64,000 nucleotides of DNA from positions 89,600-153,599 of the forward strand of contig JAZDHZ010000033.1 of assembly GCA_043805415.1 (NCBI GenBank). The letters are read 5' to 3'. The translations under genes were made by a program, and so were the position numbers. Below are positions 1-64,000 of the stretch, one piece after another; position 1 is the first letter of the stretch; every line of letters begins with the position of its first letter. Source of the stretch: Candidatus Omnitrophota bacterium (GTDB lineage Bacteria > Omnitrophota > Gorgyraeia > B26-G9). The notes under the pieces were generated by a model that was not told the origin of the DNA, ran no database searches, and saw only the letters and a program-made list of their open reading frames with translations.

Positions 1-116
1 AAAAATGGCGGTTTAAAAAAAATAGAGTTGATCCAAATATAAAAGACATTGATTTCGCGAGCAGGTTTTTTTTATTTGCTTTTTTTGCGTTTATTATTTT
101 TTCATTTCCGCCATAT

Positions 117-1460
117 TTGAGTCTGGGTAAGATATTTATTCCTTTTCCCTCATTTTTCCTGTATAAGAGTTTTTCGATGTTTCGCAACTATGCCAGAATC
201 GGGATTTTCGTTTTAATCTCAATGTGTGTTCTTGCTGGATACGGACTAGCTTATTTTATTGAGAATTTCTCCGGCAAAAAGAAACTTGGTGTTATCATTT
301 TATTGGGGAGTTTGATTTGTTTTGAATTTTTACCTTATCCGCCACAAAAAGTTGTTGACGCGACAACAGTAGCTCCTGTTTATGCGTGGTTGTCTAAACA
401 GCAAGGAGATTTTATTGTGGTTGAATATCCTATAGACGCAGATGAAAGGCCGTATTTATTTTCACAGCGCTATCATAAAAAGCGATTGATAAACGGAATA
501 ATTCCTGGAACCAAGGCTGCGGCTGTACGGAAAAAGATTATTGACATTAACGCGGAAAAAACCGCAGGCATCTTAGGATTTCTTGGTGCTAAATATCTGG
601 TGATGCATGAAGATAAATACACTAATTATGAGGGAGGTGTAATCCTCGGGCAAATCCCTGATCTTAGAGCAAACAGGGGATATGTGCTGGTAAAGGATTT
701 TGGGAATGAGAAGATTTATGAGATAACCGCGAAAGCAGTTGATCCGGAAAATGTAGTTGAAAATAATAATAATAATCAATCATCCCCGGATCGTAGCCTA
801 GAAGATAATAATTTTGGGTTTACGGTTGGCGATAAGTTTTCTTATTCAATTAAATATCTGGGGCTTGTTCCGTTATTAGATGTTTATGTGGAAGTAAAAA
901 AGGCGCGGGGTGAAAAAAATTTAGTGATTGAAGCTGATGCCAAAGCAAAAGGTATTATTGCGAAATTTATGGATATTGATATCAAATTGAAATCAATGAT
1001 CAATAAAGATGCTACTATCCCACTGGCTTACACCCAGAGTATAAGGATGCGTAAGGATACCAAACTAAAGGATGTTGTGTTTGACCGTGAGCAGTTGGTT
1101 ATGCTTAGGGGAGATAGGAAGGTATCGATTAATAAGTATACCCAGGATCCGCTTTCAGCGATCTTTTATATCGCGGCCTTTGATTTTAATCATGTGCGTA
1201 AGTTTGATGTTTTTATCAATCCGGGTAAGACAAATTATAAGCTGCGTGCAGAGGTTGTAGGAAAAACACAAAAAAAAGCTTTTAAGAGAAAAATGGATTG
1301 TTGGGAAATTAAGGGAGAATATTTTAGCTTAAAAGGTAAGCAGGAAAAGATAGCATCAGTTAAAATGTGGTTTCTAAATGACAAGGCAAAACCTTTAGTG
1401 CGTATGGAGGTTTTAACAAAAGCAGGGTTTATTACTGTTGAGAAGAATACTGAAAATTAA
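117..1460 (+). CDS. hypothetical membrane-anchored protein; N-terminal hydrophobic segments followed by a soluble domain (DUF3108-like impression). The ORF may continue upstream of the window.
   Basis: Long ORF from the track. The N-terminus has two predicted TM helices (IGIFVLISMCVLAGYGLAYFI, LGVIILLGSLICFEF). No recognisable catalytic motif. Sits next to sugar-modifying genes. Confidence 0.35.
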   Translation: MSLGKIFIPFPSFFLYKSFSMFRNYARIGIFVLISMCVLAGYGLAYFIENFSGKKKLGVIILLGSLICFEFLPYPPQKVVDATTVAPVYAWLSKQQGDFIVVEYPIDADERPYLFSQRYHKKRLINGIIPGTKAAAVRKKIIDINAEKTAGILGFLGAKYLVMHEDKYTNYEGGVILGQIPDLRANRGYVLVKDFGNEKIYEITAKAVDPENVVENNNNNQSSPDRSLEDNNFGFTVGDKFSYSIKYLGLVPLLDVYVEVKKARGEKNLVIEADAKAKGIIAKFMDIDIKLKSMINKDATIPLAYTQSIRMRKDTKLKDVVFDREQLVMLRGDRKVSINKYTQDPLSAIFYIAAFDFNHVRKFDVFINPGKTNYKLRAEVVGKTQKKAFKRKMDCWEIKGEYFSLKGKQEKIASVKMWFLNDKAKPLVRMEVLTKAGFITVEKNTEN

Positions 1461-1474
1461 ATAGGGAGTGAAGA

Positions 1475-2509
1475 ATGAAAATTCTAATAACCGGCGGAGC
1501 CGGACTGGTTGGATCGCATTGCGCCGAGTTTTACGCGCGGAAAAAAGCTAAAGTTATTGTGCTGGATAATTTAATGCGCTCGGAATTATTTAAATCAAAA
1601 AAACAAAGTGTGGAGTATAATTGGAATTATCTGGCTAAGTATAAAAATATCACAAGAATCAAAGGTGATGTGCGCAATGAACAAGATGTAAAAAAAGCAA
1701 TCGGTACAGGGGTTGACGCGGTGATTCATACTGCCGGCCAGCCGGGTGTGCCGTCTTCGGTGCGTATGCCCAGAGAAGATTTCAGTATTAATGCTTATGG
1801 GACTTTAAATGTGCTGGAATGTTTGCGCAAGAAAAGCCCAAAAGCGGCATTTGTCTATTGTTCTACAAATAAAGTCTATGGGGAAAATGTTGACAAAATT
1901 TTATTAAAGAAATTAAAAACCCGATATATTTATAAAAATATTAAAGGGGTTGATGAAACAACCTTGACTGATCTGACCGGGCATACGCCTTATGGAGTAA
2001 GTAAACTGGTCGGAGATTTGTATACCCAGGAATACGCGCATATTTATGGCATGAAGACAGCGGTTTTTAGAATGAGCTGTATCTATGGCCAGCGTCAATT
2101 TGGGTTTGAGGATCAGGGCTGGGTAGCCTGGTTTATTATTGCCAGCTTGCTGGGTAAACAAGTTACTATATTTGGTGACGGCAAACAAGTCAGAGACTTA
2201 TTATATGCTGAGGATCTGGTGCGGGCTTATGATTGCTTTATCCAAGGCAAGCAGTCGCATGCTTTGGTTAATATCGGAGGCGGAGGTAAAAACACTATAT
2301 CATTACTTGAATTTGTTAGCAAAATCAAAAACATTACTGGCAAAGAGTTAAAAGTTAAATTCGCTGATTGGCGGCCTTCGGATCAGAAAGTTTATATCAG
2401 CGATATCAGTAAAGTAAAAAAAATGCTTGGCTGGCAGCCTGAGATAAGTGTTGAGCAAGGGCTGTTAAAATTAGGGCAATGGGTAAAACAGAATATAAAG
2501 ATATTTTAG
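1475..2509 (+). CDS. NAD-dependent epimerase/dehydratase family protein (CDP-paratose 2-epimerase / UDP-sugar 4-epimerase-like)
   Basis: N-terminal Rossmann motif ILITGGAGLVGSH. The YxxxK-type SDR fold pattern (YGVSK) is present. Length about 340 aa is typical. Confidence 0.8.
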   Translation: MKILITGGAGLVGSHCAEFYARKKAKVIVLDNLMRSELFKSKKQSVEYNWNYLAKYKNITRIKGDVRNEQDVKKAIGTGVDAVIHTAGQPGVPSSVRMPREDFSINAYGTLNVLECLRKKSPKAAFVYCSTNKVYGENVDKILLKKLKTRYIYKNIKGVDETTLTDLTGHTPYGVSKLVGDLYTQEYAHIYGMKTAVFRMSCIYGQRQFGFEDQGWVAWFIIASLLGKQVTIFGDGKQVRDLLYAEDLVRAYDCFIQGKQSHALVNIGGGGKNTISLLEFVSKIKNITGKELKVKFADWRPSDQKVYISDISKVKKMLGWQPEISVEQGLLKLGQWVKQNIKIF

Positions 2510-2556
2510 ATTGTTGTGCAGTCAAAAACATATCTTTTAGCTAAGCCCTGAACAGC
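2491..2556 (+). repeat. Copy 1 of a ~60-bp intergenic repeat (aatataaagatatttta...cagtcaaaaacatatcttttagctaagccctgaacag) that spans the stop codon of the epimerase gene
   Basis: Near-identical to the sequence at 3336-3398. Both copies supply the last codons and stop codon of the upstream gene. Confidence 0.7.
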
Positions 2557-2571
2557 TTCGAAGGAGAGGCA

Positions 2572-3345
2572 ATGAATACCAAACCAGTGGATTCGCAGCA
2601 TTATAGTAAAGATTACTATTATAATGATAATGACGGACATAAAGAATTTGAACAAGGTTTAGATTTTGCGATGCATGGGAAATTTAAAAGATTCTTTGAT
2701 ATTGTCAATCCTGTTAAAGGCCAAAAAATTCTTGATATCGGCTGCGGAAGAGGCGAAATAGCTTATTATTCAGCGCAAAGAGGATGTGAGGTTTATTCAG
2801 TTGATTATAGCAGCGCGGCTGTGGAAATCGCTAAAAAGACATTAGAAAAGCTGTCCGCGGAAAAAAAGAATCTGGTAAAAGTTGAGTGTCTGGATATTAT
2901 CGAAGCGGAAATAAAAGAAAAATTTGATATTGTAGCATTAATTGATGTTTTGGAGCATCTTACTCCCAGACAAGCAGAAAAGTTATTTATGAATTTCAAG
3001 GATTTAGTAACTGATAAAAGTAAGGTTTTTATTAGTACGCCAAATGGTTTTTATGAGCAATATCTGTATATTTTTAAACATATGATACAATATCCCTGGA
3101 AACCATTTAAAATTCTTTGGCGGCTTTCCTGGGGGAAGTTTAAACCAAAAGGGTTTAAAGAGTTCTTTAAAAAAGCATTTAGCCTGCTTCCGGAAAGTTC
3201 AGAGAATATAGAGCTTATGCATGTGAATGTAATGACTCCTCTAGCAATAAAAAAACTTTTAAAGAAAAATGGATTTAAGGTAAAATTTTATCAGGGGAAT
3301 AATTTCATTGATAAAGAAATTGTGGTAGTGGGCAAGAGAATATAA
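2572..3345 (+). CDS. class I SAM-dependent methyltransferase
   Basis: Motif I ILDIGCGRGE and post-I acidic residue (VYSVDYS), i.e. a Rossmann MTase fold. RBS GAAGGAGAGG lies upstream. Confidence 0.75.
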   Translation: MNTKPVDSQHYSKDYYYNDNDGHKEFEQGLDFAMHGKFKRFFDIVNPVKGQKILDIGCGRGEIAYYSAQRGCEVYSVDYSSAAVEIAKKTLEKLSAEKKNLVKVECLDIIEAEIKEKFDIVALIDVLEHLTPRQAEKLFMNFKDLVTDKSKVFISTPNGFYEQYLYIFKHMIQYPWKPFKILWRLSWGKFKPKGFKEFFKKAFSLLPESSENIELMHVNVMTPLAIKKLLKKNGFKVKFYQGNNFIDKEIVVVGKRI

Positions 3346-3420
3346 AGATATTTTAAAAACAGTCAAAAACATAGCTTTTAGCTAAGCCCTGGACAACGTA
3401 GTGTTGCCCAGGGTTCGCGT
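3336..3420 (+). repeat. Copy 2 of the ~60-bp intergenic repeat, followed by an inverted repeat (ccctggacaac/gttgcccaggg) that looks like a terminator hairpin
   Basis: Direct sequence identity with 2491-2556. The palindrome at about 3388-3414 is followed by a T-rich stretch. Confidence 0.65.
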
Positions 3421-3529
3421 TTTTGATGGAAAACAGAGTTTAGGTTGTGATTATTTATTGACAAAATATATATTATCTGATAATTTATATTTACCAGATG
3501 TTTATTATTAAATAATCCAGGAGGGTATT

Positions 3530-4774
3530 ATGATTTATCATCGGTTAATAACCAATAAAATAGTTGCGCGTTTATCAGATCCTGATATTCTTATCTTAGT
3601 TGGGGCGAGACAAGTGGGAAAAACAACGATATTAAGGCAGATAAAAGAGTCTTTATCTTCTAAAGGAGAACAGACAGAATTTATTAATCTTGAAGATTTA
3701 GAATATGTGAAATTATTAGATGAAAGCCCTAAAAATCTATTCAAAATAATAGCTTTGCCGGAGAAAAAGAAGATTTTTGTTTTTGTTGATGAAATCCAAT
3801 ATCTTAAAAATCCAACTAATTTCCTGAAATATATTTATGATGAGTTTAAGGATAAAGTTAAGCTTATTGTCTCGGGATCGTCAGCGTTTTATATTGATGA
3901 AAAATTTAAAGATTCACTTGCGGGAAGAAAAATTATATTTCCCGTCCATACTCTCAGTTTGCCGGAAATGCTTATTTTTCAGGGGCATGAGGATTTAGCC
4001 GAAAAAACAGCGTTTAAAATAAGGTCTAAGAATATATTCTTGGAGGATTTTCCGCTTAAGGAAAAAGAAAAGGTTACTGCTTGTATCAACAGTCTTCTTA
4101 TCTTTGGAGGGTATCCTCGGGTTGTTTTAGAAAAAGATGTTTCCAGGAAAAGGGAGATAATAGAAGAAATAGCTTTATCTTATATAAAAAAAGATGTGCT
4201 GGAAGCAAATATTAAGAGAACTAATAAGTTTTATGAACTTTTTAAACTGCTAAGTTCTCAAGTAGGAAGCTTGCTTAATGTTAATGAACTTTCTAATACA
4301 CTTAATATATCTCAGACTTCCTTAAATAATTATTTGCATGTAATGAGAAAGTCGTTTCATATTGTTCTTATTCGGCCGTTTTATAAGAATTTGAGGAAAG
4401 AATTAACTAAAATGCCCAAGCTATATTTTATGGATTTGGGATTGAAGAATTTTTTTCTTAAAGATTTTACCCCGCTTGCCTTGCGTGAAAATCCTGGGTT
4501 TTTATACGAAAATTTTATATTTAAGCAATTCGCGGAATTGTTTTCCCTTGACGATATAAAATTTTGGAGGACACAAACTGGTAACGAAACAGATTTTATT
4601 TTAGAAAATAAAACAGCTTGTGAAGTAAAATATAATATTAATAATTTTTCAGTGGCAAAGTATAAAATGTTTTTGAATAGTTATGATGATTTTACTCTAA
4701 ATGTAATATATCATACAGGGATAGTTAAAGATAATGTCCTTAAAGATAAGCGGTTCAATTTTATAAGACTGTAA
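3530..4774 (+). CDS. AAA+ superfamily ATPase (AAA_14 / DUF4143 type, COG1373-like)
   Basis: Walker A ILILVGARQVGKTT and Walker B-like FVFVDEIQY. The C-terminal region is typical of DUF4143 ATPases. Confidence 0.7.
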   Translation: MIYHRLITNKIVARLSDPDILILVGARQVGKTTILRQIKESLSSKGEQTEFINLEDLEYVKLLDESPKNLFKIIALPEKKKIFVFVDEIQYLKNPTNFLKYIYDEFKDKVKLIVSGSSAFYIDEKFKDSLAGRKIIFPVHTLSLPEMLIFQGHEDLAEKTAFKIRSKNIFLEDFPLKEKEKVTACINSLLIFGGYPRVVLEKDVSRKREIIEEIALSYIKKDVLEANIKRTNKFYELFKLLSSQVGSLLNVNELSNTLNISQTSLNNYLHVMRKSFHIVLIRPFYKNLRKELTKMPKLYFMDLGLKNFFLKDFTPLALRENPGFLYENFIFKQFAELFSLDDIKFWRTQTGNETDFILENKTACEVKYNINNFSVAKYKMFLNSYDDFTLNVIYHTGIVKDNVLKDKRFNFIRL

Positions 4775-4857
4775 ATCATGATAAGCCATCTGAAATAATG
4801 CCAAAGATTTTAGCTGAATTGATAATAACTGAATATTGAAATGCATAGGGTGAATAA

Positions 4858-6507
4858 ATGAAAGTTGCTTTATTACAGCTGAATATGACTGTAGGGGATA
4901 TTTCCGGTAATAGCGCGAAGATCATCAGCGCGGTTAATCATGCCAGTGCTGATAATGTCGATCTGTGCGTTAGTTCGGAATTGGCGCTTTTGGGTTATCC
5001 GCCGCGGGATCTGCTGTTTAATCATGCTTTTATTGCCCAAGCGCAAGCCGCGCTTAAAGACATTGCTTTAAAATTAAAAGATAGCCCGGCACTTATTTTA
5101 GGCACTGTCGAGCCGGTCGCGCGGGCCGGAGCAGGTAAGCCCTTGTATAATTGCGCTGTGCTTGTTCATAAGGGTAGTGTGCAGCAATCATTTCACAAGA
5201 GTCTTTTACCGACATATGATGTGTTTGATGAAGAACGTTATTTTGAGCCGGCGCTGACTCCGGGGATGTTTGAATTCAATGGGATTAAGATCGGCGTGAC
5301 GATCTGCGAAGATGTGTGGAATGATATTGATTTTAATACCAGCCGGCGCTATAAAACTGATCCTTTGCAGCTTTTGGCTAAAAACAACGCGCAATGCATA
5401 ATTAATCTTTCTGCTTCGCCGTTTTCTTTGGGCAAACAAAAATTAAGAGAAAAGTTGCTGGCTAATATTGCTAAAAAATATCAGATTGATTTGGTTTACG
5501 TTAATCAGGTCGGAGGTAATGATGATCTGGTTTTTGACGGGCGCAGTTGTGTGTTTGATAAACAAGGCGATTTGATTGCCAAGGCCAAGGCTTTCGCGGA
5601 AGATATATTGATTTGTGATATTAAGTCAAACGCGGAAAAAATTAAAAACCATGAATGTTTGCCTGAGGCTGAAGCCTGGAAAGCCTTGGTATTGGGCACG
5701 CACGATTATGTTGAGAAATGCGGATTTAAAAAAGTACTGTTGGGCTTATCCGGGGGAATTGATTCGGCGCTGACCGCGGTGATCGCGGTTGAAGCTTTGG
5801 GTGCGGATAATGTTCTGGGCGTATTATTGCCGTCGCCTTATTCAAGCAAAGGCAGTATTGATGATTCCTTAAAACTTGCCGTTAATCTGGGGATTAAAAC
5901 AATCACAATCGCGATTAAGGATATTATGCAGGCATATGCTAATGGTTTAAAACAGTCCTTTACTGATTTTGAGCCGGGATTGACGGAAGAAAATATCCAG
6001 GCAAGAATCCGCGGCAATATTTTGATGGCTTTGTCTAATAAATACAATTCCATGCTTTTGACAACCGGCAATAAATCTGAATTGGCTGTGGGTTATTGTA
6101 CGATTTATGGAGATATGTCCGGAGGGTTTGCGGTGATATCTGATGTGCCGAAAACTTTAGTTTATCGGATCGCGAACTATGTAAATAAAATAAAAGGAAC
6201 TGAGACAATTCCTCAAGTTATTATTGATAAAGCGCCGAGTGCTGAATTGCGGCCCAACCAGTTAGATCAGGATAGTTTGCCGGAATATGATGTCTTGGAC
6301 GCGATTTTATTCCTCTGTATTGAACAGCATAAATCAGCGCAAGAAATAATAGACGAGGGATTTGATGCTGAGGTGGTTAAAAGAGTTTTGAATCTTTTGT
6401 ATAAGGCGGAGTTTAAGCGTAAGCAGGCTGCTCCGGGGGTGAAAATAACGGACCGGGCTTTTGGCATTGGCTGGCGCATGCCGATTGCGTACAAGCGAAA
6501 TTTCTAA
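4858..6507 (+). CDS. nadE: glutamine-dependent NAD+ synthetase (N-terminal CN-hydrolase/nitrilase domain + C-terminal NAD synthetase domain)
   Basis: Nitrilase-fold N-terminus (MKVALLQLN, catalytic CEDVWN region). PP-loop ATP pyrophosphatase motif GLSGGIDSA. Length about 550 aa. Confidence 0.9.
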   Translation: MKVALLQLNMTVGDISGNSAKIISAVNHASADNVDLCVSSELALLGYPPRDLLFNHAFIAQAQAALKDIALKLKDSPALILGTVEPVARAGAGKPLYNCAVLVHKGSVQQSFHKSLLPTYDVFDEERYFEPALTPGMFEFNGIKIGVTICEDVWNDIDFNTSRRYKTDPLQLLAKNNAQCIINLSASPFSLGKQKLREKLLANIAKKYQIDLVYVNQVGGNDDLVFDGRSCVFDKQGDLIAKAKAFAEDILICDIKSNAEKIKNHECLPEAEAWKALVLGTHDYVEKCGFKKVLLGLSGGIDSALTAVIAVEALGADNVLGVLLPSPYSSKGSIDDSLKLAVNLGIKTITIAIKDIMQAYANGLKQSFTDFEPGLTEENIQARIRGNILMALSNKYNSMLLTTGNKSELAVGYCTIYGDMSGGFAVISDVPKTLVYRIANYVNKIKGTETIPQVIIDKAPSAELRPNQLDQDSLPEYDVLDAILFLCIEQHKSAQEIIDEGFDAEVVKRVLNLLYKAEFKRKQAAPGVKITDRAFGIGWRMPIAYKRNF

Positions 6508-6640
6508 AAGGACACCAGGACACCAGGTCACAAGGACGCAAGAGCAGTTATGAATTACGAATGATGAGTTACGAGTTAAAAGCAGGAAAAGCAAAGAACT
6601 AAAACAGTTCATAAAGTCAAAGATAAAGATGTTTAGAAGG
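6508..6640 (+). repeat. Composite intergenic repeat element, copy A: GACACCAG octamer repeats followed by the AGCAGTTATGAATTAC...GAGTTACGAGTTAAAAGCA...AAACAGTTCATAAAG module
   Basis: The same module recurs at 8131-8175 and 16773-16850. Every copy sits immediately 3' of a + strand gene. Confidence 0.7.
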
Positions 6641-6688
6641 GCAAAAAGGAATTTGGTGTTAGTAACGGGAAAGGAAAGGTTTTAAATC

Positions 6689-8110
6689 ATGAAGAAAGTG
6701 GTTTTTTATATCATGGCGGGCGGTGAGGGAATGAGACTTTGGCCTTTGAGCCGGGCCAGTTTTCCTAAACAGCTGCATCATTTATTAGGAGACAGTTCTT
6801 TATTGCAGCAGTCGATTGAACGGGTTTTAAAAATCAGTGATCCGAAAAATATCATGATCGGCACAAGAGATGATTTGTATTTTTCCATACAAGACCAGTG
6901 GAAAAAAATGAACTTAAAATGTGAGCCCTGGCTTTTGCTGGAACCAATGAGCCGCAATACCGCGCCAGCCATTGCTCTGGCCTGTCACGCGGCCCGTGAG
7001 CGTTTTGGCGAAGATGTGATTATTGTGACTTTAGCTTCGGATCACGCGATCAAAGATGAAAAACGGTTTCATCAGCTGCTTAAAACCGGGATAAAAATAG
7101 CGGAACAGGGCAATATAGTTACTTTTGGCATAGTCCCCACATATCCGGAGACGGGATATGGTTATATTAATGTGGGTAAGCAGATTGAAAAAGATGTTTT
7201 TCAGGTAGCGGCATTTAAAGAAAAACCCAGCATTGACATTGCTAAAAAATATCTTAAAACCAAAAAATATCTTTGGAATAGCGGAATGTTTGTGTTTGAT
7301 ACAAAAGTTATTGCTGATAATATGGAAAAATTCGCTCCGGATGTCTGGAAGGTGAGTAAGAAAGTATGGGACAAACGAATTGAAAATAAAGACAAAATCG
7401 GATTTGATAAAAAACAATTTGAAAGTTTTCCCTCGATTTCAATTGATTTCGCGGTTATGGAAAAAGCGCCAAAGCGGGCAGTGATCAAAGCGGATTTTCA
7501 ATGGTGTGATGTGGGCTGCTGGCATATGCTGCATCAGATATCTAAAAAAGATAAAGATAATAATGTTTTATCCGGAGATATATCTACTGTGGATACGTAT
7601 AATTCGTTTATTAAAAGCGAAAAAAGATTTGTGGCCACAGTGGGAATAAATAATCTGGTGGTTATTGATACCCCGGATGCTCTGCTTATTTCTGATAAAG
7701 ATCGTTCGCAGGATGTAAAGACAATTGTCAGCAGGCTAAATGAGAAACAGTCATCTCTGACCAAATTTCATACAACAGTTTACCGTCCCTGGGGTAAGTA
7801 TACGGTACTGGAGGAAGGCCCATTTTATAAAATTAAAAGAGTAGTGGTTAATCCTAAACAGCAGCTATCTTTACAAAAACATTTAAAACGCAGTGAGCAT
7901 TGGGTGGTAGTCTCAGGCACAGCCAGAATAATTTGCGGGGATAATTCAATTCTGCTTAAAGCAAATGAAAGTGTGTTTATTGCTAAAGGCCGCAAACATA
8001 GAATTACTAATCCCTATTCTAAGCCGGTTACAATTATCGAAGTTCAGACAGGCGGATATTTGGAAGAAGATGATATTATCCGGTTTGAGGATAAGTATGA
8101 AAGAAAATAA
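6689..8110 (+). CDS. manC: bifunctional mannose-1-phosphate guanylyltransferase / mannose-6-phosphate isomerase (ManC/CpsB/XanB family)
   Basis: N-terminal nucleotidyltransferase motif IMAGGEGMRLWPLSR. C-terminal cupin (type II PMI) domain with HxH...E pattern (QKHLKRSEHWVVVSGTARI). Length about 470 aa. Confidence 0.85.
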   Translation: MKKVVFYIMAGGEGMRLWPLSRASFPKQLHHLLGDSSLLQQSIERVLKISDPKNIMIGTRDDLYFSIQDQWKKMNLKCEPWLLLEPMSRNTAPAIALACHAARERFGEDVIIVTLASDHAIKDEKRFHQLLKTGIKIAEQGNIVTFGIVPTYPETGYGYINVGKQIEKDVFQVAAFKEKPSIDIAKKYLKTKKYLWNSGMFVFDTKVIADNMEKFAPDVWKVSKKVWDKRIENKDKIGFDKKQFESFPSISIDFAVMEKAPKRAVIKADFQWCDVGCWHMLHQISKKDKDNNVLSGDISTVDTYNSFIKSEKRFVATVGINNLVVIDTPDALLISDKDRSQDVKTIVSRLNEKQSSLTKFHTTVYRPWGKYTVLEEGPFYKIKRVVVNPKQQLSLQKHLKRSEHWVVVSGTARIICGDNSILLKANESVFIAKGRKHRITNPYSKPVTIIEVQTGGYLEEDDIIRFEDKYERK

Positions 8111-8130
8111 TTTAGCGTAAAGCGTTTAGG

Positions 8131-8245
8131 AAAAGCAGTTATGAATTATGAGTTATGAGTGATGAGTTAAAAAATAAAAGGAATTAGCTATTGACCATTG
8201 ATTTGGTGATACGCGATACGCACGACGCAATCCAGAAAATAAAAA
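8131..8245 (+). repeat. Composite intergenic repeat element, copy B (AGCAGTTATGAATTATGAGTTATGAGTGATGAGTTAAAA + GATACGCGATACGCACGACGCAATCCAGAAAA module)
   Basis: Sequence identity to copies at 6543-6622 and 16773-16960. Confidence 0.7.
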
Positions 8246-8754
8246 TTGGCATATTTTTATTAAATAGGGTATAATTATTATGTAATATGAGTACAACTAA
8301 ATTTCCAAAATGCGATTTATGTTGTAACCATAATTAGAAAAAGGCAAACCTCACGTGAGTGGGGGGCGTCCCAAGAGTCGGATGGATTAAGTAAGACAAA
8401 GGGACCTTGAAAAAAAAGAACGCTATAATATATAAAATATTTTTCAAGGCAAAGCTACGGGTCTAAAAGGGAAAATTGTAAATGGATTTTATTTGTTTTC
8501 AAGTTAGATAGCCGGGCTACCGAAAAATGGTGAACAATATTCCAACCGAACTATCTGGGACAGATGGATCGGTTTTATTTTATATAGGGTTTGAAAATGC
8601 AGAAGGCAATTAATATCTGCAGAAAGGAGGCGCAACTGATAAAATAAACCTGCTGATTTTAGGTTTGTGGGGTCAGAAGCAGTCCTATAATCAGTCAAAC
8701 TGGGAATAAACAACATGGATAAAATTTTAGAGCGAAATTCTTGGGGAAGAATTA

Positions 8755-8790
8755 GCTTGACAGGAAAACATTGTTTTGATAAATATATAT
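8755..8790 (+). promoter_or_regulatory. Putative sigma70-type promoter (TTGACA-N17-TAAATA) upstream of the orphan pilin gene
   Basis: A TTGACA hexamer sits about 55 nt upstream of the pilin ATG with a 17-nt spacer to a TA-rich -10 element. The GGAGG RBS follows. Confidence 0.35.
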
Positions 8791-8810
8791 ATATAACTGG
8801 AGGAAATAAA

Positions 8811-9224
8811 ATGAATAGAAAAGGTTTTACACTTGTTGAACTTTTGATGGTAGTTATCATCATTGGTATATTGGTAACGTTGGCTGTTCCAAGTTATTAT
8901 AAGTCAATTGAAAGAGCAAAAGGCGGTAAAGCAAAATCATCTTTACGTACTATCACTAATGCTCAAATACAGTATAGAGCGCTTAATGATACATATGTTA
9001 ATGGTGCTGATTTAACTTTATTAGCTGATGTTGATTTGCCTGCGGAATTACAGGATGGAGCTACTGGAGATGGAGATTGGACATATGCATGTACTTCTAC
9101 TGATATCACTGCGGATGTTCTTACTACAGCTACAAGAAATCTTGGGCCTTATGCTGGTGATACTGTAACAATGGATCAAGATGGCTTCTATATTAATGTT
9201 GATGCCCATCAAGAATGGAACTAA
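8811..9224 (+). CDS. pilA: type IV pilin / prepilin-type N-terminal cleavage-methylation domain protein (candidate major pilin); start refined to the internal Met after a GGAGG RBS
   Basis: Class III signal peptide: MNRKG|FTLVELLMVVIIIGILVTLAVPSY (G-F cleavage site, Glu at +5, hydrophobic alpha1 helix). The track ORF 8715-9224 has an unlikely 5' extension. Confidence 0.8.
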   Translation: MNRKGFTLVELLMVVIIIGILVTLAVPSYYKSIERAKGGKAKSSLRTITNAQIQYRALNDTYVNGADLTLLADVDLPAELQDGATGDGDWTYACTSTDITADVLTTATRNLGPYAGDTVTMDQDGFYINVDAHQEWN

Positions 9225-9260
9225 GAATTATCTAGTATGACAGAGAAAGTTATTTAAAGA

Positions 9261-9322
9261 TGATGCCACTGATTTATTCGTTTAAAGATTTATTAAATGA
9301 ATAAATCAGTGGTTTTTTTAAA
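9261..9322 (+). terminator. Rho-independent terminator after the pilin gene
   Basis: Perfect 14-bp inverted repeat ccactgatttattc ... gaataaatcagtgg followed by tttttttt. Confidence 0.75.
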
Positions 9323-9380
9323 CTTATCGAAAGTGTTTGTTTAGTTAGGGGTTTAACGAATTAATTGAGGAGGCGAAATA

Positions 9381-10487
9381 ATGCGGATAATTGCGGTAGC
9401 TAATCAAAAAGGCGGTTGCGGTAAAACAACGACATCAATTAATTTATCTGCTTGTTTAGCCGCGCTTAAAAAAAATGTTTTGTTAATAGACTTAGATCCA
9501 CAGGGACACGCGAGTTTGGGGTTAAATATCCAGCCGCAGGATTTATCAAAAACCATATATAATGTATTGACCACAGATAGCGAAGCCAAATTCCGGCTTG
9601 ATGAAGTTATTATCCCTATATCTGAAAATCTTGATCTGGCTCCGGCAAATATTTTGTTATCCGCGATTGAGCAGGAACTGTCTGGAAAACCAGAAAGAGA
9701 AGCAAAATTATTTCAAGCAATATCTTTAATGGTAAGTAAAAAAACATATGATTATGTAATTATTGATTGCTCTCCAAGTTTGGGTCTTTTGACTTTTAAT
9801 GGATTGCGTGCTGCTACTGAACTGATTGCTCCGGTGGACACTGGATTTTTCTCTTTGCATGGCATAAGCCGTTTACTGGAAACTGTCAATCTTATTGATA
9901 AACGCTTGAATTGTCAGATAAAAGTAAAAGCATTGATCACAATGTTTGATTCCAGAACTAAATTTTCCCATGAAGTAAAAGACGAAATTTATAAATATTT
10001 TTCAGGCAATGTTTTTGAAACAGTAATTCATAATAATGTTAGAGTAAAAGAATCTTCAAGCTATGGGGTACCTGTCGCGGCTTATGATAAGCGCTGCCGA
10101 GGGGCACAAGATTACAGCGCATTAGCCAATGAAGTTGAATCTCCGATGAGCAAGGAAAAAGCTAAAGATAAAACCAGCAGCGCTTCTGAGAAAATAACAT
10201 CTTTTATTCAGGAAGTACAGCAGGTCAAAAAAGGCACAGTAGTTACTTTTAATTCTCTGGACGCGAAAAATGTTGAAATTGCCGGTGATTTTAATAACTG
10301 GGTTAGTTCGGTTGATACTAAACTTGAACGGATTGATAATGGTGTATGGGCTAAAGTGATTCATCTTAAACCCGGTGCTTATAAATATAAATTTGTTGTT
10401 GATGGACAATGGATAACTGATCCCAATAATCCTAAGCTGGAAATTGACGAAGTAGGTAATAAAAATTCGATTTTAGAAGTTAAATAA
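9381..10487 (+). CDS. Soj/ParA-family P-loop ATPase fused to a C-terminal CBM48 (AMPK beta glycogen-binding-domain-like) carbohydrate-binding module
   Basis: Deviant Walker A NQKGGCGKTTTSINLSACLA...LLIDLDPQGHAS is almost Soj-like. The C-terminal 90 aa (VVTFNSLDAKNVEIAGDFNNWVSS...YKYKFVVDGQWITDPNNPK...NSILEVK) closely parallel the AMPK beta GBD/CBM48 signature GSFNNW...YKFFVDGQW.HDP...NNIIQVK. Confidence 0.85.
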   Translation: MRIIAVANQKGGCGKTTTSINLSACLAALKKNVLLIDLDPQGHASLGLNIQPQDLSKTIYNVLTTDSEAKFRLDEVIIPISENLDLAPANILLSAIEQELSGKPEREAKLFQAISLMVSKKTYDYVIIDCSPSLGLLTFNGLRAATELIAPVDTGFFSLHGISRLLETVNLIDKRLNCQIKVKALITMFDSRTKFSHEVKDEIYKYFSGNVFETVIHNNVRVKESSSYGVPVAAYDKRCRGAQDYSALANEVESPMSKEKAKDKTSSASEKITSFIQEVQQVKKGTVVTFNSLDAKNVEIAGDFNNWVSSVDTKLERIDNGVWAKVIHLKPGAYKYKFVVDGQWITDPNNPKLEIDEVGNKNSILEVK

Positions 10488-10507
10488 AAAAACTAGGATT
10501 ATGGTTT

Positions 10508-11425
10508 ATGAATAAATTAAAGAAGTTGGGTAAGGGATTAGAAGACATTTCCTATTTGTTTCTTTCTCCGGAGCAAGAAGATACTATTCAAGAAGAGTCC
10601 ATGGCTGAAAAAAAGAAAATTTTAACTGAAACTATTGAGATTACGACAAAAAACATTTGTTTAATCGGCAATAGCCATGATTCGCGAGATGCTTTTTTAG
10701 TGATTAATTTATCATTAGCTTTGGCTAGACTGGGGATGCGTATCGCGGTAGTTGATATGGATGAGAAGCTTCCTTGTCTAAATTTTTTATTAGGAAAAAG
10801 CGCTAACAATGGATCGCAAAATAATGATCAGGAAATTGTTCGCCAAGGGCCTTTTGGCGTAAAGCTGGCAGGGCTAAATGAGTCTCTGCTTGAAAATATG
10901 TTGGTTGATTCTGTTGCTAGAAAAACAATTATGCTGGAACTGAAAAAAATGGAAGAAGAAGTTGATCTTGTGCTGATTAGTGTATCACAAGATAGCCTTT
11001 ATTATATGAATCCATTGCTTAGAAAATCAATAGAAGAATTTCTAGTTTTTGTTTCTCCGGATAAAAACTCAATGCTTAATTCTTATAAAGTTGTAAAAAC
11101 CATTTTTTCTAATAACCCGGTTGCTAAAATTGGTACGATTATAACTGATATTGAACACATGTATGAAATTGACGCGGTGTTTAATAAAATGTTTTCCGCG
11201 GTAAAGAAATTTCTGGTTAAAGAGCTGTATAAATATGGATTTCTTTTTAAACTAAAACAGGAAATTAATAACAACGCGAATATCGCTTCTTTTTATGACG
11301 CGGATTTGACGGCTTGCATCTCAAATATCGCGCAGATTATTATATTGCGCTTGAACCTTGCGGAAAATGTTAAATCAAGCGGGGAATTATTTAAAAATGT
11401 TTTTAATGAGTTTGGGATAAATTGA
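10508..11425 (+). CDS. ParA-fold protein with degenerate (inactive) Walker A and an N-terminal ParB-like LGKGLEDISYLFL peptide
   Basis: Residues about 50-100 (ICLIGNSHDSRDAFLVINLSLALARLGMRIAVVDMDEKLP) align to the ParA P-loop region, but KGGxGKT is replaced by GNSHDSRD. A Walker B-like VDLVLISVSQDS is retained. N-terminal KKLGKGLEDISYLFLS resembles the ParA-activating N-terminal peptide of ParB/Spo0J (GLGKG..AL). Confidence 0.55.
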   Translation: MNKLKKLGKGLEDISYLFLSPEQEDTIQEESMAEKKKILTETIEITTKNICLIGNSHDSRDAFLVINLSLALARLGMRIAVVDMDEKLPCLNFLLGKSANNGSQNNDQEIVRQGPFGVKLAGLNESLLENMLVDSVARKTIMLELKKMEEEVDLVLISVSQDSLYYMNPLLRKSIEEFLVFVSPDKNSMLNSYKVVKTIFSNNPVAKIGTIITDIEHMYEIDAVFNKMFSAVKKFLVKELYKYGFLFKLKQEINNNANIASFYDADLTACISNIAQIIILRLNLAENVKSSGELFKNVFNEFGIN

Positions 11426-11432
11426 GGCTGTT

Positions 11433-12128
11433 ATGACAACGATATTTCACAACGCGCAAATTAATAAAGAAAAACTCAGACAGATTATTTTAAAAAATCC
11501 GCAATCTCTGCTCGCGGGATTAAGTTTTATTGATTTAGAGATGGCTACGGATGAGTCTGGAGTCATTGATTTCTTAGGAGTGGATATAACTGGGCGCATG
11601 GTGGTTGTGAATTTTGATACCCAGGCTAATGACCAGATGCTCATAGAAATATTGTCTCAAATTCAATGGCTCAAAAAAAATGAAGGATTAATCAAAAGGT
11701 TATTTTTTAGTGAGAGCGTGGATTTTGAACAAGCGCCTCAAATGCTTTTGGTTTGTCCTGTTTTTTCCAATAAAATCCAATCAGCGGTAAAACAATTGAC
11801 GGATAAAGATATAAAACTTTTAAAATTTAAATATATTGTCTCAAACGCTGATGACGCGATAATCTTTGACGAGGTATTTTCCAGTATAAATTCAGCCTCC
11901 GCGCCAGCTTTAAAAACTCAACTATCAACTGACCGGGAAAGTATAATGGTTGATCGCGCTGCTTTAACCAAGCACGCGCCGCTAATTAAAAAGACGGTAT
12001 CAGAAATAAGTGAAGACGCGAAAAAAGAACAATCTCCCCTATATGATGTGATTACTCTTACGCCGGAAGAGATTACGGAATTCATGGATTTTAATATAGC
12101 CTTGGCACAGAGCCAAGCAGCTGATTAA
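11433..12128 (+). CDS. hypothetical protein (no recognisable domain); coding likely from position in the operon and start overlap context
   Basis: A 231-aa ORF that starts 8 nt after the upstream stop. No motif could be assigned by eye. Confidence 0.4.
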   Translation: MTTIFHNAQINKEKLRQIILKNPQSLLAGLSFIDLEMATDESGVIDFLGVDITGRMVVVNFDTQANDQMLIEILSQIQWLKKNEGLIKRLFFSESVDFEQAPQMLLVCPVFSNKIQSAVKQLTDKDIKLLKFKYIVSNADDAIIFDEVFSSINSASAPALKTQLSTDRESIMVDRAALTKHAPLIKKTVSEISEDAKKEQSPLYDVITLTPEEITEFMDFNIALAQSQAAD

Positions 12129-12231
12129 GAATAAAACTCTAACCGATTATATAGCTGATCAAATCCTAAATTAAAACCTGCCTGATAATGATTATTAAAT
12201 TTACTACGCAAGTTCTTAGAGGTGAGAAAAT

Positions 12232-12987
12232 ATGCAAGGTGTAAATAGATCATCATCGATCTATAAAATAAATAATTTACTTCCAAACAATATTATATCC
12301 GCTTTTTCCATAGGGAAATTAAATTATGATTATCGTGCTGGGAATGAAAGTGAAGTTCTAAAAAATAGAAAAGATTTTTTTTATCAAGCAGGACTTGCGC
12401 TTGATACTGCTGTTTTTCCCCAACAAGTTCATAAAGCAAACATTCTAAAGGTTGAGCAAAAAGACAAAGGACGTGGCGCGTTTTCTTTCGCGCAGGGCAT
12501 CCCCCAAACAGACGCGTTGATAACTAACGCGAAAGGGATCGCGCTCTGCCTGCTTAGCGCTGATTGTTTGCCGATTATTTTCTATGAAGCAAATGGCAGG
12601 GCAATTGGGATCGCGCATGCCGGATGGCGGGGAATACACGCGGGGATAATTGAAAAAACAATCTTGGCCATGGCCAATGAATTCGCGATTAATCGCGAAG
12701 ATATTAAAGCGTTTTTTGGCCCGGCGATAGGGAGCTGCTGCTATGAAGTTGGCCCTGAGTTTTTAGATATTTTTCCTGAGAATATTAGCGCGCGAAATAA
12801 TAAAACATACCTGGATATTAAAAGCTTAGCTCGGATAAAATGTCTTAGTTCTGGGATTTTTCAGGATTCAATAAATGACGTATCTATTTGTACCAAATGC
12901 AGTAATGACACATTTTTCTCTTATAGATCCGGAGATAATCTCAATCGCCTAATCAGTATTGTGGCTATTGGTGAGCAATGCGGATAG
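12232..12987 (+). CDS. pgeF: peptidoglycan editing factor PgeF / YfiH (DUF152, laccase-domain purine nucleoside phosphorylase family)
   Basis: Family-typical motifs CLLSADCLPIIFYE, IGIAHAGWRG, GPAIGSCCYEVG, and a C-terminal Cys cluster. Confidence 0.8.
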   Translation: MQGVNRSSSIYKINNLLPNNIISAFSIGKLNYDYRAGNESEVLKNRKDFFYQAGLALDTAVFPQQVHKANILKVEQKDKGRGAFSFAQGIPQTDALITNAKGIALCLLSADCLPIIFYEANGRAIGIAHAGWRGIHAGIIEKTILAMANEFAINREDIKAFFGPAIGSCCYEVGPEFLDIFPENISARNNKTYLDIKSLARIKCLSSGIFQDSINDVSICTKCSNDTFFSYRSGDNLNRLISIVAIGEQCG

Positions 12988-13046
12988 ATAGCAATTTCCG
13001 GCTTAGGGAGCTATTTTTTATTTTGACTAATTATCTGCTTGACATT

Positions 13047-13080
13047 TATATGTATCTGTAGTAATTTCTTTAAATAGATA
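13047..13080 (+). promoter_or_regulatory. Putative promoter (TTGACA ... extended -10 TGTAGTAAT) for the Lys-rich protein gene
   Basis: The hexamers sit about 16 nt apart in the AT-rich region upstream of 13105. Confidence 0.3.
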
Positions 13081-13104
13081 ATATCTTTTAAATTAACTAA
13101 AAAA

Positions 13105-14988
13105 TTGAAAAATATGACAAAAAAAATAAGTTTCAAAAAACAAGCAAAAGCTAAAAATACTGTTGCGAAGAAAATTAAAACAGTAGAAAAAAAAGCTTTA
13201 AAAATCAAGGTTGTGAAAACTGCGAAGCCTGCGCGCAAAAAATTAGGTAAGGGCTTGGAAGATATCTCAACCTTGTTTTTGTCTGATATTAAAAAAGACG
13301 CGGTAATTGCTAAGAAAAAAACAATAAAATCCGCGGCTAAAAAAAGTGTAATGCCAAAGGTTAAAAAAGTAAAAAGCGCAAGTGTTAAGACATTAGGCAT
13401 TGCTATAAAAAAATCTCCTAAAAAAATCATTGCAAAGGTTGCTAAAAAACCAGCGGCAGCAAAGGAAATCGTTGCTAAGACTATTGCAAAGGTTGAAACA
13501 AAACCAGCAGTATTAAAGGAAATCGTTGCGCATAAGACTATTGCAAAGGTTGAAACAAAACCAGTGGCAGCAAAGGAAATCGTTGCGCATAAGACCATTG
13601 CAAAGGTTGAAACAAAACCAGCAGTATTAAAGGAAATCGTTGCGAATAAAACTATTGCCAAGGTTGAAAAAAAGGCAACTGCAGTAAATGATAATGTTCC
13701 TAAAAAAACTGTTGCTAAACTTGCTAAAAAAATAGCTGTAGTAAAGGAAAGTATCCCGGAAAAAGTAATCGCGCGTGTTGATGCGAAATTAGACGCGGCA
13801 AAGGATAAAAATCCTGAGAAAACTATGGCTTTAACTGATAAAAAAACTGTAAAAGAGACAACAGGTAAAACACTTGAAAAAATTGCAGTAAAACAAGAAG
13901 AAGCAAAACAAGCAACTTCCAAACCAATTATGAAAATAACAGAGGTGGTAGGGATGGGAACGTTAAAAAAGTCTTCGAAAGCGGTTAAAAAACCAAAGCA
14001 GGATAAACCAGCAGAAAAAAAGAGTACTAAAACAAAAGAGAATAAAAAAACACAAACCTTAGGCCCAATCAGTGATCTGAAGACTTTGTTTAAGAAGAGA
14101 AAAACAGCCGGATTAACTGTTGAGCCGCAGAATATTCAAACAGAGCAAGTTATTGAGGATAGCAAATTTTTTGTTAGTAAGGAAACTGTAAGTCGGATCG
14201 CGGAAGATGAATTTTGTGATTTGCCTGAAGGCTACGGTGATAATAGAATTGTTATTCAGGTTAGGGATCCGTATTGGTTATTTGCTTATTGGGAAGTTTC
14301 TCAGAGAAAATTAAGTTCAGTTGTGGAGAAATATGGTAGTGCTATCCATAACGCAAAAAGAGTACTACGGGTTCATGATATTACATCGGTTGCATTCAAT
14401 GGAAAGAATTCAAACAGTTTTTTTGATATAGCGATTAATGATGTTGCCAAGAACTGGTATGTAAATGTCGGCAATCCTGGGAGAAGTTATTGTATTGATC
14501 TGGGGCTTGTCTTAGCTGATGGGCGTTTTGTCGTGTTTGCTCGTTCAAATTTTGTGACAACTCCGATTGATGGCCCAAGTCTAATAACTGATGAAGAGTG
14601 GATGATTGTTGAAGATGATTTTAACAAGCTTTATGGATTATCTGCTGGATTGGGGATTGGCCTGAGTTCCGGAGAGTTGAGAAGACAAATAAAAACAAAG
14701 ATGAAGAATTTATCATCAGGGATATTGAGTTCACCTGGGGTGACAACAGTGTCTCCGCGTCGTAATTTTTGGATGGTTGTCAATACTGAGCTAATAGTTT
14801 ATGGAGCAACTCAACCAGGTTCTGAACTTACAGTGCAGGGAAAACCGATTAAATTAAATGAAGATGGAACATTTAGTCTTCGTTTTGCCTTGCCTGATGG
14901 AGAGCAGGTCATTCCGGTTCGGGCGGTTTCTCCGGATAAGGTTGAAGAACGGGTAATTACTCCTGTGGTCAAAAAAAACACGGTGTAA
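13105..14988 (+). CDS. Lys/Ala-rich (histone H1-like) protein with a ParB-like LGKGLEDISTLFL peptide, four ~20-aa tandem repeats and a C-terminal DUF4912-like globular domain + beta-sandwich tail
   Basis: Residues 40-60 ARKKLGKGLEDISTLFLS match the motif of the 10508 protein. Repeats KEIVAHKTIAKVETKPAVL x4. C-terminal RIVIQVRDPYWLFAYWEVS...NWYVNVGNPGRSYCIDLG looks like the DUF4912 signature. The opposite-strand ORF 13011-13922 is a low-complexity artefact. Confidence 0.6.
   Translation: MKNMTKKISFKKQAKAKNTVAKKIKTVEKKALKIKVVKTAKPARKKLGKGLEDISTLFLSDIKKDAVIAKKKTIKSAAKKSVMPKVKKVKSASVKTLGIAIKKSPKKIIAKVAKKPAAAKEIVAKTIAKVETKPAVLKEIVAHKTIAKVETKPVAAKEIVAHKTIAKVETKPAVLKEIVANKTIAKVEKKATAVNDNVPKKTVAKLAKKIAVVKESIPEKVIARVDAKLDAAKDKNPEKTMALTDKKTVKETTGKTLEKIAVKQEEAKQATSKPIMKITEVVGMGTLKKSSKAVKKPKQDKPAEKKSTKTKENKKTQTLGPISDLKTLFKKRKTAGLTVEPQNIQTEQVIEDSKFFVSKETVSRIAEDEFCDLPEGYGDNRIVIQVRDPYWLFAYWEVSQRKLSSVVEKYGSAIHNAKRVLRVHDITSVAFNGKNSNSFFDIAINDVAKNWYVNVGNPGRSYCIDLGLVLADGRFVVFARSNFVTTPIDGPSLITDEEWMIVEDDFNKLYGLSAGLGIGLSSGELRRQIKTKMKNLSSGILSSPGVTTVSPRRNFWMVVNTELIVYGATQPGSELTVQGKPIKLNEDGTFSLRFALPDGEQVIPVRAVSPDKVEERVITPVVKKNTV
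13445..13685 (+). repeat. Four tandem copies of a 60-bp coding repeat inside the Lys-rich gene
   Basis: aaggaaatcgttgcgcataagactattgcaaaggttgaaacaaaaccagc... is repeated head-to-tail with a few substitutions. Confidence 0.85.
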
Positions 14989-15020
14989 GTGCTGGAATCC
15001 TTTAACATGCTTTTTAATCG

Positions 15021-15058
15021 CGCCGGAATGAGTATTAACATTCCGGCGTTTTATTTTT
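15021..15058 (+). terminator. Rho-independent terminator after the Lys-rich/DUF4912 gene
   Basis: cgccggaatg-agtattaa-cattccggcg followed by ttttattttt. Confidence 0.8.
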
Positions 15059-15185
15059 AGCAGTCAAAATCGCTTGAATTCTTCAGAGTACTATGCTAGT
15101 ATAAGAATGTTATTTTAAATTAATTATAAACCTTAAATCTTAAAGGTTTTCCGCAAAAAAGCCACTGGGTATTATAGGGGAAAAT

Positions 15186-16766
15186 ATGGAAAAAGGATAT
15201 CTTTGTATTGTTTTACATGGGCATTTACCTTTTGTTCGTCATCCTGAGCACGCGAATTTCTTAGAAGAAGAATGGCTTTACGAGGCTATAACTGAGACAT
15301 ATATTCCATTGCTTAGTATATTTGATAAGTTGATAGAAGACGGAGTTAATTTTCGGATTACCATGGGTGTATCTCCGCCATTAATATCAATGCTTCTTGA
15401 TCCTTTATTGCAGCATCGTTACATAATGCATATAGAGAAATTAATCGAATTGGCAAGTCGTGAGGTTGAAAGAACAAGATGGCAGCCGGAATTTAATAAG
15501 CTGGCTTTAATGTATCTAAGTAAATTTAATCTTGCCCGATATTATTTTGCCGAAAAACACCGGGGAAATCTTTTAGAGGCATTTAAAAGAATTCAGGATG
15601 CCGGAAGATTAGACATCATGACTTGCGGCGCTACGCATGGGTTTTTCCCATTGATGGATACATGTAGAGATTCAATTCGGGCACAGGTAAGAGCCGCGGT
15701 TGAGCAATATAAAAAAGTATTTCAGCGTCAACCAAAGGGCATTTGGCTGCCTGAGTGTGGATATCATCCTGGTGACGATGAAATCCTGCGGGAAAACGGA
15801 TTAAGATATTTCTTTAGTGATACCCATGGGGTACTTCATGGTACTCCGCGGCCCAAATATGGTGTTTTTGCTCCGGTTTTTTGTAAGTCCGGAGTTGCTT
15901 GCTTTGGACGGGATCTGGAGTCTTCAAAACAGGTTTGGAGCGCTAAGCAGGGATATCCTGGAGATTACAATTACCGGGAATTCTATCGGGATATTGGTTT
16001 TGATCTTGATTTTGATTATATAAAACCGTATATTCATCCAGATGGAATCAGAACAAATACAGGAATAAAATACTATCGGATTACCGGGGAAACCGATAAT
16101 AAACAGCCGTACAATCAAGATGTTGCTATGCAAACAGCGGCATCGCACGCGTCTAATTTTATGTTCAACCGGGAAAAACAGGCGGAGTATGTGAAGGACA
16201 TAATAAAAAGAAAACCGATTATTGTCGCTCCCTATGACGCGGAGTTATTTGGACACTGGTGGTATGAAGGCCCGGATTGGCTTAATTTTTTAATTAGAAA
16301 AATTGCTTTTGATCAAAAAAATATCAAACTTATTTCGCCATCGGATTACTTAGATGAATATCCGAAAAATCAAGTTATTACACCTTCACTTTCCAGTTGG
16401 GGATATAAAGGTTATGCCGAGTTTTGGCTGGAAGGTTCAAATGCCTGGGTTTACAGGCATTTACATAAAGCTTCTGAGCGGATGAGTGAATTAGTTAAGC
16501 TTTATCCCAATGCCGGCGGTTTGACGCTTAGGGCGCTGAACCAGGCTTTGCGTGAAGTATTACTTGCCCAAAGTTCTGACTGGGCTTTTATTATGAAAAC
16601 CGGGACACATGTTTCTTATGCTGTGGATAGAACCAAAAAACATGTGCTTAATTTTACAAAATTATACAATCAGATAAAGGCAGATAATATTAAAGAACAG
16701 TGGCTGAGTGAAATTGAGTCAAAAGATAATATATTTCCTGACATTGATTATCATTACCATTCTTAA
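15186..16766 (+). CDS. glycoside hydrolase family 57 protein, 1,4-alpha-glucan branching enzyme type (DUF1957-containing)
   Basis: N-terminal GH57 signature YLCIVLHGHLPFVRHPE and ...CGATHGFFPLM match Thermus/Thermococcus GH57 branching enzymes. Length about 525 aa. Confidence 0.88.
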   Translation: MEKGYLCIVLHGHLPFVRHPEHANFLEEEWLYEAITETYIPLLSIFDKLIEDGVNFRITMGVSPPLISMLLDPLLQHRYIMHIEKLIELASREVERTRWQPEFNKLALMYLSKFNLARYYFAEKHRGNLLEAFKRIQDAGRLDIMTCGATHGFFPLMDTCRDSIRAQVRAAVEQYKKVFQRQPKGIWLPECGYHPGDDEILRENGLRYFFSDTHGVLHGTPRPKYGVFAPVFCKSGVACFGRDLESSKQVWSAKQGYPGDYNYREFYRDIGFDLDFDYIKPYIHPDGIRTNTGIKYYRITGETDNKQPYNQDVAMQTAASHASNFMFNREKQAEYVKDIIKRKPIIVAPYDAELFGHWWYEGPDWLNFLIRKIAFDQKNIKLISPSDYLDEYPKNQVITPSLSSWGYKGYAEFWLEGSNAWVYRHLHKASERMSELVKLYPNAGGLTLRALNQALREVLLAQSSDWAFIMKTGTHVSYAVDRTKKHVLNFTKLYNQIKADNIKEQWLSEIESKDNIFPDIDYHYHS

Positions 16767-16772
16767 AAACAA

Positions 16773-16990
16773 AAGCAGTTATGAATTACTAGTTATGAGT
16801 TACGAGTGAAAAGCAAAGAGCTGAAACAGTTCGTAAAGGCCAAAGGTCAATATTCAATAGCTAATGGTCGATAGAAAAAAAAGAAAGAAAAAAGCATATT
16901 GAATTATTTATCATTTAGTGTTTTTTCGCGATACGCGATACGCGCGACGCAATACAGAAAACAGAAGACAAATGTTTTCTGTTTTCTTTA
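16773..16990 (+). repeat. Composite intergenic repeat element, copy C (AGCAGTTATGAATTACTAGTTATGAGTTACGAGTGAAAAGCAAAGAGCTGAAACAGTTCGTAAAG + CGCGATACGCGATACGCGCGACGCAATACAGAAAACAG hairpin module)
   Basis: Shares both modules with copies at 6543-6622 and 8131-8245. Ends in the inverted repeat cagaaaaca...tgttttctg. Confidence 0.7.
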
Positions 16991-17014
16991 GTTTTTTGAA
17001 AAGGCGGAGATAAA

Positions 17015-17740
17015 GTGACTGCTAAAAATCAGGTTCCCCAGCATATCGCGATTATAATGGACGGCAATGGACGCTGGGCAAAAAAAAGAAGATTACCGCG
17101 GATTGCCGGCCATAGCCGGGGTGCTGAGGTTATAAAATCTATTGTCCAATCTTGCGATAAAATCGGGGTTAAATATTTAACTCTGTATACCTTTTCTACG
17201 GAAAACTGGAAAAGACCAGAGCAGGAAGTTAACTTTCTTATGCAGCTTTTAAGCGGATTTCTGTTCAAAGAAATCCAGCATTTAGTAAATGAAAATATTA
17301 AATTCTTGACTATTGGCAGGACTGAGCATTTACCGAAAAAAGCGCAGGAAGTTATTGCCTTGGCAAAGGCAAGGACTAAAGATAATACGGGCATAACTTT
17401 GATCCTGGCTTTGAATTACGGAGGCAGATCAGAGATTATTGATGCTGCCTTAAAATTATACGCGGATATTGAAAGCGGCAAAGTTCTTTTAGATAAGGTT
17501 AATGAAAAAGTGTTTTCCAATTATTTGTACACAGCCGGGATTCCTGATCCGGATTTATTGATCCGCACAAGCGGAGAAATGCGTATAAGTAATTTCTTGC
17601 TCTGGCAGTTATCCTACAGCGAGTTTTATGTTACGGAAAAGTTTTGGCCGGATTTTGATGAAACCGAACTCAAACTAGCGATTAATAGCTACCAAAAAAG
17701 AAAACGTCGTTTTGGCGGCATTGCGCATAAAAAAGGATAG
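17015..17740 (+). CDS. uppS: undecaprenyl diphosphate synthase (isoprenyl transferase); GTG start
   Basis: MDGNGRWAKKRRLPRIAGHSRGAEV and the C-terminal LLIRTSGEMRISNFLLWQLSYSEFYV motif. Confidence 0.9.
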   Translation: MTAKNQVPQHIAIIMDGNGRWAKKRRLPRIAGHSRGAEVIKSIVQSCDKIGVKYLTLYTFSTENWKRPEQEVNFLMQLLSGFLFKEIQHLVNENIKFLTIGRTEHLPKKAQEVIALAKARTKDNTGITLILALNYGGRSEIIDAALKLYADIESGKVLLDKVNEKVFSNYLYTAGIPDPDLLIRTSGEMRISNFLLWQLSYSEFYVTEKFWPDFDETELKLAINSYQKRKRRFGGIAHKKG

Positions 17741-17749
17741 AGTATCGCG

Positions 17750-18565
17750 ATGAATGCAATAACAAAGCGGGTTGTAACAGCAATTCTAATTATTTTATTT
17801 GTGGGATTAGGATTGTTTTTTTTGCCAGGATGGTTTTACGCGCTGGTGGTAATTTTATTAATCGGCGGCGGCTTAAATGAATTCTATGAATTAATTGAAA
17901 AAAAAGGGATTTTTATTTATAAATATTTCGGCATTTTTGTCGGGATTATTATTCCTTTAAGTATATATTTTCAATTTGAAACAACTAAAGGCTGGGAGCT
18001 GCTGTTTATAGTGACTTCCACTTTAATTTTCTTTGTTTTGCAGTTTATTCGTAAAGACAGTTCTCAGGCGATTGTGGGCATTTCTACAACACTTTTCGGA
18101 ATATTCTATGTTAGTTGGTTTCTTTCTTTTTTAATAAAAATAAGATTTTTGCCTTATGGAACTTTGCTGGCTGCTTTTCTTTTGCTGGTTACCAAGATGG
18201 GAGATGTTGGCGCTTATTTAGTCGGAAAGAGTCTGGGCAAACATACTCTAATTCCGAGAATTAGTCCGAAGAAAACTTTAGAAGGTTCATTCGGCGGACT
18301 GATTTTTAGTTTGCTTGCCGCGGGAATAAGTAAATTGTATCTGCCGTTTATCTCAATGCTGCATTTGTTGGCAATGGGCGCTTTGCTTGGTTTTCTTGCC
18401 CAGTTGGGAGATCTTTGTGAATCACTGATAAAACGAGATTGCCAAGTAAAAGACAGCGGAGACCGTTTGCCGGGGCTAGGGGGAATTCTCGATATTATTG
18501 ATAGTATTATTTTTACCGCGCCAATATTTTATTACTATTTAATTTATTTTAAATTAACTCCTTAA
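17750..18565 (+). CDS. cdsA: phosphatidate cytidylyltransferase
   Basis: Polytopic membrane protein with the CTP-transferase C-terminal signature SPKKTLEGSFGGLIFSLL...GDLCESLIKRD. Conserved uppS-cdsA-dxr-rseP order. Confidence 0.85.
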   Translation: MNAITKRVVTAILIILFVGLGLFFLPGWFYALVVILLIGGGLNEFYELIEKKGIFIYKYFGIFVGIIIPLSIYFQFETTKGWELLFIVTSTLIFFVLQFIRKDSSQAIVGISTTLFGIFYVSWFLSFLIKIRFLPYGTLLAAFLLLVTKMGDVGAYLVGKSLGKHTLIPRISPKKTLEGSFGGLIFSLLAAGISKLYLPFISMLHLLAMGALLGFLAQLGDLCESLIKRDCQVKDSGDRLPGLGGILDIIDSIIFTAPIFYYYLIYFKLTP

Positions 18566-18569
18566 AACC

Positions 18570-19724
18570 ATGAAAAATATCGCAATCCTCGGCTCAACTG
18601 GTTCAATTGGCACAAATGCTTTAAAAATTGTCCAAAGCCGGCCAAAAGATTTTAATGTTATCGGGATTAGCGGTTATAGTAATGTTCGGTTGCTTGCTCG
18701 GCAGATCAAGGAATTTAGCCCGGAAATTGTCAGTGTTAAAGATGAGGCTGTTATCAGTAAGCTTGAGAAGTTAGTTAGGCTTAAAGGGATAAAAGTATAT
18801 CCGCAGCAAATCGGGCTAGATAAGATTGCTACAAACGCGAAAGTTAAGACACTGCTTGTGGCTACTTCTGGGATTGTAAGCCTGAAACCGACATTAGAGG
18901 CTATTGAAAGAGGAAAAACAATTGCTTTGGCTAATAAGGAACCATTGGTTATGGCCGGGCAGATTGTAATGGAAAGAATAAAAAAAACCAAAGGAAGCAT
19001 TATTCCGGTTGATTCAGAACATAGCGCGATTTTTCAATGTTTAAAACAGGAAGCGATAACTAAACTTAGGCGGATTTATCTTACAGGCAGCGGCGGTCCG
19101 TTTAGAAAATTTAAAAAGAATCAGTTGGCAGAAGTTAGTTTGTCCATGGCTTTAAACCACCCTAAATGGAAAATGGGCAAAAAAATTACAATTGACTCCG
19201 CGACCTTAATGAATAAGGGCCTGGAATTAATTGAAGCTTGCTGGCTTTTTGATGTTGCTCCTGAGAAAATTGAAGTGATAATTCATCCGGAAGCGGTAAT
19301 TCATTCTATGGTTGAATTTTGCGATCGCTCTATAATCGCCCAGTTGGGAATTACTGATATGCGATTGCCGATACAATATGCTTTTGATTATCCTCAAAGG
19401 ATAGCAAATAACTTACCGTCAATTGATTTTTTAAAAACAAAAGCATTAACTTTTTTTAAGCCGGATATAGATAATTTTCCTTGCTTGGCGATTGCCAAAC
19501 AAGTCGCGGTAAAAGGCGGCAGCAGCGGCGCGGTTATGAACGCGGCAAACGAAATTGCCGTACAAGCGTTTTTGTCGGAAAAAATTAAATTTATTGAAAT
19601 ATCAAAAGTAGTCGCGAGTGTGTTAAAGAAACACAATTTTATTAAACAACCTGTGCTTGATGAGATCTTTAAGTTAGACGTTTGGGCACGAAGGGAGGCA
19701 GAATTACTTTGTTATCAACATTAG
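18570..19724 (+). CDS. dxr: 1-deoxy-D-xylulose 5-phosphate reductoisomerase
   Basis: N-terminus IAILGSTGSIGTNALKIV. LANKEPLVMAG and the SEHSAIFQC catalytic region. Confidence 0.9.
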   Translation: MKNIAILGSTGSIGTNALKIVQSRPKDFNVIGISGYSNVRLLARQIKEFSPEIVSVKDEAVISKLEKLVRLKGIKVYPQQIGLDKIATNAKVKTLLVATSGIVSLKPTLEAIERGKTIALANKEPLVMAGQIVMERIKKTKGSIIPVDSEHSAIFQCLKQEAITKLRRIYLTGSGGPFRKFKKNQLAEVSLSMALNHPKWKMGKKITIDSATLMNKGLELIEACWLFDVAPEKIEVIIHPEAVIHSMVEFCDRSIIAQLGITDMRLPIQYAFDYPQRIANNLPSIDFLKTKALTFFKPDIDNFPCLAIAKQVAVKGGSSGAVMNAANEIAVQAFLSEKIKFIEISKVVASVLKKHNFIKQPVLDEIFKLDVWARREAELLCYQH

Positions 19725-20806
19725 TATCAGCATTGGCATTTCTATTTGTACTGGGAGTACTGGTTTTTGTCCATGAGTTTGGACATTTTATTGTAGCGAA
19801 AATGGTAAAAGTCAGAGTAGAAATTTTTTCTATTGGGTTTGGCAAAAAACTTTGGTCTTTTAAAAAGGGAGATACTGAATATAGAATTTCGATATTTCCT
19901 TTTGGCGGTTATGTTAAGCCGGCAGGGGAAAATCCGGAAGAAGAAAGAAAAGGTGAACCTTGGGAGTTTCTTTCCAAATCCGTGGGAGAACGGGCGGCAA
20001 TAATTGCTGCAGGTCCTATATTTAATTATATTTGCGCTTTTCTCTTGTTAATTCTGGTTTATTTTGTCGGGGTCCCGAATCTTACCGCTACAATCGGCAT
20101 GGTAAAAGAAAACTATCCTGCTGCTCAGGCTGGATTAAAAGAAAATGATAAAATCATTTCTATTGATGGCAAGCGGGTGAAGTTTTGGGATGAGCTTTCT
20201 GCTGCTATCCATGAAAAGACAGAGCAAAAACCAGTGGAAATTCAAGTTCAAAGACAAGGGCAAATGTTTGCGGTTTTTGTTATTCCCCAAGTTGAAACAA
20301 TTAAAACTCTCTTAGGTGAAGATAAAAAAATCGCGCTTATTGGCATCGGTCCATCTGATGATGTTGAGGTTATAAAGTACGGTTTTGTCGGGTCAATATC
20401 TGAGGCAGCTAAGCAAGTAGTGTTTAGAACAAAAATGATATTTTTCGCGCTTTATCAGATGGCATCCGGCAAAATATCTCCGCGGGAGGTAGCTGGTCCG
20501 GTGGGAATATTTCAGATTACCGGACGTGCCGCTCAACTGGGGTTTATTTATCTTTTAGATCTGATGGCTCTGTTAAGTATTAATCTGGCAATTATAAATT
20601 TATTTCCGATTCCGGTTTTAGACGGAGGGCATCTTTTGTTTCTTGCTTGGGAAAAACTGCGCGGCAAAGCAGCCAGTCTTAAGGTGCAGGAGATTGCGAC
20701 GCGGATAGGCTTTTCAATGTTAATGCTTTTAATGGTAGCTGTTTTGTTTAATGATTTAAACCGGATTGGTTTATTTGAAAAGATATTCGGTCTTTTTTTT
20801 AGATGA
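19707..20806 (+). CDS. rseP: RIP site-2 metalloprotease RseP (M50 family); start refined to TTG after a GGGAGG RBS
   Basis: HEFGHFIVAK zinc-binding motif, a PDZ region, and the C-terminal LDGG motif (PIPVLDGGHLLF). Confidence 0.85.
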
Positions 20807-20813
20807 TTAAACT

Positions 20814-21887
20814 TTGGGGTTTGCAATGAAAATAAAGCGCAGGAAATCTAGAAAGATATTTGTCGGCAGTGTTGCTATCGGCGGTAATAGCCCGATTACA
20901 ATCCAATCGATGACATCTACGGATACTAAAGATATAAAGGCTACGGTTCGGCAAATAAAAGCGCTTGAGCTTGCCGGAGTACAAATTATCAGAGTTGCTG
21001 TTCTTGATAGTGATGCCGCTATAGCAATTAGTAAAATTAAGAAAAAAATAAACATCCCGATTGTCGCGGATATTCATTTTGATTATCGACTGGCTTTGTT
21101 GGCTATAGAAAACGGGGCAGATAAAATAAGATTAAATCCGGGTAATATTGAAAAGCCTTGGCAGATTGAAGCAGTTTTAAAAGCAGCGATTAAAAATAAA
21201 GTACCAATTAGAATCGGCTTGAATTCCGGTTCAGTAAAAAGAACTAAAAAGAACATTGTTGATGATATGATCGCGGCCGCGGTTTCTTATGAAAAAATAT
21301 TTAAAAAGTATAATTTCAAAGACATGATTTTTTCTTTTAAGACCCATGATGTTTTATCCACCATAGAAGCGTATCGCAAATTCGCGAAATTAAACGATGT
21401 TCCGCTTCATTTAGGGGTTACTTCCGCGGGCCTTGAAGCCAGCGGCTTGGTGAAATCAAGCATTGGTATCGGCGCATTGCTGCTGGAAGGGATCGGCGAT
21501 ACCTTAAGGGTTTCTTTAACCGCTGATCCGATTAAGGAAGTTCAAGCCGGAAAAAATATATTGTCAGCTTTAGGATTACGTTCTGAGGGCATAGAAATTA
21601 TTTCCTGTCCCACCTGCGGACGTTGTACAATTAATCTGATAGAAGTTGTCGAACAAGCTGTAAAAGCGTTTGAACCCTTACAAAAGAAATATGCCAACCG
21701 GAAACTGAAAGTAGCGCTTATGGGCTGTATAGTTAATGGCCCAGGAGAAGCGCGGGAAGCTGATATCGGCATTGCGTGGGGCGGAAAGTCGGGCATATTA
21801 TTTAAAAAAGGAAAAAAAATAAAAAACATTGATAAGCACGCATTAATAAAAACATTGGTCGCGGAGGTTGAAAATGAAGTGGTCTGA
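20814..21887 (+). CDS. ispG: 4-hydroxy-3-methylbut-2-en-1-yl diphosphate synthase (GcpE)
   Basis: IFVGSVAIGGNSPITIQSMT N-terminus. C-terminal 4Fe-4S ligands CPTCGRC...GC. Confidence 0.9.
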   Translation: MGFAMKIKRRKSRKIFVGSVAIGGNSPITIQSMTSTDTKDIKATVRQIKALELAGVQIIRVAVLDSDAAIAISKIKKKINIPIVADIHFDYRLALLAIENGADKIRLNPGNIEKPWQIEAVLKAAIKNKVPIRIGLNSGSVKRTKKNIVDDMIAAAVSYEKIFKKYNFKDMIFSFKTHDVLSTIEAYRKFAKLNDVPLHLGVTSAGLEASGLVKSSIGIGALLLEGIGDTLRVSLTADPIKEVQAGKNILSALGLRSEGIEIISCPTCGRCTINLIEVVEQAVKAFEPLQKKYANRKLKVALMGCIVNGPGEAREADIGIAWGGKSGILFKKGKKIKNIDKHALIKTLVAEVENEVV

Positions 21888-23595
21888 GCTATTGCTGCCT
21901 ACACTTAAAGAAGTGCCCTCAGAGGCAGAGGCGATAAGCCATATCCTAATGATCAGAGCTGGGCTGATCCGCAAGCTTACCTCAGGGGTGTATTCATATT
22001 TACCTGTGGGTTTGCGGGTATTAGCCAAAGTGGAAAATATAATTCGCCAGGAAATGAACAAAAAAGGGGCGCAGCAATTACTCCTGCCGGCGATTCAGCC
22101 TGCTGAATTATGGCAAAAAAGCGGACGGTTTGAAGCTTTAGGGCAAGACATGATAACATTTACTGACCGGCATAAAAAGCTGAATGTTCTTGGCCCGACG
22201 CATGAGGAGGTAATTACCTCGCTTGTAAAAAATGAGGTTAATTCTTACCGGCAGCTGCCGCTTATTTTATACCAAATACAGACAAAATTCCGCGATGAAG
22301 CGCGCCCGCGTTTTGGCATAATCCGTTCGCGTGAATTTATTATGAAAGACGCGTATAGCTTTGATCGAGATATTGAAGGGCTGGGTAAAAGCTATGATAA
22401 AATGTATGATGCTTATTGCCGCATCTTTGAACGCTGCGGATTAAATTTTGTTCCAGTTGAAGCAGATACAGGAATTATGGGTGGCGACGCGTCGCATGAG
22501 TTTATGGTTTTAGCTGACAGCGGTGAAGATAAAATTGTTCAATGTGAAAAATGTTCATATGCCGCAAGCCTAGATAAAGCCGAGTGCCTGCGTCTAAAAG
22601 ACACAGGACACAAGACACAAGACACAAGAAAAGAAGAGCCGGAGGAGGTAAGTACTCCGGGTGTAAGTAGTGTTGAAGATGTTGCTGAATTTCTAAATAT
22701 TCCGATCACTAGATTAATTAAAACAATGATTTATCTGGCTGATGGAAAACCAGTAGCTGTTTTAGTTCGTGGTGACCACGAGATCAATGAAGTAAAATTA
22801 TCCAAAGTATTAAAAGCTGCTCACTTAGAAATGGCTGCTCCTGGGATTATCGAAAAAGTAACAAAAGGGCCGATTGGTTTTAGCGGTCCAGTTGGCTTAA
22901 AGGACATTGATATTTACGCGGATTATGCTATTGAAGGAGCTGGTGATGTAGTTGTTGGAGCAAATAAAGCGGATACGCATACTCAGAATGTTGATATTGT
23001 CCGCGACGTAAAAATCAATAAATGGGCTGATATTCGCAGCATTACAGATAAAGATAAATGTCCGAGATGCGGCGCTGATATTAAAATTAAACTGGCTATT
23101 GAAGTGGGGCATGTTTTTAAATTAGGCGCGAAATATACAGACAGTCTTGGAGCAACTTTTCTTGATGAACAGGGTAAAGCTAATTCAATTATTATGGGTT
23201 GTTATGGGATTGGCGTGACTAGAATTATTGCTGCTTTTATCGAACAGAATTTTGATCAGAATGGAATTATTTGGTCAAAAGAAATAACTCCTTTCCAAGT
23301 CTTAGTCATGCCGCTTAATACAGAAGATCTGCCGAGTATGAAGATTGCTGAATCTATTTATGAACAATTGCTTAAAAAAAATGTCGAGGTACTTTTAGAT
23401 GATCGAAACTTAAGAGCAGGAATAAAATTCAAAGACGCGGATTTAATTGGTATTCCGCTGCAGGTTGTTATTGGGCAAAAGAATATCAGTCGAAATGTTA
23501 TTGAGTTAAAGGTCCGCAGCAGCGGTGAAAGACAAGAAGTTTCTATAGATGAGGCAATTAGTAAGATCATTGATCTGGTTTTAAATAATAACTAA
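21868..23595 (+). CDS. proS: proline--tRNA ligase (bacterial type with INS editing domain); carries a short low-complexity in-frame insert encoded by GACACAAG octamer repeats
   Basis: Class II aaRS motifs (FRDEARPRFGIIRSREFIMKDAYSF; GCYGIGVTRII). The insert KDTGHKTQDTRKEEPEE lies at nt about 22596-22640. Confidence 0.9.
   Translation: MKMKWSELLLPTLKEVPSEAEAISHILMIRAGLIRKLTSGVYSYLPVGLRVLAKVENIIRQEMNKKGAQQLLLPAIQPAELWQKSGRFEALGQDMITFTDRHKKLNVLGPTHEEVITSLVKNEVNSYRQLPLILYQIQTKFRDEARPRFGIIRSREFIMKDAYSFDRDIEGLGKSYDKMYDAYCRIFERCGLNFVPVEADTGIMGGDASHEFMVLADSGEDKIVQCEKCSYAASLDKAECLRLKDTGHKTQDTRKEEPEEVSTPGVSSVEDVAEFLNIPITRLIKTMIYLADGKPVAVLVRGDHEINEVKLSKVLKAAHLEMAAPGIIEKVTKGPIGFSGPVGLKDIDIYADYAIEGAGDVVVGANKADTHTQNVDIVRDVKINKWADIRSITDKDKCPRCGADIKIKLAIEVGHVFKLGAKYTDSLGATFLDEQGKANSIIMGCYGIGVTRIIAAFIEQNFDQNGIIWSKEITPFQVLVMPLNTEDLPSMKIAESIYEQLLKKNVEVLLDDRNLRAGIKFKDADLIGIPLQVVIGQKNISRNVIELKVRSSGERQEVSIDEAISKIIDLVLNNN
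22596..22630 (+). repeat. GACACAAG-type octamer microsatellite inside the proS coding sequence
   Basis: gacacaggacacaagacacaagacacaag. The same octamer family occurs at 6510-6541 and, inverted, at 33973-34008. Confidence 0.7.
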
Positions 23596-23732
23596 AACCT
23601 AAAACATAAAAAAAATAATATAACTGGCAAAAATAGCTTGACATATAATTTTGTTTATAATAAAATTAAATAGTAACAGAAATATCCTTTAAGGGTGAAA
23701 TGGATTTTCACAAACATAAATGGATTTAAATT

Positions 23733-25385
23733 ATGGCTTTTTTTAGAACCACCGTAGGTCTATATATAGGTCCTAAAACTGTACAAATTGCCCAAATGCA
23801 AGCAATCGCGGGTAAGATACAGCTAACCAATTTTGTTCATGTCGATATATTCGATGGAGAACAATCCGAATCAGCCGATAAAGAGGCGCTGATTCTCTCT
23901 GCCCTCAAAAAAGCGGTAAATAAATCAAAAATTGATCTTAAAAGAGTTAATACAGTATTAATGCCAGGTATGGTATTATTACGTTATTTTCAAATGCCGA
24001 GAATTAGCGCCGAAGAGCTTGAAGAGGCGGTAAGATTTGAGGCAAGAAAATATATTCCTTTTCGTTTAGAAGAAGCGGTAACTGGTTTTTACATTCTGAA
24101 AGAAGATCAGGAAAAGAAAAAACTGGGAATCCTTTCTTTAGTAACAAAAGAAGAATCAATTAAAAACCACCTGACAATTCTCCATAAAGTTGATATCCAG
24201 CCAACGGCTGTGGAAACTGCCTCTTTTGCTTTGCTGCGTCTTTTGGAATATTCTGGAGATATCGAAAGAGATAAATCTAACGCGGTTTTGTATCTTTATG
24301 CCCAAAGAATAAATATTATAATCCTTAGAAACAGTATCCCTTATTTCGTGAGAGATATTTCTTTGGCAAAAAAAGAAGAATGGATAGATGACGAAACTGC
24401 TGAATTTTTAATGGGAGGAAAGATTAGTTCCGCTGACAGCCGGATAGTAACTCTGGAAAATATGATCAGTGAATTACGTATTTCTTTTGAATATTATAAA
24501 AAAGAGTTGGGAAAAGAAAATGTAAGTAAGATGATTTTGTGCGGAGAAGTTGATGATTTTGATGATTTAGAGCTTGTGAGCAAAGCTGCTCAAGATCAGC
24601 CGGATAATCCTTGTCCCTTGAGTGTGTTTTTAGAAAAACAATTTGATATCCCAGTTAGATTGGTTGATCCGCTAAAGAATATTGTTAGCCCTAAGGCAAA
24701 ACCCTTGCCGTATACTTTCCCAATGCTTGCCGTTACTATTGGGGCCGCTTTAAGAAACTTAAGTAAATCTACTGTGGAAATAGATCTTTTTCGTGCCAGA
24801 AAAAAAACAAGTTTAAAGGCTAAAGTCCTTATTACGAAAATGATCGGCATGGAAGTTGGCGCGCTTTTAGTTTGTTTTATTATTATGTTTATAGTATCTT
24901 CGGTGTTTATTTCCAGAGAAAATAATTTGCTGGAACAAGAAAAAAGATCAGCGCCAAAATTTATGGATTTAAGCCATTTTAGTGAAGATCAGTTAAAAAC
25001 GGGTGAGCAGGAAATAAAACAGAGAATTAATGCTTTTAATAAAATTGTTACAAATAGGTTTGTAGTCACTGATAAATTAAGCGCTTTATCAAAAATAATT
25101 CCTGATGGAATTTGGATGGATAAGTTCATTTTTTTAGTTTCGGCTAAAGAAAAAAATTATGTTGATCGTAGTCTTGAGCTTTCGCTATCGGGTTTTATTT
25201 ATACTGATCAAAAAGGTATGGAAATTGAAATGGTGAATGATTTTACTGAGGCATTAAAATCAAACGATTTGTTTTTTAGCGATTTTAAAGTAATAAAAAC
25301 TGGCTCAGTTGCCCGCGAAACATTTTACGCGATACCGGTTATGACTTTTGAATTGACATGCTTTTCTAAGGCTGGAGAAAAATAA
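23733..25385 (+). CDS. pilM: type IV pilus assembly protein PilM (actin-like ATPase fold) fused to a PilN-like TM/coiled-coil module
   Basis: N-terminus MAFFRTTVGLYIGPKTVQIAQ is typical of PilM. A TM helix (VGALLVCFIIMFIVSSVFI) at about aa 375 is followed by a PilN-like periplasmic region. Length of 550 aa exceeds the usual ~350 aa for PilM alone. Confidence 0.75.
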   Translation: MAFFRTTVGLYIGPKTVQIAQMQAIAGKIQLTNFVHVDIFDGEQSESADKEALILSALKKAVNKSKIDLKRVNTVLMPGMVLLRYFQMPRISAEELEEAVRFEARKYIPFRLEEAVTGFYILKEDQEKKKLGILSLVTKEESIKNHLTILHKVDIQPTAVETASFALLRLLEYSGDIERDKSNAVLYLYAQRINIIILRNSIPYFVRDISLAKKEEWIDDETAEFLMGGKISSADSRIVTLENMISELRISFEYYKKELGKENVSKMILCGEVDDFDDLELVSKAAQDQPDNPCPLSVFLEKQFDIPVRLVDPLKNIVSPKAKPLPYTFPMLAVTIGAALRNLSKSTVEIDLFRARKKTSLKAKVLITKMIGMEVGALLVCFIIMFIVSSVFISRENNLLEQEKRSAPKFMDLSHFSEDQLKTGEQEIKQRINAFNKIVTNRFVVTDKLSALSKIIPDGIWMDKFIFLVSAKEKNYVDRSLELSLSGFIYTDQKGMEIEMVNDFTEALKSNDLFFSDFKVIKTGSVARETFYAIPVMTFELTCFSKAGEK

Positions 25386-25389
25386 TTTA

Positions 25390-25926
25390 ATGGCTATTAA
25401 AAAGATTATTCCACGCGAAATACAACAGGTTTTTATTGTTGGAGCAGTTATTTTTTTGTTTTTATTTTTTTGGGGTGGGCGTGTTTTGCAAAAATATCAT
25501 GACACGCAAATTATGAAGATAAGAAAACAGCGCAAAAGAGTTGAACTTGAAAATGCGGTTGCTGTGCAATTAAGTAAATTGAAAAAGCTTAAAGAAGAAA
25601 TAACAATTATTAATGAAAGTTCACGCTTTTTGGCTGAAATTGCTAAAATGTCTGGACAGCTTAATTTGAAGATTACTTCGATATCAGCGGTTCCTATTGA
25701 AAAGCGTGATGAGTTTATCAAATTAGGAGTAAGTATGGACATTGATACTACCTATCATGAGCTAGGGGTTTTTATGAGCAAACTTGAGTCAGCAGAACTA
25801 TTTATAACTGTTGAAAAATTAGAAATGATTTCTACTATGGGTAAAAATCCCGCGGAAGCGCCAAGGGTAAATGCCAAAATGAATCTTACAACTTTTGTTT
25901 TAACAGATACTATTTTGGAGAGATAA
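25390..25926 (+). CDS. pilO: type IV pilus assembly protein PilO-like (single TM + coiled coil + periplasmic domain)
   Basis: Position between pilM/N and pilP-pilQ. An N-terminal TM (VFIVGAVIFLFLFFWG) followed by predicted coiled coil. Confidence 0.55.
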   Translation: MAIKKIIPREIQQVFIVGAVIFLFLFFWGGRVLQKYHDTQIMKIRKQRKRVELENAVAVQLSKLKKLKEEITIINESSRFLAEIAKMSGQLNLKITSISAVPIEKRDEFIKLGVSMDIDTTYHELGVFMSKLESAELFITVEKLEMISTMGKNPAEAPRVNAKMNLTTFVLTDTILER

Positions 25927-26474
25927 TGCGTAAAATTCTATTATTAGTTTTAGCATTAATCCTGGTTTTTTCTAGCAGCGATTCTTCTATTGCAGCGCCT
26001 GCTAAAAAGCCAGTTGCTAAAAAACCAGTTGCCAAAAAACCAGTTGCCAAAAAACCAGTTGCTAAAAAAGGCGCTGTTGAAGAAGTTGATAAAGACGTTG
26101 GTAAAGACGTAAAAAAAGAAAAATACAAATCCAGAAGTGAAATTAAATATACTGGTTTTGATTCTAAAAGGGATCCTTTTTCGCCTCCTGAAGTTGTTGT
26201 TAAGATGTTAGAAAAACCGGAAGGGATTCCTGGGGCTGAAATCTTGGCCAAGGATATTAAACTGCCTGCGATTGATTTGCAGGGAATTATTTGGTCAAAA
26301 AATATTCCACAGGTGATTATTAATGGCGGGGTGATGAAGGTGGGAGATTTCATTGAGGAGTTTGAAATAAAAGAAATTCGCAGAACTGGTATAATTTTAT
26401 TTTTTAAGGGCAATGATTATTTTATAAAAATGGTTGGTTATACCCAGAAAAATACGAAAAAGAAAAAAAGATAA
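25926..26474 (+). CDS. pilP: PilP-like pilot/periplasmic protein with signal peptide, (AKKPV)4 tandem repeat and a C-terminal beta-domain
   Basis: Signal peptide MRKILLLVLALILVFS. DPFSPP motif. C-terminal LQGIIWSKNIPQVIINGGVMKVGDFI resembles the PilP core. Lies immediately upstream of the secretin, with a 1-nt taATG overlap with pilO. Confidence 0.5.
   Translation: MRKILLLVLALILVFSSSDSSIAAPAKKPVAKKPVAKKPVAKKPVAKKGAVEEVDKDVGKDVKKEKYKSRSEIKYTGFDSKRDPFSPPEVVVKMLEKPEGIPGAEILAKDIKLPAIDLQGIIWSKNIPQVIINGGVMKVGDFIEEFEIKEIRRTGIILFFKGNDYFIKMVGYTQKNTKKKKR
25996..26065 (+). repeat. 15-bp tandem repeat x4-5 (gctaaaaaaccagtt) encoding (AKKPV)n in pilP
   Basis: Direct repeats are visible in the sequence. 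The antisense ORF 25910-26413 is a repeat artefact. Confidence 0.8.
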
Positions 26475-26484
26475 GGAGCTAGAA

Positions 26485-28128
26485 ATGAAAAGGATTTTTG
26501 CGATACTGATTATGTTGTGGCTGAATTTAGCTTTTTTGATGAGTATCCATCAACCTAGTTTTGTTTTTGCCCAAGCTCAGACAGAATATGCGATAGAGGA
26601 TGATTCAGCTGTTGCTGAGGCTGATGATAAAGGTTTGGTTTCTTTAGATTTTAAAGATGCTGATCTAAAAGATGTTTTAAAAGTTTTTTCTCAGCAGTCG
26701 GGTCTAAACTTTGTCGCGGCCAAAAACATAGAAGATAGAGCGATAACTCTGTATATGAATGATGTTTTAGTGGAAGATGCTTTAAAGACTTTGTTAGACG
26801 CGAATAATTTAGGGCTTGAGCAAAATCCAGGCAGTAATATTTTGATTGTCAACGCTAAGCCGACCCTGCCAATCCAAACCATCACTCGAGTTTATAAAGT
26901 TCGATATTATCATGGTAATGTTTCTCCGGGTACTTACCTTTTAACTGAAGGTAAAAATAAGGAAACTAGAGGATCTGGAGATTGGAAAGATATTATTAAG
27001 CCTTTATTGAGTGAGTTTGGGGTTGTGATTGATTATACGAATATCTTAATAATTACAGATGTGCCTGACCGATTTAAACTTATTGATCAAGTAATCAGCG
27101 AAATTGACCGTCCGATTCCTGAAGTAATGCTTGAGGTTGAATTAATTGAAACAACCTCTAATTTTCTGAAAAAAATTGGAATGGAGTGGAGTGAGCAAAT
27201 GATGACATTTTCCGGAGCTTCAACTATTACAGCTTTTCCATTTGTTACAGAAGGTCGCTCGCGTGCGGCTCCAGGTTTTACCACATTGATTACTCCCTTA
27301 GCTAAAGAAGGAGCTTTTTTTAGTTACGGGCTTTTAGATTCAAGTGTTATGCAGTGGACGATGAGGATGTTGCAGACTGATACCAATACAAAGTTTCTCT
27401 CAAAACCAAGAATTCTTGTCCAGGACCGAGAGTGGGCGGAAATTAAAGTAACAGCTGATCAAATTGTTTCCGTGCAATCAACTGTTGATAATGAAACCGG
27501 AGATGTTACAACAAAAGTTGAAAGAATGGAAGTTGGAACAATTTTACGCCTAGTTCCGATTATTAACGCGGAAGAGGGATTTGTTTCAATTCTTTTAGAA
27601 CCAAGTATTTCCCGTCCGGTTCAGTCAGTATTTAAATCTATTGATGATACTAATTTCGTTGATCCGCATTCAAGAAGTATGCGTACTGTAGTGATGTCGC
27701 GTGATGGAGAAACAATAGCAATCGGTGGTTTTATTACAACTGAAGATCAAGAAGTAAAGACTAAAGTGCCTTGGCTGGGAGATTTGCCGCTTCTCGGTAT
27801 GTTTTTCCGTCATACTTCAAATGACCGGGTGGATAAGGAATTGCTGATTTTTGTTACGCCAAGAATTGTAAATCCTTCTGAGAAAGTGGAAATGTGGATG
27901 AGTGATAGTTTTAACAAAGGAGTGCTTGAGCATGCTCAAGGCCGTGAACAATCCGCATCTGCGCCGACGCAAGATAATAATAAAGTTTTAGTAAAGAAAG
28001 GTGATTCTGAAGCGAAAGAAACATCTTTAAATGATATGCCTTTTAGAGAACAGGAAGAAACAATAGACAGTAGTATTGATTTAACTTTACAGAGTTCAAG
28101 TTTGACTACCGTTGATTTAATAAAATAG
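26485..28128 (+). CDS. pilQ: type IV pilus secretin PilQ; start refined to the Met after an AAGGAG RBS
   Basis: Signal peptide MKRIFAILIMLWLNLAFL. N0/secretin_N region (VSLDFKDADLKDVLKVFSQQSGLNFV). C-terminal secretin motif (GETIAIGGF...LLIFVTPRIV). Confidence 0.8.
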   Translation: MKRIFAILIMLWLNLAFLMSIHQPSFVFAQAQTEYAIEDDSAVAEADDKGLVSLDFKDADLKDVLKVFSQQSGLNFVAAKNIEDRAITLYMNDVLVEDALKTLLDANNLGLEQNPGSNILIVNAKPTLPIQTITRVYKVRYYHGNVSPGTYLLTEGKNKETRGSGDWKDIIKPLLSEFGVVIDYTNILIITDVPDRFKLIDQVISEIDRPIPEVMLEVELIETTSNFLKKIGMEWSEQMMTFSGASTITAFPFVTEGRSRAAPGFTTLITPLAKEGAFFSYGLLDSSVMQWTMRMLQTDTNTKFLSKPRILVQDREWAEIKVTADQIVSVQSTVDNETGDVTTKVERMEVGTILRLVPIINAEEGFVSILLEPSISRPVQSVFKSIDDTNFVDPHSRSMRTVVMSRDGETIAIGGFITTEDQEVKTKVPWLGDLPLLGMFFRHTSNDRVDKELLIFVTPRIVNPSEKVEMWMSDSFNKGVLEHAQGREQSASAPTQDNNKVLVKKGDSEAKETSLNDMPFREQEETIDSSIDLTLQSSSLTTVDLIK

Positions 28129-28150
28129 GTGTTTTTACACAGGTGAAATT

Positions 28151-29851
28151 ATGATTAAATCTAATTTGAAATTAGGTGATATTTTAATTAAACAAGGATT
28201 GCTCTCTGAAGAGCAATTGATTGCTGTTTTAGATGAACAAAAGGAATCAGGAGTTAAGCTGGGAGAAATTTTAATTCAAAAGAAATTTGTTTCGGAAAAA
28301 GATATAGCAGGTGCTCTTTCTAAACAAATGGGCATTTTATTCGCTTCAATTGAAAAAGGTTTATTGCGTCCGAACCTTCATCAGGAACTTGAAAAAATAA
28401 TTCCTGAGGACTACGCGATATATCATCGAACGATTCCGCTTTCGAGACATAGTAATAATATTACCATCGCAATGGTTGATCCATTGGATATTATGACCAT
28501 TGATGATGTTATGAAGATGGCTGGTTGTGATGTTAATGTTGTAGTAACGACCAGCAGTGATATGGACAAGGCAATCAATGACTTTTATAAAAGCAAGGAT
28601 ATGGAAAAGAAAAATATCCAGGAAAAGTTTATATTAATGGATGGGGATGAAGTAAGAGATCAAAGAGAGACTGATGTTCGCGATGTGGTTTCGGAAGCGG
28701 ATGCCGCGCCAGTTGTTAAGTTTGTTGATATTATCTTAAGTGACGCGATAGAACAGGGAGCATCGGATATTCATATTGAACATTATGAAGAAAGAGTAAG
28801 TTTAAGATACAGGATTGATGGGGTGCTTTATGACGCGAATGCTCCTGATATAAAAATGTATTTCGCGATTATTTCTCGGATTAAGATTTTAGCTAAAATG
28901 GATATTGCTGAGCGCCGCCTTCCTCAGGATGGCGGATTTTCGATTGCTTTTGGTGAAAAATTTATTGATGTCCGCGTTTCAAGTATTCCCGCGATATTTG
29001 GTGAAAAAATTGTTATGCGTTTATTAGATCAAGCAAAACTTCCTTTGGAATTTAAATATTTGGGTTTTGACGAGCAGGATTTAAAATTGCTGAGAAGGGA
29101 AATTTTTAAGCCATACGGGATGGTTTTTGTTACAGGTCCTACGGGATCAGGAAAATCCACGTCCCTTTATACGATGTTAAACGCGATAAAAAGTCCGCGT
29201 AAAAATATTATTACTTGTGAAGATCCTGTTGAATATAAACTCGATGGGATCAATCAGGTGCAGGTTAAGCCGCTTATTGGTCTAAATTTTGCCAATACCT
29301 TAAGAGCTTTTTTAAGACAAGATCCAGATGTTATTATGGTTGGAGAAGTCAGAGACTTAGAGACAGCTCAAATGTGTATTCGCGCCGCGTTAACGGGTCA
29401 CTTGGTTTTAAGTACTTTGCATACTAATGACGCGCCGACTGCTGTTACCAGAATTATGGATATTGGAATAGAACCTTTTTTACTAGTTTCCGCCTTAAGG
29501 CTTGTTGTTGCCCAGAGGTTGATCCGAAGGTTGTGTGAAAAGTGTAAGCAGCCTGTAGCTAATCCTGGAGTAAAGTATAAAGACTTAGATTTGGAAGGAA
29601 ATACTATTTATGAGTCTCAGGGTTGCGAGGAGTGTCGGTTTACTGGGTTTAAAGGCAGAATTGGAATATATGAGCTTTTGCCGATTAATGAGGAAGTTAG
29701 AAATATGATTTATTATCGTAAGTCCAGTGATGAAATTAGAAAAAGAGCAGAAGCTACCGGTATGCGCAGTTTATATCAATGCGGGATAGCGAAAATGAAG
29801 CAGGGGATTACAACGCTTGAAGAGGTAATTGCAGTTACAGTATCTGATTAA
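28151..29851 (+). CDS. pilB: type IV pilus assembly ATPase PilB (GspE family) with N-terminal T2SSE_N domain
   Basis: Walker A VTGPTGSGKST. Asp box, His box and the tetracysteine motif (CEKC...CEEC). Confidence 0.9.
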   Translation: MIKSNLKLGDILIKQGLLSEEQLIAVLDEQKESGVKLGEILIQKKFVSEKDIAGALSKQMGILFASIEKGLLRPNLHQELEKIIPEDYAIYHRTIPLSRHSNNITIAMVDPLDIMTIDDVMKMAGCDVNVVVTTSSDMDKAINDFYKSKDMEKKNIQEKFILMDGDEVRDQRETDVRDVVSEADAAPVVKFVDIILSDAIEQGASDIHIEHYEERVSLRYRIDGVLYDANAPDIKMYFAIISRIKILAKMDIAERRLPQDGGFSIAFGEKFIDVRVSSIPAIFGEKIVMRLLDQAKLPLEFKYLGFDEQDLKLLRREIFKPYGMVFVTGPTGSGKSTSLYTMLNAIKSPRKNIITCEDPVEYKLDGINQVQVKPLIGLNFANTLRAFLRQDPDVIMVGEVRDLETAQMCIRAALTGHLVLSTLHTNDAPTAVTRIMDIGIEPFLLVSALRLVVAQRLIRRLCEKCKQPVANPGVKYKDLDLEGNTIYESQGCEECRFTGFKGRIGIYELLPINEEVRNMIYYRKSSDEIRKRAEATGMRSLYQCGIAKMKQGITTLEEVIAVTVSD

Positions 29852-29856
29852 AATAT

Positions 29857-29895
29857 TTGTTAAAGCCAGCCTAAAGGCCTCTTATATGGTATAAT
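29857..29895 (+). promoter_or_regulatory. Possible internal promoter with a perfect extended -10 (TGGTATAAT) upstream of pilC
   Basis: tatggtataatat at about 29885-29897 in the 120-bp pilB-pilC spacer. Confidence 0.3.
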
Positions 29896-29972
29896 ATATT
29901 AAAGGCTAAAATCTCAAGTAGCTAAATAATTTGACTTTAGAGTAAAAAATTGTTCAGGAGATATTAACTAGA

Positions 29973-31208
29973 ATGCCGGATTTTTTATATAAAGCAAGAG
30001 ACTCTGATGGAAATCTAGTTCAGGGTACAATGATTGCTGAATCGGAGTCTGAAGTTATAGAAATTCTACAGCGCAGAGCCTTGCTTATTACATCAGTACA
30101 GGAAATAGTTGTAAAACAAAAAGCAAAAGGTTTTGGTTTTAAATTCGGAAAAAAAATTTCGCTTTCTAGCAGAGTTAAACTTGATGACTTGTGTATTTTC
30201 GCGAGACAACTTGGAACTTTGCTGAATGCTGGTGTGCCTTTGTTAAGAAGCCTTTCGGTATTAGCTAAACAGATCGGCAGTGCTCCTTTACGTGATGCGG
30301 TTGAGAAAATTAAGGAAGATATTCAGAGTGGAAGCACTTTACGTGATGCTTTAGATAAACATCCTAAAGTGTTTTCCTCTTTTTGGGTTAATTTAGTTGG
30401 AACTGGTGAAGCTTCTGGTCAATTGCCTTCAGTTCTTGAGCAAATCGCGCAGTATTTTGAAAGTTCTGGGGAATTGCAAAGAAAGATAGTTTCGGCATTA
30501 ACTTATCCGGCGATTCTAATGGTTGTTTGTTTAGGAGCAATTTTAGTTTTTGTTATGAAGATTGTACCTGTTTTTGCTGAAATGTTTGCAAGTTTTGGAA
30601 CCGCGCTTCCTCCAGCTACGCAATTTGTTGTAGACCTTAGTGCTTTTATGAGCAAGTTTGGTTTGCCTCTCTTGATTTTAACCCCAGTACTAATTTTTTT
30701 AATAAGAAAATTATTAAAAACTGATAAAGGCCGGTTCTATTTTGACCATTTTCGGCTAAAGATGCCTATTTTTGGGATACTTTTTAGAAATATTGCAATC
30801 GCGAATTTTGCCAGAGGCCTGGGAACAATGATATCTAGTGGTGTTCCTATTCTTTATGCTCTAGAAATTGTTACAAAAACTGTGGGCAATAGAGTTATTG
30901 AAGACGCGCTTGAAATGGTCAAAGACAGTGTACGTGATGGTAAGTCAATTGCTGAGCCGCTTGAACAATGCGGAATTTTTCCTCCAATGGTTGTGTTGAT
31001 GGTTAATGTCGGCGAAGAAACTGGTGAATTAGCTGATATGCTTAAACATGTCGCTATATTTTATGAGGAAAGAATATCAATGATGGTAGAGAGATTATCC
31101 GCGCTTATTGAGCCTTTTATGTTAGTTTTTATGGGCGGACTGGTAGGCTTTTTAGTTATTGCTATGTTTATGCCGATATTTAAATTAGCTACAGCGGTAA
31201 ATATGTAA
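29973..31208 (+). CDS. pilC: type IV pilus inner-membrane platform protein PilC (GspF family)
   Basis: Two GspF repeats, three TM segments, about 410 aa. Conserved GspF-type signature stretches. Confidence 0.9.
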   Translation: MPDFLYKARDSDGNLVQGTMIAESESEVIEILQRRALLITSVQEIVVKQKAKGFGFKFGKKISLSSRVKLDDLCIFARQLGTLLNAGVPLLRSLSVLAKQIGSAPLRDAVEKIKEDIQSGSTLRDALDKHPKVFSSFWVNLVGTGEASGQLPSVLEQIAQYFESSGELQRKIVSALTYPAILMVVCLGAILVFVMKIVPVFAEMFASFGTALPPATQFVVDLSAFMSKFGLPLLILTPVLIFLIRKLLKTDKGRFYFDHFRLKMPIFGILFRNIAIANFARGLGTMISSGVPILYALEIVTKTVGNRVIEDALEMVKDSVRDGKSIAEPLEQCGIFPPMVVLMVNVGEETGELADMLKHVAIFYEERISMMVERLSALIEPFMLVFMGGLVGFLVIAMFMPIFKLATAVNM

Positions 31209-31224
31209 TTCACAGGAGGATATT

Positions 31225-31617
31225 ATGAAGAAAAAAGCGTTTACCTTGATTGAATTAATGATAACGGTTATGATTATCGCTATTTTAGTGAGCATTGCTA
31301 TTCCGAATTACATTAATACTGTGGAAAGAGCACGCGCTCGCGAGGCAAGATCAACATTGGAATCCATGCTTGCTGCTGAACGGAGCTATGCTGCTGAGCG
31401 ACGTTCGTTTATTAGTCTGGGAGCAGCTACAACTACTGATTGGCAAGCAATTGGTTTGGAAAATCCGAATCTTAATACCAATAATTCCTGGACATATACC
31501 GGAACAGCAGCTGGGACTAATTTTACCGCGACCGCAACCCGGATTGACGGTCCATATGGTGGAGCTACTATTGATCTTGACCAGGATGGAGCAGAGACAG
31601 TTAGTACTTTTTATTAA
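31225..31617 (+). CDS. prepilin-type N-terminal cleavage/methylation domain protein (pilin or minor pilin)
   Basis: MKKKA|FTLIELMITVMIIAILVSIAIPNY class III signal. The same-strand overlapping ORF 31295-31687 is a frame artefact. Confidence 0.75.
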   Translation: MKKKAFTLIELMITVMIIAILVSIAIPNYINTVERARAREARSTLESMLAAERSYAAERRSFISLGAATTTDWQAIGLENPNLNTNNSWTYTGTAAGTNFTATATRIDGPYGGATIDLDQDGAETVSTFY

Positions 31618-32755
31618 TTGTTTTCAGGATAGCTTGAGCCGCGTTTTTGTTTACCTGTCCGGAGCCAAGTTTATGCTTAACGGCTAAAAGCTTTTGGGTT
31701 TGAGCCTGCTTAAACGCGGTATTTTTATTTAAAAAACGAATGGTACAAGACACAATATTATTTTTATTAGATTGTCCCTGAATAAACTCAGGGACAATTT
31801 TTTTTCTGGCAACAACATTAACTAATCCGATATAAGGCAGTTTGATCAGCAGTTTGGAAATAAACCAAGTAAAAAAGCTGGTTTTATAAGTAATCAGCAT
31901 GGGAATGCCGAGAATCGCGGTTTCTAAAGTAGCTGTACCGGAACAAACCCAGGCATATGAACAAATACTGATAAAATCATAACTATGATCAGTGATTATT
32001 TCAATCGCTAGATGTTTGTAATTATTAAGATAAGTTTCAATAGTTCCTGGTTTAATATTAGCTGCTTTGATTAAAACAAAGCGAACAGCAGGCATTTTTT
32101 GGTGTAATTTATCCGCGCTGGCCAGCATAACCGGCAATAATCTTTTTACTTCAATCTGCCGCGAACCAGGAAGCAGGGCAATAATTGTATCAGACGGGGT
32201 AATTCCTTTTGCTTTGATTAATTCCGCTTTATTCTCTGAGAGCACAACGCTTTCCATCAGGGGATGTCCGACAAATTCAGCATCAATTCCATGCTGATTA
32301 TACAGGGTTGCTTCAAAATCAAAAACAACCAGCATTTTATCCACGATTTTTTCAATTAGTTTAATCCGTTTTTTACCCCAGGCCCAAACCTGCGGGCTGA
32401 TATAATAAATTATTTTTACATCCGGAAACAAGTGTTTAACTTTTTTGGCCAAACGAAGATTGAAACCCGGATAATCAATAAGTATCAGAGCCTTGGGCTG
32501 TATTTGTTTTATTTTTTCTAAAGTTAAATCAAAAGCTTTTTTGAAGATTGAGTAATGTTTTAAAACCTCAATAAAGCCGATTACCGCGTATTGCGCCAGA
32601 TCAGTAAAAATTTCCACGCCGGCTTTTTCCATCAGCCTGCTGCCAATGCCGTAAATCCGCAACTCGGGATTAAGCGTCTTTAATTCTTTTACTAAAGCAG
32701 CGCCATGCATATCCGCAGATGGTTCTCCAGCTATAATGATTATTGAATTATTCAT
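31601..32755 (-). CDS. lpxB: lipid-A-disaccharide synthase
   Basis: N-terminus IIIIAGEPSADMHGAALVKELK. Length about 384 aa. GT19 fold pattern. Confidence 0.85.
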   Translation of the reverse strand: MNNSIIIIAGEPSADMHGAALVKELKTLNPELRIYGIGSRLMEKAGVEIFTDLAQYAVIGFIEVLKHYSIFKKAFDLTLEKIKQIQPKALILIDYPGFNLRLAKKVKHLFPDVKIIYYISPQVWAWGKKRIKLIEKIVDKMLVVFDFEATLYNQHGIDAEFVGHPLMESVVLSENKAELIKAKGITPSDTIIALLPGSRQIEVKRLLPVMLASADKLHQKMPAVRFVLIKAANIKPGTIETYLNNYKHLAIEIITDHSYDFISICSYAWVCSGTATLETAILGIPMLITYKTSFFTWFISKLLIKLPYIGLVNVVARKKIVPEFIQGQSNKNNIVSCTIRFLNKNTAFKQAQTQKLLAVKHKLGSGQVNKNAAQAILKTINKKY

Positions 32756-32818
32756 ATATTAGTATCAATGGCTTAGGGTTAAGGTTTTTATTCGCGCAAT
32801 TGTCTATAAACGCGGGGA

Positions 32819-33742
32819 TTAGTTTATTTTTTTACGAATTATTTTAGTTATTCTCAGGGCGATTTTTAGCGCTTTTTTCGCATCTTGCCCCTGCACAATA
32901 GGAGATTTTCCGGTTTTAATGCATTGGATAAAAGAATGAAGCTCTTCTACGAGCGGTTCTTTTTTTTCAACAAAAATTTCTTTCTTTGTAATTTTTTTAC
33001 CTGCTTTTTTATACATAACTATTTTTTGCAAAGCATAATCTAAACTTATGTATGAGTTTTTTTGAAAGATTCTTATTTTTCGCAGAACATCCTCGCTTAT
33101 CCGGCTTGAGGTCAGGTTGCAAACAGTTCCATTGGCAAATGTAAGCCGCACATTGGCAATATCTTCAAATGATGATATTGCTTTTACGCCAATTGCGTGA
33201 ATGCTTTTCAAAGGAGATTTAACTAAAGAAAGAACTATATCAATATCATGGATCATTAAATCCAGGATAACGCTGACATCAGTGCCGCGTAAAGGGTATG
33301 GGCTTAATCGATGGCATTCAATAAACTGGGGGTTTTTACAGAAACGCGACAGCATTTTAATTGCCGGATTAAAGCGCTCAACATGCCCGACTTGGAGAAG
33401 AACTTTGTTTTTTTTAGCTAATTTTATGAGTTTTTCCGCTTCTTGAATTTTCTTAGTGATTGGTTTCTCAACCATTACATGTATTTTATGTTGGAGAAAA
33501 TCAGCCGCAATTTTAAAATGCGAACTGGTCGGGGTAGCAATGCTTACAGCATCAGCTTGATCGAAAAGTTGTGTGTAGTCAGTATAGGCTGTTGTCGAGA
33601 AACTTTGGGCATGGGTTTTTGCTTTATCTAAATCTGTATCACAAATTCCGATCAGCTCGGCATCTTTACATTGTGCGTAAATGCGAGCGTGAATTTTTCC
33701 TAAATGGCCAGCTCCGATAACAGCAACTTTAATTTTTTTCAT
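32819..33742 (-). CDS. Gfo/Idh/MocA family NAD(P)-dependent oxidoreductase (UDP-GlcNAc 3-dehydrogenase GnnA-like is possible but unproven)
   Basis: Rossmann N-terminus KVAVIGAGHLGKIHARIY and the EKP motif (VMVEKPI). Co-directional with lpxB. Confidence 0.7.
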   Translation of the reverse strand: MKKIKVAVIGAGHLGKIHARIYAQCKDAELIGICDTDLDKAKTHAQSFSTTAYTDYTQLFDQADAVSIATPTSSHFKIAADFLQHKIHVMVEKPITKKIQEAEKLIKLAKKNKVLLQVGHVERFNPAIKMLSRFCKNPQFIECHRLSPYPLRGTDVSVILDLMIHDIDIVLSLVKSPLKSIHAIGVKAISSFEDIANVRLTFANGTVCNLTSSRISEDVLRKIRIFQKNSYISLDYALQKIVMYKKAGKKITKKEIFVEKKEPLVEELHSFIQCIKTGKSPIVQGQDAKKALKIALRITKIIRKKIN

Positions 33743-33972
33743 AATGTAATTAATTTAGCACATTTAAGAATATATTGTCAATCATTCTAATTTTATAAGG
33801 TTAAGTGCGGTCTAGAATCAATTATTTATGCTCATTCTCGCATTACATCCTGTAATGCTTCGAGGATAAATCTCTGATTTTGCCAGTCCTATCAAAATCA
33901 GGCTTTAAACCCGCCAAAATAATTATTCTAGCCCTTGAGTTTTAGGCTTTTCTGTTCGCTTTTTTCCGTCTT

Positions 33973-34008
33973 CTATTTTCTTGTGACATTGTGACATTGT
34001 GTCATTGT
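33973..34008. repeat. Four tandem copies of the octamer TTGTGACA (reverse complement GTCACAAT) in the divergent intergenic region
   Basis: ttgtgacattgtgacattgtgtcattgtgaca. Same octamer family as 6510-6541 and 22596-22630, in opposite orientation. Confidence 0.7.
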
Positions 34009-34065
34009 GACAAAGTATTCCAACAAAATATTGACCTTAATTTAGATTTATAGTATTCTAGGGCC

Positions 34066-34971
34066 ATGAAGAAAATCATAAAGAAAAAATTCGCCTCAGT
34101 ACTAAGTGTTGTCGGTCTACGGTTACTTGTGAGTACAATTAGATTTTTGCCCAGAGGGATTACGTATTCTTGCGGCAGCATTTTGAGTAGAATTTACTAT
34201 ATATGTGCTAGGAAAAACAGAAGAACTGCGCTAATGAATTTAGGTAGTGCTTTGGGTAGCGCATTTTCTTTATCAGAATTAAGTAGAATCGCAAAAGAGA
34301 GTTTTAATACTATGGGGCATATTGTTCTCGATACCGTAAGGTATAAGGATTTTTCTAAACAGCAATTAGAATCATCAATTGAAATCCAAGGTATTGAAAA
34401 TCTGGAACAGGCTTTAACCAAAGGCAAAGGGGTTATTGGGGCAAGCGCGCATTTAGGCAGTTTTACTTTAATGGGTGGGCGATTAACCGCTATGGGGCAT
34501 AAATCTACTTTTGTCGCCAGACACGCTCGGAATAAAAGAGTTGAAAAGATTATGATGGATTTTTGCCGTCAGGCGGGTCAAAAAGTTATATTTAACCGTC
34601 CCATAGTTACTTGCATGAGACGCTGTATGCAAGTTCTTGCCCGGAATAATGTATTGATAATTGAAATGGATCAAAATTTTGGTACTGAGGGACTTGAAGT
34701 TAATTTTTTTGGAAAAACAGCTATGGTTGCCAGCGGGCCGATAAAACTGGCTTTGAGTACACAAGCAGCAATAGTTCCGATGTTTATAATCAGAAAGCCG
34801 AATAATAATCATATTATTATAATTGAACCTCAGGTAAAATTTGATATTTCGGGGAATATAGCTACAGATGTAAAAGTCAATCTGCAGAAGACGATTGATA
34901 TTATTGAAAGATATATCCGCCAATACCCTGGTCAATGGGTTAACTGGATCCATAAACAGTGGGAAGTTTGA
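34066..34971 (+). CDS. lipid A biosynthesis (Kdo-dependent) late acyltransferase, LpxL/LpxM/HtrB family
   Basis: N-terminal TM, then an LPLAT fold with HLGSFTL (HX4-type) and a downstream acidic motif. Sits in the lipid A neighbourhood. Confidence 0.65.
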   Translation: MKKIIKKKFASVLSVVGLRLLVSTIRFLPRGITYSCGSILSRIYYICARKNRRTALMNLGSALGSAFSLSELSRIAKESFNTMGHIVLDTVRYKDFSKQQLESSIEIQGIENLEQALTKGKGVIGASAHLGSFTLMGGRLTAMGHKSTFVARHARNKRVEKIMMDFCRQAGQKVIFNRPIVTCMRRCMQVLARNNVLIIEMDQNFGTEGLEVNFFGKTAMVASGPIKLALSTQAAIVPMFIIRKPNNNHIIIIEPQVKFDISGNIATDVKVNLQKTIDIIERYIRQYPGQWVNWIHKQWEV

Positions 34972-35109
34972 TACATAGTCACGGCTTTGCTTGAACCAGA
35001 TATTTTGTTTAAGTCCGGCCGTGGCTTTTTATCTCTGAGTTTATATTGACATTTTGATAAGAAACATATAGAATATAAAGACATTAAAATTTAACTATTC
35101 GAAATAACG

Positions 35110-35994
35110 GTGAGGAAAATGAAGAAAAAAATAAGAATTGGATTACCCAAAGGCAGTTTACAGGAATCAACCCTGCGGATGCTTAAAAAGGCGGGATTTT
35201 CGATAACTGTTTCCAGTCGGTCATATTTTCCCAGAATTGATGATTCGGAGATAGAGGCAGTTCTTTTAAGAGCGCAGGAATTGCCAAGATATATTGAAAA
35301 TGGGGTTTTGGATTGTGGAATTACTGGTGCTGATTGGATTTTGGAAAATAACGCGAAAGTTATCGTGGCTGCTGATTTGATGTACGCGAAACAGGGAAAA
35401 ACTCCTGTGCGTTGGGTGCTTGCGGTGCCGGCTGATTCAAAAATTAAAAGTGTTAAAGATTTACAAGGTAAGCGTTTGGCTACAGAATTAGTTAATGTTA
35501 CCAAGCAATATCTTAAGAAAAATAAAGTTAAGGCTGATGTTGAATTTAGTTGGGGAGCTACTGAGGCCAAAGTTCCCGAACTAGTTGATGCTATAGTCGA
35601 ACTGACAGAAACCGGGTCGAGTTTACGGGCACATAATCTTAAAATAATTGATACTTTGTGTGAGAGTGTTACACAACTTATTGCCAATAAAACTTCTTGG
35701 AAAGATGATTGGAAACGGGAAAAGATTGAAAATATAGCAATGCTTTTAAAGGGAGCGATTTTGGCGGAAGATAAAGTTGGGTTAAAATTAAACGCCTGTG
35801 AGAAAAATCTGGATAAGATACTTGCTTTGCTGCCGGCGATGAGAAATCCAACCATATCGCATCTTTCCCGAAAAGATTGGTACGCGATTGAAATTATCGC
35901 TGATGAAAAAAATGTAAGAGATTTGATTCAAAAATTAAAAAAAGCTGGAGCGGAAGATATAATTGAATATAATTTGACTAAAGTAATACCTTAA
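35110..35994 (+). CDS. hisG: ATP phosphoribosyltransferase, long form (with C-terminal regulatory domain)
   Basis: Aligns along its full length with E. coli HisG ([64 protein letters not shown]). The antisense ORF 35091-35855 is an artefact. Confidence 0.8.
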
Positions 35995-36023
35995 GCAGAA
36001 GACACCTTGAAGGAGGAATTAGA

Positions 36024-36119
36024 ATGCCTTGCGGAAGAAAAAGAAAAAGAAAGAAAATATCTACTCATAAGAGAAAAAAGAGATTAAGAAGAGATAGACA
36101 TAAGAAAAAGAACTCATAA
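36024..36119 (+). CDS. 31-aa extremely basic micro-protein (MPCGRKRKRKKISTHKRKKRLRRDRHKKKNS) with a strong AGGAGG RBS
   Basis: A perfect SD sits 7 nt upstream of the ATG in an otherwise gene-free 140-bp spacer. 20/31 residues are Lys/Arg/His. Confidence 0.35.
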   Translation: MPCGRKRKRKKISTHKRKKRLRRDRHKKKNS

Positions 36120-36134
36120 AAGGCACATATTGTA

Positions 36135-37706
36135 ATGAGAGCTGATAAGCGAGATGCTTGCGGTGTGATATTATTGCTGTTAACACTTTCTTTTATCTTC
36201 AATGGTTGTGCTTCCCAGAAGGCATCTTTGGGGAAGAGTGTGCTTAAAACTGATTACAACAACCAAACAGTTATCAGATCGAAAAAATCAGCGGACAAAA
36301 GAAACTTGATCTCAAAAGCCTACGCACATTATTTGCGTGGGCTTTTATATGAGAAAGAGAATCAGTTGAAATTAGCAATAAAAGAATATGAGTCCGCGGC
36401 GAGTTTTGATAAAAAATCTTCGGTGATTTTTGTAAAACTGGGAACAGCTTACTTTAAACAAGGTGATTTTACCAGCGCGATTACTCAGTTTAAAAAAGTT
36501 TTAGACTATTCACCTGAGGATATCAGAGTAAGATTACTGTTGGGACTTATTTATACTTCTTTGGGGGATCTTAAAACAGCAGAAAAATTTTATGAAGACG
36601 CGATTAAGCTTGATCCTAAAAATAATCAGGCGAGTCTTAGTTTAGCTGATTTGTATGTTCTGGGACATAACTTTGACAAGGCAATAGTTGTTTATGAATC
36701 TCTTGCCCGGCAGGAAATTAATCTGCCCTATGTTTATTTCAATCTAGGGATGCTGTATAGCCAAATGGATAGATACGCTGAGGCTATTCCCTATTTAGAA
36801 AAAACAATTAGCATATCTCCTGATTATATCGAAGCGTATTTAGGCTTAGGACTTGTCTATGAATTGCAAAATGAAATTGAAAAATCGCAGCAGGCTTACG
36901 AACATGCGATTCAAATAGACCCGGCCAATGCTTTGGCTTATTTTAGGCTGGGGCAGATGTATGCGAATCGGAATAAACTCGAACAAGCACTTGAGAAATT
37001 TAAGCAGGTTTTAGTGCTTAACCCCCGAGTTGTTGATACATATTTTGAAATAGCGCATATTTATTTAAAACAAGATAAGACAGATCAAGCAATAGAAGTA
37101 TTGTCTAGTGCTGAATCATTGCTAAAAGATAAATCGCGTTTGTATCTTCTTTTAGGCTTAGCTTACAGCCTCAAAGAAGATTATATCCAAGCTGAGCAAT
37201 TCTATAAAAAAACTATTGAAATTAATCCTAATGATGAGCTTGTATATTTTTACCTGGGAGCTTTATATGAGAAACAGGGAAAACGAGAACTGGCGGAAAA
37301 ACAGTTTACAAAAACTTTGGCCATAAATCCCGATAATGCGGATGCTTGTAATTATTTAGGCTATATGTATGTAGAAGAGGGTAAGCAGCTGGATAAGGCT
37401 ATTGAACTAATAACTACAGCCTTAAAGCTTGAGCCTGAAAATGGGGCATATATTGATTCTCTGGGTTGGGCTTATTACAAAAAAGGGGAATTTATTAAGG
37501 CTCAAGAATTGCTTGAGAAGGCGGTTATCGCGTTAAGTTCTGATCCAGTAATTAATGACCATTTAGGGGACGCGTATTTTAAGAATGGCTTAAAAGACAA
37601 AGCTCAGGCTCAATGGGAAAAGTCGCTTAAACTTGATCCTAAGCAAAAAAAGGTTCAAGATAAGCTTGAATTACTAAAAAATAATGTAATTCCGGCTAAA
37701 TTATAA
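36135..37706 (+). CDS. tetratricopeptide-repeat (TPR) lipoprotein
   Basis: Lipobox IFNGCAS after a signal peptide. More than 10 TPR-like 34-aa repeats with the W-LG-Y-A-P signature. Confidence 0.7.
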   Translation: MRADKRDACGVILLLLTLSFIFNGCASQKASLGKSVLKTDYNNQTVIRSKKSADKRNLISKAYAHYLRGLLYEKENQLKLAIKEYESAASFDKKSSVIFVKLGTAYFKQGDFTSAITQFKKVLDYSPEDIRVRLLLGLIYTSLGDLKTAEKFYEDAIKLDPKNNQASLSLADLYVLGHNFDKAIVVYESLARQEINLPYVYFNLGMLYSQMDRYAEAIPYLEKTISISPDYIEAYLGLGLVYELQNEIEKSQQAYEHAIQIDPANALAYFRLGQMYANRNKLEQALEKFKQVLVLNPRVVDTYFEIAHIYLKQDKTDQAIEVLSSAESLLKDKSRLYLLLGLAYSLKEDYIQAEQFYKKTIEINPNDELVYFYLGALYEKQGKRELAEKQFTKTLAINPDNADACNYLGYMYVEEGKQLDKAIELITTALKLEPENGAYIDSLGWAYYKKGEFIKAQELLEKAVIALSSDPVINDHLGDAYFKNGLKDKAQAQWEKSLKLDPKQKKVQDKLELLKNNVIPAKL

Positions 37707-37716
37707 AGGGGGCAGC

Positions 37717-39342
37717 ATGAATAAAATTACTTTCCTAAGAAAAATTAAAATCTTCGTTGAAGATTATTGGGTAGCCATACTGATTGTTTTTGTCGCATTG
37801 ATTTTGATGGGTTTATCTGCTATCGGGATGTCGCAACTTGAATCATATGCTCGAATTTCCGCATTGGCAAATATGCCTTTAACTATTTTAGTTATGCTGG
37901 TCAGTGGCGCGGTTACGGCTTTTATTTATGTTTCGGTTATGTTCGGCTATATGGGCAAAATGAAGACCAAGAAAGTTGATCCGACAAAAGTTAATATCAA
38001 ATTTTCTGATGTTATTGGTATTGATCAAGCTGTTCAGGAAGCGCGTGAGGTAACTCAATTATTACTTGACCGCACAGCATTAAAAAATATGGGCGCGCAG
38101 TTTATAAAAGGGATTCTGATGGTCGGGCCTCCTGGATGCGGAAAAACTTATTTAGCCAAGGCGATAGCTACCGAAACCGGAGTGCCGTTTTTAAGTATGG
38201 CCGGCAGTGAATTCGTGGAGATGTTTGTGGGTGTTGGCGCAAGCCGGATTAGAAAAATGTTTCATAAGGCACGCCGCCTTGCTTATGCTAATGGCGGCTG
38301 TATAATTTTCATTGACGAAATTGACGCGGTTGGAAGAGTGCGTTCTTTTAGCATGGGCGGCGGACAGGAAACTAACAATACACTGAACCAGCTTTTAGTT
38401 GAGCTTGATGGTGTTACTGGCAGCGCGAACATTGTTATTATCGGGGCGACTAATGCTGCTGAAGGGCATTTGGATCCGGCTTTAATGCGTCCCGGAAGAT
38501 TTGATCGGAAAATTTATTTTAATCTGCCTGATTCAGATCAAAGAGAGGCAATTTTTCAATACTATCTTAAGAAAGTAAAATGCGCGCCGAATCTTGATAT
38601 TAAAAAACTTTCGAGACAAGCTGTGGGCAAGACTCCAGCGGATATTGAAAATATTGTCCGCGAAGGAGCCTTGGTTGCCGCCAGGAACAAAATGGATTGC
38701 ATTTCTCATAAGGAATTAAGTGAAGCAATGGAACGCATAGACCTTGGACTTAAGCATCGAATGAAAATGACGGACAAAGAGCGAACAATGACGGCCTATC
38801 ATGAAGCTGGACATCTGATTGCTACTTTTTTCTTGCATCCATATGATGATGTGTTTAAGGCTTCAATTATCCCGCGCAAAAGTTCTCTGGGAGTTGTGCA
38901 TCATCAGCCTCGAGAGGAATATGTCGGACTTAATTTAAATCACATTATGGCGCAGATAAAAGTTTCATTAGCTGGATATGCCGCGGAAAAAATTCAGTTT
39001 GGGATTACGACATTAGGAGTATCCAGTGATTTTAAACAAGCAATGTTATGCGCGCATCAAATGGTTTGGAAATACGGAATGGGTATTTCCGGTCATATTG
39101 GGGATTATGATGTAATTCCCCAGCAGCAATTATCGGAAGCGCTGAAGCAACGCTTGAATGAAGAAACTAATCAAATATTACAAAATTGTTTAAAAGAAGT
39201 ACAAAATCTTTTAAAAAAGGAAAAGGATATTTTAGATAGATTTGCTAATGAGCTATTAGAAAAAGAAGAATTAGAATATGATGAGATCGAAGCTATTTTT
39301 AAAGAGTTTGGCAAAACTGCTCCTGGAACAGAAAAGACTTAG
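37717..39342 (+). CDS. ftsH: FtsH-family ATP-dependent zinc metalloprotease (compact form without large periplasmic domain)
   Basis: AAA module GPPGCGKT, DEID, second region of homology. M41 HEAGH zinc motif. Two closely spaced N-terminal TM helices. Confidence 0.8.
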   Translation: MNKITFLRKIKIFVEDYWVAILIVFVALILMGLSAIGMSQLESYARISALANMPLTILVMLVSGAVTAFIYVSVMFGYMGKMKTKKVDPTKVNIKFSDVIGIDQAVQEAREVTQLLLDRTALKNMGAQFIKGILMVGPPGCGKTYLAKAIATETGVPFLSMAGSEFVEMFVGVGASRIRKMFHKARRLAYANGGCIIFIDEIDAVGRVRSFSMGGGQETNNTLNQLLVELDGVTGSANIVIIGATNAAEGHLDPALMRPGRFDRKIYFNLPDSDQREAIFQYYLKKVKCAPNLDIKKLSRQAVGKTPADIENIVREGALVAARNKMDCISHKELSEAMERIDLGLKHRMKMTDKERTMTAYHEAGHLIATFFLHPYDDVFKASIIPRKSSLGVVHHQPREEYVGLNLNHIMAQIKVSLAGYAAEKIQFGITTLGVSSDFKQAMLCAHQMVWKYGMGISGHIGDYDVIPQQQLSEALKQRLNEETNQILQNCLKEVQNLLKKEKDILDRFANELLEKEELEYDEIEAIFKEFGKTAPGTEKT

Positions 39343-40159
39343 TGTTTTAGTATTGGTTTTTTTGCTTATTATAAATGTTAATGGCTGTGCTCCTAGTTAT
39401 CCCAAGGAAAAACTAGCAGAGTCCTTAATTAAGATTTGTGAAAAAACATATAATATTAATGTTCAGGTGAAATTAATCGGCCGGAATATAGTTGTATTTA
39501 TCCCTTTAACTGAACTGTTTAATTCTAATCTTGATATTGCGCCTGAGGCTGTTAATAAAATTGAAAGTGTGATACTAAGTACATCACGGCTGCTTTTCAG
39601 CACAGACGCGAAAGTGGATTTTTATACGATTATTGCCGCGGATGTGCACGCAACAGCCGCGGAAGTAATCCTTGTGCGTTGCATGGATGATGTTTATAAG
39701 TTCATGCATGGGTGGATAAGCCGTGAAGAGTACAGGAAAAGAATATTGTGGCAAGTGAATTTTAATATAGAATTAATCAAAGATGCTCCTTTTAATTTTG
39801 ATATTGAGGAAATGACTATGCCGAATTTTTTGGCAGAACAAATTTCTCAGCGAATAAATCTTAAATTTAACTCTTCGATTGTTAACAAAGCTAAGGTTTC
39901 GGGCTCTTATTCTGAAGAAAAAGAACTTTTTTCCTTTTCCTTGCCGGTTAAGGATAACTCCAGGTTTAATAAAATATATGTACCGATAATTTTAAACATA
40001 GCCGAACAGGTTCTACTGCAATATAAATTTACTGGATTTAATCAGCTAGAAGTAAAAAATGAATTGTTAAGAAATTTTGTTGTTTTTGATAAGGCTGAAC
40101 TCGAGGGGTATCGGACTATTAATATTGACGAATTATTGACATTGCCATATTATGATTAG
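39278..40159 (+). CDS. hypothetical lipoprotein (signal peptide + lipobox VNGC); overlaps the 3' end of ftsH by about 65 nt in another frame
   Basis: MMRSKLFLKSLAKLLLEQKRLSVLVLVFLLIINVNGCAPS. No further recognisable domain. Confidence 0.45.
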   Translation: MMRSKLFLKSLAKLLLEQKRLSVLVLVFLLIINVNGCAPSYPKEKLAESLIKICEKTYNINVQVKLIGRNIVVFIPLTELFNSNLDIAPEAVNKIESVILSTSRLLFSTDAKVDFYTIIAADVHATAAEVILVRCMDDVYKFMHGWISREEYRKRILWQVNFNIELIKDAPFNFDIEEMTMPNFLAEQISQRINLKFNSSIVNKAKVSGSYSEEKELFSFSLPVKDNSRFNKIYVPIILNIAEQVLLQYKFTGFNQLEVKNELLRNFVVFDKAELEGYRTINIDELLTLPYYD

Positions 40160-40237
40160 CTGAAATAAATTATTTAGATAACGTTTCGAAGTTAATGTAG
40201 ACGCATTTATCCGAGAATATTAACAAGGAGTTAACAG

Positions 40238-41050
40238 GTGGAAATTAAGCAATTAGAGAAAAAAGCAAAACAAATGCGGCGGGAAGTAATTAAGATGCTG
40301 ACTAAAGCCGGCTCAGGACATCCTGGCGGATCATTATCATCAACTGATGTCATAACCTGCTTATTTTTTAAAGTATTAAACCATAATCCGCAAAATCCGA
40401 ATTGGCCGGACAGAGATAGATTCCATATGTCAAAGGGCCACTGCTGTCCGATCTGGTATGTGGCTTTGGCTGAGTGCGGATATTTTGATAAAGCCCATCT
40501 GAATAATTTACGGAGTTTTGGCGCTTTATTGCAAGGCCATCCGGATGTGAATGTACCGGGAGTTGATGTGGCCAGCGGTTCTTTAGGCCAGGGCTTGTCT
40601 GTGGCTCTGGGCATGTCTTTGGCTGCAAAAATAGATAAAAAAGATTATCGGGTATACTGTCTGATGGGCGATGGCGAAATCCAAGAAGGAAATATTTGGG
40701 AAGCGGCAATGGCAGCTGCGCATTTCAAGAGTGATAATATTTGCGCGATTCTTGATCATAATGGATTGCAAATTGATGGTTGTATAAAAGATGTAATGGG
40801 AATCGAGCCTATTGCCGATAAGTGGAAGGCTTTTGGCTGGAATGTTATAGATATTGATGGACATAATATGGAACAGATCCTTGATGCCTTTGCTCTAGCA
40901 AAACAAGTAAAAGGTAAGCCAAGTATTATAATTGCCCGGACAGTAAAAGGAAAAGATGTTTCTTTTATGGAAAACGTGGTTAATTTTCATGGAGTTGCCC
41001 CAACAAAAGAAGAAGAAGCAAGAGCCTTGAAGGAGTTATCTGATGAGTAA
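40238..41050 (+). CDS. tkt: transketolase, N-terminal (TPP pyrophosphate-binding) subunit of a split enzyme
   Basis: HPGGSLSSTDVITCLFF, GDGEIQEGNIWEA. 8-nt overlap with the C-terminal subunit gene. Confidence 0.85.
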   Translation: MEIKQLEKKAKQMRREVIKMLTKAGSGHPGGSLSSTDVITCLFFKVLNHNPQNPNWPDRDRFHMSKGHCCPIWYVALAECGYFDKAHLNNLRSFGALLQGHPDVNVPGVDVASGSLGQGLSVALGMSLAAKIDKKDYRVYCLMGDGEIQEGNIWEAAMAAAHFKSDNICAILDHNGLQIDGCIKDVMGIEPIADKWKAFGWNVIDIDGHNMEQILDAFALAKQVKGKPSIIIARTVKGKDVSFMENVVNFHGVAPTKEEEARALKELSDE

Positions 41051-41981
41051 TGAAATGATGTACCAGCGTGATGTTTATGGACGGACATTAGTTGAATTAG
41101 GAAAAGAAAATAAGGATATTGTTGTGCTTGATGCTGATTTATCCGGTTCAACGCGAACCGCGTTTTTTGCCTGTGAATTTCCGGAGCGGTTTTTTAATTT
41201 TGGAGTTGCCGAACAAAATATGATGGCTGCGGCAGCAGGATTAGCTAGTTGCGGTAAAACTGTTTTTGCTTCTACTTTTGCCATGTTTGCCACCGGCAGG
41301 GCTTGGGATCAAGTGCGGAACTCAATTTGTTATAGCAAGCTTAATGTAAAAATTGTCGCGACTCATGCCGGGATTACTGTTGGCCCAGATGGCGCGACTC
41401 ATCAAGCTTTAGAAGATATCGCGATAATGAGAGTTATTCCCAATATGACGGTTATTGTTCCTTGCGATGGGCCGCAGACAAAAGACGCGATAAAAGCTTC
41501 ATTAGCTATAAAAGGGCCTGTTTATATAAGGCTCGGCAGATCAAAGGTGCCTACGGTTGAGGGCAAGGGAGCCTTTAGATTAGGCAAAGCAGATGTTTTA
41601 ACCCAGGGTGAAGACGTCTCAATTTTTGCTTGTGGAATTATGACAAAGTTAGCGCTTGACGCTTGCCAGATACTGAAAAAAGAGGACATTAAAGCAACAG
41701 TAATCAATATGCATACAATTAAGCCGATTGATGAAGATATTGTCAGGCAAATGACAAAAAAAACAAAAGCAATGATAATTTGCGAAGAACATTCTATTAC
41801 CGGTGGGCTGGGTTGTGCTATTGAGGAAATCGTTGCCGAATGCGCTGCGGGTATTCCAGTCGCGCGCATCGGCGTAAAAAATAGGTTTGGCCAGTCAGGA
41901 AATGAAAAAGATCTGCTCAAGGAATATAATTTACAAGCAGAGGATATTGTAAATAAAGTTAAGAAAATGCTGAATAAATAA
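41043..41981 (+). CDS. tkt: transketolase, C-terminal (pyrimidine-binding + C-terminal domain) subunit
   Basis: FNFGVAEQNMMAAAAGLA, ATHAGITVGPDGATHQALEDIAIMR. Confidence 0.85.
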   Translation: MSNEMMYQRDVYGRTLVELGKENKDIVVLDADLSGSTRTAFFACEFPERFFNFGVAEQNMMAAAAGLASCGKTVFASTFAMFATGRAWDQVRNSICYSKLNVKIVATHAGITVGPDGATHQALEDIAIMRVIPNMTVIVPCDGPQTKDAIKASLAIKGPVYIRLGRSKVPTVEGKGAFRLGKADVLTQGEDVSIFACGIMTKLALDACQILKKEDIKATVINMHTIKPIDEDIVRQMTKKTKAMIICEEHSITGGLGCAIEEIVAECAAGIPVARIGVKNRFGQSGNEKDLLKEYNLQAEDIVNKVKKMLNK

Positions 41982-41983
41982 TA

Positions 41984-42826
41984 ATGATTATTAATACCCC
42001 GGCTAAAATAAATTTATTTCTTGAAGTTTTAGATAAGCGTAAAGACGGTTATCATAATATTGAAACTTTATTTTTAAAAATAAAGCTCTTTGATAAATTA
42101 GATCTGAAAATTATCAAAAAAGAGATTAAGATCAGCTGTGATCATCCGGATGTTCCAGAGGATGAAACAAACCTGGTTTATAAGGCAGCAAAGTTATTGC
42201 AGCAAAAAACAGGTACAGATAAAGGGGTATATATCAAAATAAAGAAAAATATCCCTGTTTTTGCCGGTTTAGGCGGAGGTTCGAGCGATGCCGCGGCTGC
42301 TTTGCTTGGACTTAATAAACTATGGAAATTAGGCCTTGAGCAAAAAGATTTATTGTCGATAGCTAGAAAAATTGGGGCTGATGTGCCGGTATTTATCACT
42401 AATTATAATGCGGCTATAGGCAAATCAAGGGGAGATAGGCTGACGCCCTTAAATCTAGAAACAAAATTTTGGGTATTGCTTGTGAAACCGAATATCGCGG
42501 TTTCAACAAAAGAGGTTTATTCCGGGCTATTACCAAACTTGACAAAGACGAGAAATGATGTTAAACTGCTAATTCGTGCATTAAGAAGTAACCGTATGGA
42601 ACTAATTGAAAAAGCATTATTTAACAGACTGGAAACAGTAGCTTTTAAACGATATAAACAGCTAAAAGAGATAAAAAAAAATATATCCGCCCGTGGCGTG
42701 AGGGCGGTTTTAATGTCTGGGAGTGGATCAGTAATCTTTGGTTTGACAAAAACTAGAGAGGAGGCGATAAGTCTCAAGAATGAGCTTCAGGGCGCTTATG
42801 ATGTAGTGGTGGTAAGAAGTCTATAA
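41984..42826 (+). CDS. ispE: 4-(cytidine 5'-diphospho)-2-C-methyl-D-erythritol kinase
   Basis: [26 protein letters not shown] kinase motif [16 protein letters not shown]. Confidence 0.85.
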
Positions 42827-42858
42827 CTGCGTGCATCTTGGAAAGGAGTGGTTCGAAG

Positions 42859-43314
42859 ATGGAAGTTACAGAAGTAAGAGTTTTTTTGCGTAATAAAGAC
42901 AGTAATAAGAAATTAAAAGCTTATGTTACCGTAACCTTTGATAATTGTTTTGTTGTCAGAGACGTAAAAGTAATCGAAGGCAGCAAGGGATTATTTGTTG
43001 CCATGCCATCAGCAAAAATGAAAACAACTTGCCCTACGTGCGGACATCGCAATGTAGTGCGCAGTAAGTATTGCAATCAGTGCAGCGCAAATATAGAGAA
43101 CCAGCAGATAAAGCCAGCAGCAACTCCAGAAGAAGCTCGCCAGACAGAGCATAAAGATATCGCGCATCCGATTACTCCAGAGTCTAGGGAGTATATACAG
43201 AAGAAAGTTTTAGAGGCTTATGATATTGAAGCCGCCAAAGATCCTGAACTAGAGGATTATGACTCTGCGCTGAGTCATAAATCTGAGGGGATAACAGAGA
43301 AAGAAATAGACTAA
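42859..43314 (+). CDS. spoVG: SpoVG-family protein with C-terminal zinc-ribbon extension; start refined after an AAGGAG RBS
   Basis: [14 protein letters not shown]...[34 protein letters not shown] is the SpoVG core. Followed by [18 protein letters not shown]. Confidence 0.8.
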
Positions 43315-43326
43315 GTTAGCAAAAAT

Positions 43327-43401
43327 TGCCCGGTGGTGTAATTGGCAACACGAAAGAATTTGGATCTTTTGTTCATGGTTCGAGTCCATGCCGGGCAGCC
43401 A
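43327..43401 (+). tRNA. tRNA-Gln (anticodon UUG), CCA encoded
   Basis: Hand-folded cloverleaf: 7-bp acceptor stem (U1:A72), D arm gtgt/acac, anticodon stem aaaga/tcttt with loop aTTTGga, T arm catgg-TTCGAGT-ccatg, discriminator G, CCA. Confidence 0.8.
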
Positions 43402-43437
43402 TTTTATACAATAATAAATTTAACCCATTAGGTAATA

Positions 43438-44703
43438 ATGAAAAATATTAGTGCTGTGATATTAGCCGCTGGTGAAGGCACCAGAATGAATTCTAACATT
43501 CCCAAGATTTTGCACAAGATGGGAAACAAACCAATGCTTGGACATGTGATGGATAATGTGCAGGCAGCTGGGGTTGAAAACGTTTTTATTATTACCGGCT
43601 ATAAGTCAGAAATGGTTGAGAAATATGTTGGCCAAAAAGCTAAGTGTGTGCAGCAAAAAAAACTTTTGGGTACCGGTGATGCTGTTTGGCAGATAAATGA
43701 TGAAAAAGTGTTTAAGAATAAAGATGCGCGTTTGTTGATTATTTATGGAGATACCCCGCTGATTACTTGTTCAACCATAAAAAACTTACTGGAAAAACAT
43801 TATGAGGATAACGCGGTAGGAACACTGCTTACAGTTCGGACAAATAATCCCGTTGGTTATGGCCGAATAATTAGAAATGACGCGGGAAATCTTGCTAAGA
43901 TTGTAGAAGAAAATGATGCTAATGTTTATGAGCGCGCTATAGAAGAAATTAATGTGGGTGTTTATATTTTTAAGGCAGAAGAGCTTTTCGATGCTTTAAA
44001 AAAAGTTAAGCCGGATAATAATAAAAAAGAGTATTATCTTACTGATGTTGTAGCGGTAATGAATAAAGCTAAATTTAAAATAAATGCTGTAGAGACACTG
44101 GATCAAGCTGAAATACTGGGAGTCAATTCCCGGGAAAGTTTAGCCCAGGCTTATGAGATTTTTAGAAACAGAATAGTAAAAAAAATTGTGGCCGGCGGGG
44201 TGACGGTAATGGACCCTCAAACTACTTTTATCGACGAAGAGGTGCAAATCGGAAAAGATACGGTTATTTACCCCTTTACGATTATTGAAAGAGATGTTGT
44301 GATTGGAGAAAATTGCAGTTTAGGTCCTTTTTGCCGTATTCGCTCAGGATCAAAGGTTGCCCATGATGTAGCTATTGGTAATTTTGTTGAATTTAATCGA
44401 TCAACTATTGGGGAATTTTCAAAAATAAAACACCAAAGCTATATAGGTGATACAGAGATAGAAGATAAGGTTAATATTGGCGCAGGTACGATTGTTGCTA
44501 ACTATGACGGTAAAAATAAGAATAAAACAGTGATAAAATCCGGGGCTTTTATCGGCACAGGAACGATTCTTGTTGCTCCGGTAAAAATAGGTAAATTCGC
44601 TATGACCGGTGCTGGTGCGGTTGTTACGAGAAATAAAGATGTGCCTGATAATACTGTTGTAATTGGTGTCCCGGCACGTGAGTTAAAAAAAACGCAAAAA
44701 TAA
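43438..44703 (+). CDS. glmU: bifunctional UDP-N-acetylglucosamine pyrophosphorylase / glucosamine-1-phosphate N-acetyltransferase
   Basis: AVILAAGEGTRMNSNIPKILH nucleotidyltransferase N-terminus plus C-terminal left-handed beta-helix hexapeptide repeats. Confidence 0.9.
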   Translation: MKNISAVILAAGEGTRMNSNIPKILHKMGNKPMLGHVMDNVQAAGVENVFIITGYKSEMVEKYVGQKAKCVQQKKLLGTGDAVWQINDEKVFKNKDARLLIIYGDTPLITCSTIKNLLEKHYEDNAVGTLLTVRTNNPVGYGRIIRNDAGNLAKIVEENDANVYERAIEEINVGVYIFKAEELFDALKKVKPDNNKKEYYLTDVVAVMNKAKFKINAVETLDQAEILGVNSRESLAQAYEIFRNRIVKKIVAGGVTVMDPQTTFIDEEVQIGKDTVIYPFTIIERDVVIGENCSLGPFCRIRSGSKVAHDVAIGNFVEFNRSTIGEFSKIKHQSYIGDTEIEDKVNIGAGTIVANYDGKNKNKTVIKSGAFIGTGTILVAPVKIGKFAMTGAGAVVTRNKDVPDNTVVIGVPARELKKTQK

Positions 44704-44760
44704 ATCTAAAAATCTAAAAAAAAGATTGTTGTTTTTTAATGAATTGAAAGGTGAAGCAAT

Positions 44761-45699
44761 ATGCAAGAAAGATTAACGGTATTTACAGGCAATGCTAATC
44801 CGCAACTGGCAAAAGATATATGTAAACACTTGGGTATTGCTTTGGGAGCGGCTTTTGTTGGTAAATTCAGCGAAGGGGAAATAAAAGTCAGAGTTGATCA
44901 GAATGTAAGAGGTAAAGATGTTTTTGTGATTCAGCCTACTTGTCCTCCGACAAATGATAATCTTATGGAATTATTGATTCTTATTGATGCCTTGGCGCGT
45001 GCTTCTGCCGGAAGATTAACCGCGGTTATTCCTTATTACGGATATGCGCGGCAAGACAGAAAAGATCAACCGCGTGTTCCAATAACAGCTAAGCTGGTCG
45101 CTAATTTGATTGCTAATGCCGGCGCGGATAGAGTTTTAACTATGGATTTACATGCTGGGCAGATACAAGGGTTTTTTGACATCCCGGTAGATCATCTTTT
45201 TGCTGCTCCAGTGCTGATCGAGCATTTTAAGAAATTCATTGGAGAGGATGTTGTGATTGTTTCTCCTGATGTCGGCGGGGTGAAAATGGCCAGGGCTTTT
45301 GCTAAACGCCTGGGCGCCCCATTGGGAATTGTGGATAAACGCCGAATCGACGGTGAAAGCACGGAAGCGATGAATGTTTTAGGTGATGTTGATGGTAAAA
45401 TTGCCATTTTAATTGATGATATGTGCGCGACTGCCGGATCATTGACTGAGGCAGCAAACGCGCTTAAGCAAAAAGGGGCAAAGGCTGTATACGCGGGAGT
45501 TACGCATGGTGTTTTTTCAGGTCCGGCATTAGAAAGAATAGAAAAAAGCGGGTTAAAAGAAATTATTGTTACTGATTCAATTCCGCTGAATGATGATAAA
45601 AAACATCCAAAGGTGAAAGTGGTTAGTATCGCGAAATTGCTTGCGGAGGCAATTAAAAGAATTCATAATGAAGAGTCTGTCAGCTCTTTGTTTATCTAA
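44761..45699 (+). CDS. prs: ribose-phosphate pyrophosphokinase
   Basis: [18 protein letters not shown]-binding [18 protein letters not shown] and [18 protein letters not shown]. Confidence 0.9.
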
Positions 45700-45738
45700 T
45701 GAATACAAAAATGATGTTTATTAAAGGAGGCGTAACAA

Positions 45739-46404
45739 GTGGAAAAGGTATTACTGAACGCGAAAATTAGAACAGGTAGCGGCACCTCGGCTGCAAAAAA
45801 AGTAAGAGCCCTGGGGTTTGTTCCGGCAATAGTTTATGCTAAAAAAGAAAATCCTATTCAAGTGGGAGTGAACCACAAAGAATTAATAAAGCTTGTTCAT
45901 AAATATGGAGAAACTGCTATTATTAATTTAAAATTGGATAATAATGGAGCAATAACTGATTATCCAGTAATAATTAAAGAAATACAAATTGATCATATAA
46001 AAAATAATGTTTTACATGTTGATTTTAAATTAATCAATATGACTGAAAAAATTCGTGTACATGTACCTCTAGTGACAAAAGGCGATAGTGATGCTCCGGG
46101 AGTAAAAGAAGGCGGAATCCTAGAGCATGTATTACATGAAATTGAAATTGAAAGTTTGCCGATGAACTTGCCGAAACAGATAGTAGTGGATGTCTCGGGC
46201 TTAAAAGTGGGCGAGTCAATCCATGTTAGAGATTTGATTATGGATGAAGGCGTGCATGTTATCAGCAATCCTGACCAAGTAGCTGTTTTGGTTAAATATG
46301 AAGCAGTGGAAAAACCAGAGGAAGAAGCAGTCGTTGAGCCATCTAGCGGTGAACCTGAGGTTATTAAAAAAGGTAAAACTGACGAAGACGAAGCAAAGAA
46401 ATAA
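45739..46404 (+). CDS. rplY: 50S ribosomal protein bL25 / general stress protein Ctc form (GTG start after an AAAGGAGG RBS)
   Basis: RTGSGTSAAKKVRALGFVPAIVYAK plus an acidic C-terminal tail. Conserved prs-ctc-pth order. Confidence 0.8.
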   Translation: MEKVLLNAKIRTGSGTSAAKKVRALGFVPAIVYAKKENPIQVGVNHKELIKLVHKYGETAIINLKLDNNGAITDYPVIIKEIQIDHIKNNVLHVDFKLINMTEKIRVHVPLVTKGDSDAPGVKEGGILEHVLHEIEIESLPMNLPKQIVVDVSGLKVGESIHVRDLIMDEGVHVISNPDQVAVLVKYEAVEKPEEEAVVEPSSGEPEVIKKGKTDEDEAKK

Positions 46405-46501
46405 TTAGATTAATAATGGTTTTTTATATTTTTCAGTCCAATTATATCAGAATTCGATGAGTGGATTAGTCGTAAGGCAAAACTGAAGGCTGATAATTTA
46501 T

Positions 46502-47098
46502 ATGGCAATAAAACTTATAGTTGGGCTTGGCAATCCGGGTGCAAATTATAAAAACACAAAACATAATGCGGGGTTCTGGGTAGTAGAAGCAATAGCCAAA
46601 GAGCTTGATATTTCTTTGAATCAGCGCAAATTTAATTCGCAATGGGCACAGGGCAAGTATTGTAATAGCAGCTTTATCCTGGCAAAGCCTCTAACTTATA
46701 TGAATTTGAGTGGTAATGCCGTTAGAAGCTTTGTTGATTATTTCAAGATTTCCTTGACTGATATATTAATTATTTTTGATGATGCGCATCTAAAATTAGG
46801 AACAATCAGAATCCGCAAATCCGGGAGTGCCGGCGGGCACAATGGTTTGCGTTCGATTATAAAAGAGCTGGGTACTTCTGATATTGCCCGATTACGTTTT
46901 GGGGTCAGTTCTGGAGCACCGGGGATTGATTTATCAAATTATGTTTTGAGTGGTTTTAGTAATAAAGCCGATGAACAAATAGCAAAGGAAACCGTAGCCG
47001 AAGCTAAAAATGCCGGCTTAAGCTGGATGGAAAAAGATATAGATTTTGCAATGAATACATTCAATCCAAAAAGAAGGGAGAATTCAGACGATGAATAA
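46502..47098 (+). CDS. pth: peptidyl-tRNA hydrolase
   Basis: LIVGLGNPGANYKNTKHNAGF, GGHNGLRSI. Confidence 0.9.
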   Translation: MAIKLIVGLGNPGANYKNTKHNAGFWVVEAIAKELDISLNQRKFNSQWAQGKYCNSSFILAKPLTYMNLSGNAVRSFVDYFKISLTDILIIFDDAHLKLGTIRIRKSGSAGGHNGLRSIIKELGTSDIARLRFGVSSGAPGIDLSNYVLSGFSNKADEQIAKETVAEAKNAGLSWMEKDIDFAMNTFNPKRRENSDDE

Positions 47099-47378
47099 CT
47101 ATGAAGGAGTTTTTATTCTAAAAGCTTCCCTGGACAATGATGCACAGGAAAAGCTGGTCGAAGAAATCAAGGCAGTTATTAATAAGAACAAAGGTACCTC
47201 CGGTGAAGTTCAAAGCTGGGGAAAGAAGAAATTTACTTTTGATATCAAAAAGCAGAGCGAGGGATTTTATTATTGCCTTGACTTTAGCTTAGACCCAGCA
47301 TCAGTTAAAAAAATTGAAAGCCTTTTCAAGCTTAACGATGATATTTTAAGGGTTATGATTATCAGCAAGGAATCCTAA
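47091..47378 (+). CDS. rpsF: 30S ribosomal protein bS6
   Basis: MNNYEGVFILKASLD...G.V..WGKKKFTFDIK pattern. rpsF-ssb-rpsR order. Confidence 0.85.
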   Translation: MNNYEGVFILKASLDNDAQEKLVEEIKAVINKNKGTSGEVQSWGKKKFTFDIKKQSEGFYYCLDFSLDPASVKKIESLFKLNDDILRVMIISKES

Positions 47379-47387
47379 GGAGGAGAG

Positions 47388-47840
47388 ATGGCAAATTTAA
47401 ATAAAGTTTTGCTAATGGGAAATCTTACACGTGATCCGGAGCTGCGTTATGCTCCAAGCGGTACAGCGGTTACTACTTTTACCATAGCGATGAGCAGAGC
47501 TTTTAATTCCACTGCTGGAGAGAAAAAAGAAGATGTTTGCTATGTGCGGGTTGTTTGTTGGGCAAAACTTGCTCAAATATGCAGTGAGTACTTATTTAAG
47601 GGGCGTCCAGTTTTTGTAGAGGGAAGATTGCAAAGCCGGTCATGGCAGGCTCCTGATGGGGCAAAACGCAATACTATGGAAGTTGTTGCCCAGAATATTC
47701 AATTTCTCGGTAAAGGGAAAGCTCAGGGATCGGAGCAAAAACAAGCAATGCCTGAATACTCCCATGAAGAAATGTCAATGGATGAATCAATGGATCATTT
47801 TCCTTTAGAGTCCCGCAAGGATGAGGAAGTTCCTTTTTAA
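47388..47840 (+). CDS. ssb: single-stranded DNA-binding protein
   Basis: MANLNKVLLMGNLTRDPELRYAPSGTAVTTFTIA OB-fold N-terminus. Gly/Gln-rich linker and acidic tail DEEVPF. Confidence 0.9.
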   Translation: MANLNKVLLMGNLTRDPELRYAPSGTAVTTFTIAMSRAFNSTAGEKKEDVCYVRVVCWAKLAQICSEYLFKGRPVFVEGRLQSRSWQAPDGAKRNTMEVVAQNIQFLGKGKAQGSEQKQAMPEYSHEEMSMDESMDHFPLESRKDEEVPF

Positions 47841-47875
47841 TTTAATAATCTATATAGCAAGAGGAGAAAAAAGTA

Positions 47876-48139
47876 ATGTTAATGCGTAAAAAAGGTAAAA
47901 TGCTGAAAAAGCCTTCTAAAAGAACCGTACTGTTTAAAAAAAAGGTATGCCGTTTTTGTATAGATAAGGCTGATAAGGTTGATTATAAAGATGTTAGCAA
48001 GTTGGTTAAATTTATATCGGAAAGAGGAAAAATTGTTCCTTCACGTGTAAGTGGAACTTGTTCTAAACATCAGCGTAAACTGGCACAGGCAATTAAAAGG
48101 GCAAGATTTATCGCGCTATTGCCTTATGCTGCCGAATAA
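47876..48139 (+). CDS. rpsR: 30S ribosomal protein bS18
   Basis: [10 protein letters not shown]...[49 protein letters not shown]. Confidence 0.85.
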
Positions 48140-48324
48140 AAACGAAAGCCTGATATTAAATCTGATTATGGGAAGGGAAAGATGTTTTCGAATTTTATGC
48201 TTAAATAATAATGATTCCGAAAGTGTCTGCTAGGTCGCAGCCATTTCGGACTAAATTCGCGCTGGCTGACTTGACGTCGTAAAAATACTCCGTAAGTCAG
48301 TAGCTCATTTAAGGAGTTACAATA

Positions 48325-48765
48325 ATGAAAGTAGTTTTAAAAACAGATCTTAATAAATTAGGAAAGATCGGGGATGTTGTTGAGGTAGCAGAGGGTTATG
48401 CTCGCAACTACTTGCTTCCTCAAGGTAAAGCCCTGGAAGCTAATAAAAACAATCTACAGATACTTGAACAGGTTAAAAAAGTAAATAATAAAAAATTGTT
48501 AAAGTTAAAACAAGAAGCCGAAGAAATAGCAAAAAAAATTGAAGGTGTTTCCTGCACAATTGTTATGCAGGCACACGATGAGCAACTTTATGGGGCAGTG
48601 ACAAGTGCTGATATCGCGAAATCTCTGTCGCAGGAAGGGATATCTGTGGATAAAAAAGATATCTTATTAGATGAACCGATCAAAGCCTTAGGGGTCTATC
48701 ATGTTCCTGTTAAACTACATCCAGAAGTAAAACCTCAGGTAAAAGTATGGGTGGTCAAAGAATAA
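48325..48765 (+). CDS. rplI: 50S ribosomal protein bL9
   Basis: MKVVLKTDLNKLGKIGDVVEVAEGYARNYLLPQGKA. Confidence 0.9.
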   Translation: MKVVLKTDLNKLGKIGDVVEVAEGYARNYLLPQGKALEANKNNLQILEQVKKVNNKKLLKLKQEAEEIAKKIEGVSCTIVMQAHDEQLYGAVTSADIAKSLSQEGISVDKKDILLDEPIKALGVYHVPVKLHPEVKPQVKVWVVKE

Positions 48766-50135
48766 ATCGCAAGCCGGAGAGAATCCAACCTTTAGGCTCA
48801 TCTTCACTTCTGGATAAAGTTCCGCCGCAAAATAATGAGGCGGAGATGGCTGTATTAGGGTCAATGTTGCTTGAAGAAGCGGCTATCTCTGACATTGTGG
48901 AAATATTAGATGAGGATTGTTTTTATCGTGACAATCATCAAAAAATTTTCAAAGCAATGATTGGGCTTTATAGTGAAGCTAAGCCAATAGATTTAATTAC
49001 TCTGAGCGATTTTTTATTCAAGGAGAATGAATTAGAAAAAGTCGGGGGAGCGGGATATCTTACTGAACTTGCCAATGCAGTTCCTACAGCAGCCAATGTG
49101 CTGCATCACGCGAAAATTGTTAAAGAAAAAGCAATATTACGCAAATTAATATCAACCGCAACTAATATCGTAACCCAGGGATATGAGCCGGATCAGGATG
49201 TGGATGGTTTGCTTGATACGGCTGAACGATTGATCTTTGAAATTGCTGGATCAAAGGCTAAAAGTGGTATTGTTTCGATAAAAGAGTTGATCAAGAATAG
49301 TATAGAAACAATCGAAAAACTTTATCAGCGCAAAACCCAAGTTACCGGGATTCCTACTGGTTTTCAGGATATTGATGTTATTACCGCTGGGCTTCAGCCC
49401 GCGGATCTAATTATCGTGGCTGGCCGTCCTTCGATGGGCAAAAGTGCTTTAATCTGCGGATTCGCGGAGCATGCGGCGGTTATTCAAAAAGTGCCGACAG
49501 CAATTTTTAGTTTAGAAATGTCCAAAGAATCTTTGGTCCAAAGAATTCTTTGTTCTCATGCTAGGGTCGATATGCAGGCTGTGCGCACAGGATTTTTATC
49601 TCAGGATCATTGGGGAGATTTGGTTAATGCCGCGGGGCGAATGTCAACCGCGCCTTTATTTATTGACGATAGTCCAGGGTTAAATGTTTTAGAACTTAGA
49701 GCCAAAGCAAGACGTTTAAAAGCACAGCATAATATTGGGATGATAATTTTAGATTATCTTCAGCTTATGCAAGCTGCTGGTTTTCGCGGGGAAAGCAGAC
49801 AACAGGAAATATCGGATATTTCCCGTTCTTTAAAAGGATTAGCCCGAGAAATTAATGTGCCGCTTATTGCTGTAAGTCAGTTATCGCGGGCTACTGAATC
49901 GCGAGATGGTTTTAGACCTAGACTTTCTGATCTTAGAGATTCAGGGGCCATTGAACAGGATGCGGATGTTGTTATGCTATTATTCCGTGAGGAATATTAT
50001 AATCCTACCGAGGAGAATAAGGGGATAGCGGAAGTTATTATCGCAAAACAAAGAAATGGTCCGGTGGGGACAAAGAAACTTACATTTGTAAAAGAGTTCA
50101 GTAGATTTGAAAATCTTACACAGAGAGAAGAATAA
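48747..50135 (+). CDS. dnaB: replicative DNA helicase (DnaB family)
   Basis: N-terminal PPQNNEAEMAVLGSMLL. Walker A GRPSMGKSAL. RecA-like motifs (IILDYLQLM, QLSRATE). Confidence 0.9.
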   Translation: MGGQRINRKPERIQPLGSSSLLDKVPPQNNEAEMAVLGSMLLEEAAISDIVEILDEDCFYRDNHQKIFKAMIGLYSEAKPIDLITLSDFLFKENELEKVGGAGYLTELANAVPTAANVLHHAKIVKEKAILRKLISTATNIVTQGYEPDQDVDGLLDTAERLIFEIAGSKAKSGIVSIKELIKNSIETIEKLYQRKTQVTGIPTGFQDIDVITAGLQPADLIIVAGRPSMGKSALICGFAEHAAVIQKVPTAIFSLEMSKESLVQRILCSHARVDMQAVRTGFLSQDHWGDLVNAAGRMSTAPLFIDDSPGLNVLELRAKARRLKAQHNIGMIILDYLQLMQAAGFRGESRQQEISDISRSLKGLAREINVPLIAVSQLSRATESRDGFRPRLSDLRDSGAIEQDADVVMLLFREEYYNPTEENKGIAEVIIAKQRNGPVGTKKLTFVKEFSRFENLTQREE

Positions 50136-50138
50136 GAT

Positions 50139-52412
50139 ATGAAAAAAAACGCCATTATATTTTTTAGCTTTATGTTTTTACTATTTTCAGCTAATGTTTT
50201 TGCCCAAAATTCCGAGCGCTTGATTAATAAACTGAAAGTAATAAATAATAAGGTCGTAAGCGAACAAACAATTCTTTCTAAGTTGCAATCTAAAGAAGGT
50301 TCAGAATATTCACCTTTAATTTTAAGCGACGATATAAAACGTTTGTACGCGACAGGACTTTTTAATGATGTCAGCGCGGATTTGGTTGATGAAACAGATG
50401 GGATAACAATTGTTTTTAAGGTGGAAGAAAAACCAATGCTTAAAGAGATTGTTTTTTCAGGAAACCGCAGAATCCGGACAAAGAAGCTTAGGTCTGAGAT
50501 GACAGTTAAAACCGGAGAAATATTTGATCAGTTTCAACTAAAAGAAGATATTGTTAATTTGAAAAAACTATACGCGAAAAAGGGTTATTCATGCGCTGAT
50601 TTAGACTACTCTTTTGAGGCAAAAGATAATAGCGTTGTAGTGAATGTAACTGTTAAGGAAGGCACAAGAGTAAGAATTAGAAAAATTGGTTTTGCGGGTA
50701 ATAAGTTTTTTAATGATAGTCGGCTTCGTAAAGTTATTAAAACGAAAAAAAAAGGATGGTTTAATTCCGGGTTTTACAAGGAAGATGTCTGGACAGAAGA
50801 TTTGGATAGACTGAACAGTTTTTACAATACAGAAGGTTTTATTGATGCTAAGATTGAGCCAATAATTGAATATAATAAAAACAATGATTCGATGTATCTG
50901 ACTTTTAACATAATTGAAGGCAAACAATACAAAGCGGGCAATGTTTCATTTAAAGGAAATCAGGTTTTTTTAGCTTCAGATCTTAGCGAAAATCTGGAAC
51001 TTTTAAATGAGCAGGTGTATAGCGAAAATAAATTACGCGGAGATATTTCTAAAATTCAGTCGCATTATTTTGATGCCGGCTATATCGCTTCCTCAGTGAA
51101 AGCAGATACTATGCTTAATTCTGAGACTGGACATGTTGATGTAGCCTATAATATTAGTGAAGGGAAGATCGGGTATCTTGATAAAATAAACATTAAGGGT
51201 AATCTTCGGACAAAAGATGTTATCATAAGACGTGAAATGCGCTTATTTCCCGGAGACCGTTATAATGGCGAAAAATTAAGAAGAAGCCGTCAACGTTTAT
51301 ATAATTTAGGCTATTTTGAGGAGGTATCTTTTAATACTGAAGAAGAACCTTCCACCTTGCCGGATAAATATGATTTGGATATATTTGTTAAAGAGTCGAA
51401 AACAGGAGAATTTAGTTTTGGGGCAGGATACAGCTCAGTAGATAAATTTATTGGGTTTGTTGACCTTACTCAGCAAAATTTTGATATTTTTAATTTTCCG
51501 ACTTTTACAGGTGCTGGTCAAAAGCTGCGACTGCGTATGGAGTTTGGTTCAGAAAAAAAAGACTATGAGCTTAGTTTTGTTGAGCCTTGGTTATTAGGTT
51601 ATCCTTTGGCAACTGGTTTTAATGTGTTTAGCCGAACCAGAAATTGGGATAAATATGATGAGAAAAGAATCGGCGGCAATCTTTTTGTTAGTAAAGAATT
51701 AGGCGAATATTGGTTAAATAAATGGACTTATCGTTTTGAAAGTATCCGGATTAGTGACATTGAAGATGATGCTTCTAATGAAATCAAAGCCGAAGATGGG
51801 AAAAACTACATAAGCGGTATTCAAACCGATATTATTCATGATACTAGAGATAATATCTATAATCCTCGAACCGGAGCTTATAATCAATTGTCTACGGAGT
51901 ATGCCGGCGGCAGCCTGGGTGGAGACAAAGATTTTATCAGATATGAAACTAAAAATAATAAGTATTTTCCGATCGGAAAAGACGGAGTGCTTGATTTACA
52001 GGGAAGCCTGGGAATGGTAGAGGCTTTTGGCGATTCTATAGATGTCCCTGTTTACGAGCGGTTTTATGCCGGCGGCGCGAATACTATCAGGGGATATAAG
52101 GAAAGAAGAATTGGCCCGGAAGGAGAAAGGGGCGATCCTATTGGAGGTAGGTTAAGGGCAATATTTAATGCTGAATATACCCATAAATTAACTAATAATC
52201 TTAAATGGGCCTTTTTCTATGATATCGGAAATGTTTGGGCAAATAATCAGGAGTTTAGCTGGGATAAGCTTAAGCTTAAGGCAAGTATTGGAACCGGGAT
52301 TAGGGTGAAGACTCCTCTCGGTCCGATTAGACTTGATTATGGGTATGCGCTTAACCCTAAAGAAGGTGATTCTAAGGGCAGGTTCCATTTTGCTATGAGT
52401 CATGAATTTTAG
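50139..52412 (+). CDS. bamA: outer membrane protein assembly factor BamA (POTRA repeats + Omp85 barrel)
   Basis: Signal peptide. Five POTRA-like repeats. C-terminal barrel ending ...RFHFAMSHEF (aromatic terminus). Conserved bamA-skp-lpxD context. Confidence 0.85.
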   Translation: MKKNAIIFFSFMFLLFSANVFAQNSERLINKLKVINNKVVSEQTILSKLQSKEGSEYSPLILSDDIKRLYATGLFNDVSADLVDETDGITIVFKVEEKPMLKEIVFSGNRRIRTKKLRSEMTVKTGEIFDQFQLKEDIVNLKKLYAKKGYSCADLDYSFEAKDNSVVVNVTVKEGTRVRIRKIGFAGNKFFNDSRLRKVIKTKKKGWFNSGFYKEDVWTEDLDRLNSFYNTEGFIDAKIEPIIEYNKNNDSMYLTFNIIEGKQYKAGNVSFKGNQVFLASDLSENLELLNEQVYSENKLRGDISKIQSHYFDAGYIASSVKADTMLNSETGHVDVAYNISEGKIGYLDKINIKGNLRTKDVIIRREMRLFPGDRYNGEKLRRSRQRLYNLGYFEEVSFNTEEEPSTLPDKYDLDIFVKESKTGEFSFGAGYSSVDKFIGFVDLTQQNFDIFNFPTFTGAGQKLRLRMEFGSEKKDYELSFVEPWLLGYPLATGFNVFSRTRNWDKYDEKRIGGNLFVSKELGEYWLNKWTYRFESIRISDIEDDASNEIKAEDGKNYISGIQTDIIHDTRDNIYNPRTGAYNQLSTEYAGGSLGGDKDFIRYETKNNKYFPIGKDGVLDLQGSLGMVEAFGDSIDVPVYERFYAGGANTIRGYKERRIGPEGERGDPIGGRLRAIFNAEYTHKLTNNLKWAFFYDIGNVWANNQEFSWDKLKLKASIGTGIRVKTPLGPIRLDYGYALNPKEGDSKGRFHFAMSHEF

Positions 52413-52506
52413 ATGGTAACAGGGGTTGAGATTAGATTGACAAAATTTTCTATTGTGTTACAATAAAGCAAATAATTGTTATAAACAAGCAAAAATGGGA
52501 GGAAAA

Positions 52507-52992
52507 ATGAAGAAAATAATTTTAATTATTACACTGATCGGTGCGATTTTTTGTGTTCAGACCAAATGTTTTGCCGAAGAATTAACAATAGGCTATATTA
52601 ACCTTGCTAAGATTTTTGAAGGATATAAGAAAGTAGCTGATTCTAATGAAAAAATTGATAAGTTAAAAAATGATGTGAATGCTATGCTTCAAGATATGAA
52701 AAAAATGAATGAGGGATTTGATACTCTTAGCAAAGAAGCTCAAGAAGAAAGAAAAAATCAAATGTTGGCTAAACAAGATGTGATTCGTAAGCAGACAGTT
52801 GATATTAGAAAAGACGAAGAGACCATATTAAGAGAAATCCTAAAAGATGTTGAAAATGTCTCAAAGGAGTTGCGCAAAAAGAAAAAGCTAACTTATATCA
52901 TTGATGACAGATTAATTATTGATGGCCCAAAAGAGAGTGATTTGACTGATGAGATAATGAAGCTGCTGAATGAACGCTATAAAGGGAATTAA
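52507..52992 (+). CDS. skp: OmpH/Skp periplasmic chaperone; start refined to the Met after a GGGAGG RBS
   Basis: Signal peptide MKKIILIITLIGAIFCVQTKCFA. Coiled-coil, Lys/Glu-rich about 160-aa body. Position between bamA and lpxD. Confidence 0.7.
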   Translation: MKKIILIITLIGAIFCVQTKCFAEELTIGYINLAKIFEGYKKVADSNEKIDKLKNDVNAMLQDMKKMNEGFDTLSKEAQEERKNQMLAKQDVIRKQTVDIRKDEETILREILKDVENVSKELRKKKKLTYIIDDRLIIDGPKESDLTDEIMKLLNERYKGN

Positions 52993-53007
52993 AACAAGGA
53001 AATAAAC

Positions 53008-54072
53008 ATGAAGAAAACCTTAAATGAAATAGCGCAACTTATTGATGGGTCTGTAGTCGGAGATGGAAATATTGAGATTGTCGGAGTTTCTGGAATAAAA
53101 GAGGCCAAAAAAGGTGAGATTACTTTTGTGGCTAATCCAAAGTATATTTCCCTAATGGACCATACTAATGCTTCAGCAATTATTACTACCCCGGATGTGA
53201 AACAGTCATCAAAACCTCTGATTCTAACCGAAAATCCATCTTTGGCTTTTGCGAAATTATTGACTTTAGTCGCGCCTGAAGAGTCTAATCATTATAAAGG
53301 TATTCATCCGAGCGCGGTGATCGGTGAAAATGTAAAAATTGGTAAAGATGCCGCGATTTATCCGTTTGTGGTAATAGAAGATTATGCGGAAATTGGCGAT
53401 AATACTGTGCTTTGTGCTGGAGTATTTGTAGGTCACAATACAATAATCGGTAAAAATACAGTGGTTTATCCGCATGTAAGCATCAGAGAAAGAGTTATTA
53501 TCGGTGATCGGGTTATTATTCATAGCGGAACAGTGATTGGCAGTGATGGTTTTGGTTTTGCCACAGTAAAGGGTTTGCATCAAAAAATTCCACAGATTGG
53601 AACAGTGGTTATTGAGGATGATGTGGAAATCGGCGCTAATGTGACTATTGATCGAGCCCGTTTTGATAAAACCTTAATAAAACATGGAACAAAAATTGAT
53701 AATCTCGTGCAAATCGCGCATAATGTGGTTATTGGTGAGAATTCAATAATTGTCGCTCAGGCGGGAATTTCCGGGAGTACGACTTTAGGTAAAAATGTAA
53801 CTTTAGCTGGCCAGGCAGGTGTTATCGGACATATTAATATTGGTGATAATGCGGTGGTTGCCGCTCAGGCAGGAGTAACAAAATCAGTGCCTGAGAATAC
53901 CTGTGTCTCTGGGTATCCGGCAAAGCCTCATAAAAAAGCTAAAAGAATAAATGCCTGTATCCAAAAGCTGCCGGACTTATATAAGCTAGTTAATGAATTA
54001 GAAGAAAAAATTGCAACTTTAGAAGAGACATTAAAGGAACAGAAAAATGGAATTTCAAAAAACAATAATTAA
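53008..54072 (+). CDS. lpxD: UDP-3-O-(3-hydroxyacyl)glucosamine N-acyltransferase
   Basis: N-terminal uridine-binding domain, then left-handed beta-helix hexapeptide repeats (IGDNTVL, IGKNTVV, IGDRVII...) and a C-terminal helix. Confidence 0.9.
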
Positions 54073-55354
54073 TTCAGTAACGCTAAGCGGTATAGGTTTA
54101 CATACAGGACAAAAAGTTAATGTTAAATTTACTGCTGCTCCGGAAGACAATGGAGTAGAGTTTGTGCGTGTTGACCAGGCTGGCAGGCCTCGGGTTAAAG
54201 CGCACATGTCTAATCTTATTGAAAGACCGCGTCGGACTTCAATCGGAATTCGGAATATTGAAATTCATACTATTGAGCATGTTATGGCTGCTTTAGTGGG
54301 CTTGGGAATAGATAATATCATAATTGAGATGGACGCGGAAGAATTACCAGGACTTGATGGCAGTGCTTTGCCTTTTTTTGAAACATTAAAAAAAGCGGGT
54401 ATAGTTGAGCAAAAAGCTCAGAGAAAATATTTTCAGCCAAAAGAAGCTTTGTTTATGGAAGAGGGGGATTCTTCCTTAATGATCTTGCCTGCTAATGAAT
54501 TCCGGGTTTCTTATACCATGAGCTATCCGCATCCAATGCTAAAATCTCAATATGCTTCTTTTGATTTTGATGCTCAAGTTTTTGAAAAAGAATTGGCTCC
54601 GAGCAGAACTTTTTGTTTGCAGCAGGAAGCGGAAGAATTAACCAGACAAGGGCTGGGTAAGGGCGCTAATTATGATAATACTGTTGTGGTTGGAGATAAT
54701 GAAATAGTCAATAATAAATTACGATTTGAAGATGAATTTGTAAGGCATAAGATTTGTGATTTAATCGGCGATCTGTATCTTTTAGGGCATCCGATTATTG
54801 GACATGTTATTGGAATTAAAAGCGGTCATCCTTTAAATATTAAACTTCTTCAAAAAATTAAGCATCTTCATGATCGACAAACACAGGCTAGCATTGGCAC
54901 TACAAGTACTGATTTTAACAGTATTCCACCGCTTAATATTAATGATATACAGCAAATCCTTCCGCATCGATATCCTTTTCTGCTAGTTGACAAAATCCTT
55001 GAGCTGAAAGAGGACAAATTCGCAGTGGGGATAAAAAATGTTACGATAAATGAGCATTTCTTTAAAGGCCACTTTCCTGGTCGGCCAGTTATGCCAGGAG
55101 TTTTAATTGTTGAAGCTATGGCGCAGGTTGTGGGAGTTTTATTGCTTAGTAAGTCTGGAAATCAAGGGAAACGGGCTTATTTTATGAGCATAGATAAGGT
55201 GAAATTCAGAAGAATGGTTCTGCCCGGAGATCAGCTAAGATTAGAAGTGTCTGTTCTTAAACTAAAATCAAAAGTTGGCCAAGCATATGCTCGGGCATTG
55301 GTTGATAATAAAGTGGTAGCAGAAGCAGTGCTAATGTTTACTTTAGGTGAGTAA
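54047..55354 (+). CDS. lpxC: bifunctional UDP-3-O-acyl-N-acetylglucosamine deacetylase / 3-hydroxyacyl-ACP dehydratase (LpxC-FabZ fusion)
   Basis: N-terminal LpxC ([15 protein letters not shown], HxxxD zinc site [10 protein letters not shown]). C-terminal FabZ hot-dog ([31 protein letters not shown]). Confidence 0.9.
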
Positions 55355-55367
55355 AAATAATAAGTTA

Positions 55368-55435
55368 TGACAAAGACCAACTATCCTGACGATTCGATTT
55401 CGCGAAAATTGTCCAATAAGTTGGTCTTTTTTATT
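55368..55435 (+). terminator. Terminator-like hairpin with T-run between lpxC-fabZ and lpxA
   Basis: aagaccaact...(36-nt loop with internal mini-stem)...agttggtctt followed by ttttttatttttc. Confidence 0.4.
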
Positions 55436-55472
55436 TTTCAGCTTGATTTTTTAACCTCTCTGTTATAAGGTA

Positions 55473-56267
55473 TTGCATATGAATCAAAAGAATAATATAC
55501 ATCCAACCGCTTGCGTTAATCCAAAAGCTAAAATCGATAAGGGCGTTATTATCGGCCCATATTCTATTATTGGCGAAAATGTGAAAATTGGAGAAGATAC
55601 TGTTATTGGCAGTTCTTGTGTGATTGACGGCAGAACACGTTTAGGCAAACGTTGTAAGGTTTTTACTGGCGCGATTATCGGCAGTGAGCCTCAGGATTTG
55701 AAATACCAGGGAGAGAAAACGCAAGCGATTATCGGTGATGATAATATCATTCGCGAATACGTTACGATTAACTTGGGAACAATGGAAAAAGGTAAAACAG
55801 TTGTGGGGAATAAAAATTTATTTATGGCTTATAGCCATATCGCGCATGACTGTGTGGTGGGGAATGAAACTGTAATTGCTAATGTGGGGACTTTAGCCGG
55901 ACATGTTAGTGTAGAAGATAGATCAATTATTGGAGGGATGGTAGCGATTCATCAATTCTCGAGAGTTGGTAAAATGTCGATTATTGGCGGCTGTTCCAAG
56001 GTTATTCAGGATATTCCTCCTTTTTCAATTGTCGACGGGCATCCAGCCAAAGTTTATGGGATAAATAGTATTGGATTAAAAAGAGGAAATGTCCCCTTAC
56101 AAAGCGTTAAGAATCTAAAGTCTGCTTTTAAAATTTTATTTAAATTAAAAATATCTACCTCGAATGCTTTAAAAAAGATAAAAGATAATATTCCTGAAGA
56201 TCCTTATGTATCATATCTTGTAAAATTTATTAAAAAATCCCAACGCGGTGTTTGCAAGGGCAGCTGA
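55473..56267 (+). CDS. lpxA: acyl-ACP--UDP-N-acetylglucosamine O-acyltransferase
   Basis: IHPTACVNPKAKI plus hexapeptide repeats and a C-terminal helical domain. Length about 260 aa. Confidence 0.9.
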   Translation: MHMNQKNNIHPTACVNPKAKIDKGVIIGPYSIIGENVKIGEDTVIGSSCVIDGRTRLGKRCKVFTGAIIGSEPQDLKYQGEKTQAIIGDDNIIREYVTINLGTMEKGKTVVGNKNLFMAYSHIAHDCVVGNETVIANVGTLAGHVSVEDRSIIGGMVAIHQFSRVGKMSIIGGCSKVIQDIPPFSIVDGHPAKVYGINSIGLKRGNVPLQSVKNLKSAFKILFKLKISTSNALKKIKDNIPEDPYVSYLVKFIKKSQRGVCKGS

Positions 56268-56341
56268 TCAGCAATGTAAAAGTCTCAAGCAGAGAGTGAT
56301 ATATTGAGCTTTCTGCTTTTTCATTATTCAGAGGATATTAC

Positions 56342-57142
56342 ATGGAAAAAATTGCTTTAATAGCCGGGAATGGAAATCTGCCTATTGTTTCAGCACTTGC
56401 CGCAAAAAAGACCGGGGCTTATGTTGTGGTCATAGCGATTAAAGAAGAAGCAGACAAGCAACTATCTGATATCGCGGATAAAATATATTGGATCAGTGTT
56501 GGACAATTTAAAACTCTTATCGGAATTTTAAAAAAAGAGGAAATTAAAAAAGCGATTATGGTTGGACAGATCAAGCATAAATTGCTTTTTAGCCAAATTG
56601 AGCTTGATTTGGAATTAACAAAACTATTATTTACTTTAAAAGACAAAAAAACCGATACTATTCTCGGTGCAATAGCGCAGCGGATTTCACAGCTGGGAAT
56701 CGAGATGCTTGATTCCAGTACTTTTATAAAAGACCAGTTAGCTCCATCCGGAGTGCTTACGGATAAGGCTCCAACTAAAGCTCAATATGAAGATATTGAA
56801 TTCGGATATAAAATCGCCAAGCAAATTGCCGGCCTGGATATTGGGCAAACTGTAGTGGTTAAAGATAAAGTAGTTTTAAGCGTTGAAGCAATAGAAGGAA
56901 CTGATGAGGCAATCCGGCGCGCTAATTATTATTGTCATGGCAATGCGGTTGTGGTGAAGGTGAGTAAACCCAATCAGGATATGCGTTTTGATATACCTCT
57001 AATCGGATTAAAAACAATAGAAACGCTAATACAAGAAAATGTTGCTGTTTTAGCAATTGAAGCTGAAAAGACATTATTTCTGGATAAAACTCTGGTTTTA
57101 GTCCAAGCAAATAAACAGGGAATTGTGATTGTCGCAAAATAG
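56342..57142 (+). CDS. lpxI: UDP-2,3-diacylglucosamine diphosphatase LpxI (DUF1009 family)
   Basis: IALIAGNGNLP N-terminus. LDIGQTVVVKDKVVLSVEAIEGTDEAIRR and RFDIPLIGLKTIE closely match Caulobacter LpxI (LDIGQGAVV...VEAQEGTDAMLRR; RVDLPTIGVATI). Confidence 0.85.
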   Translation: MEKIALIAGNGNLPIVSALAAKKTGAYVVVIAIKEEADKQLSDIADKIYWISVGQFKTLIGILKKEEIKKAIMVGQIKHKLLFSQIELDLELTKLLFTLKDKKTDTILGAIAQRISQLGIEMLDSSTFIKDQLAPSGVLTDKAPTKAQYEDIEFGYKIAKQIAGLDIGQTVVVKDKVVLSVEAIEGTDEAIRRANYYCHGNAVVVKVSKPNQDMRFDIPLIGLKTIETLIQENVAVLAIEAEKTLFLDKTLVLVQANKQGIVIVAK

Positions 57143-57156
57143 TTTATCCTGAGTTT

Positions 57157-57229
57157 GCCCACGTAGCTCAGTTGGTAGAGCAAGGCTTTCGTAAAGCTTA
57201 GGTCGGGGGTTCGATTCCTCTCGTGGGCT
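57157..57229 (+). tRNA. tRNA-Thr (anticodon CGU), CCA not encoded
   Basis: gcccacg/cgtgggc acceptor. D arm gctc-agttggtag-agc. Anticodon stem aggct/agctt with loop tTCGTaa. T loop TTCGATT. The antisense ORF 56974-57471 overlapping it is rejected. Confidence 0.8.
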
Positions 57230-57243
57230 TTAAAAATTATAAA

Positions 57244-58485
57244 ATGAGTAAATTTAGCAAGATACTTACTGATAGAAATTTCTTTTGTTTTTGGGTTGGG
57301 CAGATTATCTCCCAGTTTGGGGATCGGCTTAATCAAATGGCACTCATAGCGCTTGTGTTTCAGCGCATGGGGGGCTCGGCTTTTGGTTTGGCTAAGCTGA
57401 TGTCTTTCACAATTATCCCATCGTTTATTCTTAGTCCAATTGCCGGTGCTTATGTCGATCGCTGGAACCATAAGCGTACGATGATAATAACGGACATTAT
57501 AAGAGCCTGTTTGGTTGTATTGATTCCTTTGTGTTTTTTGCGTACCAGCTCGTTTATTCCTATTTATATAACAGTTTTCCTTGTGTTTTCTACCAGCTGC
57601 TTTTTTCTGCCTTCAAAATTTTCAATTATTCCCGAGATAGTGGAAAAAGATGAATTACTTATTGCCAATTCTCTAACCAATACAACGATGATGGTCGCGG
57701 TGGTTTTTGGTGTGGGATTAGGCGGGCCTTTAATTGAAGCCATTGGAGCAAAAAACGGTTTTTATATTGATGCGGCTAGTTATCTATTGTCGGCTTTCTT
57801 TTTGTGTTTTATAAAAATAAAACATTCGGCTTTACAAAAAGAAGCTGAGCAAAATACAAGTCAGGAAAAATTCAGCCAATCAATATTTTTAGATGTACAA
57901 GAAGGCTTTAAATATGTGCTTACTCATCCCTATGTCAGATTTGTGTTTTTTACTATATTCTTGCTAATGTGCGCGGCTGGAGCTTTATATGTTGTGGGCA
58001 TAGTTTTTATTCAGCAGGCTTTTGGCTCGATTACAAGGGATTTAGGGGTATTGTCAGTTTTTCTGGGTATTGGTTTTTTCTTGGGCGCGCTTTTCTGTGG
58101 GCGATTTGGGAATAAATTATCTAAAGTAAAAATTATATTTCTAAGCGCGATAATCTGCGGTATCTTTATTAGCTGTTTTGGCTTATGTTTAAAAAGATAT
58201 CCGTCGATAATGCTGGCAATGATACTCTCTGTTTTTATTGGAGTCGGGGTGGGGCCGATATTTATTTCCGGCAATACCTTGATTCATGAGGTTATCAAAC
58301 CCCAAATGCGGGGAAGAATATTTAGTTCATTGGGCATTGTTATGAATTTAGGGTTTATAATTTTTATGTTTATTTCGTCAAAACTGTCTGAGTTTTTTAA
58401 TCCCACGTGGGTAATTTTAGGCATTGGCTGTTGTTTCATAATATATGGTATTTCCGGCCTTCTGCGGTTTAAGGGGAAACTTTAA
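57244..58485 (+). CDS. MFS transporter (12 TM); start refined to the Met downstream of the tRNA
   Basis: NFFCFWVGQIISQFGDRL signature of MFS_1 (DHA3/EntS-like) transporters. 12 predicted TM segments. Confidence 0.7.
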   Translation: MSKFSKILTDRNFFCFWVGQIISQFGDRLNQMALIALVFQRMGGSAFGLAKLMSFTIIPSFILSPIAGAYVDRWNHKRTMIITDIIRACLVVLIPLCFLRTSSFIPIYITVFLVFSTSCFFLPSKFSIIPEIVEKDELLIANSLTNTTMMVAVVFGVGLGGPLIEAIGAKNGFYIDAASYLLSAFFLCFIKIKHSALQKEAEQNTSQEKFSQSIFLDVQEGFKYVLTHPYVRFVFFTIFLLMCAAGALYVVGIVFIQQAFGSITRDLGVLSVFLGIGFFLGALFCGRFGNKLSKVKIIFLSAIICGIFISCFGLCLKRYPSIMLAMILSVFIGVGVGPIFISGNTLIHEVIKPQMRGRIFSSLGIVMNLGFIIFMFISSKLSEFFNPTWVILGIGCCFIIYGISGLLRFKGKL

Positions 58486-58662
58486 TTCTGAAAAAACAGA
58501 GTATTAGAGAGTAATGCCGCTAAAAGCAGCTTTGACAATATAGCGAGTTTATGCTAAGATATTATGAATAAACGCGAGCTATGTTTATGTTAAAATATAT
58601 TAGATTATGTTTTTAAACCAATATAAATTTTTTAAGCTTAGGATTAAAATGGCGGTATAAAT

Positions 58663-59496
58663 ATGTTTGGAAAACCAAAATATACTATAGTAAAGATCAA
58701 AAAAAAAGATATGCCCGGGGGCTTATGTACAAAATGCAGTGGTTGCGGGCAGATTATCTTCACAAAACAGCTCAAAGAAAATATGAGTATTTGTCCTAAA
58801 TGTGACCATCATTTTGTGCTTTCGGCAAAGCAGAGAATGGATATTTTAATTGATGAAGGGACTTTTACTGAATATGATCATAATTTAAGTTCCAAGGATA
58901 TAATCGGCTTTAAAGGCCCTAAGACTTATGTACAAAAAATTAAGCAAGACCAAAAAGCTACTGGGATTATTGATGCTGTGCTGACTGGTCAAGGCGAAAT
59001 GGATGCCAGAAAAGTAGTTATGGCAGTTACTGATTCTAGATTTATTATGGGATCAATGGGCTCTGTAGTAGGAGAGAGAATTACTCGAGCCACAGAGAAA
59101 GCTACAGAACTGAAACTTCCGTTAGTCATTGTTTCCGGTTCTGGCGGCGGAGCTCGAATGTATGAAGGATTAACAAGTCTTATGCAAATGGCAAAGACCT
59201 CCGCGGCATTGGCTAAACATAAAGAAAAAGGTCTTTTGTTTCTTTCGGTATTGACCAATCCTACAATGGCAGGGATTATGGCTAGCTTTGCTAGTTTAGG
59301 CGATGTGACGATTGCAGAGCCTAAGGCATTGATTGGTTTTACCGGCCCGCGGGTTATTGAGCAAACAATAAGGCAAACACTTCCGATGGGGTTTCAGAGT
59401 TCAGAATTTCTGATTGAGCATGGGATGCTTGATTTGATTGCGCATAGAAAACAGATGAAGGCATTATTAGGACAATTGATTGATTATTTAACCTAA
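58663..59496 (+). CDS. accD: acetyl-CoA carboxylase carboxyltransferase beta subunit
   Basis: Zinc finger CTKCSGCGQ...CPKCDHHF, then a carboxyltransferase domain (GSMGSVVGERI, GGARMYEG). Confidence 0.9.
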   Translation: MFGKPKYTIVKIKKKDMPGGLCTKCSGCGQIIFTKQLKENMSICPKCDHHFVLSAKQRMDILIDEGTFTEYDHNLSSKDIIGFKGPKTYVQKIKQDQKATGIIDAVLTGQGEMDARKVVMAVTDSRFIMGSMGSVVGERITRATEKATELKLPLVIVSGSGGGARMYEGLTSLMQMAKTSAALAKHKEKGLLFLSVLTNPTMAGIMASFASLGDVTIAEPKALIGFTGPRVIEQTIRQTLPMGFQSSEFLIEHGMLDLIAHRKQMKALLGQLIDYLT

Positions 59497-59537
59497 TAGC
59501 ATATTGAAAATAAAAGATTAGTTCGGAGGAGAAGTAA

Positions 59538-60539
59538 GTGCCAACAGAAAGACGTAAGAATGCAAGTACTCGCTATACTATCGGAGTTGATTTTGGGGGA
59601 ACAAATGTTAAATTAGCATTAGTTTGTTTTACGGGAGATGGTTTCAAAATTGAAGGCTTTTCTTCCTTTCAAACTAAAAACTATAAAAGAGATGAATTGA
59701 TTGAACAGTTGGTTATTAGGATTATTAAATTAAAAGCGGAAAGTACTTATAAAGGCAATCGAGTGCGGGGTGTTGGAATTGGGGTGCCTGGTAGAGTTGA
59801 TTTTAATCAGGGAATTGTTTTTGATCTGACTAATGTTGCCGGCTGGAAAAATGTTCATTTGCGTGATGCCTTAAATGCAAAGGTTAAAATTCCGGTTTTG
59901 GTTGACAATGATGCTAATCTTATGGCACTTGCGGAGAGTAAATTTGGCGCAGCCAAAGGGCACAAAGATTGTCTTTGTGTGACAATGGGTACAGGAATCG
60001 GCGGCGGGATTGTTTTTGACAGTAAAATATACAGAGGAATGAATTTTGCCGCTGGGGAAATCGGGCATATGACGATTAATGAAAATGGCCCGCTTTGTGT
60101 TTGCGGCGGAAAAGGCTGCGTGGAAAGATATGCTGGTAATAGATATATTTTGGAAACAGCTGTTAAGAGACTGCGCAATGGGGCAAAAAGCATGCTTAAA
60201 AGTCAACTGGCTGGAAAATATTCAAACCTTACATTGGAGATGCTGACCCAGGCCGCGAGAAAGAAAGACCCATTTTCTTTACTGATCTGGCAGGAAGTTG
60301 GTATGCATATGGGAGCTGTTTTAGCAAATGTGGTAAACCTGCTTAATCCTGAGATTATAGTTTTAGGTGGGGGAGTCGCAAATGCCGGGGCACTAATCCT
60401 TGATCCGATAAGAAGGACAGTAAAGGAGCGAGCTTTTCAAGTTTCATGCCGCAATTTAAAAATAGTGCCATCTAAATTTAAGGAAAAAGCAGGCATTATT
60501 GGCGCGGCTTCATTAGTATTGACCAATAAGGAGAAATAA
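59538..60539 (+). CDS. ROK-family sugar kinase (glucokinase / N-acetylglucosamine kinase-like)
   Basis: IGVDFGGTNVKLALV ATP-binding N-terminus. ROK zinc motif GHMTINENGPLCVCGGKGCVERY. Confidence 0.75.
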   Translation: MPTERRKNASTRYTIGVDFGGTNVKLALVCFTGDGFKIEGFSSFQTKNYKRDELIEQLVIRIIKLKAESTYKGNRVRGVGIGVPGRVDFNQGIVFDLTNVAGWKNVHLRDALNAKVKIPVLVDNDANLMALAESKFGAAKGHKDCLCVTMGTGIGGGIVFDSKIYRGMNFAAGEIGHMTINENGPLCVCGGKGCVERYAGNRYILETAVKRLRNGAKSMLKSQLAGKYSNLTLEMLTQAARKKDPFSLLIWQEVGMHMGAVLANVVNLLNPEIIVLGGGVANAGALILDPIRRTVKERAFQVSCRNLKIVPSKFKEKAGIIGAASLVLTNKEK

Positions 60540-61501
60540 TGAGAATTTTACTTACAGGCGGTGCGGGGTTTGTAGGTTCACACTTAGCTGAAAGTTTAAT
60601 TAAAGATGGGCATGAACTTACAGTTGTAGATAATCTTACAACTGGAAACAAAGAGAATATACTGCATTTAGACGGAATTGATGGATTTAGATTTATAGAA
60701 GGCAGCATTTTAGATTATAAACTTATGCTGAAACTGGTTACGGAATGTGATTTAATTTACCATCTGGCTGCCGCGGTTGGGGTTAAATATGTTATTGATA
60801 ATCCGCTTGATTCTTTAATTACTAATGTGCGCGGAACAGAAATTATTTTTGAACTAGCTCATGTTTTTAATAAAAAAGTTTTTTTTGCTTCTTCCTCAGA
60901 GGTTTACGGTAAAGATGCTGCGGCGCCTTTTAATGAAGATGCTGATAGAATAATGGGTTCTGTATCAAAATCCAGATGGGGTTATGCTTTTGCTAAGGGG
61001 TTTGATGAATTTCTAGCAGTCGCATATTCCCAAGAAAAAAAGCTTCCAATAGTTATTGGGCGTTTATTTAATATCTGTGGTCCAAGACAGAGTCATAATT
61101 ACGGTATGGTAATTCCCCGTTTTATTCAGCAAGCGCTTAAAAATGAGCCGATTACTGTTTATGGTGATGGAAAACAGATCAGGTCTTTTACGTATATTGA
61201 TTATGTCGTAAGCGCGATGAAAGCTTTAATGGCTAATCCGCAAGCTCCAGGGCAAATATTCAATATCGGCAGCAGTCAATCTATTGCTATCGGTGATCTT
61301 GCCAAAAAGATAAAACAGCTTTGCAACAGTGATTCTGAAATCATATCTGTTCCTTATTCTCAGGTCTATGGTGATAATTTTGAAGATATGCTGTATCGTG
61401 TTCCCGATACAGCTAAGTTTGAAAAGTTAACCGGTTTTACCCCAAGCATTAAGCTGGATGAAATGCTGCATACAATTATTGATTATCATAGGGGAAGTTA
61501 G
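60539..61501 (+). CDS. NAD-dependent epimerase/dehydratase, UDP-glucuronate decarboxylase (UXS)-like
   Basis: RILLTGGAGFVGSHLAESLIKDGHELTVVDNLTTGNKENI matches the UXS/ArnA-C-terminal type SDR. YxxxK = YAFAK. Confidence 0.75.
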   Translation: MRILLTGGAGFVGSHLAESLIKDGHELTVVDNLTTGNKENILHLDGIDGFRFIEGSILDYKLMLKLVTECDLIYHLAAAVGVKYVIDNPLDSLITNVRGTEIIFELAHVFNKKVFFASSSEVYGKDAAAPFNEDADRIMGSVSKSRWGYAFAKGFDEFLAVAYSQEKKLPIVIGRLFNICGPRQSHNYGMVIPRFIQQALKNEPITVYGDGKQIRSFTYIDYVVSAMKALMANPQAPGQIFNIGSSQSIAIGDLAKKIKQLCNSDSEIISVPYSQVYGDNFEDMLYRVPDTAKFEKLTGFTPSIKLDEMLHTIIDYHRGS

Positions 61502-63886
61502 TTGCGATCATTCCAAAGCAAACCCCTCAGTTTTTTTTTAAGATTTTTTCTTTTCTGCTTTATTTTTAATAACGCATTTATTTTCTTTTCTCTTCCCAAT
61601 GGCTTTTCCCAAGACAATATAAATAACAAACCAAAAGCAAATACTGCATCCCGCAGCCCGGTTATTGTTGATGCCGATGATGTTGAATACCTTGAGACAA
61701 TGATCACCGGTAAAGGTAATGTTAAGATTGATTATGATGGAGTTATTTTGAAATCTGACCGTGCTGATGTTGATATGATGTCAAAAGGGATTGTTGCTTC
61801 CGGTAATGTTATTATTGCTTACAAGGGGATTACCTTATACGGGGAGAAACTCGAATACGATATTGATTCAAAACAGGGATTTATTGAAAGCCTGACCAAT
61901 AATTCTGGTAAGGTTTACGCTTTATATCAAGATGTAAGAATAGATTCAACCAAAATAGACTTTGACTTGGATAATCAAATTGCTCAGGCTCAAGGGGATG
62001 TGGTTTTAACCCAAGGGGATTCTGTTTTAACCGGACATACTCTGCAATATGATTTTAAAACAGAAAGCGGGGGATTAGTTGATCCTATAATAAAAAGCGA
62101 TATTTGGTTTGGTAAGGCCCAGAAGGCTGATAAAAAAGCGCTAAAAAACCTAATAGAATTAGATCACGCGTATGTTACAACCTGTGATATATCGGAAAAA
62201 CCGCATTATCGTATTCAAGCAAAAAGAATTGATTACTATATTGATGATAAGATTGTTGCTAAAAACGCGCTGATGTTTGTGGGGAACATCCCAGTGGTTT
62301 ATTTTCCTTACTGGAGTCAGTCGCTTAAGGACGGCAGGAACAATCCGACAGTAAGTGTCGGGTATAAAAAAGAGTGGGGAGCATTTATTCTTACTACTTG
62401 GAGATATGATTTGAATGAGTATTTACAGTATAAAATTCATGCTGATCACAGAGATTTGAAAGGTTTTGCCAGCGGAGTAGATGCGGAGTATGATACCAAA
62501 GATTATGGATCGGGAACAGTTAAAACCTATTATATGAATGAACGTGATAAATATTGGGATAATGAGCAAGATAAGCCTAAGGAGACCGAGCGCTATCGGG
62601 CTCAGATAAAACATCGTTGGCAGGCAGATAAATCGACTTTAGGATTATTTGAATATAATAAATTAAGCGATATAGATTTTACTAAAGATTATCTTTATAA
62701 AGAATACGCAGAAGATTTTCAGCCGGTATCTGCGGGATCGATTACTCATTATGAGGATGACTATAGCGTGAGTATTTATGCCCGCAAGCGAACCAACCGC
62801 TTTTATTCAGAAGTAGAACGTTTGCCTGAGCTTGAGTTTAATACTGTGGGCAAGGAAATTGCTGATTCTAATTTTTATCTCCGCAATGACTTGGCTTTGG
62901 CTAATTTGAATAAAAAAATTGCTAATAGTGGAGAAGATACAGACGCAAACAGGATGGATAGTTATAATGAATTAAAATATCCGACAAAATTACCGGGAAA
63001 TTTTGACTGGATTAATATTGCTCCTTATGTAGGAACGCGCCAGACCTATTATTCTAAGGATAATATTGGGCTGAAAGAGGACTTTATCAGAGGTATTCAT
63101 TATTATGGGTTTGATATGAATACAAAATTTTTTCGGATATATGAATATAGCGGCAAGCCTTTGGGGATTGAGGTTAATCGGCTTCGGCATGTTATTACTC
63201 CAAGTGTAAAATACGCGTATATTCACAGCCCAACTGTTCCAGCGAGTAAACTTGGGCTATTTGATGAGATTGATTCTATTAGCGCCGCGAATTTCTTTAC
63301 TTTTGGAATTGAAAACCATTTACAGACTAAATGGACCCCAAGTAAAACAGGCGAATTAGAAAATGTTGATCTTGTTTATTTTTATCCTTATTTAGATTAT
63401 TATCAAAATGCCGCTCCTGGGGTTAAACATTTTGGATTTATTAATACTGAGCTCGATCTTAGACCTTATCGTTGGTTGCATTTGGATTCTGATACAGTTT
63501 TAAATCAGTATCAAAGAAGAATTCAAACCGTTAATATCGACTTATATGCAACCGGATACGATAAATGGAGATTGGGGTTAGGTAAGCGTTATGACCGGAA
63601 TATCAGCGATCAGCTTACTACGGATATATATTATAAAATAAATGATAAATGGCAGGTGCGGGCATATACGCGTTATTTAGGATATACTGATAGCTTCCAG
63701 GAACAGCAATATACTATATACCGAGATTTACATTGCTGGCTTTTAGAAACAAGTTATGATATAAAGCTAAATGATGATGGCTCTGTTGCGGATAAAACTT
63801 TTTGGTTTATTTTTAAGCTGAAAGCATTTCCAGATGAAACTTCGCTTCAGTTTAATGTGGGATATGAAACAACACGCCGAATATAG
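61502..63886 (+). CDS. lptD: LPS-assembly protein LptD-like (N-terminal OstA/LptA-like jellyroll + large C-terminal beta-barrel); TTG start
   Basis: Signal peptide. OstA_N-like beta-strand repeats (VIVDADDVEYLETMITGKGNVKI...ILKSDRADVDM...ASGNVII). About 500-aa C-terminal region rich in alternating aromatics, typical of a large OM barrel. Confidence 0.6.
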   Translation: MRSFQSKPLSFFLRFFLFCFIFNNAFIFFSLPNGFSQDNINNKPKANTASRSPVIVDADDVEYLETMITGKGNVKIDYDGVILKSDRADVDMMSKGIVASGNVIIAYKGITLYGEKLEYDIDSKQGFIESLTNNSGKVYALYQDVRIDSTKIDFDLDNQIAQAQGDVVLTQGDSVLTGHTLQYDFKTESGGLVDPIIKSDIWFGKAQKADKKALKNLIELDHAYVTTCDISEKPHYRIQAKRIDYYIDDKIVAKNALMFVGNIPVVYFPYWSQSLKDGRNNPTVSVGYKKEWGAFILTTWRYDLNEYLQYKIHADHRDLKGFASGVDAEYDTKDYGSGTVKTYYMNERDKYWDNEQDKPKETERYRAQIKHRWQADKSTLGLFEYNKLSDIDFTKDYLYKEYAEDFQPVSAGSITHYEDDYSVSIYARKRTNRFYSEVERLPELEFNTVGKEIADSNFYLRNDLALANLNKKIANSGEDTDANRMDSYNELKYPTKLPGNFDWINIAPYVGTRQTYYSKDNIGLKEDFIRGIHYYGFDMNTKFFRIYEYSGKPLGIEVNRLRHVITPSVKYAYIHSPTVPASKLGLFDEIDSISAANFFTFGIENHLQTKWTPSKTGELENVDLVYFYPYLDYYQNAAPGVKHFGFINTELDLRPYRWLHLDSDTVLNQYQRRIQTVNIDLYATGYDKWRLGLGKRYDRNISDQLTTDIYYKINDKWQVRAYTRYLGYTDSFQEQQYTIYRDLHCWLLETSYDIKLNDDGSVADKTFWFIFKLKAFPDETSLQFNVGYETTRRI

Positions 63887-63942
63887 GTTTATATTTTAAA
63901 TTAAGGCCGAGCAAGGATTAAATGAGGTAGGAATGAAAAGAT

Positions 63943-64000
63943 CAAAATTCGAGAGAATAGTAATTTCGAGCATACTTTTTATAGCGTGCTTAGTATTGTT
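63943..64000 (+). CDS. 5' fragment of an ORF truncated by the window end (MKRSKFERIVISSILFIACLVL..., signal-peptide-like)
   Basis: Open frame running off the window. No call possible. Confidence 0.25.

Follow-up and report, generated by a model that had tools for sequence, protein, structure and literature searches.

A DUF4912 protein encoded beside a glycogen branching enzyme in an Omnitrophota bacterium bears a ParB-type peptide and may be an adaptor for a ParA ATPase fused to a glycogen-binding module

Dedicated positioning systems are known in bacteria for chromosomes, plasmids, carboxysomes, chemoreceptor arrays, flagella and the divisome. In chromosomal ParB, the motif LG(R/K)GL with its central basic residue binds ParA and activates its ATPase, and lysine occupies the central position in about 50% of ParBs (PMC12462528). 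Partner proteins of ParA/MinD ATPases as a rule work by means of an N-terminus that is disordered and positively charged (PMC10241942). For PHB and polyphosphate granules only tethering by histone-like proteins is known, involvement of an ATPase being an open question, and one of these proteins, PhaM, is also an activator of the polymer (PHB) synthase (PMC13052382). Glycogen is absent from a 2025 review of organelle positioning, and our literature searches found nothing relevant on ParA-driven positioning of glycogen or on the function of DUF4912 (PF16258), the protein family considered here.

The DUF4912 gene described below is a real gene of an uncultivated Omnitrophota bacterium and lies within a 64,000-nucleotide stretch of DNA, the window, whose relevant features are collected in Table 1. 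Its frame is open throughout positions 13105 to 14988 of the forward strand (1.9 kb). The mechanical ORF starts at TTG 13105 and yields 627 aa; the likely start codon is ATG 13114, since this choice matches both the deposited 624-aa model (P0001, 100% identical) and the N-termini of the orthologues. No strong terminator was found between 9312 and 15020, and there is a hint, from the sequence, of an operon extending from the ParA cluster through the DUF4912 gene.

Table 1. Features of the DUF4912 locus, with positions counted in the window
Feature	Position	Strand	Remarks
ParA (Soj-like) fused to AMPK-beta-type glycogen-binding module (CBM48)	9381..10487	+	Intact deviant Walker A
305-aa MinD/FlhG-like protein without Walker A	10508..11425	+	Directly after ParA-CBM48; tag at N-terminus
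NucS-like protein	11433..12128	+	Weak PD-(D/E)xK nuclease-fold match; third conserved member of ParA cluster
Cu-oxidase_4 (YfiH/PgeF-type) gene	12232..12987	+	Between ParA cluster and DUF4912 gene
CDS, DUF4912 protein, 624 aa	13114..14988	+	ATG 13114; ORF list, orthologue N-termini aligning to MTKK...
Lysine-rich leader, aa 1-41	13114..13236	+	K 38%, net +16 (computed for aa 1-42); pLDDT<50
ParB-type tag KKLGKGLEDISTLFLS, aa 42-57	13237..13284	+	LG[KR]GL motif; short helix, pLDDT bump; putatively ParA-binding
57-bp (19-aa) tandem repeat array	13429..13824	+	Core 13429-13673; degenerate units out to ~13824
Linear motif KPIMKxTEVVxMG, aa 270-282	13921..13959	+	In disordered region; 82% identity over aa 269-287
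Linear motif LGPIS(D/E)LKTLF, aa 316-326	14059..14091	+	Short helix; 88% identity over aa 316-328
DUF4912 domain (PF16258)	14233..14589	+	aa 377-495 of 627-aa ORF; pLDDT about 95
C-terminal FN3-like beta-sandwich	14788..14976	+	Weak Glucodextran_B match, 26.5 bits vs cutoff 27
Intrinsic-terminator-like hairpin	15020..15059	+	11-bp stem, 7 GC pairs, T-run; just past stop codon
GH57 + BE_C 1,4-alpha-glucan branching enzyme	15186..16766	+	Pfam; conserved downstream neighbour

An earlier note on this DNA, whose observations were partly confirmed and whose interpretation was partly supported, had proposed that the C-terminus carries a DUF4912-like domain of a kind often encoded beside GH57 enzymes, and both points hold. 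The Pfam model PF16258 matches with E=7.9e-38 (129.8 bits against a gathering score of 29.4, profile positions 1-116 of 118); the domain has the fold of an FN3-like beta-sandwich with one inserted helix, and DPxW...W, R, D and WY are among the residues that vary little or not at all. In 80 of 80 Omnitrophota (GTDB) loci the next gene downstream of the DUF4912 gene codes for a GH57 branching enzyme, and the same holds for three of four distant relatives, in which the remaining gene neighborhood is different; two of those relatives contain another GH57 gene, one of them together with glycogen phosphorylase. The family as a whole is represented in at least 577 species-level genomes and nearly always adjoins GH57 (the loci were retrieved with a narrowed alignment, the first, broad alignment being too divergent). 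Synteny with the Cu-oxidase_4 gene is confined to this Omnitrophota clade. In its layout, with a basic or Rho_N N-terminus followed by DUF4912 and a C-terminal beta-sandwich, as in its GH57 neighbour, the protein resembles the rest of the family, including the cyanobacterial 'Rho-like' proteins that combine Rho_N with DUF4912. Relatives elsewhere carry at the N-terminal position either Rho_N (helix-extended-helix) or K/A-rich tails that match the Hc2 Pfam model, an HC2 match being found in two distant relatives (P0042 and P0064). What sets the present sub-clade apart is an N-terminus that is far longer (244-382 aa versus about 85 aa) and contains the 19-aa repeats and the ParB-type tag.

The very basic N-terminal region of about 300 residues that the earlier note had reported is likewise there: residues 1-330 contain 28% lysine, 13% alanine, 10% valine and about 4% proline, with a pI of 10.4 and a net charge of +65, and AlphaFold predicts residues 1-375 to be disordered. 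The pI of the C-terminal 294 aa is 5.4. The resemblance to histone H1 and chlamydial Hc1 pointed out at that stage did not prove to be homology, and homology to Hc2 found no support either: the N-terminal 336 aa have no Linker_histone, Hc1 or HC2 match even at E<=10, and their sole Pfam match is to Abi_2 (E=6.5). The likeness to H1, Hc1 and Hc2 is compositional only and consists in high lysine and alanine and a high pI, whereas the DUF4912 protein has no winged-helix globular domain, less lysine and proline, and many V, I, T and E residues; its composition (K/A/V/T/I, P 4%) recalls an H1 tail only loosely. On the opposite strand, an ORF at 13011..13922 (303 aa, rich in F, L, V and A) arises from reading the lysine-rich coding region in reverse complement; as a mirror of that stretch it was dismissed as a spurious gene.

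The repeat core comprises 4.4 copies with a period of 57 bp and 86% match. Tandem repetition had been recognized before as four exact copies of a 60-bp, roughly 20-aa unit; the period is in fact 57 bp (19 aa) and the copies are not exact. The protein has three 19-aa units that are almost the same (near-identical units read TIAKVETKP(AVL/VAA)KEIVA(H/N)K) and one of 18 aa; in the DNA every unit differs from every other, the most similar two, u2 and u4, by 2 nt. The expectation that copy number varies was borne out, since the orthologues P0002 and P0004 are shorter by 18+19 aa, which equals two repeat units; algP, too, reportedly varies in repeat number. The copy number in this MAG is itself uncertain by about two units, because a short-read assembler could miscount the near-identical 114-bp double unit. 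That near-identical 57/114-bp units in a short-read MAG could mis-assemble also gives some footing to the idea that the whole basic region is an assembly artefact, such as collapsed repeats, or a non-coding low-complexity stretch; we regard this as highly improbable, given the open frame across 1.9 kb, the differences among the repeat units and an architecture common to orthologues from independently assembled contigs.

Between the leader and the repeats lies the ParB-type tag. Like the corresponding segment of ParB (M. xanthus ParB R13, B. subtilis Spo0J), KKLGKGLEDISTLFLS has an LG(K/R)GL core that is basic at its center, with hydrophobic positions after it, and lies within a disordered basic segment. 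It differs from the ParB segment in being internal and extended (EDIS.LFLS), and the protein that bears it lacks the CTPase, HTH and dimerization domains of ParB: no ParB Pfam domain (CTPase, HTH) was detected in it, the GERRxRA box does not occur in any frame of the window, and there is no canonical ParB gene within the window. Across all six frames of the window LG[KR]GL sites occur only twice, the second being part of KKLGKGLEDISYLFLS (nt 10520-10567), which occupies residues 5-20, at the N-terminus, of the 305-aa protein encoded directly after ParA-CBM48. The two copies share 15 of 16 residues and differ at eight synonymous codon positions, which rules out a recent DNA duplication as their source. 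Among five orthologues the tag is 98% identical, against 38-59% in its flanks, and this contrast, together with the eight synonymous differences, indicates that the peptide is under strong selection at the protein level. A further motif in the disordered region, LGPIS(D/E)LKTLF, resembles the tag minus its central lysine and is retained in a tagless locus (L008).

The tag recurs beyond this genome in the same setting. In another lineage the gene following ParA-CBM48 starts with MERKRLGRGIEDISNIFIS, and in other phyla the genes after this ParA family begin with the tag peptide or one of its variants. The 80 genomes and a DNA pattern scan across metagenomes (37 DNA matches in the scan, about half of them out-of-frame chance matches) yielded no carriers other than the DUF4912 protein and the ParA-adjacent partner type; neither the window, nor the 80 related loci, nor the scan contained any further tagged client protein. 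The DUF4912 protein is tagged in 11 of the 16 loci with an adjacent ParA cluster and in none of the 66 without one, an 11-versus-0 co-occurrence that is essentially a single evolutionary event, because cluster adjacency and tag each arose once, in one clade. Tagged proteins have N-terminal regions of 244-382 aa and those from loci lacking the ParA cluster have 35-114 aa. In five loci the ParA cluster is present and the DUF4912 protein is untagged; L015, which is 5'-truncated, shows no tag. The suggestion, made in the earlier note, that a ParB-like peptide connects this protein to ParA and glycogen is strengthened now that the peptide is seen to be 98% conserved and to form the N-terminus of the partner of ParA-CBM48.

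The ParA-CBM48 gene itself lies 3.7 kb upstream of the DUF4912 gene. The core of the ATPase is close to chromosomal ParA/Soj (8RAY, E=3e-57; Soj, 3e-41). Of 115 members of the ParA-CBM48 group, at most one departs at any of the Walker A lysines and Motif-2 aspartates; 110 have R or K where the nsDNA-binding Arg238 would be, and 113 have Y or F in place of the peptide-pocket Tyr81. In the CBM, the residues that we take to contact the glucan, numbered after the AMPK beta structures, are a W, a K/R and a W that are invariant in the 115 members and an N kept in 108. Because the Walker A, Motif-2, DNA-binding, pocket and sugar-contact residues are conserved in this way, ParA-CBM48 looks functional. 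As in chromosomal ParABS, the ATPase retains Tyr81 and Glu117, but the pocket residues Glu82 and Asp110 and the catalytic Asn64 are replaced by N, L and H, respectively, the change of D110 to L being found in 113 of the 115 members. Since these three residues are replaced, the tag peptide may dock on ParA-CBM48 differently than the ParB peptide docks on chromosomal ParA. In the loci examined, the gene after ParA-CBM48 is never ParB and encodes a tagged MinD-like or other protein instead, and the ParA-CBM48 loci of other phyla have no adjoining glycogen genes.

The reading that we favor, at roughly even odds (about 0.5), is that the DUF4912 protein is an adaptor that couples glycogen or the branching enzyme to the nucleoid-based ParA-CBM48 ATPase. 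The C-terminal half, DUF4912 plus the second FN3-like sandwich, would be the ancestral part of the GH57-associated family, and because the next gene downstream is nearly always that of a GH57 branching enzyme, we infer that this half binds the enzyme itself or the alpha-glucan made by it. That DUF4912 binds glucan is a conjecture, because fold searches with this half return generic FN3 only and no alpha-glucan-binding CBM match, and the partner may be the enzyme instead. The N-terminal half would be a disordered, strongly basic tether of about 375 aa that expanded in this Omnitrophota sub-clade, partly through the 19-aa repeats, and gained the ParB-type peptide (LGKGL..I..LF). ATP-bound ParA-CBM48 dimers would sit on the nucleoid; the DUF4912 protein, anchored on glycogen particles or on the branching enzyme, would display its tag on the long basic tether; binding of the tag to ParA would stimulate the ATPase; and glycogen particles or the branching machinery would in consequence be kept on the nucleoid and spaced along it. 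Such a mode of action would join the logic of the McdB-carboxysome system to the static, histone-like tethering of the PhaM, PhaF and AlgP type. A basic, disordered N-terminal region with an interaction peptide, as in other ParA/MinD partners, is present here, and the proposed logic, in which a cargo-bound protein contacts a nucleoid-bound ParA-type ATPase, would be that of McdB. The two proteins are unrelated in sequence, however, and the cargo here would be glycogen or branching enzyme; unlike in the McdB system, a cargo-binding domain (CBM48) is part of the ATPase, and one tag is common to two different proteins. Several observations count against an adaptor role: the tag is internal, behind a 41-aa leader, and not at the N-terminal tip as in ParB and the 305-aa protein; a separate cargo adaptor is not strictly needed, because ParA already has a glycogen module of its own; and there are the five ParA-cluster loci with untagged DUF4912 proteins and the ParA-CBM48 genes that elsewhere lie away from glycogen genes.

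The most serious competitor, though an unlikely one, is that the DUF4912 protein does no more than assist or regulate the GH57 branching enzyme, or else coats glycogen granules, with a basic disordered region that tunes solubility or condensation and a tag that has no role with ParA or binds, for example, the 305-aa pseudo-ATPase. The pairing of DUF4912 with GH57 is ancestral and has a far wider distribution than the tag: distant phyla retain it untagged, and in 66 of 82 loci the N-terminus is short and bears no tag and the vicinity lacks a ParA cluster. PhaM, as an activator of PHB synthase (PMC13052382), offers an analogy. What such a role leaves unexplained is why a 16-aa peptide should be 98% conserved within a fast-evolving disordered region, and why it should be identical to the tag of a ParA-adjacent partner across lineages. 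A little less probable again is a static tether between storage granule and nucleoid, with the lysine-rich half on DNA, the C-terminal half on glycogen and no ATP-driven movement. The charge of +65 over 330 aa and the K/A-rich repeats would suit such a tether, as would the relatives with Hc2-matching tails or Rho_N at the same position, and PhaM, PhaF and AlgP, which tether PHB or polyphosphate granules by histone-like domains, likewise join a K/A-rich repetitive segment to a putative granule- or enzyme-binding module and, in algP, share the variation in repeat number. Homology to PhaM, PhaF or AlgP was not detected, however, nor to any histone-like family; the basic part is N-terminal in the DUF4912 protein and C-terminal in those proteins; and the repeat core has a net positive charge that is only mild (+1 to +6 per 30 aa). 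The conserved tag and the ParA-CBM48 neighbor are also unaccounted for; those systems have no known ATPase, whereas the DUF4912 protein bears the tag. Static tethering is nevertheless compatible with an adaptor and may be a component of it, not a rival.

Still less probable, in our judgment, is that ParA-CBM48 is chiefly an ATPase of chromosome segregation or division-site placement that senses glycogen through its CBM, with the DUF4912 protein acting as a glycogen-status-dependent competitor or regulator of ParA and not as a cargo adaptor. In eukaryotes the CBM of AMPK beta serves as a sensor module, and the closeness of the core to chromosomal ParA/Soj, the ParA-CBM48 loci of other phyla without glycogen genes and the lack of a ParB gene in the window can all be counted for such a role. 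Against it stand the gene after ParA, never ParB in the loci examined, and the pocket substitutions, above all that of D110, which suggest a system orthogonal to chromosomal ParAB.

Returning to the adaptor, the locus unites a histone-like basic tether, a ParB-type tag and a ParA fused to a glycogen module with invariant sugar contacts, and this combination suggests that a ParA ATPase with a glycogen-binding module positions glycogen in these cells. The broader proposition, that glycogen or its branching machinery is an actively positioned cargo in some bacteria, handled by ParA-CBM48 and by proteins sharing a ParB-like 'luggage tag', is a tentative one, to which we give rather less than even odds; the long basic tether would then additionally hold the particle on the nucleoid. 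Although the host is uncultivated, all components are small and soluble and could be tested in vitro or in E. coli. If the proposition is true, a polysaccharide storage granule would for the first time have an ATP-driven partition system, and the locus would offer a natural case of one 'luggage tag' common to two client proteins; glycogen would become a new class of cargo for ParA/MinD ATPases, and the DUF4912 family would gain its first function, and a testable one.

The gene under study is a real feature and encodes a member of the uncharacterized DUF4912 family. Within its uninterrupted reading frame (source MAG, 37% G+C), a start at the ATG at 13114 gives a 624-aa model to which the deposited protein P0001 is 100% identical and with which the N termini of the orthologues agree. 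The earlier note had attributed the C terminus to DUF4912 from the sequence alone, and Pfam bears this out, with PF16258 matched at aa 377-495 of the 627-aa ORF (E=7.9e-38, 129.8 bits against a cutoff of 29.4); a Glucodextran_B match at aa 563-619 of that ORF is marginally subthreshold. At least 577 relatives are found in species-representative genomes, nearly all of them from Omnitrophota. The association with GH57 enzymes claimed in the same note also held, since a GH57 plus BE_C branching-enzyme gene lies directly downstream in all 80 of 80 retrieved loci, and a GH57 branching-enzyme neighbor is found in three of four distant relatives from other lineages, where the remaining neighborhood is different. 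A second GH57 gene is present in two of those three distant loci, one of which also has glycogen phosphorylase. In L087 and L088, both distant DUF4912 loci, another, larger GH57 protein is encoded after the branching enzyme, with glycogen phosphorylase next in L088; this makes a compact alpha-glucan gene cluster with the DUF4912 gene at its head. The N terminus takes three forms across the family: a short segment of basic character, a long tail rich in K and A, and a Rho_N domain, the last form being the cyanobacterial "Rho-like" protein (PMC13613805). A literature search found no paper on DUF4912 function.

Positions of genes, motifs, and signals in the window
Feature	Position	Strand	Remark
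AAA_14 + DUF4143 ATPase	3530-4774	+	Amid sugar-nucleotide and NAD synthesis genes
Prepilin-type protein	8715-9224	+	N_methyl motif; followed by the next hairpin
Strong terminator-like hairpin	9266-9312		Before ParA gene
ParA-CBM48 ATPase	9381..10487	+	ParA/Soj-type core; C-terminal AMPK-beta-type glycogen-binding module
305-aa protein	10508..11425	+	Directly after ParA-CBM48; tag within first 20 residues
NucS-like protein	11433-12128	+	Weak PD-(D/E)xK nuclease-fold match
Antisense ORF	13011-13922	-	303 aa; rich in F, L, V, A
DUF4912 gene ORF	13105..14988	+	Uninterrupted
Tandem repeat	13429-13673	+	57-bp period
KPIMKxTEVVxMG motif	13921-13959	+	In disordered half
LGPIS(D/E)LKTLF motif	14059-14091	+	In disordered half
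Strong terminator-like hairpin	15020-15049		Immediately after DUF4912 stop codon
Strong terminator-like hairpin	16956-16987		After GH57 gene
Type IV pilus/type II secretion cluster	23733-29851	+	PilM-like, secretin, T2SSE ATPase

Residues 42-57 of the DUF4912 protein form a ParB-like tag, KKLGKGLEDISTLFLS, and a second copy, KKLGKGLEDISYLFLS, lies at aa 5-20 in the 305-aa protein; a six-frame search of the whole window gave no other LG[KR]GL site. In chromosomal ParB, LG(R/K)GL with its central basic residue, which is Lys in about half of ParBs, is the motif that binds ParA and activates its ATPase (PMC12462528). The two window copies differ at eight synonymous codon positions; it is protein-level selection, and not recent DNA copying, that keeps them alike. 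Among five full-length orthologues (67-70% identity by BLASTP), the tag is 98% identical and the surrounding disordered sequence 38-59%.

The putative target of the tag is ParA-CBM48. Its core closely resembles chromosomal ParA/Soj proteins (Myxococcus xanthus ParA 8RAY, E=3e-57; Thermus thermophilus Soj, 3e-41), and its last 85 aa make up an AMPK-beta-type glycogen-binding module (AMPK1_CBM, 3.8e-16; CBM_48). The fusion forms a broad family that reaches well beyond Omnitrophota, and all of the best 120 database matches, down to about 45% identity, share it. In ParA, the central basic residue of the ParB motif contacts Tyr81, Glu82, Asp110, and Glu117, and Arg238 mediates nonspecific DNA binding (PMC12462528). 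By M. xanthus numbering, Tyr81, Glu117, and Arg238 are kept in the window protein, and Glu82, Asp110, and the Motif-2 residue Asn64 are replaced by Asn, Leu, and His, respectively. Two of these replacements are family signatures, with Leu at pocket position 110 in 113 of 115 ParA-CBM48 proteins and His at 64 in 111; the lysines of Walker A and the aspartates of Motif-2 do not vary, apart from one exception at D60. At the positions aligned with the AMPK-beta sugar contacts, numbered after the AMPK-beta-cyclodextrin structures, the module has W (115/115), K/R (115/115), W (115/115), and N (108/115). Together, this conservation and these substitutions describe an apparently active ParA, predicted to bind DNA and glucan, whose peptide pocket is related to that of chromosomal ParA, yet distinct from it. 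We found no report of the fusion in the searched literature, from which the ParA-CBM48 system as a whole appears to be absent.

MinD/FlhG-like in fold (PDB 4rz2, E=6.7e-7), the 305-aa protein has no Walker A motif and is likely a pseudo-ATPase. It invariably comes after ParA(-CBM48), and its only annotations are hypothetical and MinD/ParA family. The NucS-like gene, the third conserved cluster member, in other lineages too (at 10149-10724 in L084), encodes no obvious classic ExK catalytic signature. In every Omnitrophota locus with ParA-CBM48, the next gene begins with the tag. In two distant lineages, the gene in this position encodes a different 190-aa protein with the N terminus MERKRLGRGIEDISNIFIS (L085) or begins with the variant ..LREISHYFLS and precedes a NucS-like gene (L084). 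In a metagenome-wide search of DNA for possible coding sequences of LGKGLxDISxLF, only 305-aa-type and DUF4912 proteins carried the peptide, with the 305-aa-type gene following a ParA core wherever upstream sequence was present. Five metagenomic loci (L090, L096, L100, L119, and L120) have a tagged 305-aa-type protein after a ParA core in which tblastn at 1e-4 detected no CBM48; these may represent a branch of the system that lacks the CBM or has diverged.

The ParA cluster (ParA-CBM48, the 305-aa and NucS-like proteins, and Cu-oxidase_4) lies upstream of the DUF4912-GH57 pair in one Omnitrophota clade only, in 16 of 82 loci, and within 10 kb in none of the other 66. The DUF4912 protein is tagged in 11 of these 16 loci versus 0 of 66. 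In a neighbor-joining tree built from the C-terminal halves, the N termini are short and untagged in the basal ParA-adjacent lineages, and the tagged proteins, with N-terminal regions of 244-382 aa, form an inner group within which lie the untagged L008 and the 5'-truncated L015, where no tag was detected. Events therefore began with an ancestral DUF4912-GH57 pair, followed by juxtaposition of the ParA cluster and then by expansion of the disordered N terminus with gain of the tag. Co-occurrence of tag and cluster is effectively a single event and statistically weak, and the argument for a ParA link draws its strength from how identical and how conserved the peptide is. Terminators were called by consensus scans only, which found no hairpin of comparable quality between 9312 and 15020, suggesting that the DUF4912 gene may share a transcript with the ParA cluster and not with GH57.

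The two halves of the DUF4912 protein differ in charge, with pI 10.4 and net +65 for aa 1-330 (K 28%, A 13%, V 10%, T 9%) versus pI 5.4 for the C-terminal 294 aa. An AlphaFold2 model of aa 340-627 from a 57-sequence alignment shows two beta-sandwich domains of high confidence (pLDDT about 95-98) with a linking helical segment of lower confidence between them; sequence and profile searches found no solved relative in the PDB. In the full-length model, aa 1-375 are predicted to be disordered (pLDDT<50), with small pLDDT bumps at the tag (a short helix, aa 49-52) and at aa 322-324. Because this half is disordered and its first 336 aa have no meaningful Pfam match even at E<=10, the label "histone-H1-like" used previously describes composition and is not a family assignment. 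Two conserved short linear motifs lie in the disordered half, one of which, LGPIS(D/E)LKTLF, resembles the tag minus its central Lys and is kept in L008. The antisense ORF is almost certainly not a gene; it arises as the reverse complement of the lysine-rich coding sequence.

The earlier note had also described four exact repeats of about 20 aa from a 60-bp tandem DNA repeat; these figures call for correction, and the remainder of its observation holds up. A tandem repeat is present, with a period of 57 bp (19 aa), for which Tandem Repeats Finder gives 4.4 copies (86% match), a count from a short-read assembly that could miscount such units. Degenerate units run on to about 13824, and all units differ from one another, the most similar two by 2 nt. 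The suspected variation in copy number was found among close relatives: compared with the window protein, P0002 and P0004 are missing 18+19 aa, which equals exactly two units, and P0005 and P0006 are similar in unit number, with units that have diverged. The near-identical units in the window stem from a 114-bp double unit that was recently amplified, and the region is not an obvious assembly artifact.

The architecture of the DUF4912 protein, its GH57 association, and the common conserved ParB-type tag are established. We put at about one half the probability that the protein is an adaptor in glycogen positioning by ParA-CBM48. Its C-terminal FN3-like pair would bind branching enzyme or alpha-glucan, the tag would engage ParA-CBM48 and stimulate its ATPase, and the basic tether would reach, and possibly bind, the nucleoid, so that glycogen particles would be spaced or tethered in an ATP-dependent manner. 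Mechanistically, the closest parallels are McdB-McdA of carboxysomes and, for PHB and polyphosphate granules, the histone-like tethers PhaM, PhaF, and AlgP. A 2025 review lists both and asks whether an ATPase serves storage granules, never mentioning glycogen (PMC13052382). On sequence evidence, the DUF4912 protein of this Omnitrophota clade is wired to the ParA-CBM48 system. It represents a variation on the theme of ParA/MinD partner proteins with glycogen as the candidate cargo, and the adaptor hypothesis is accessible to simple biochemistry.
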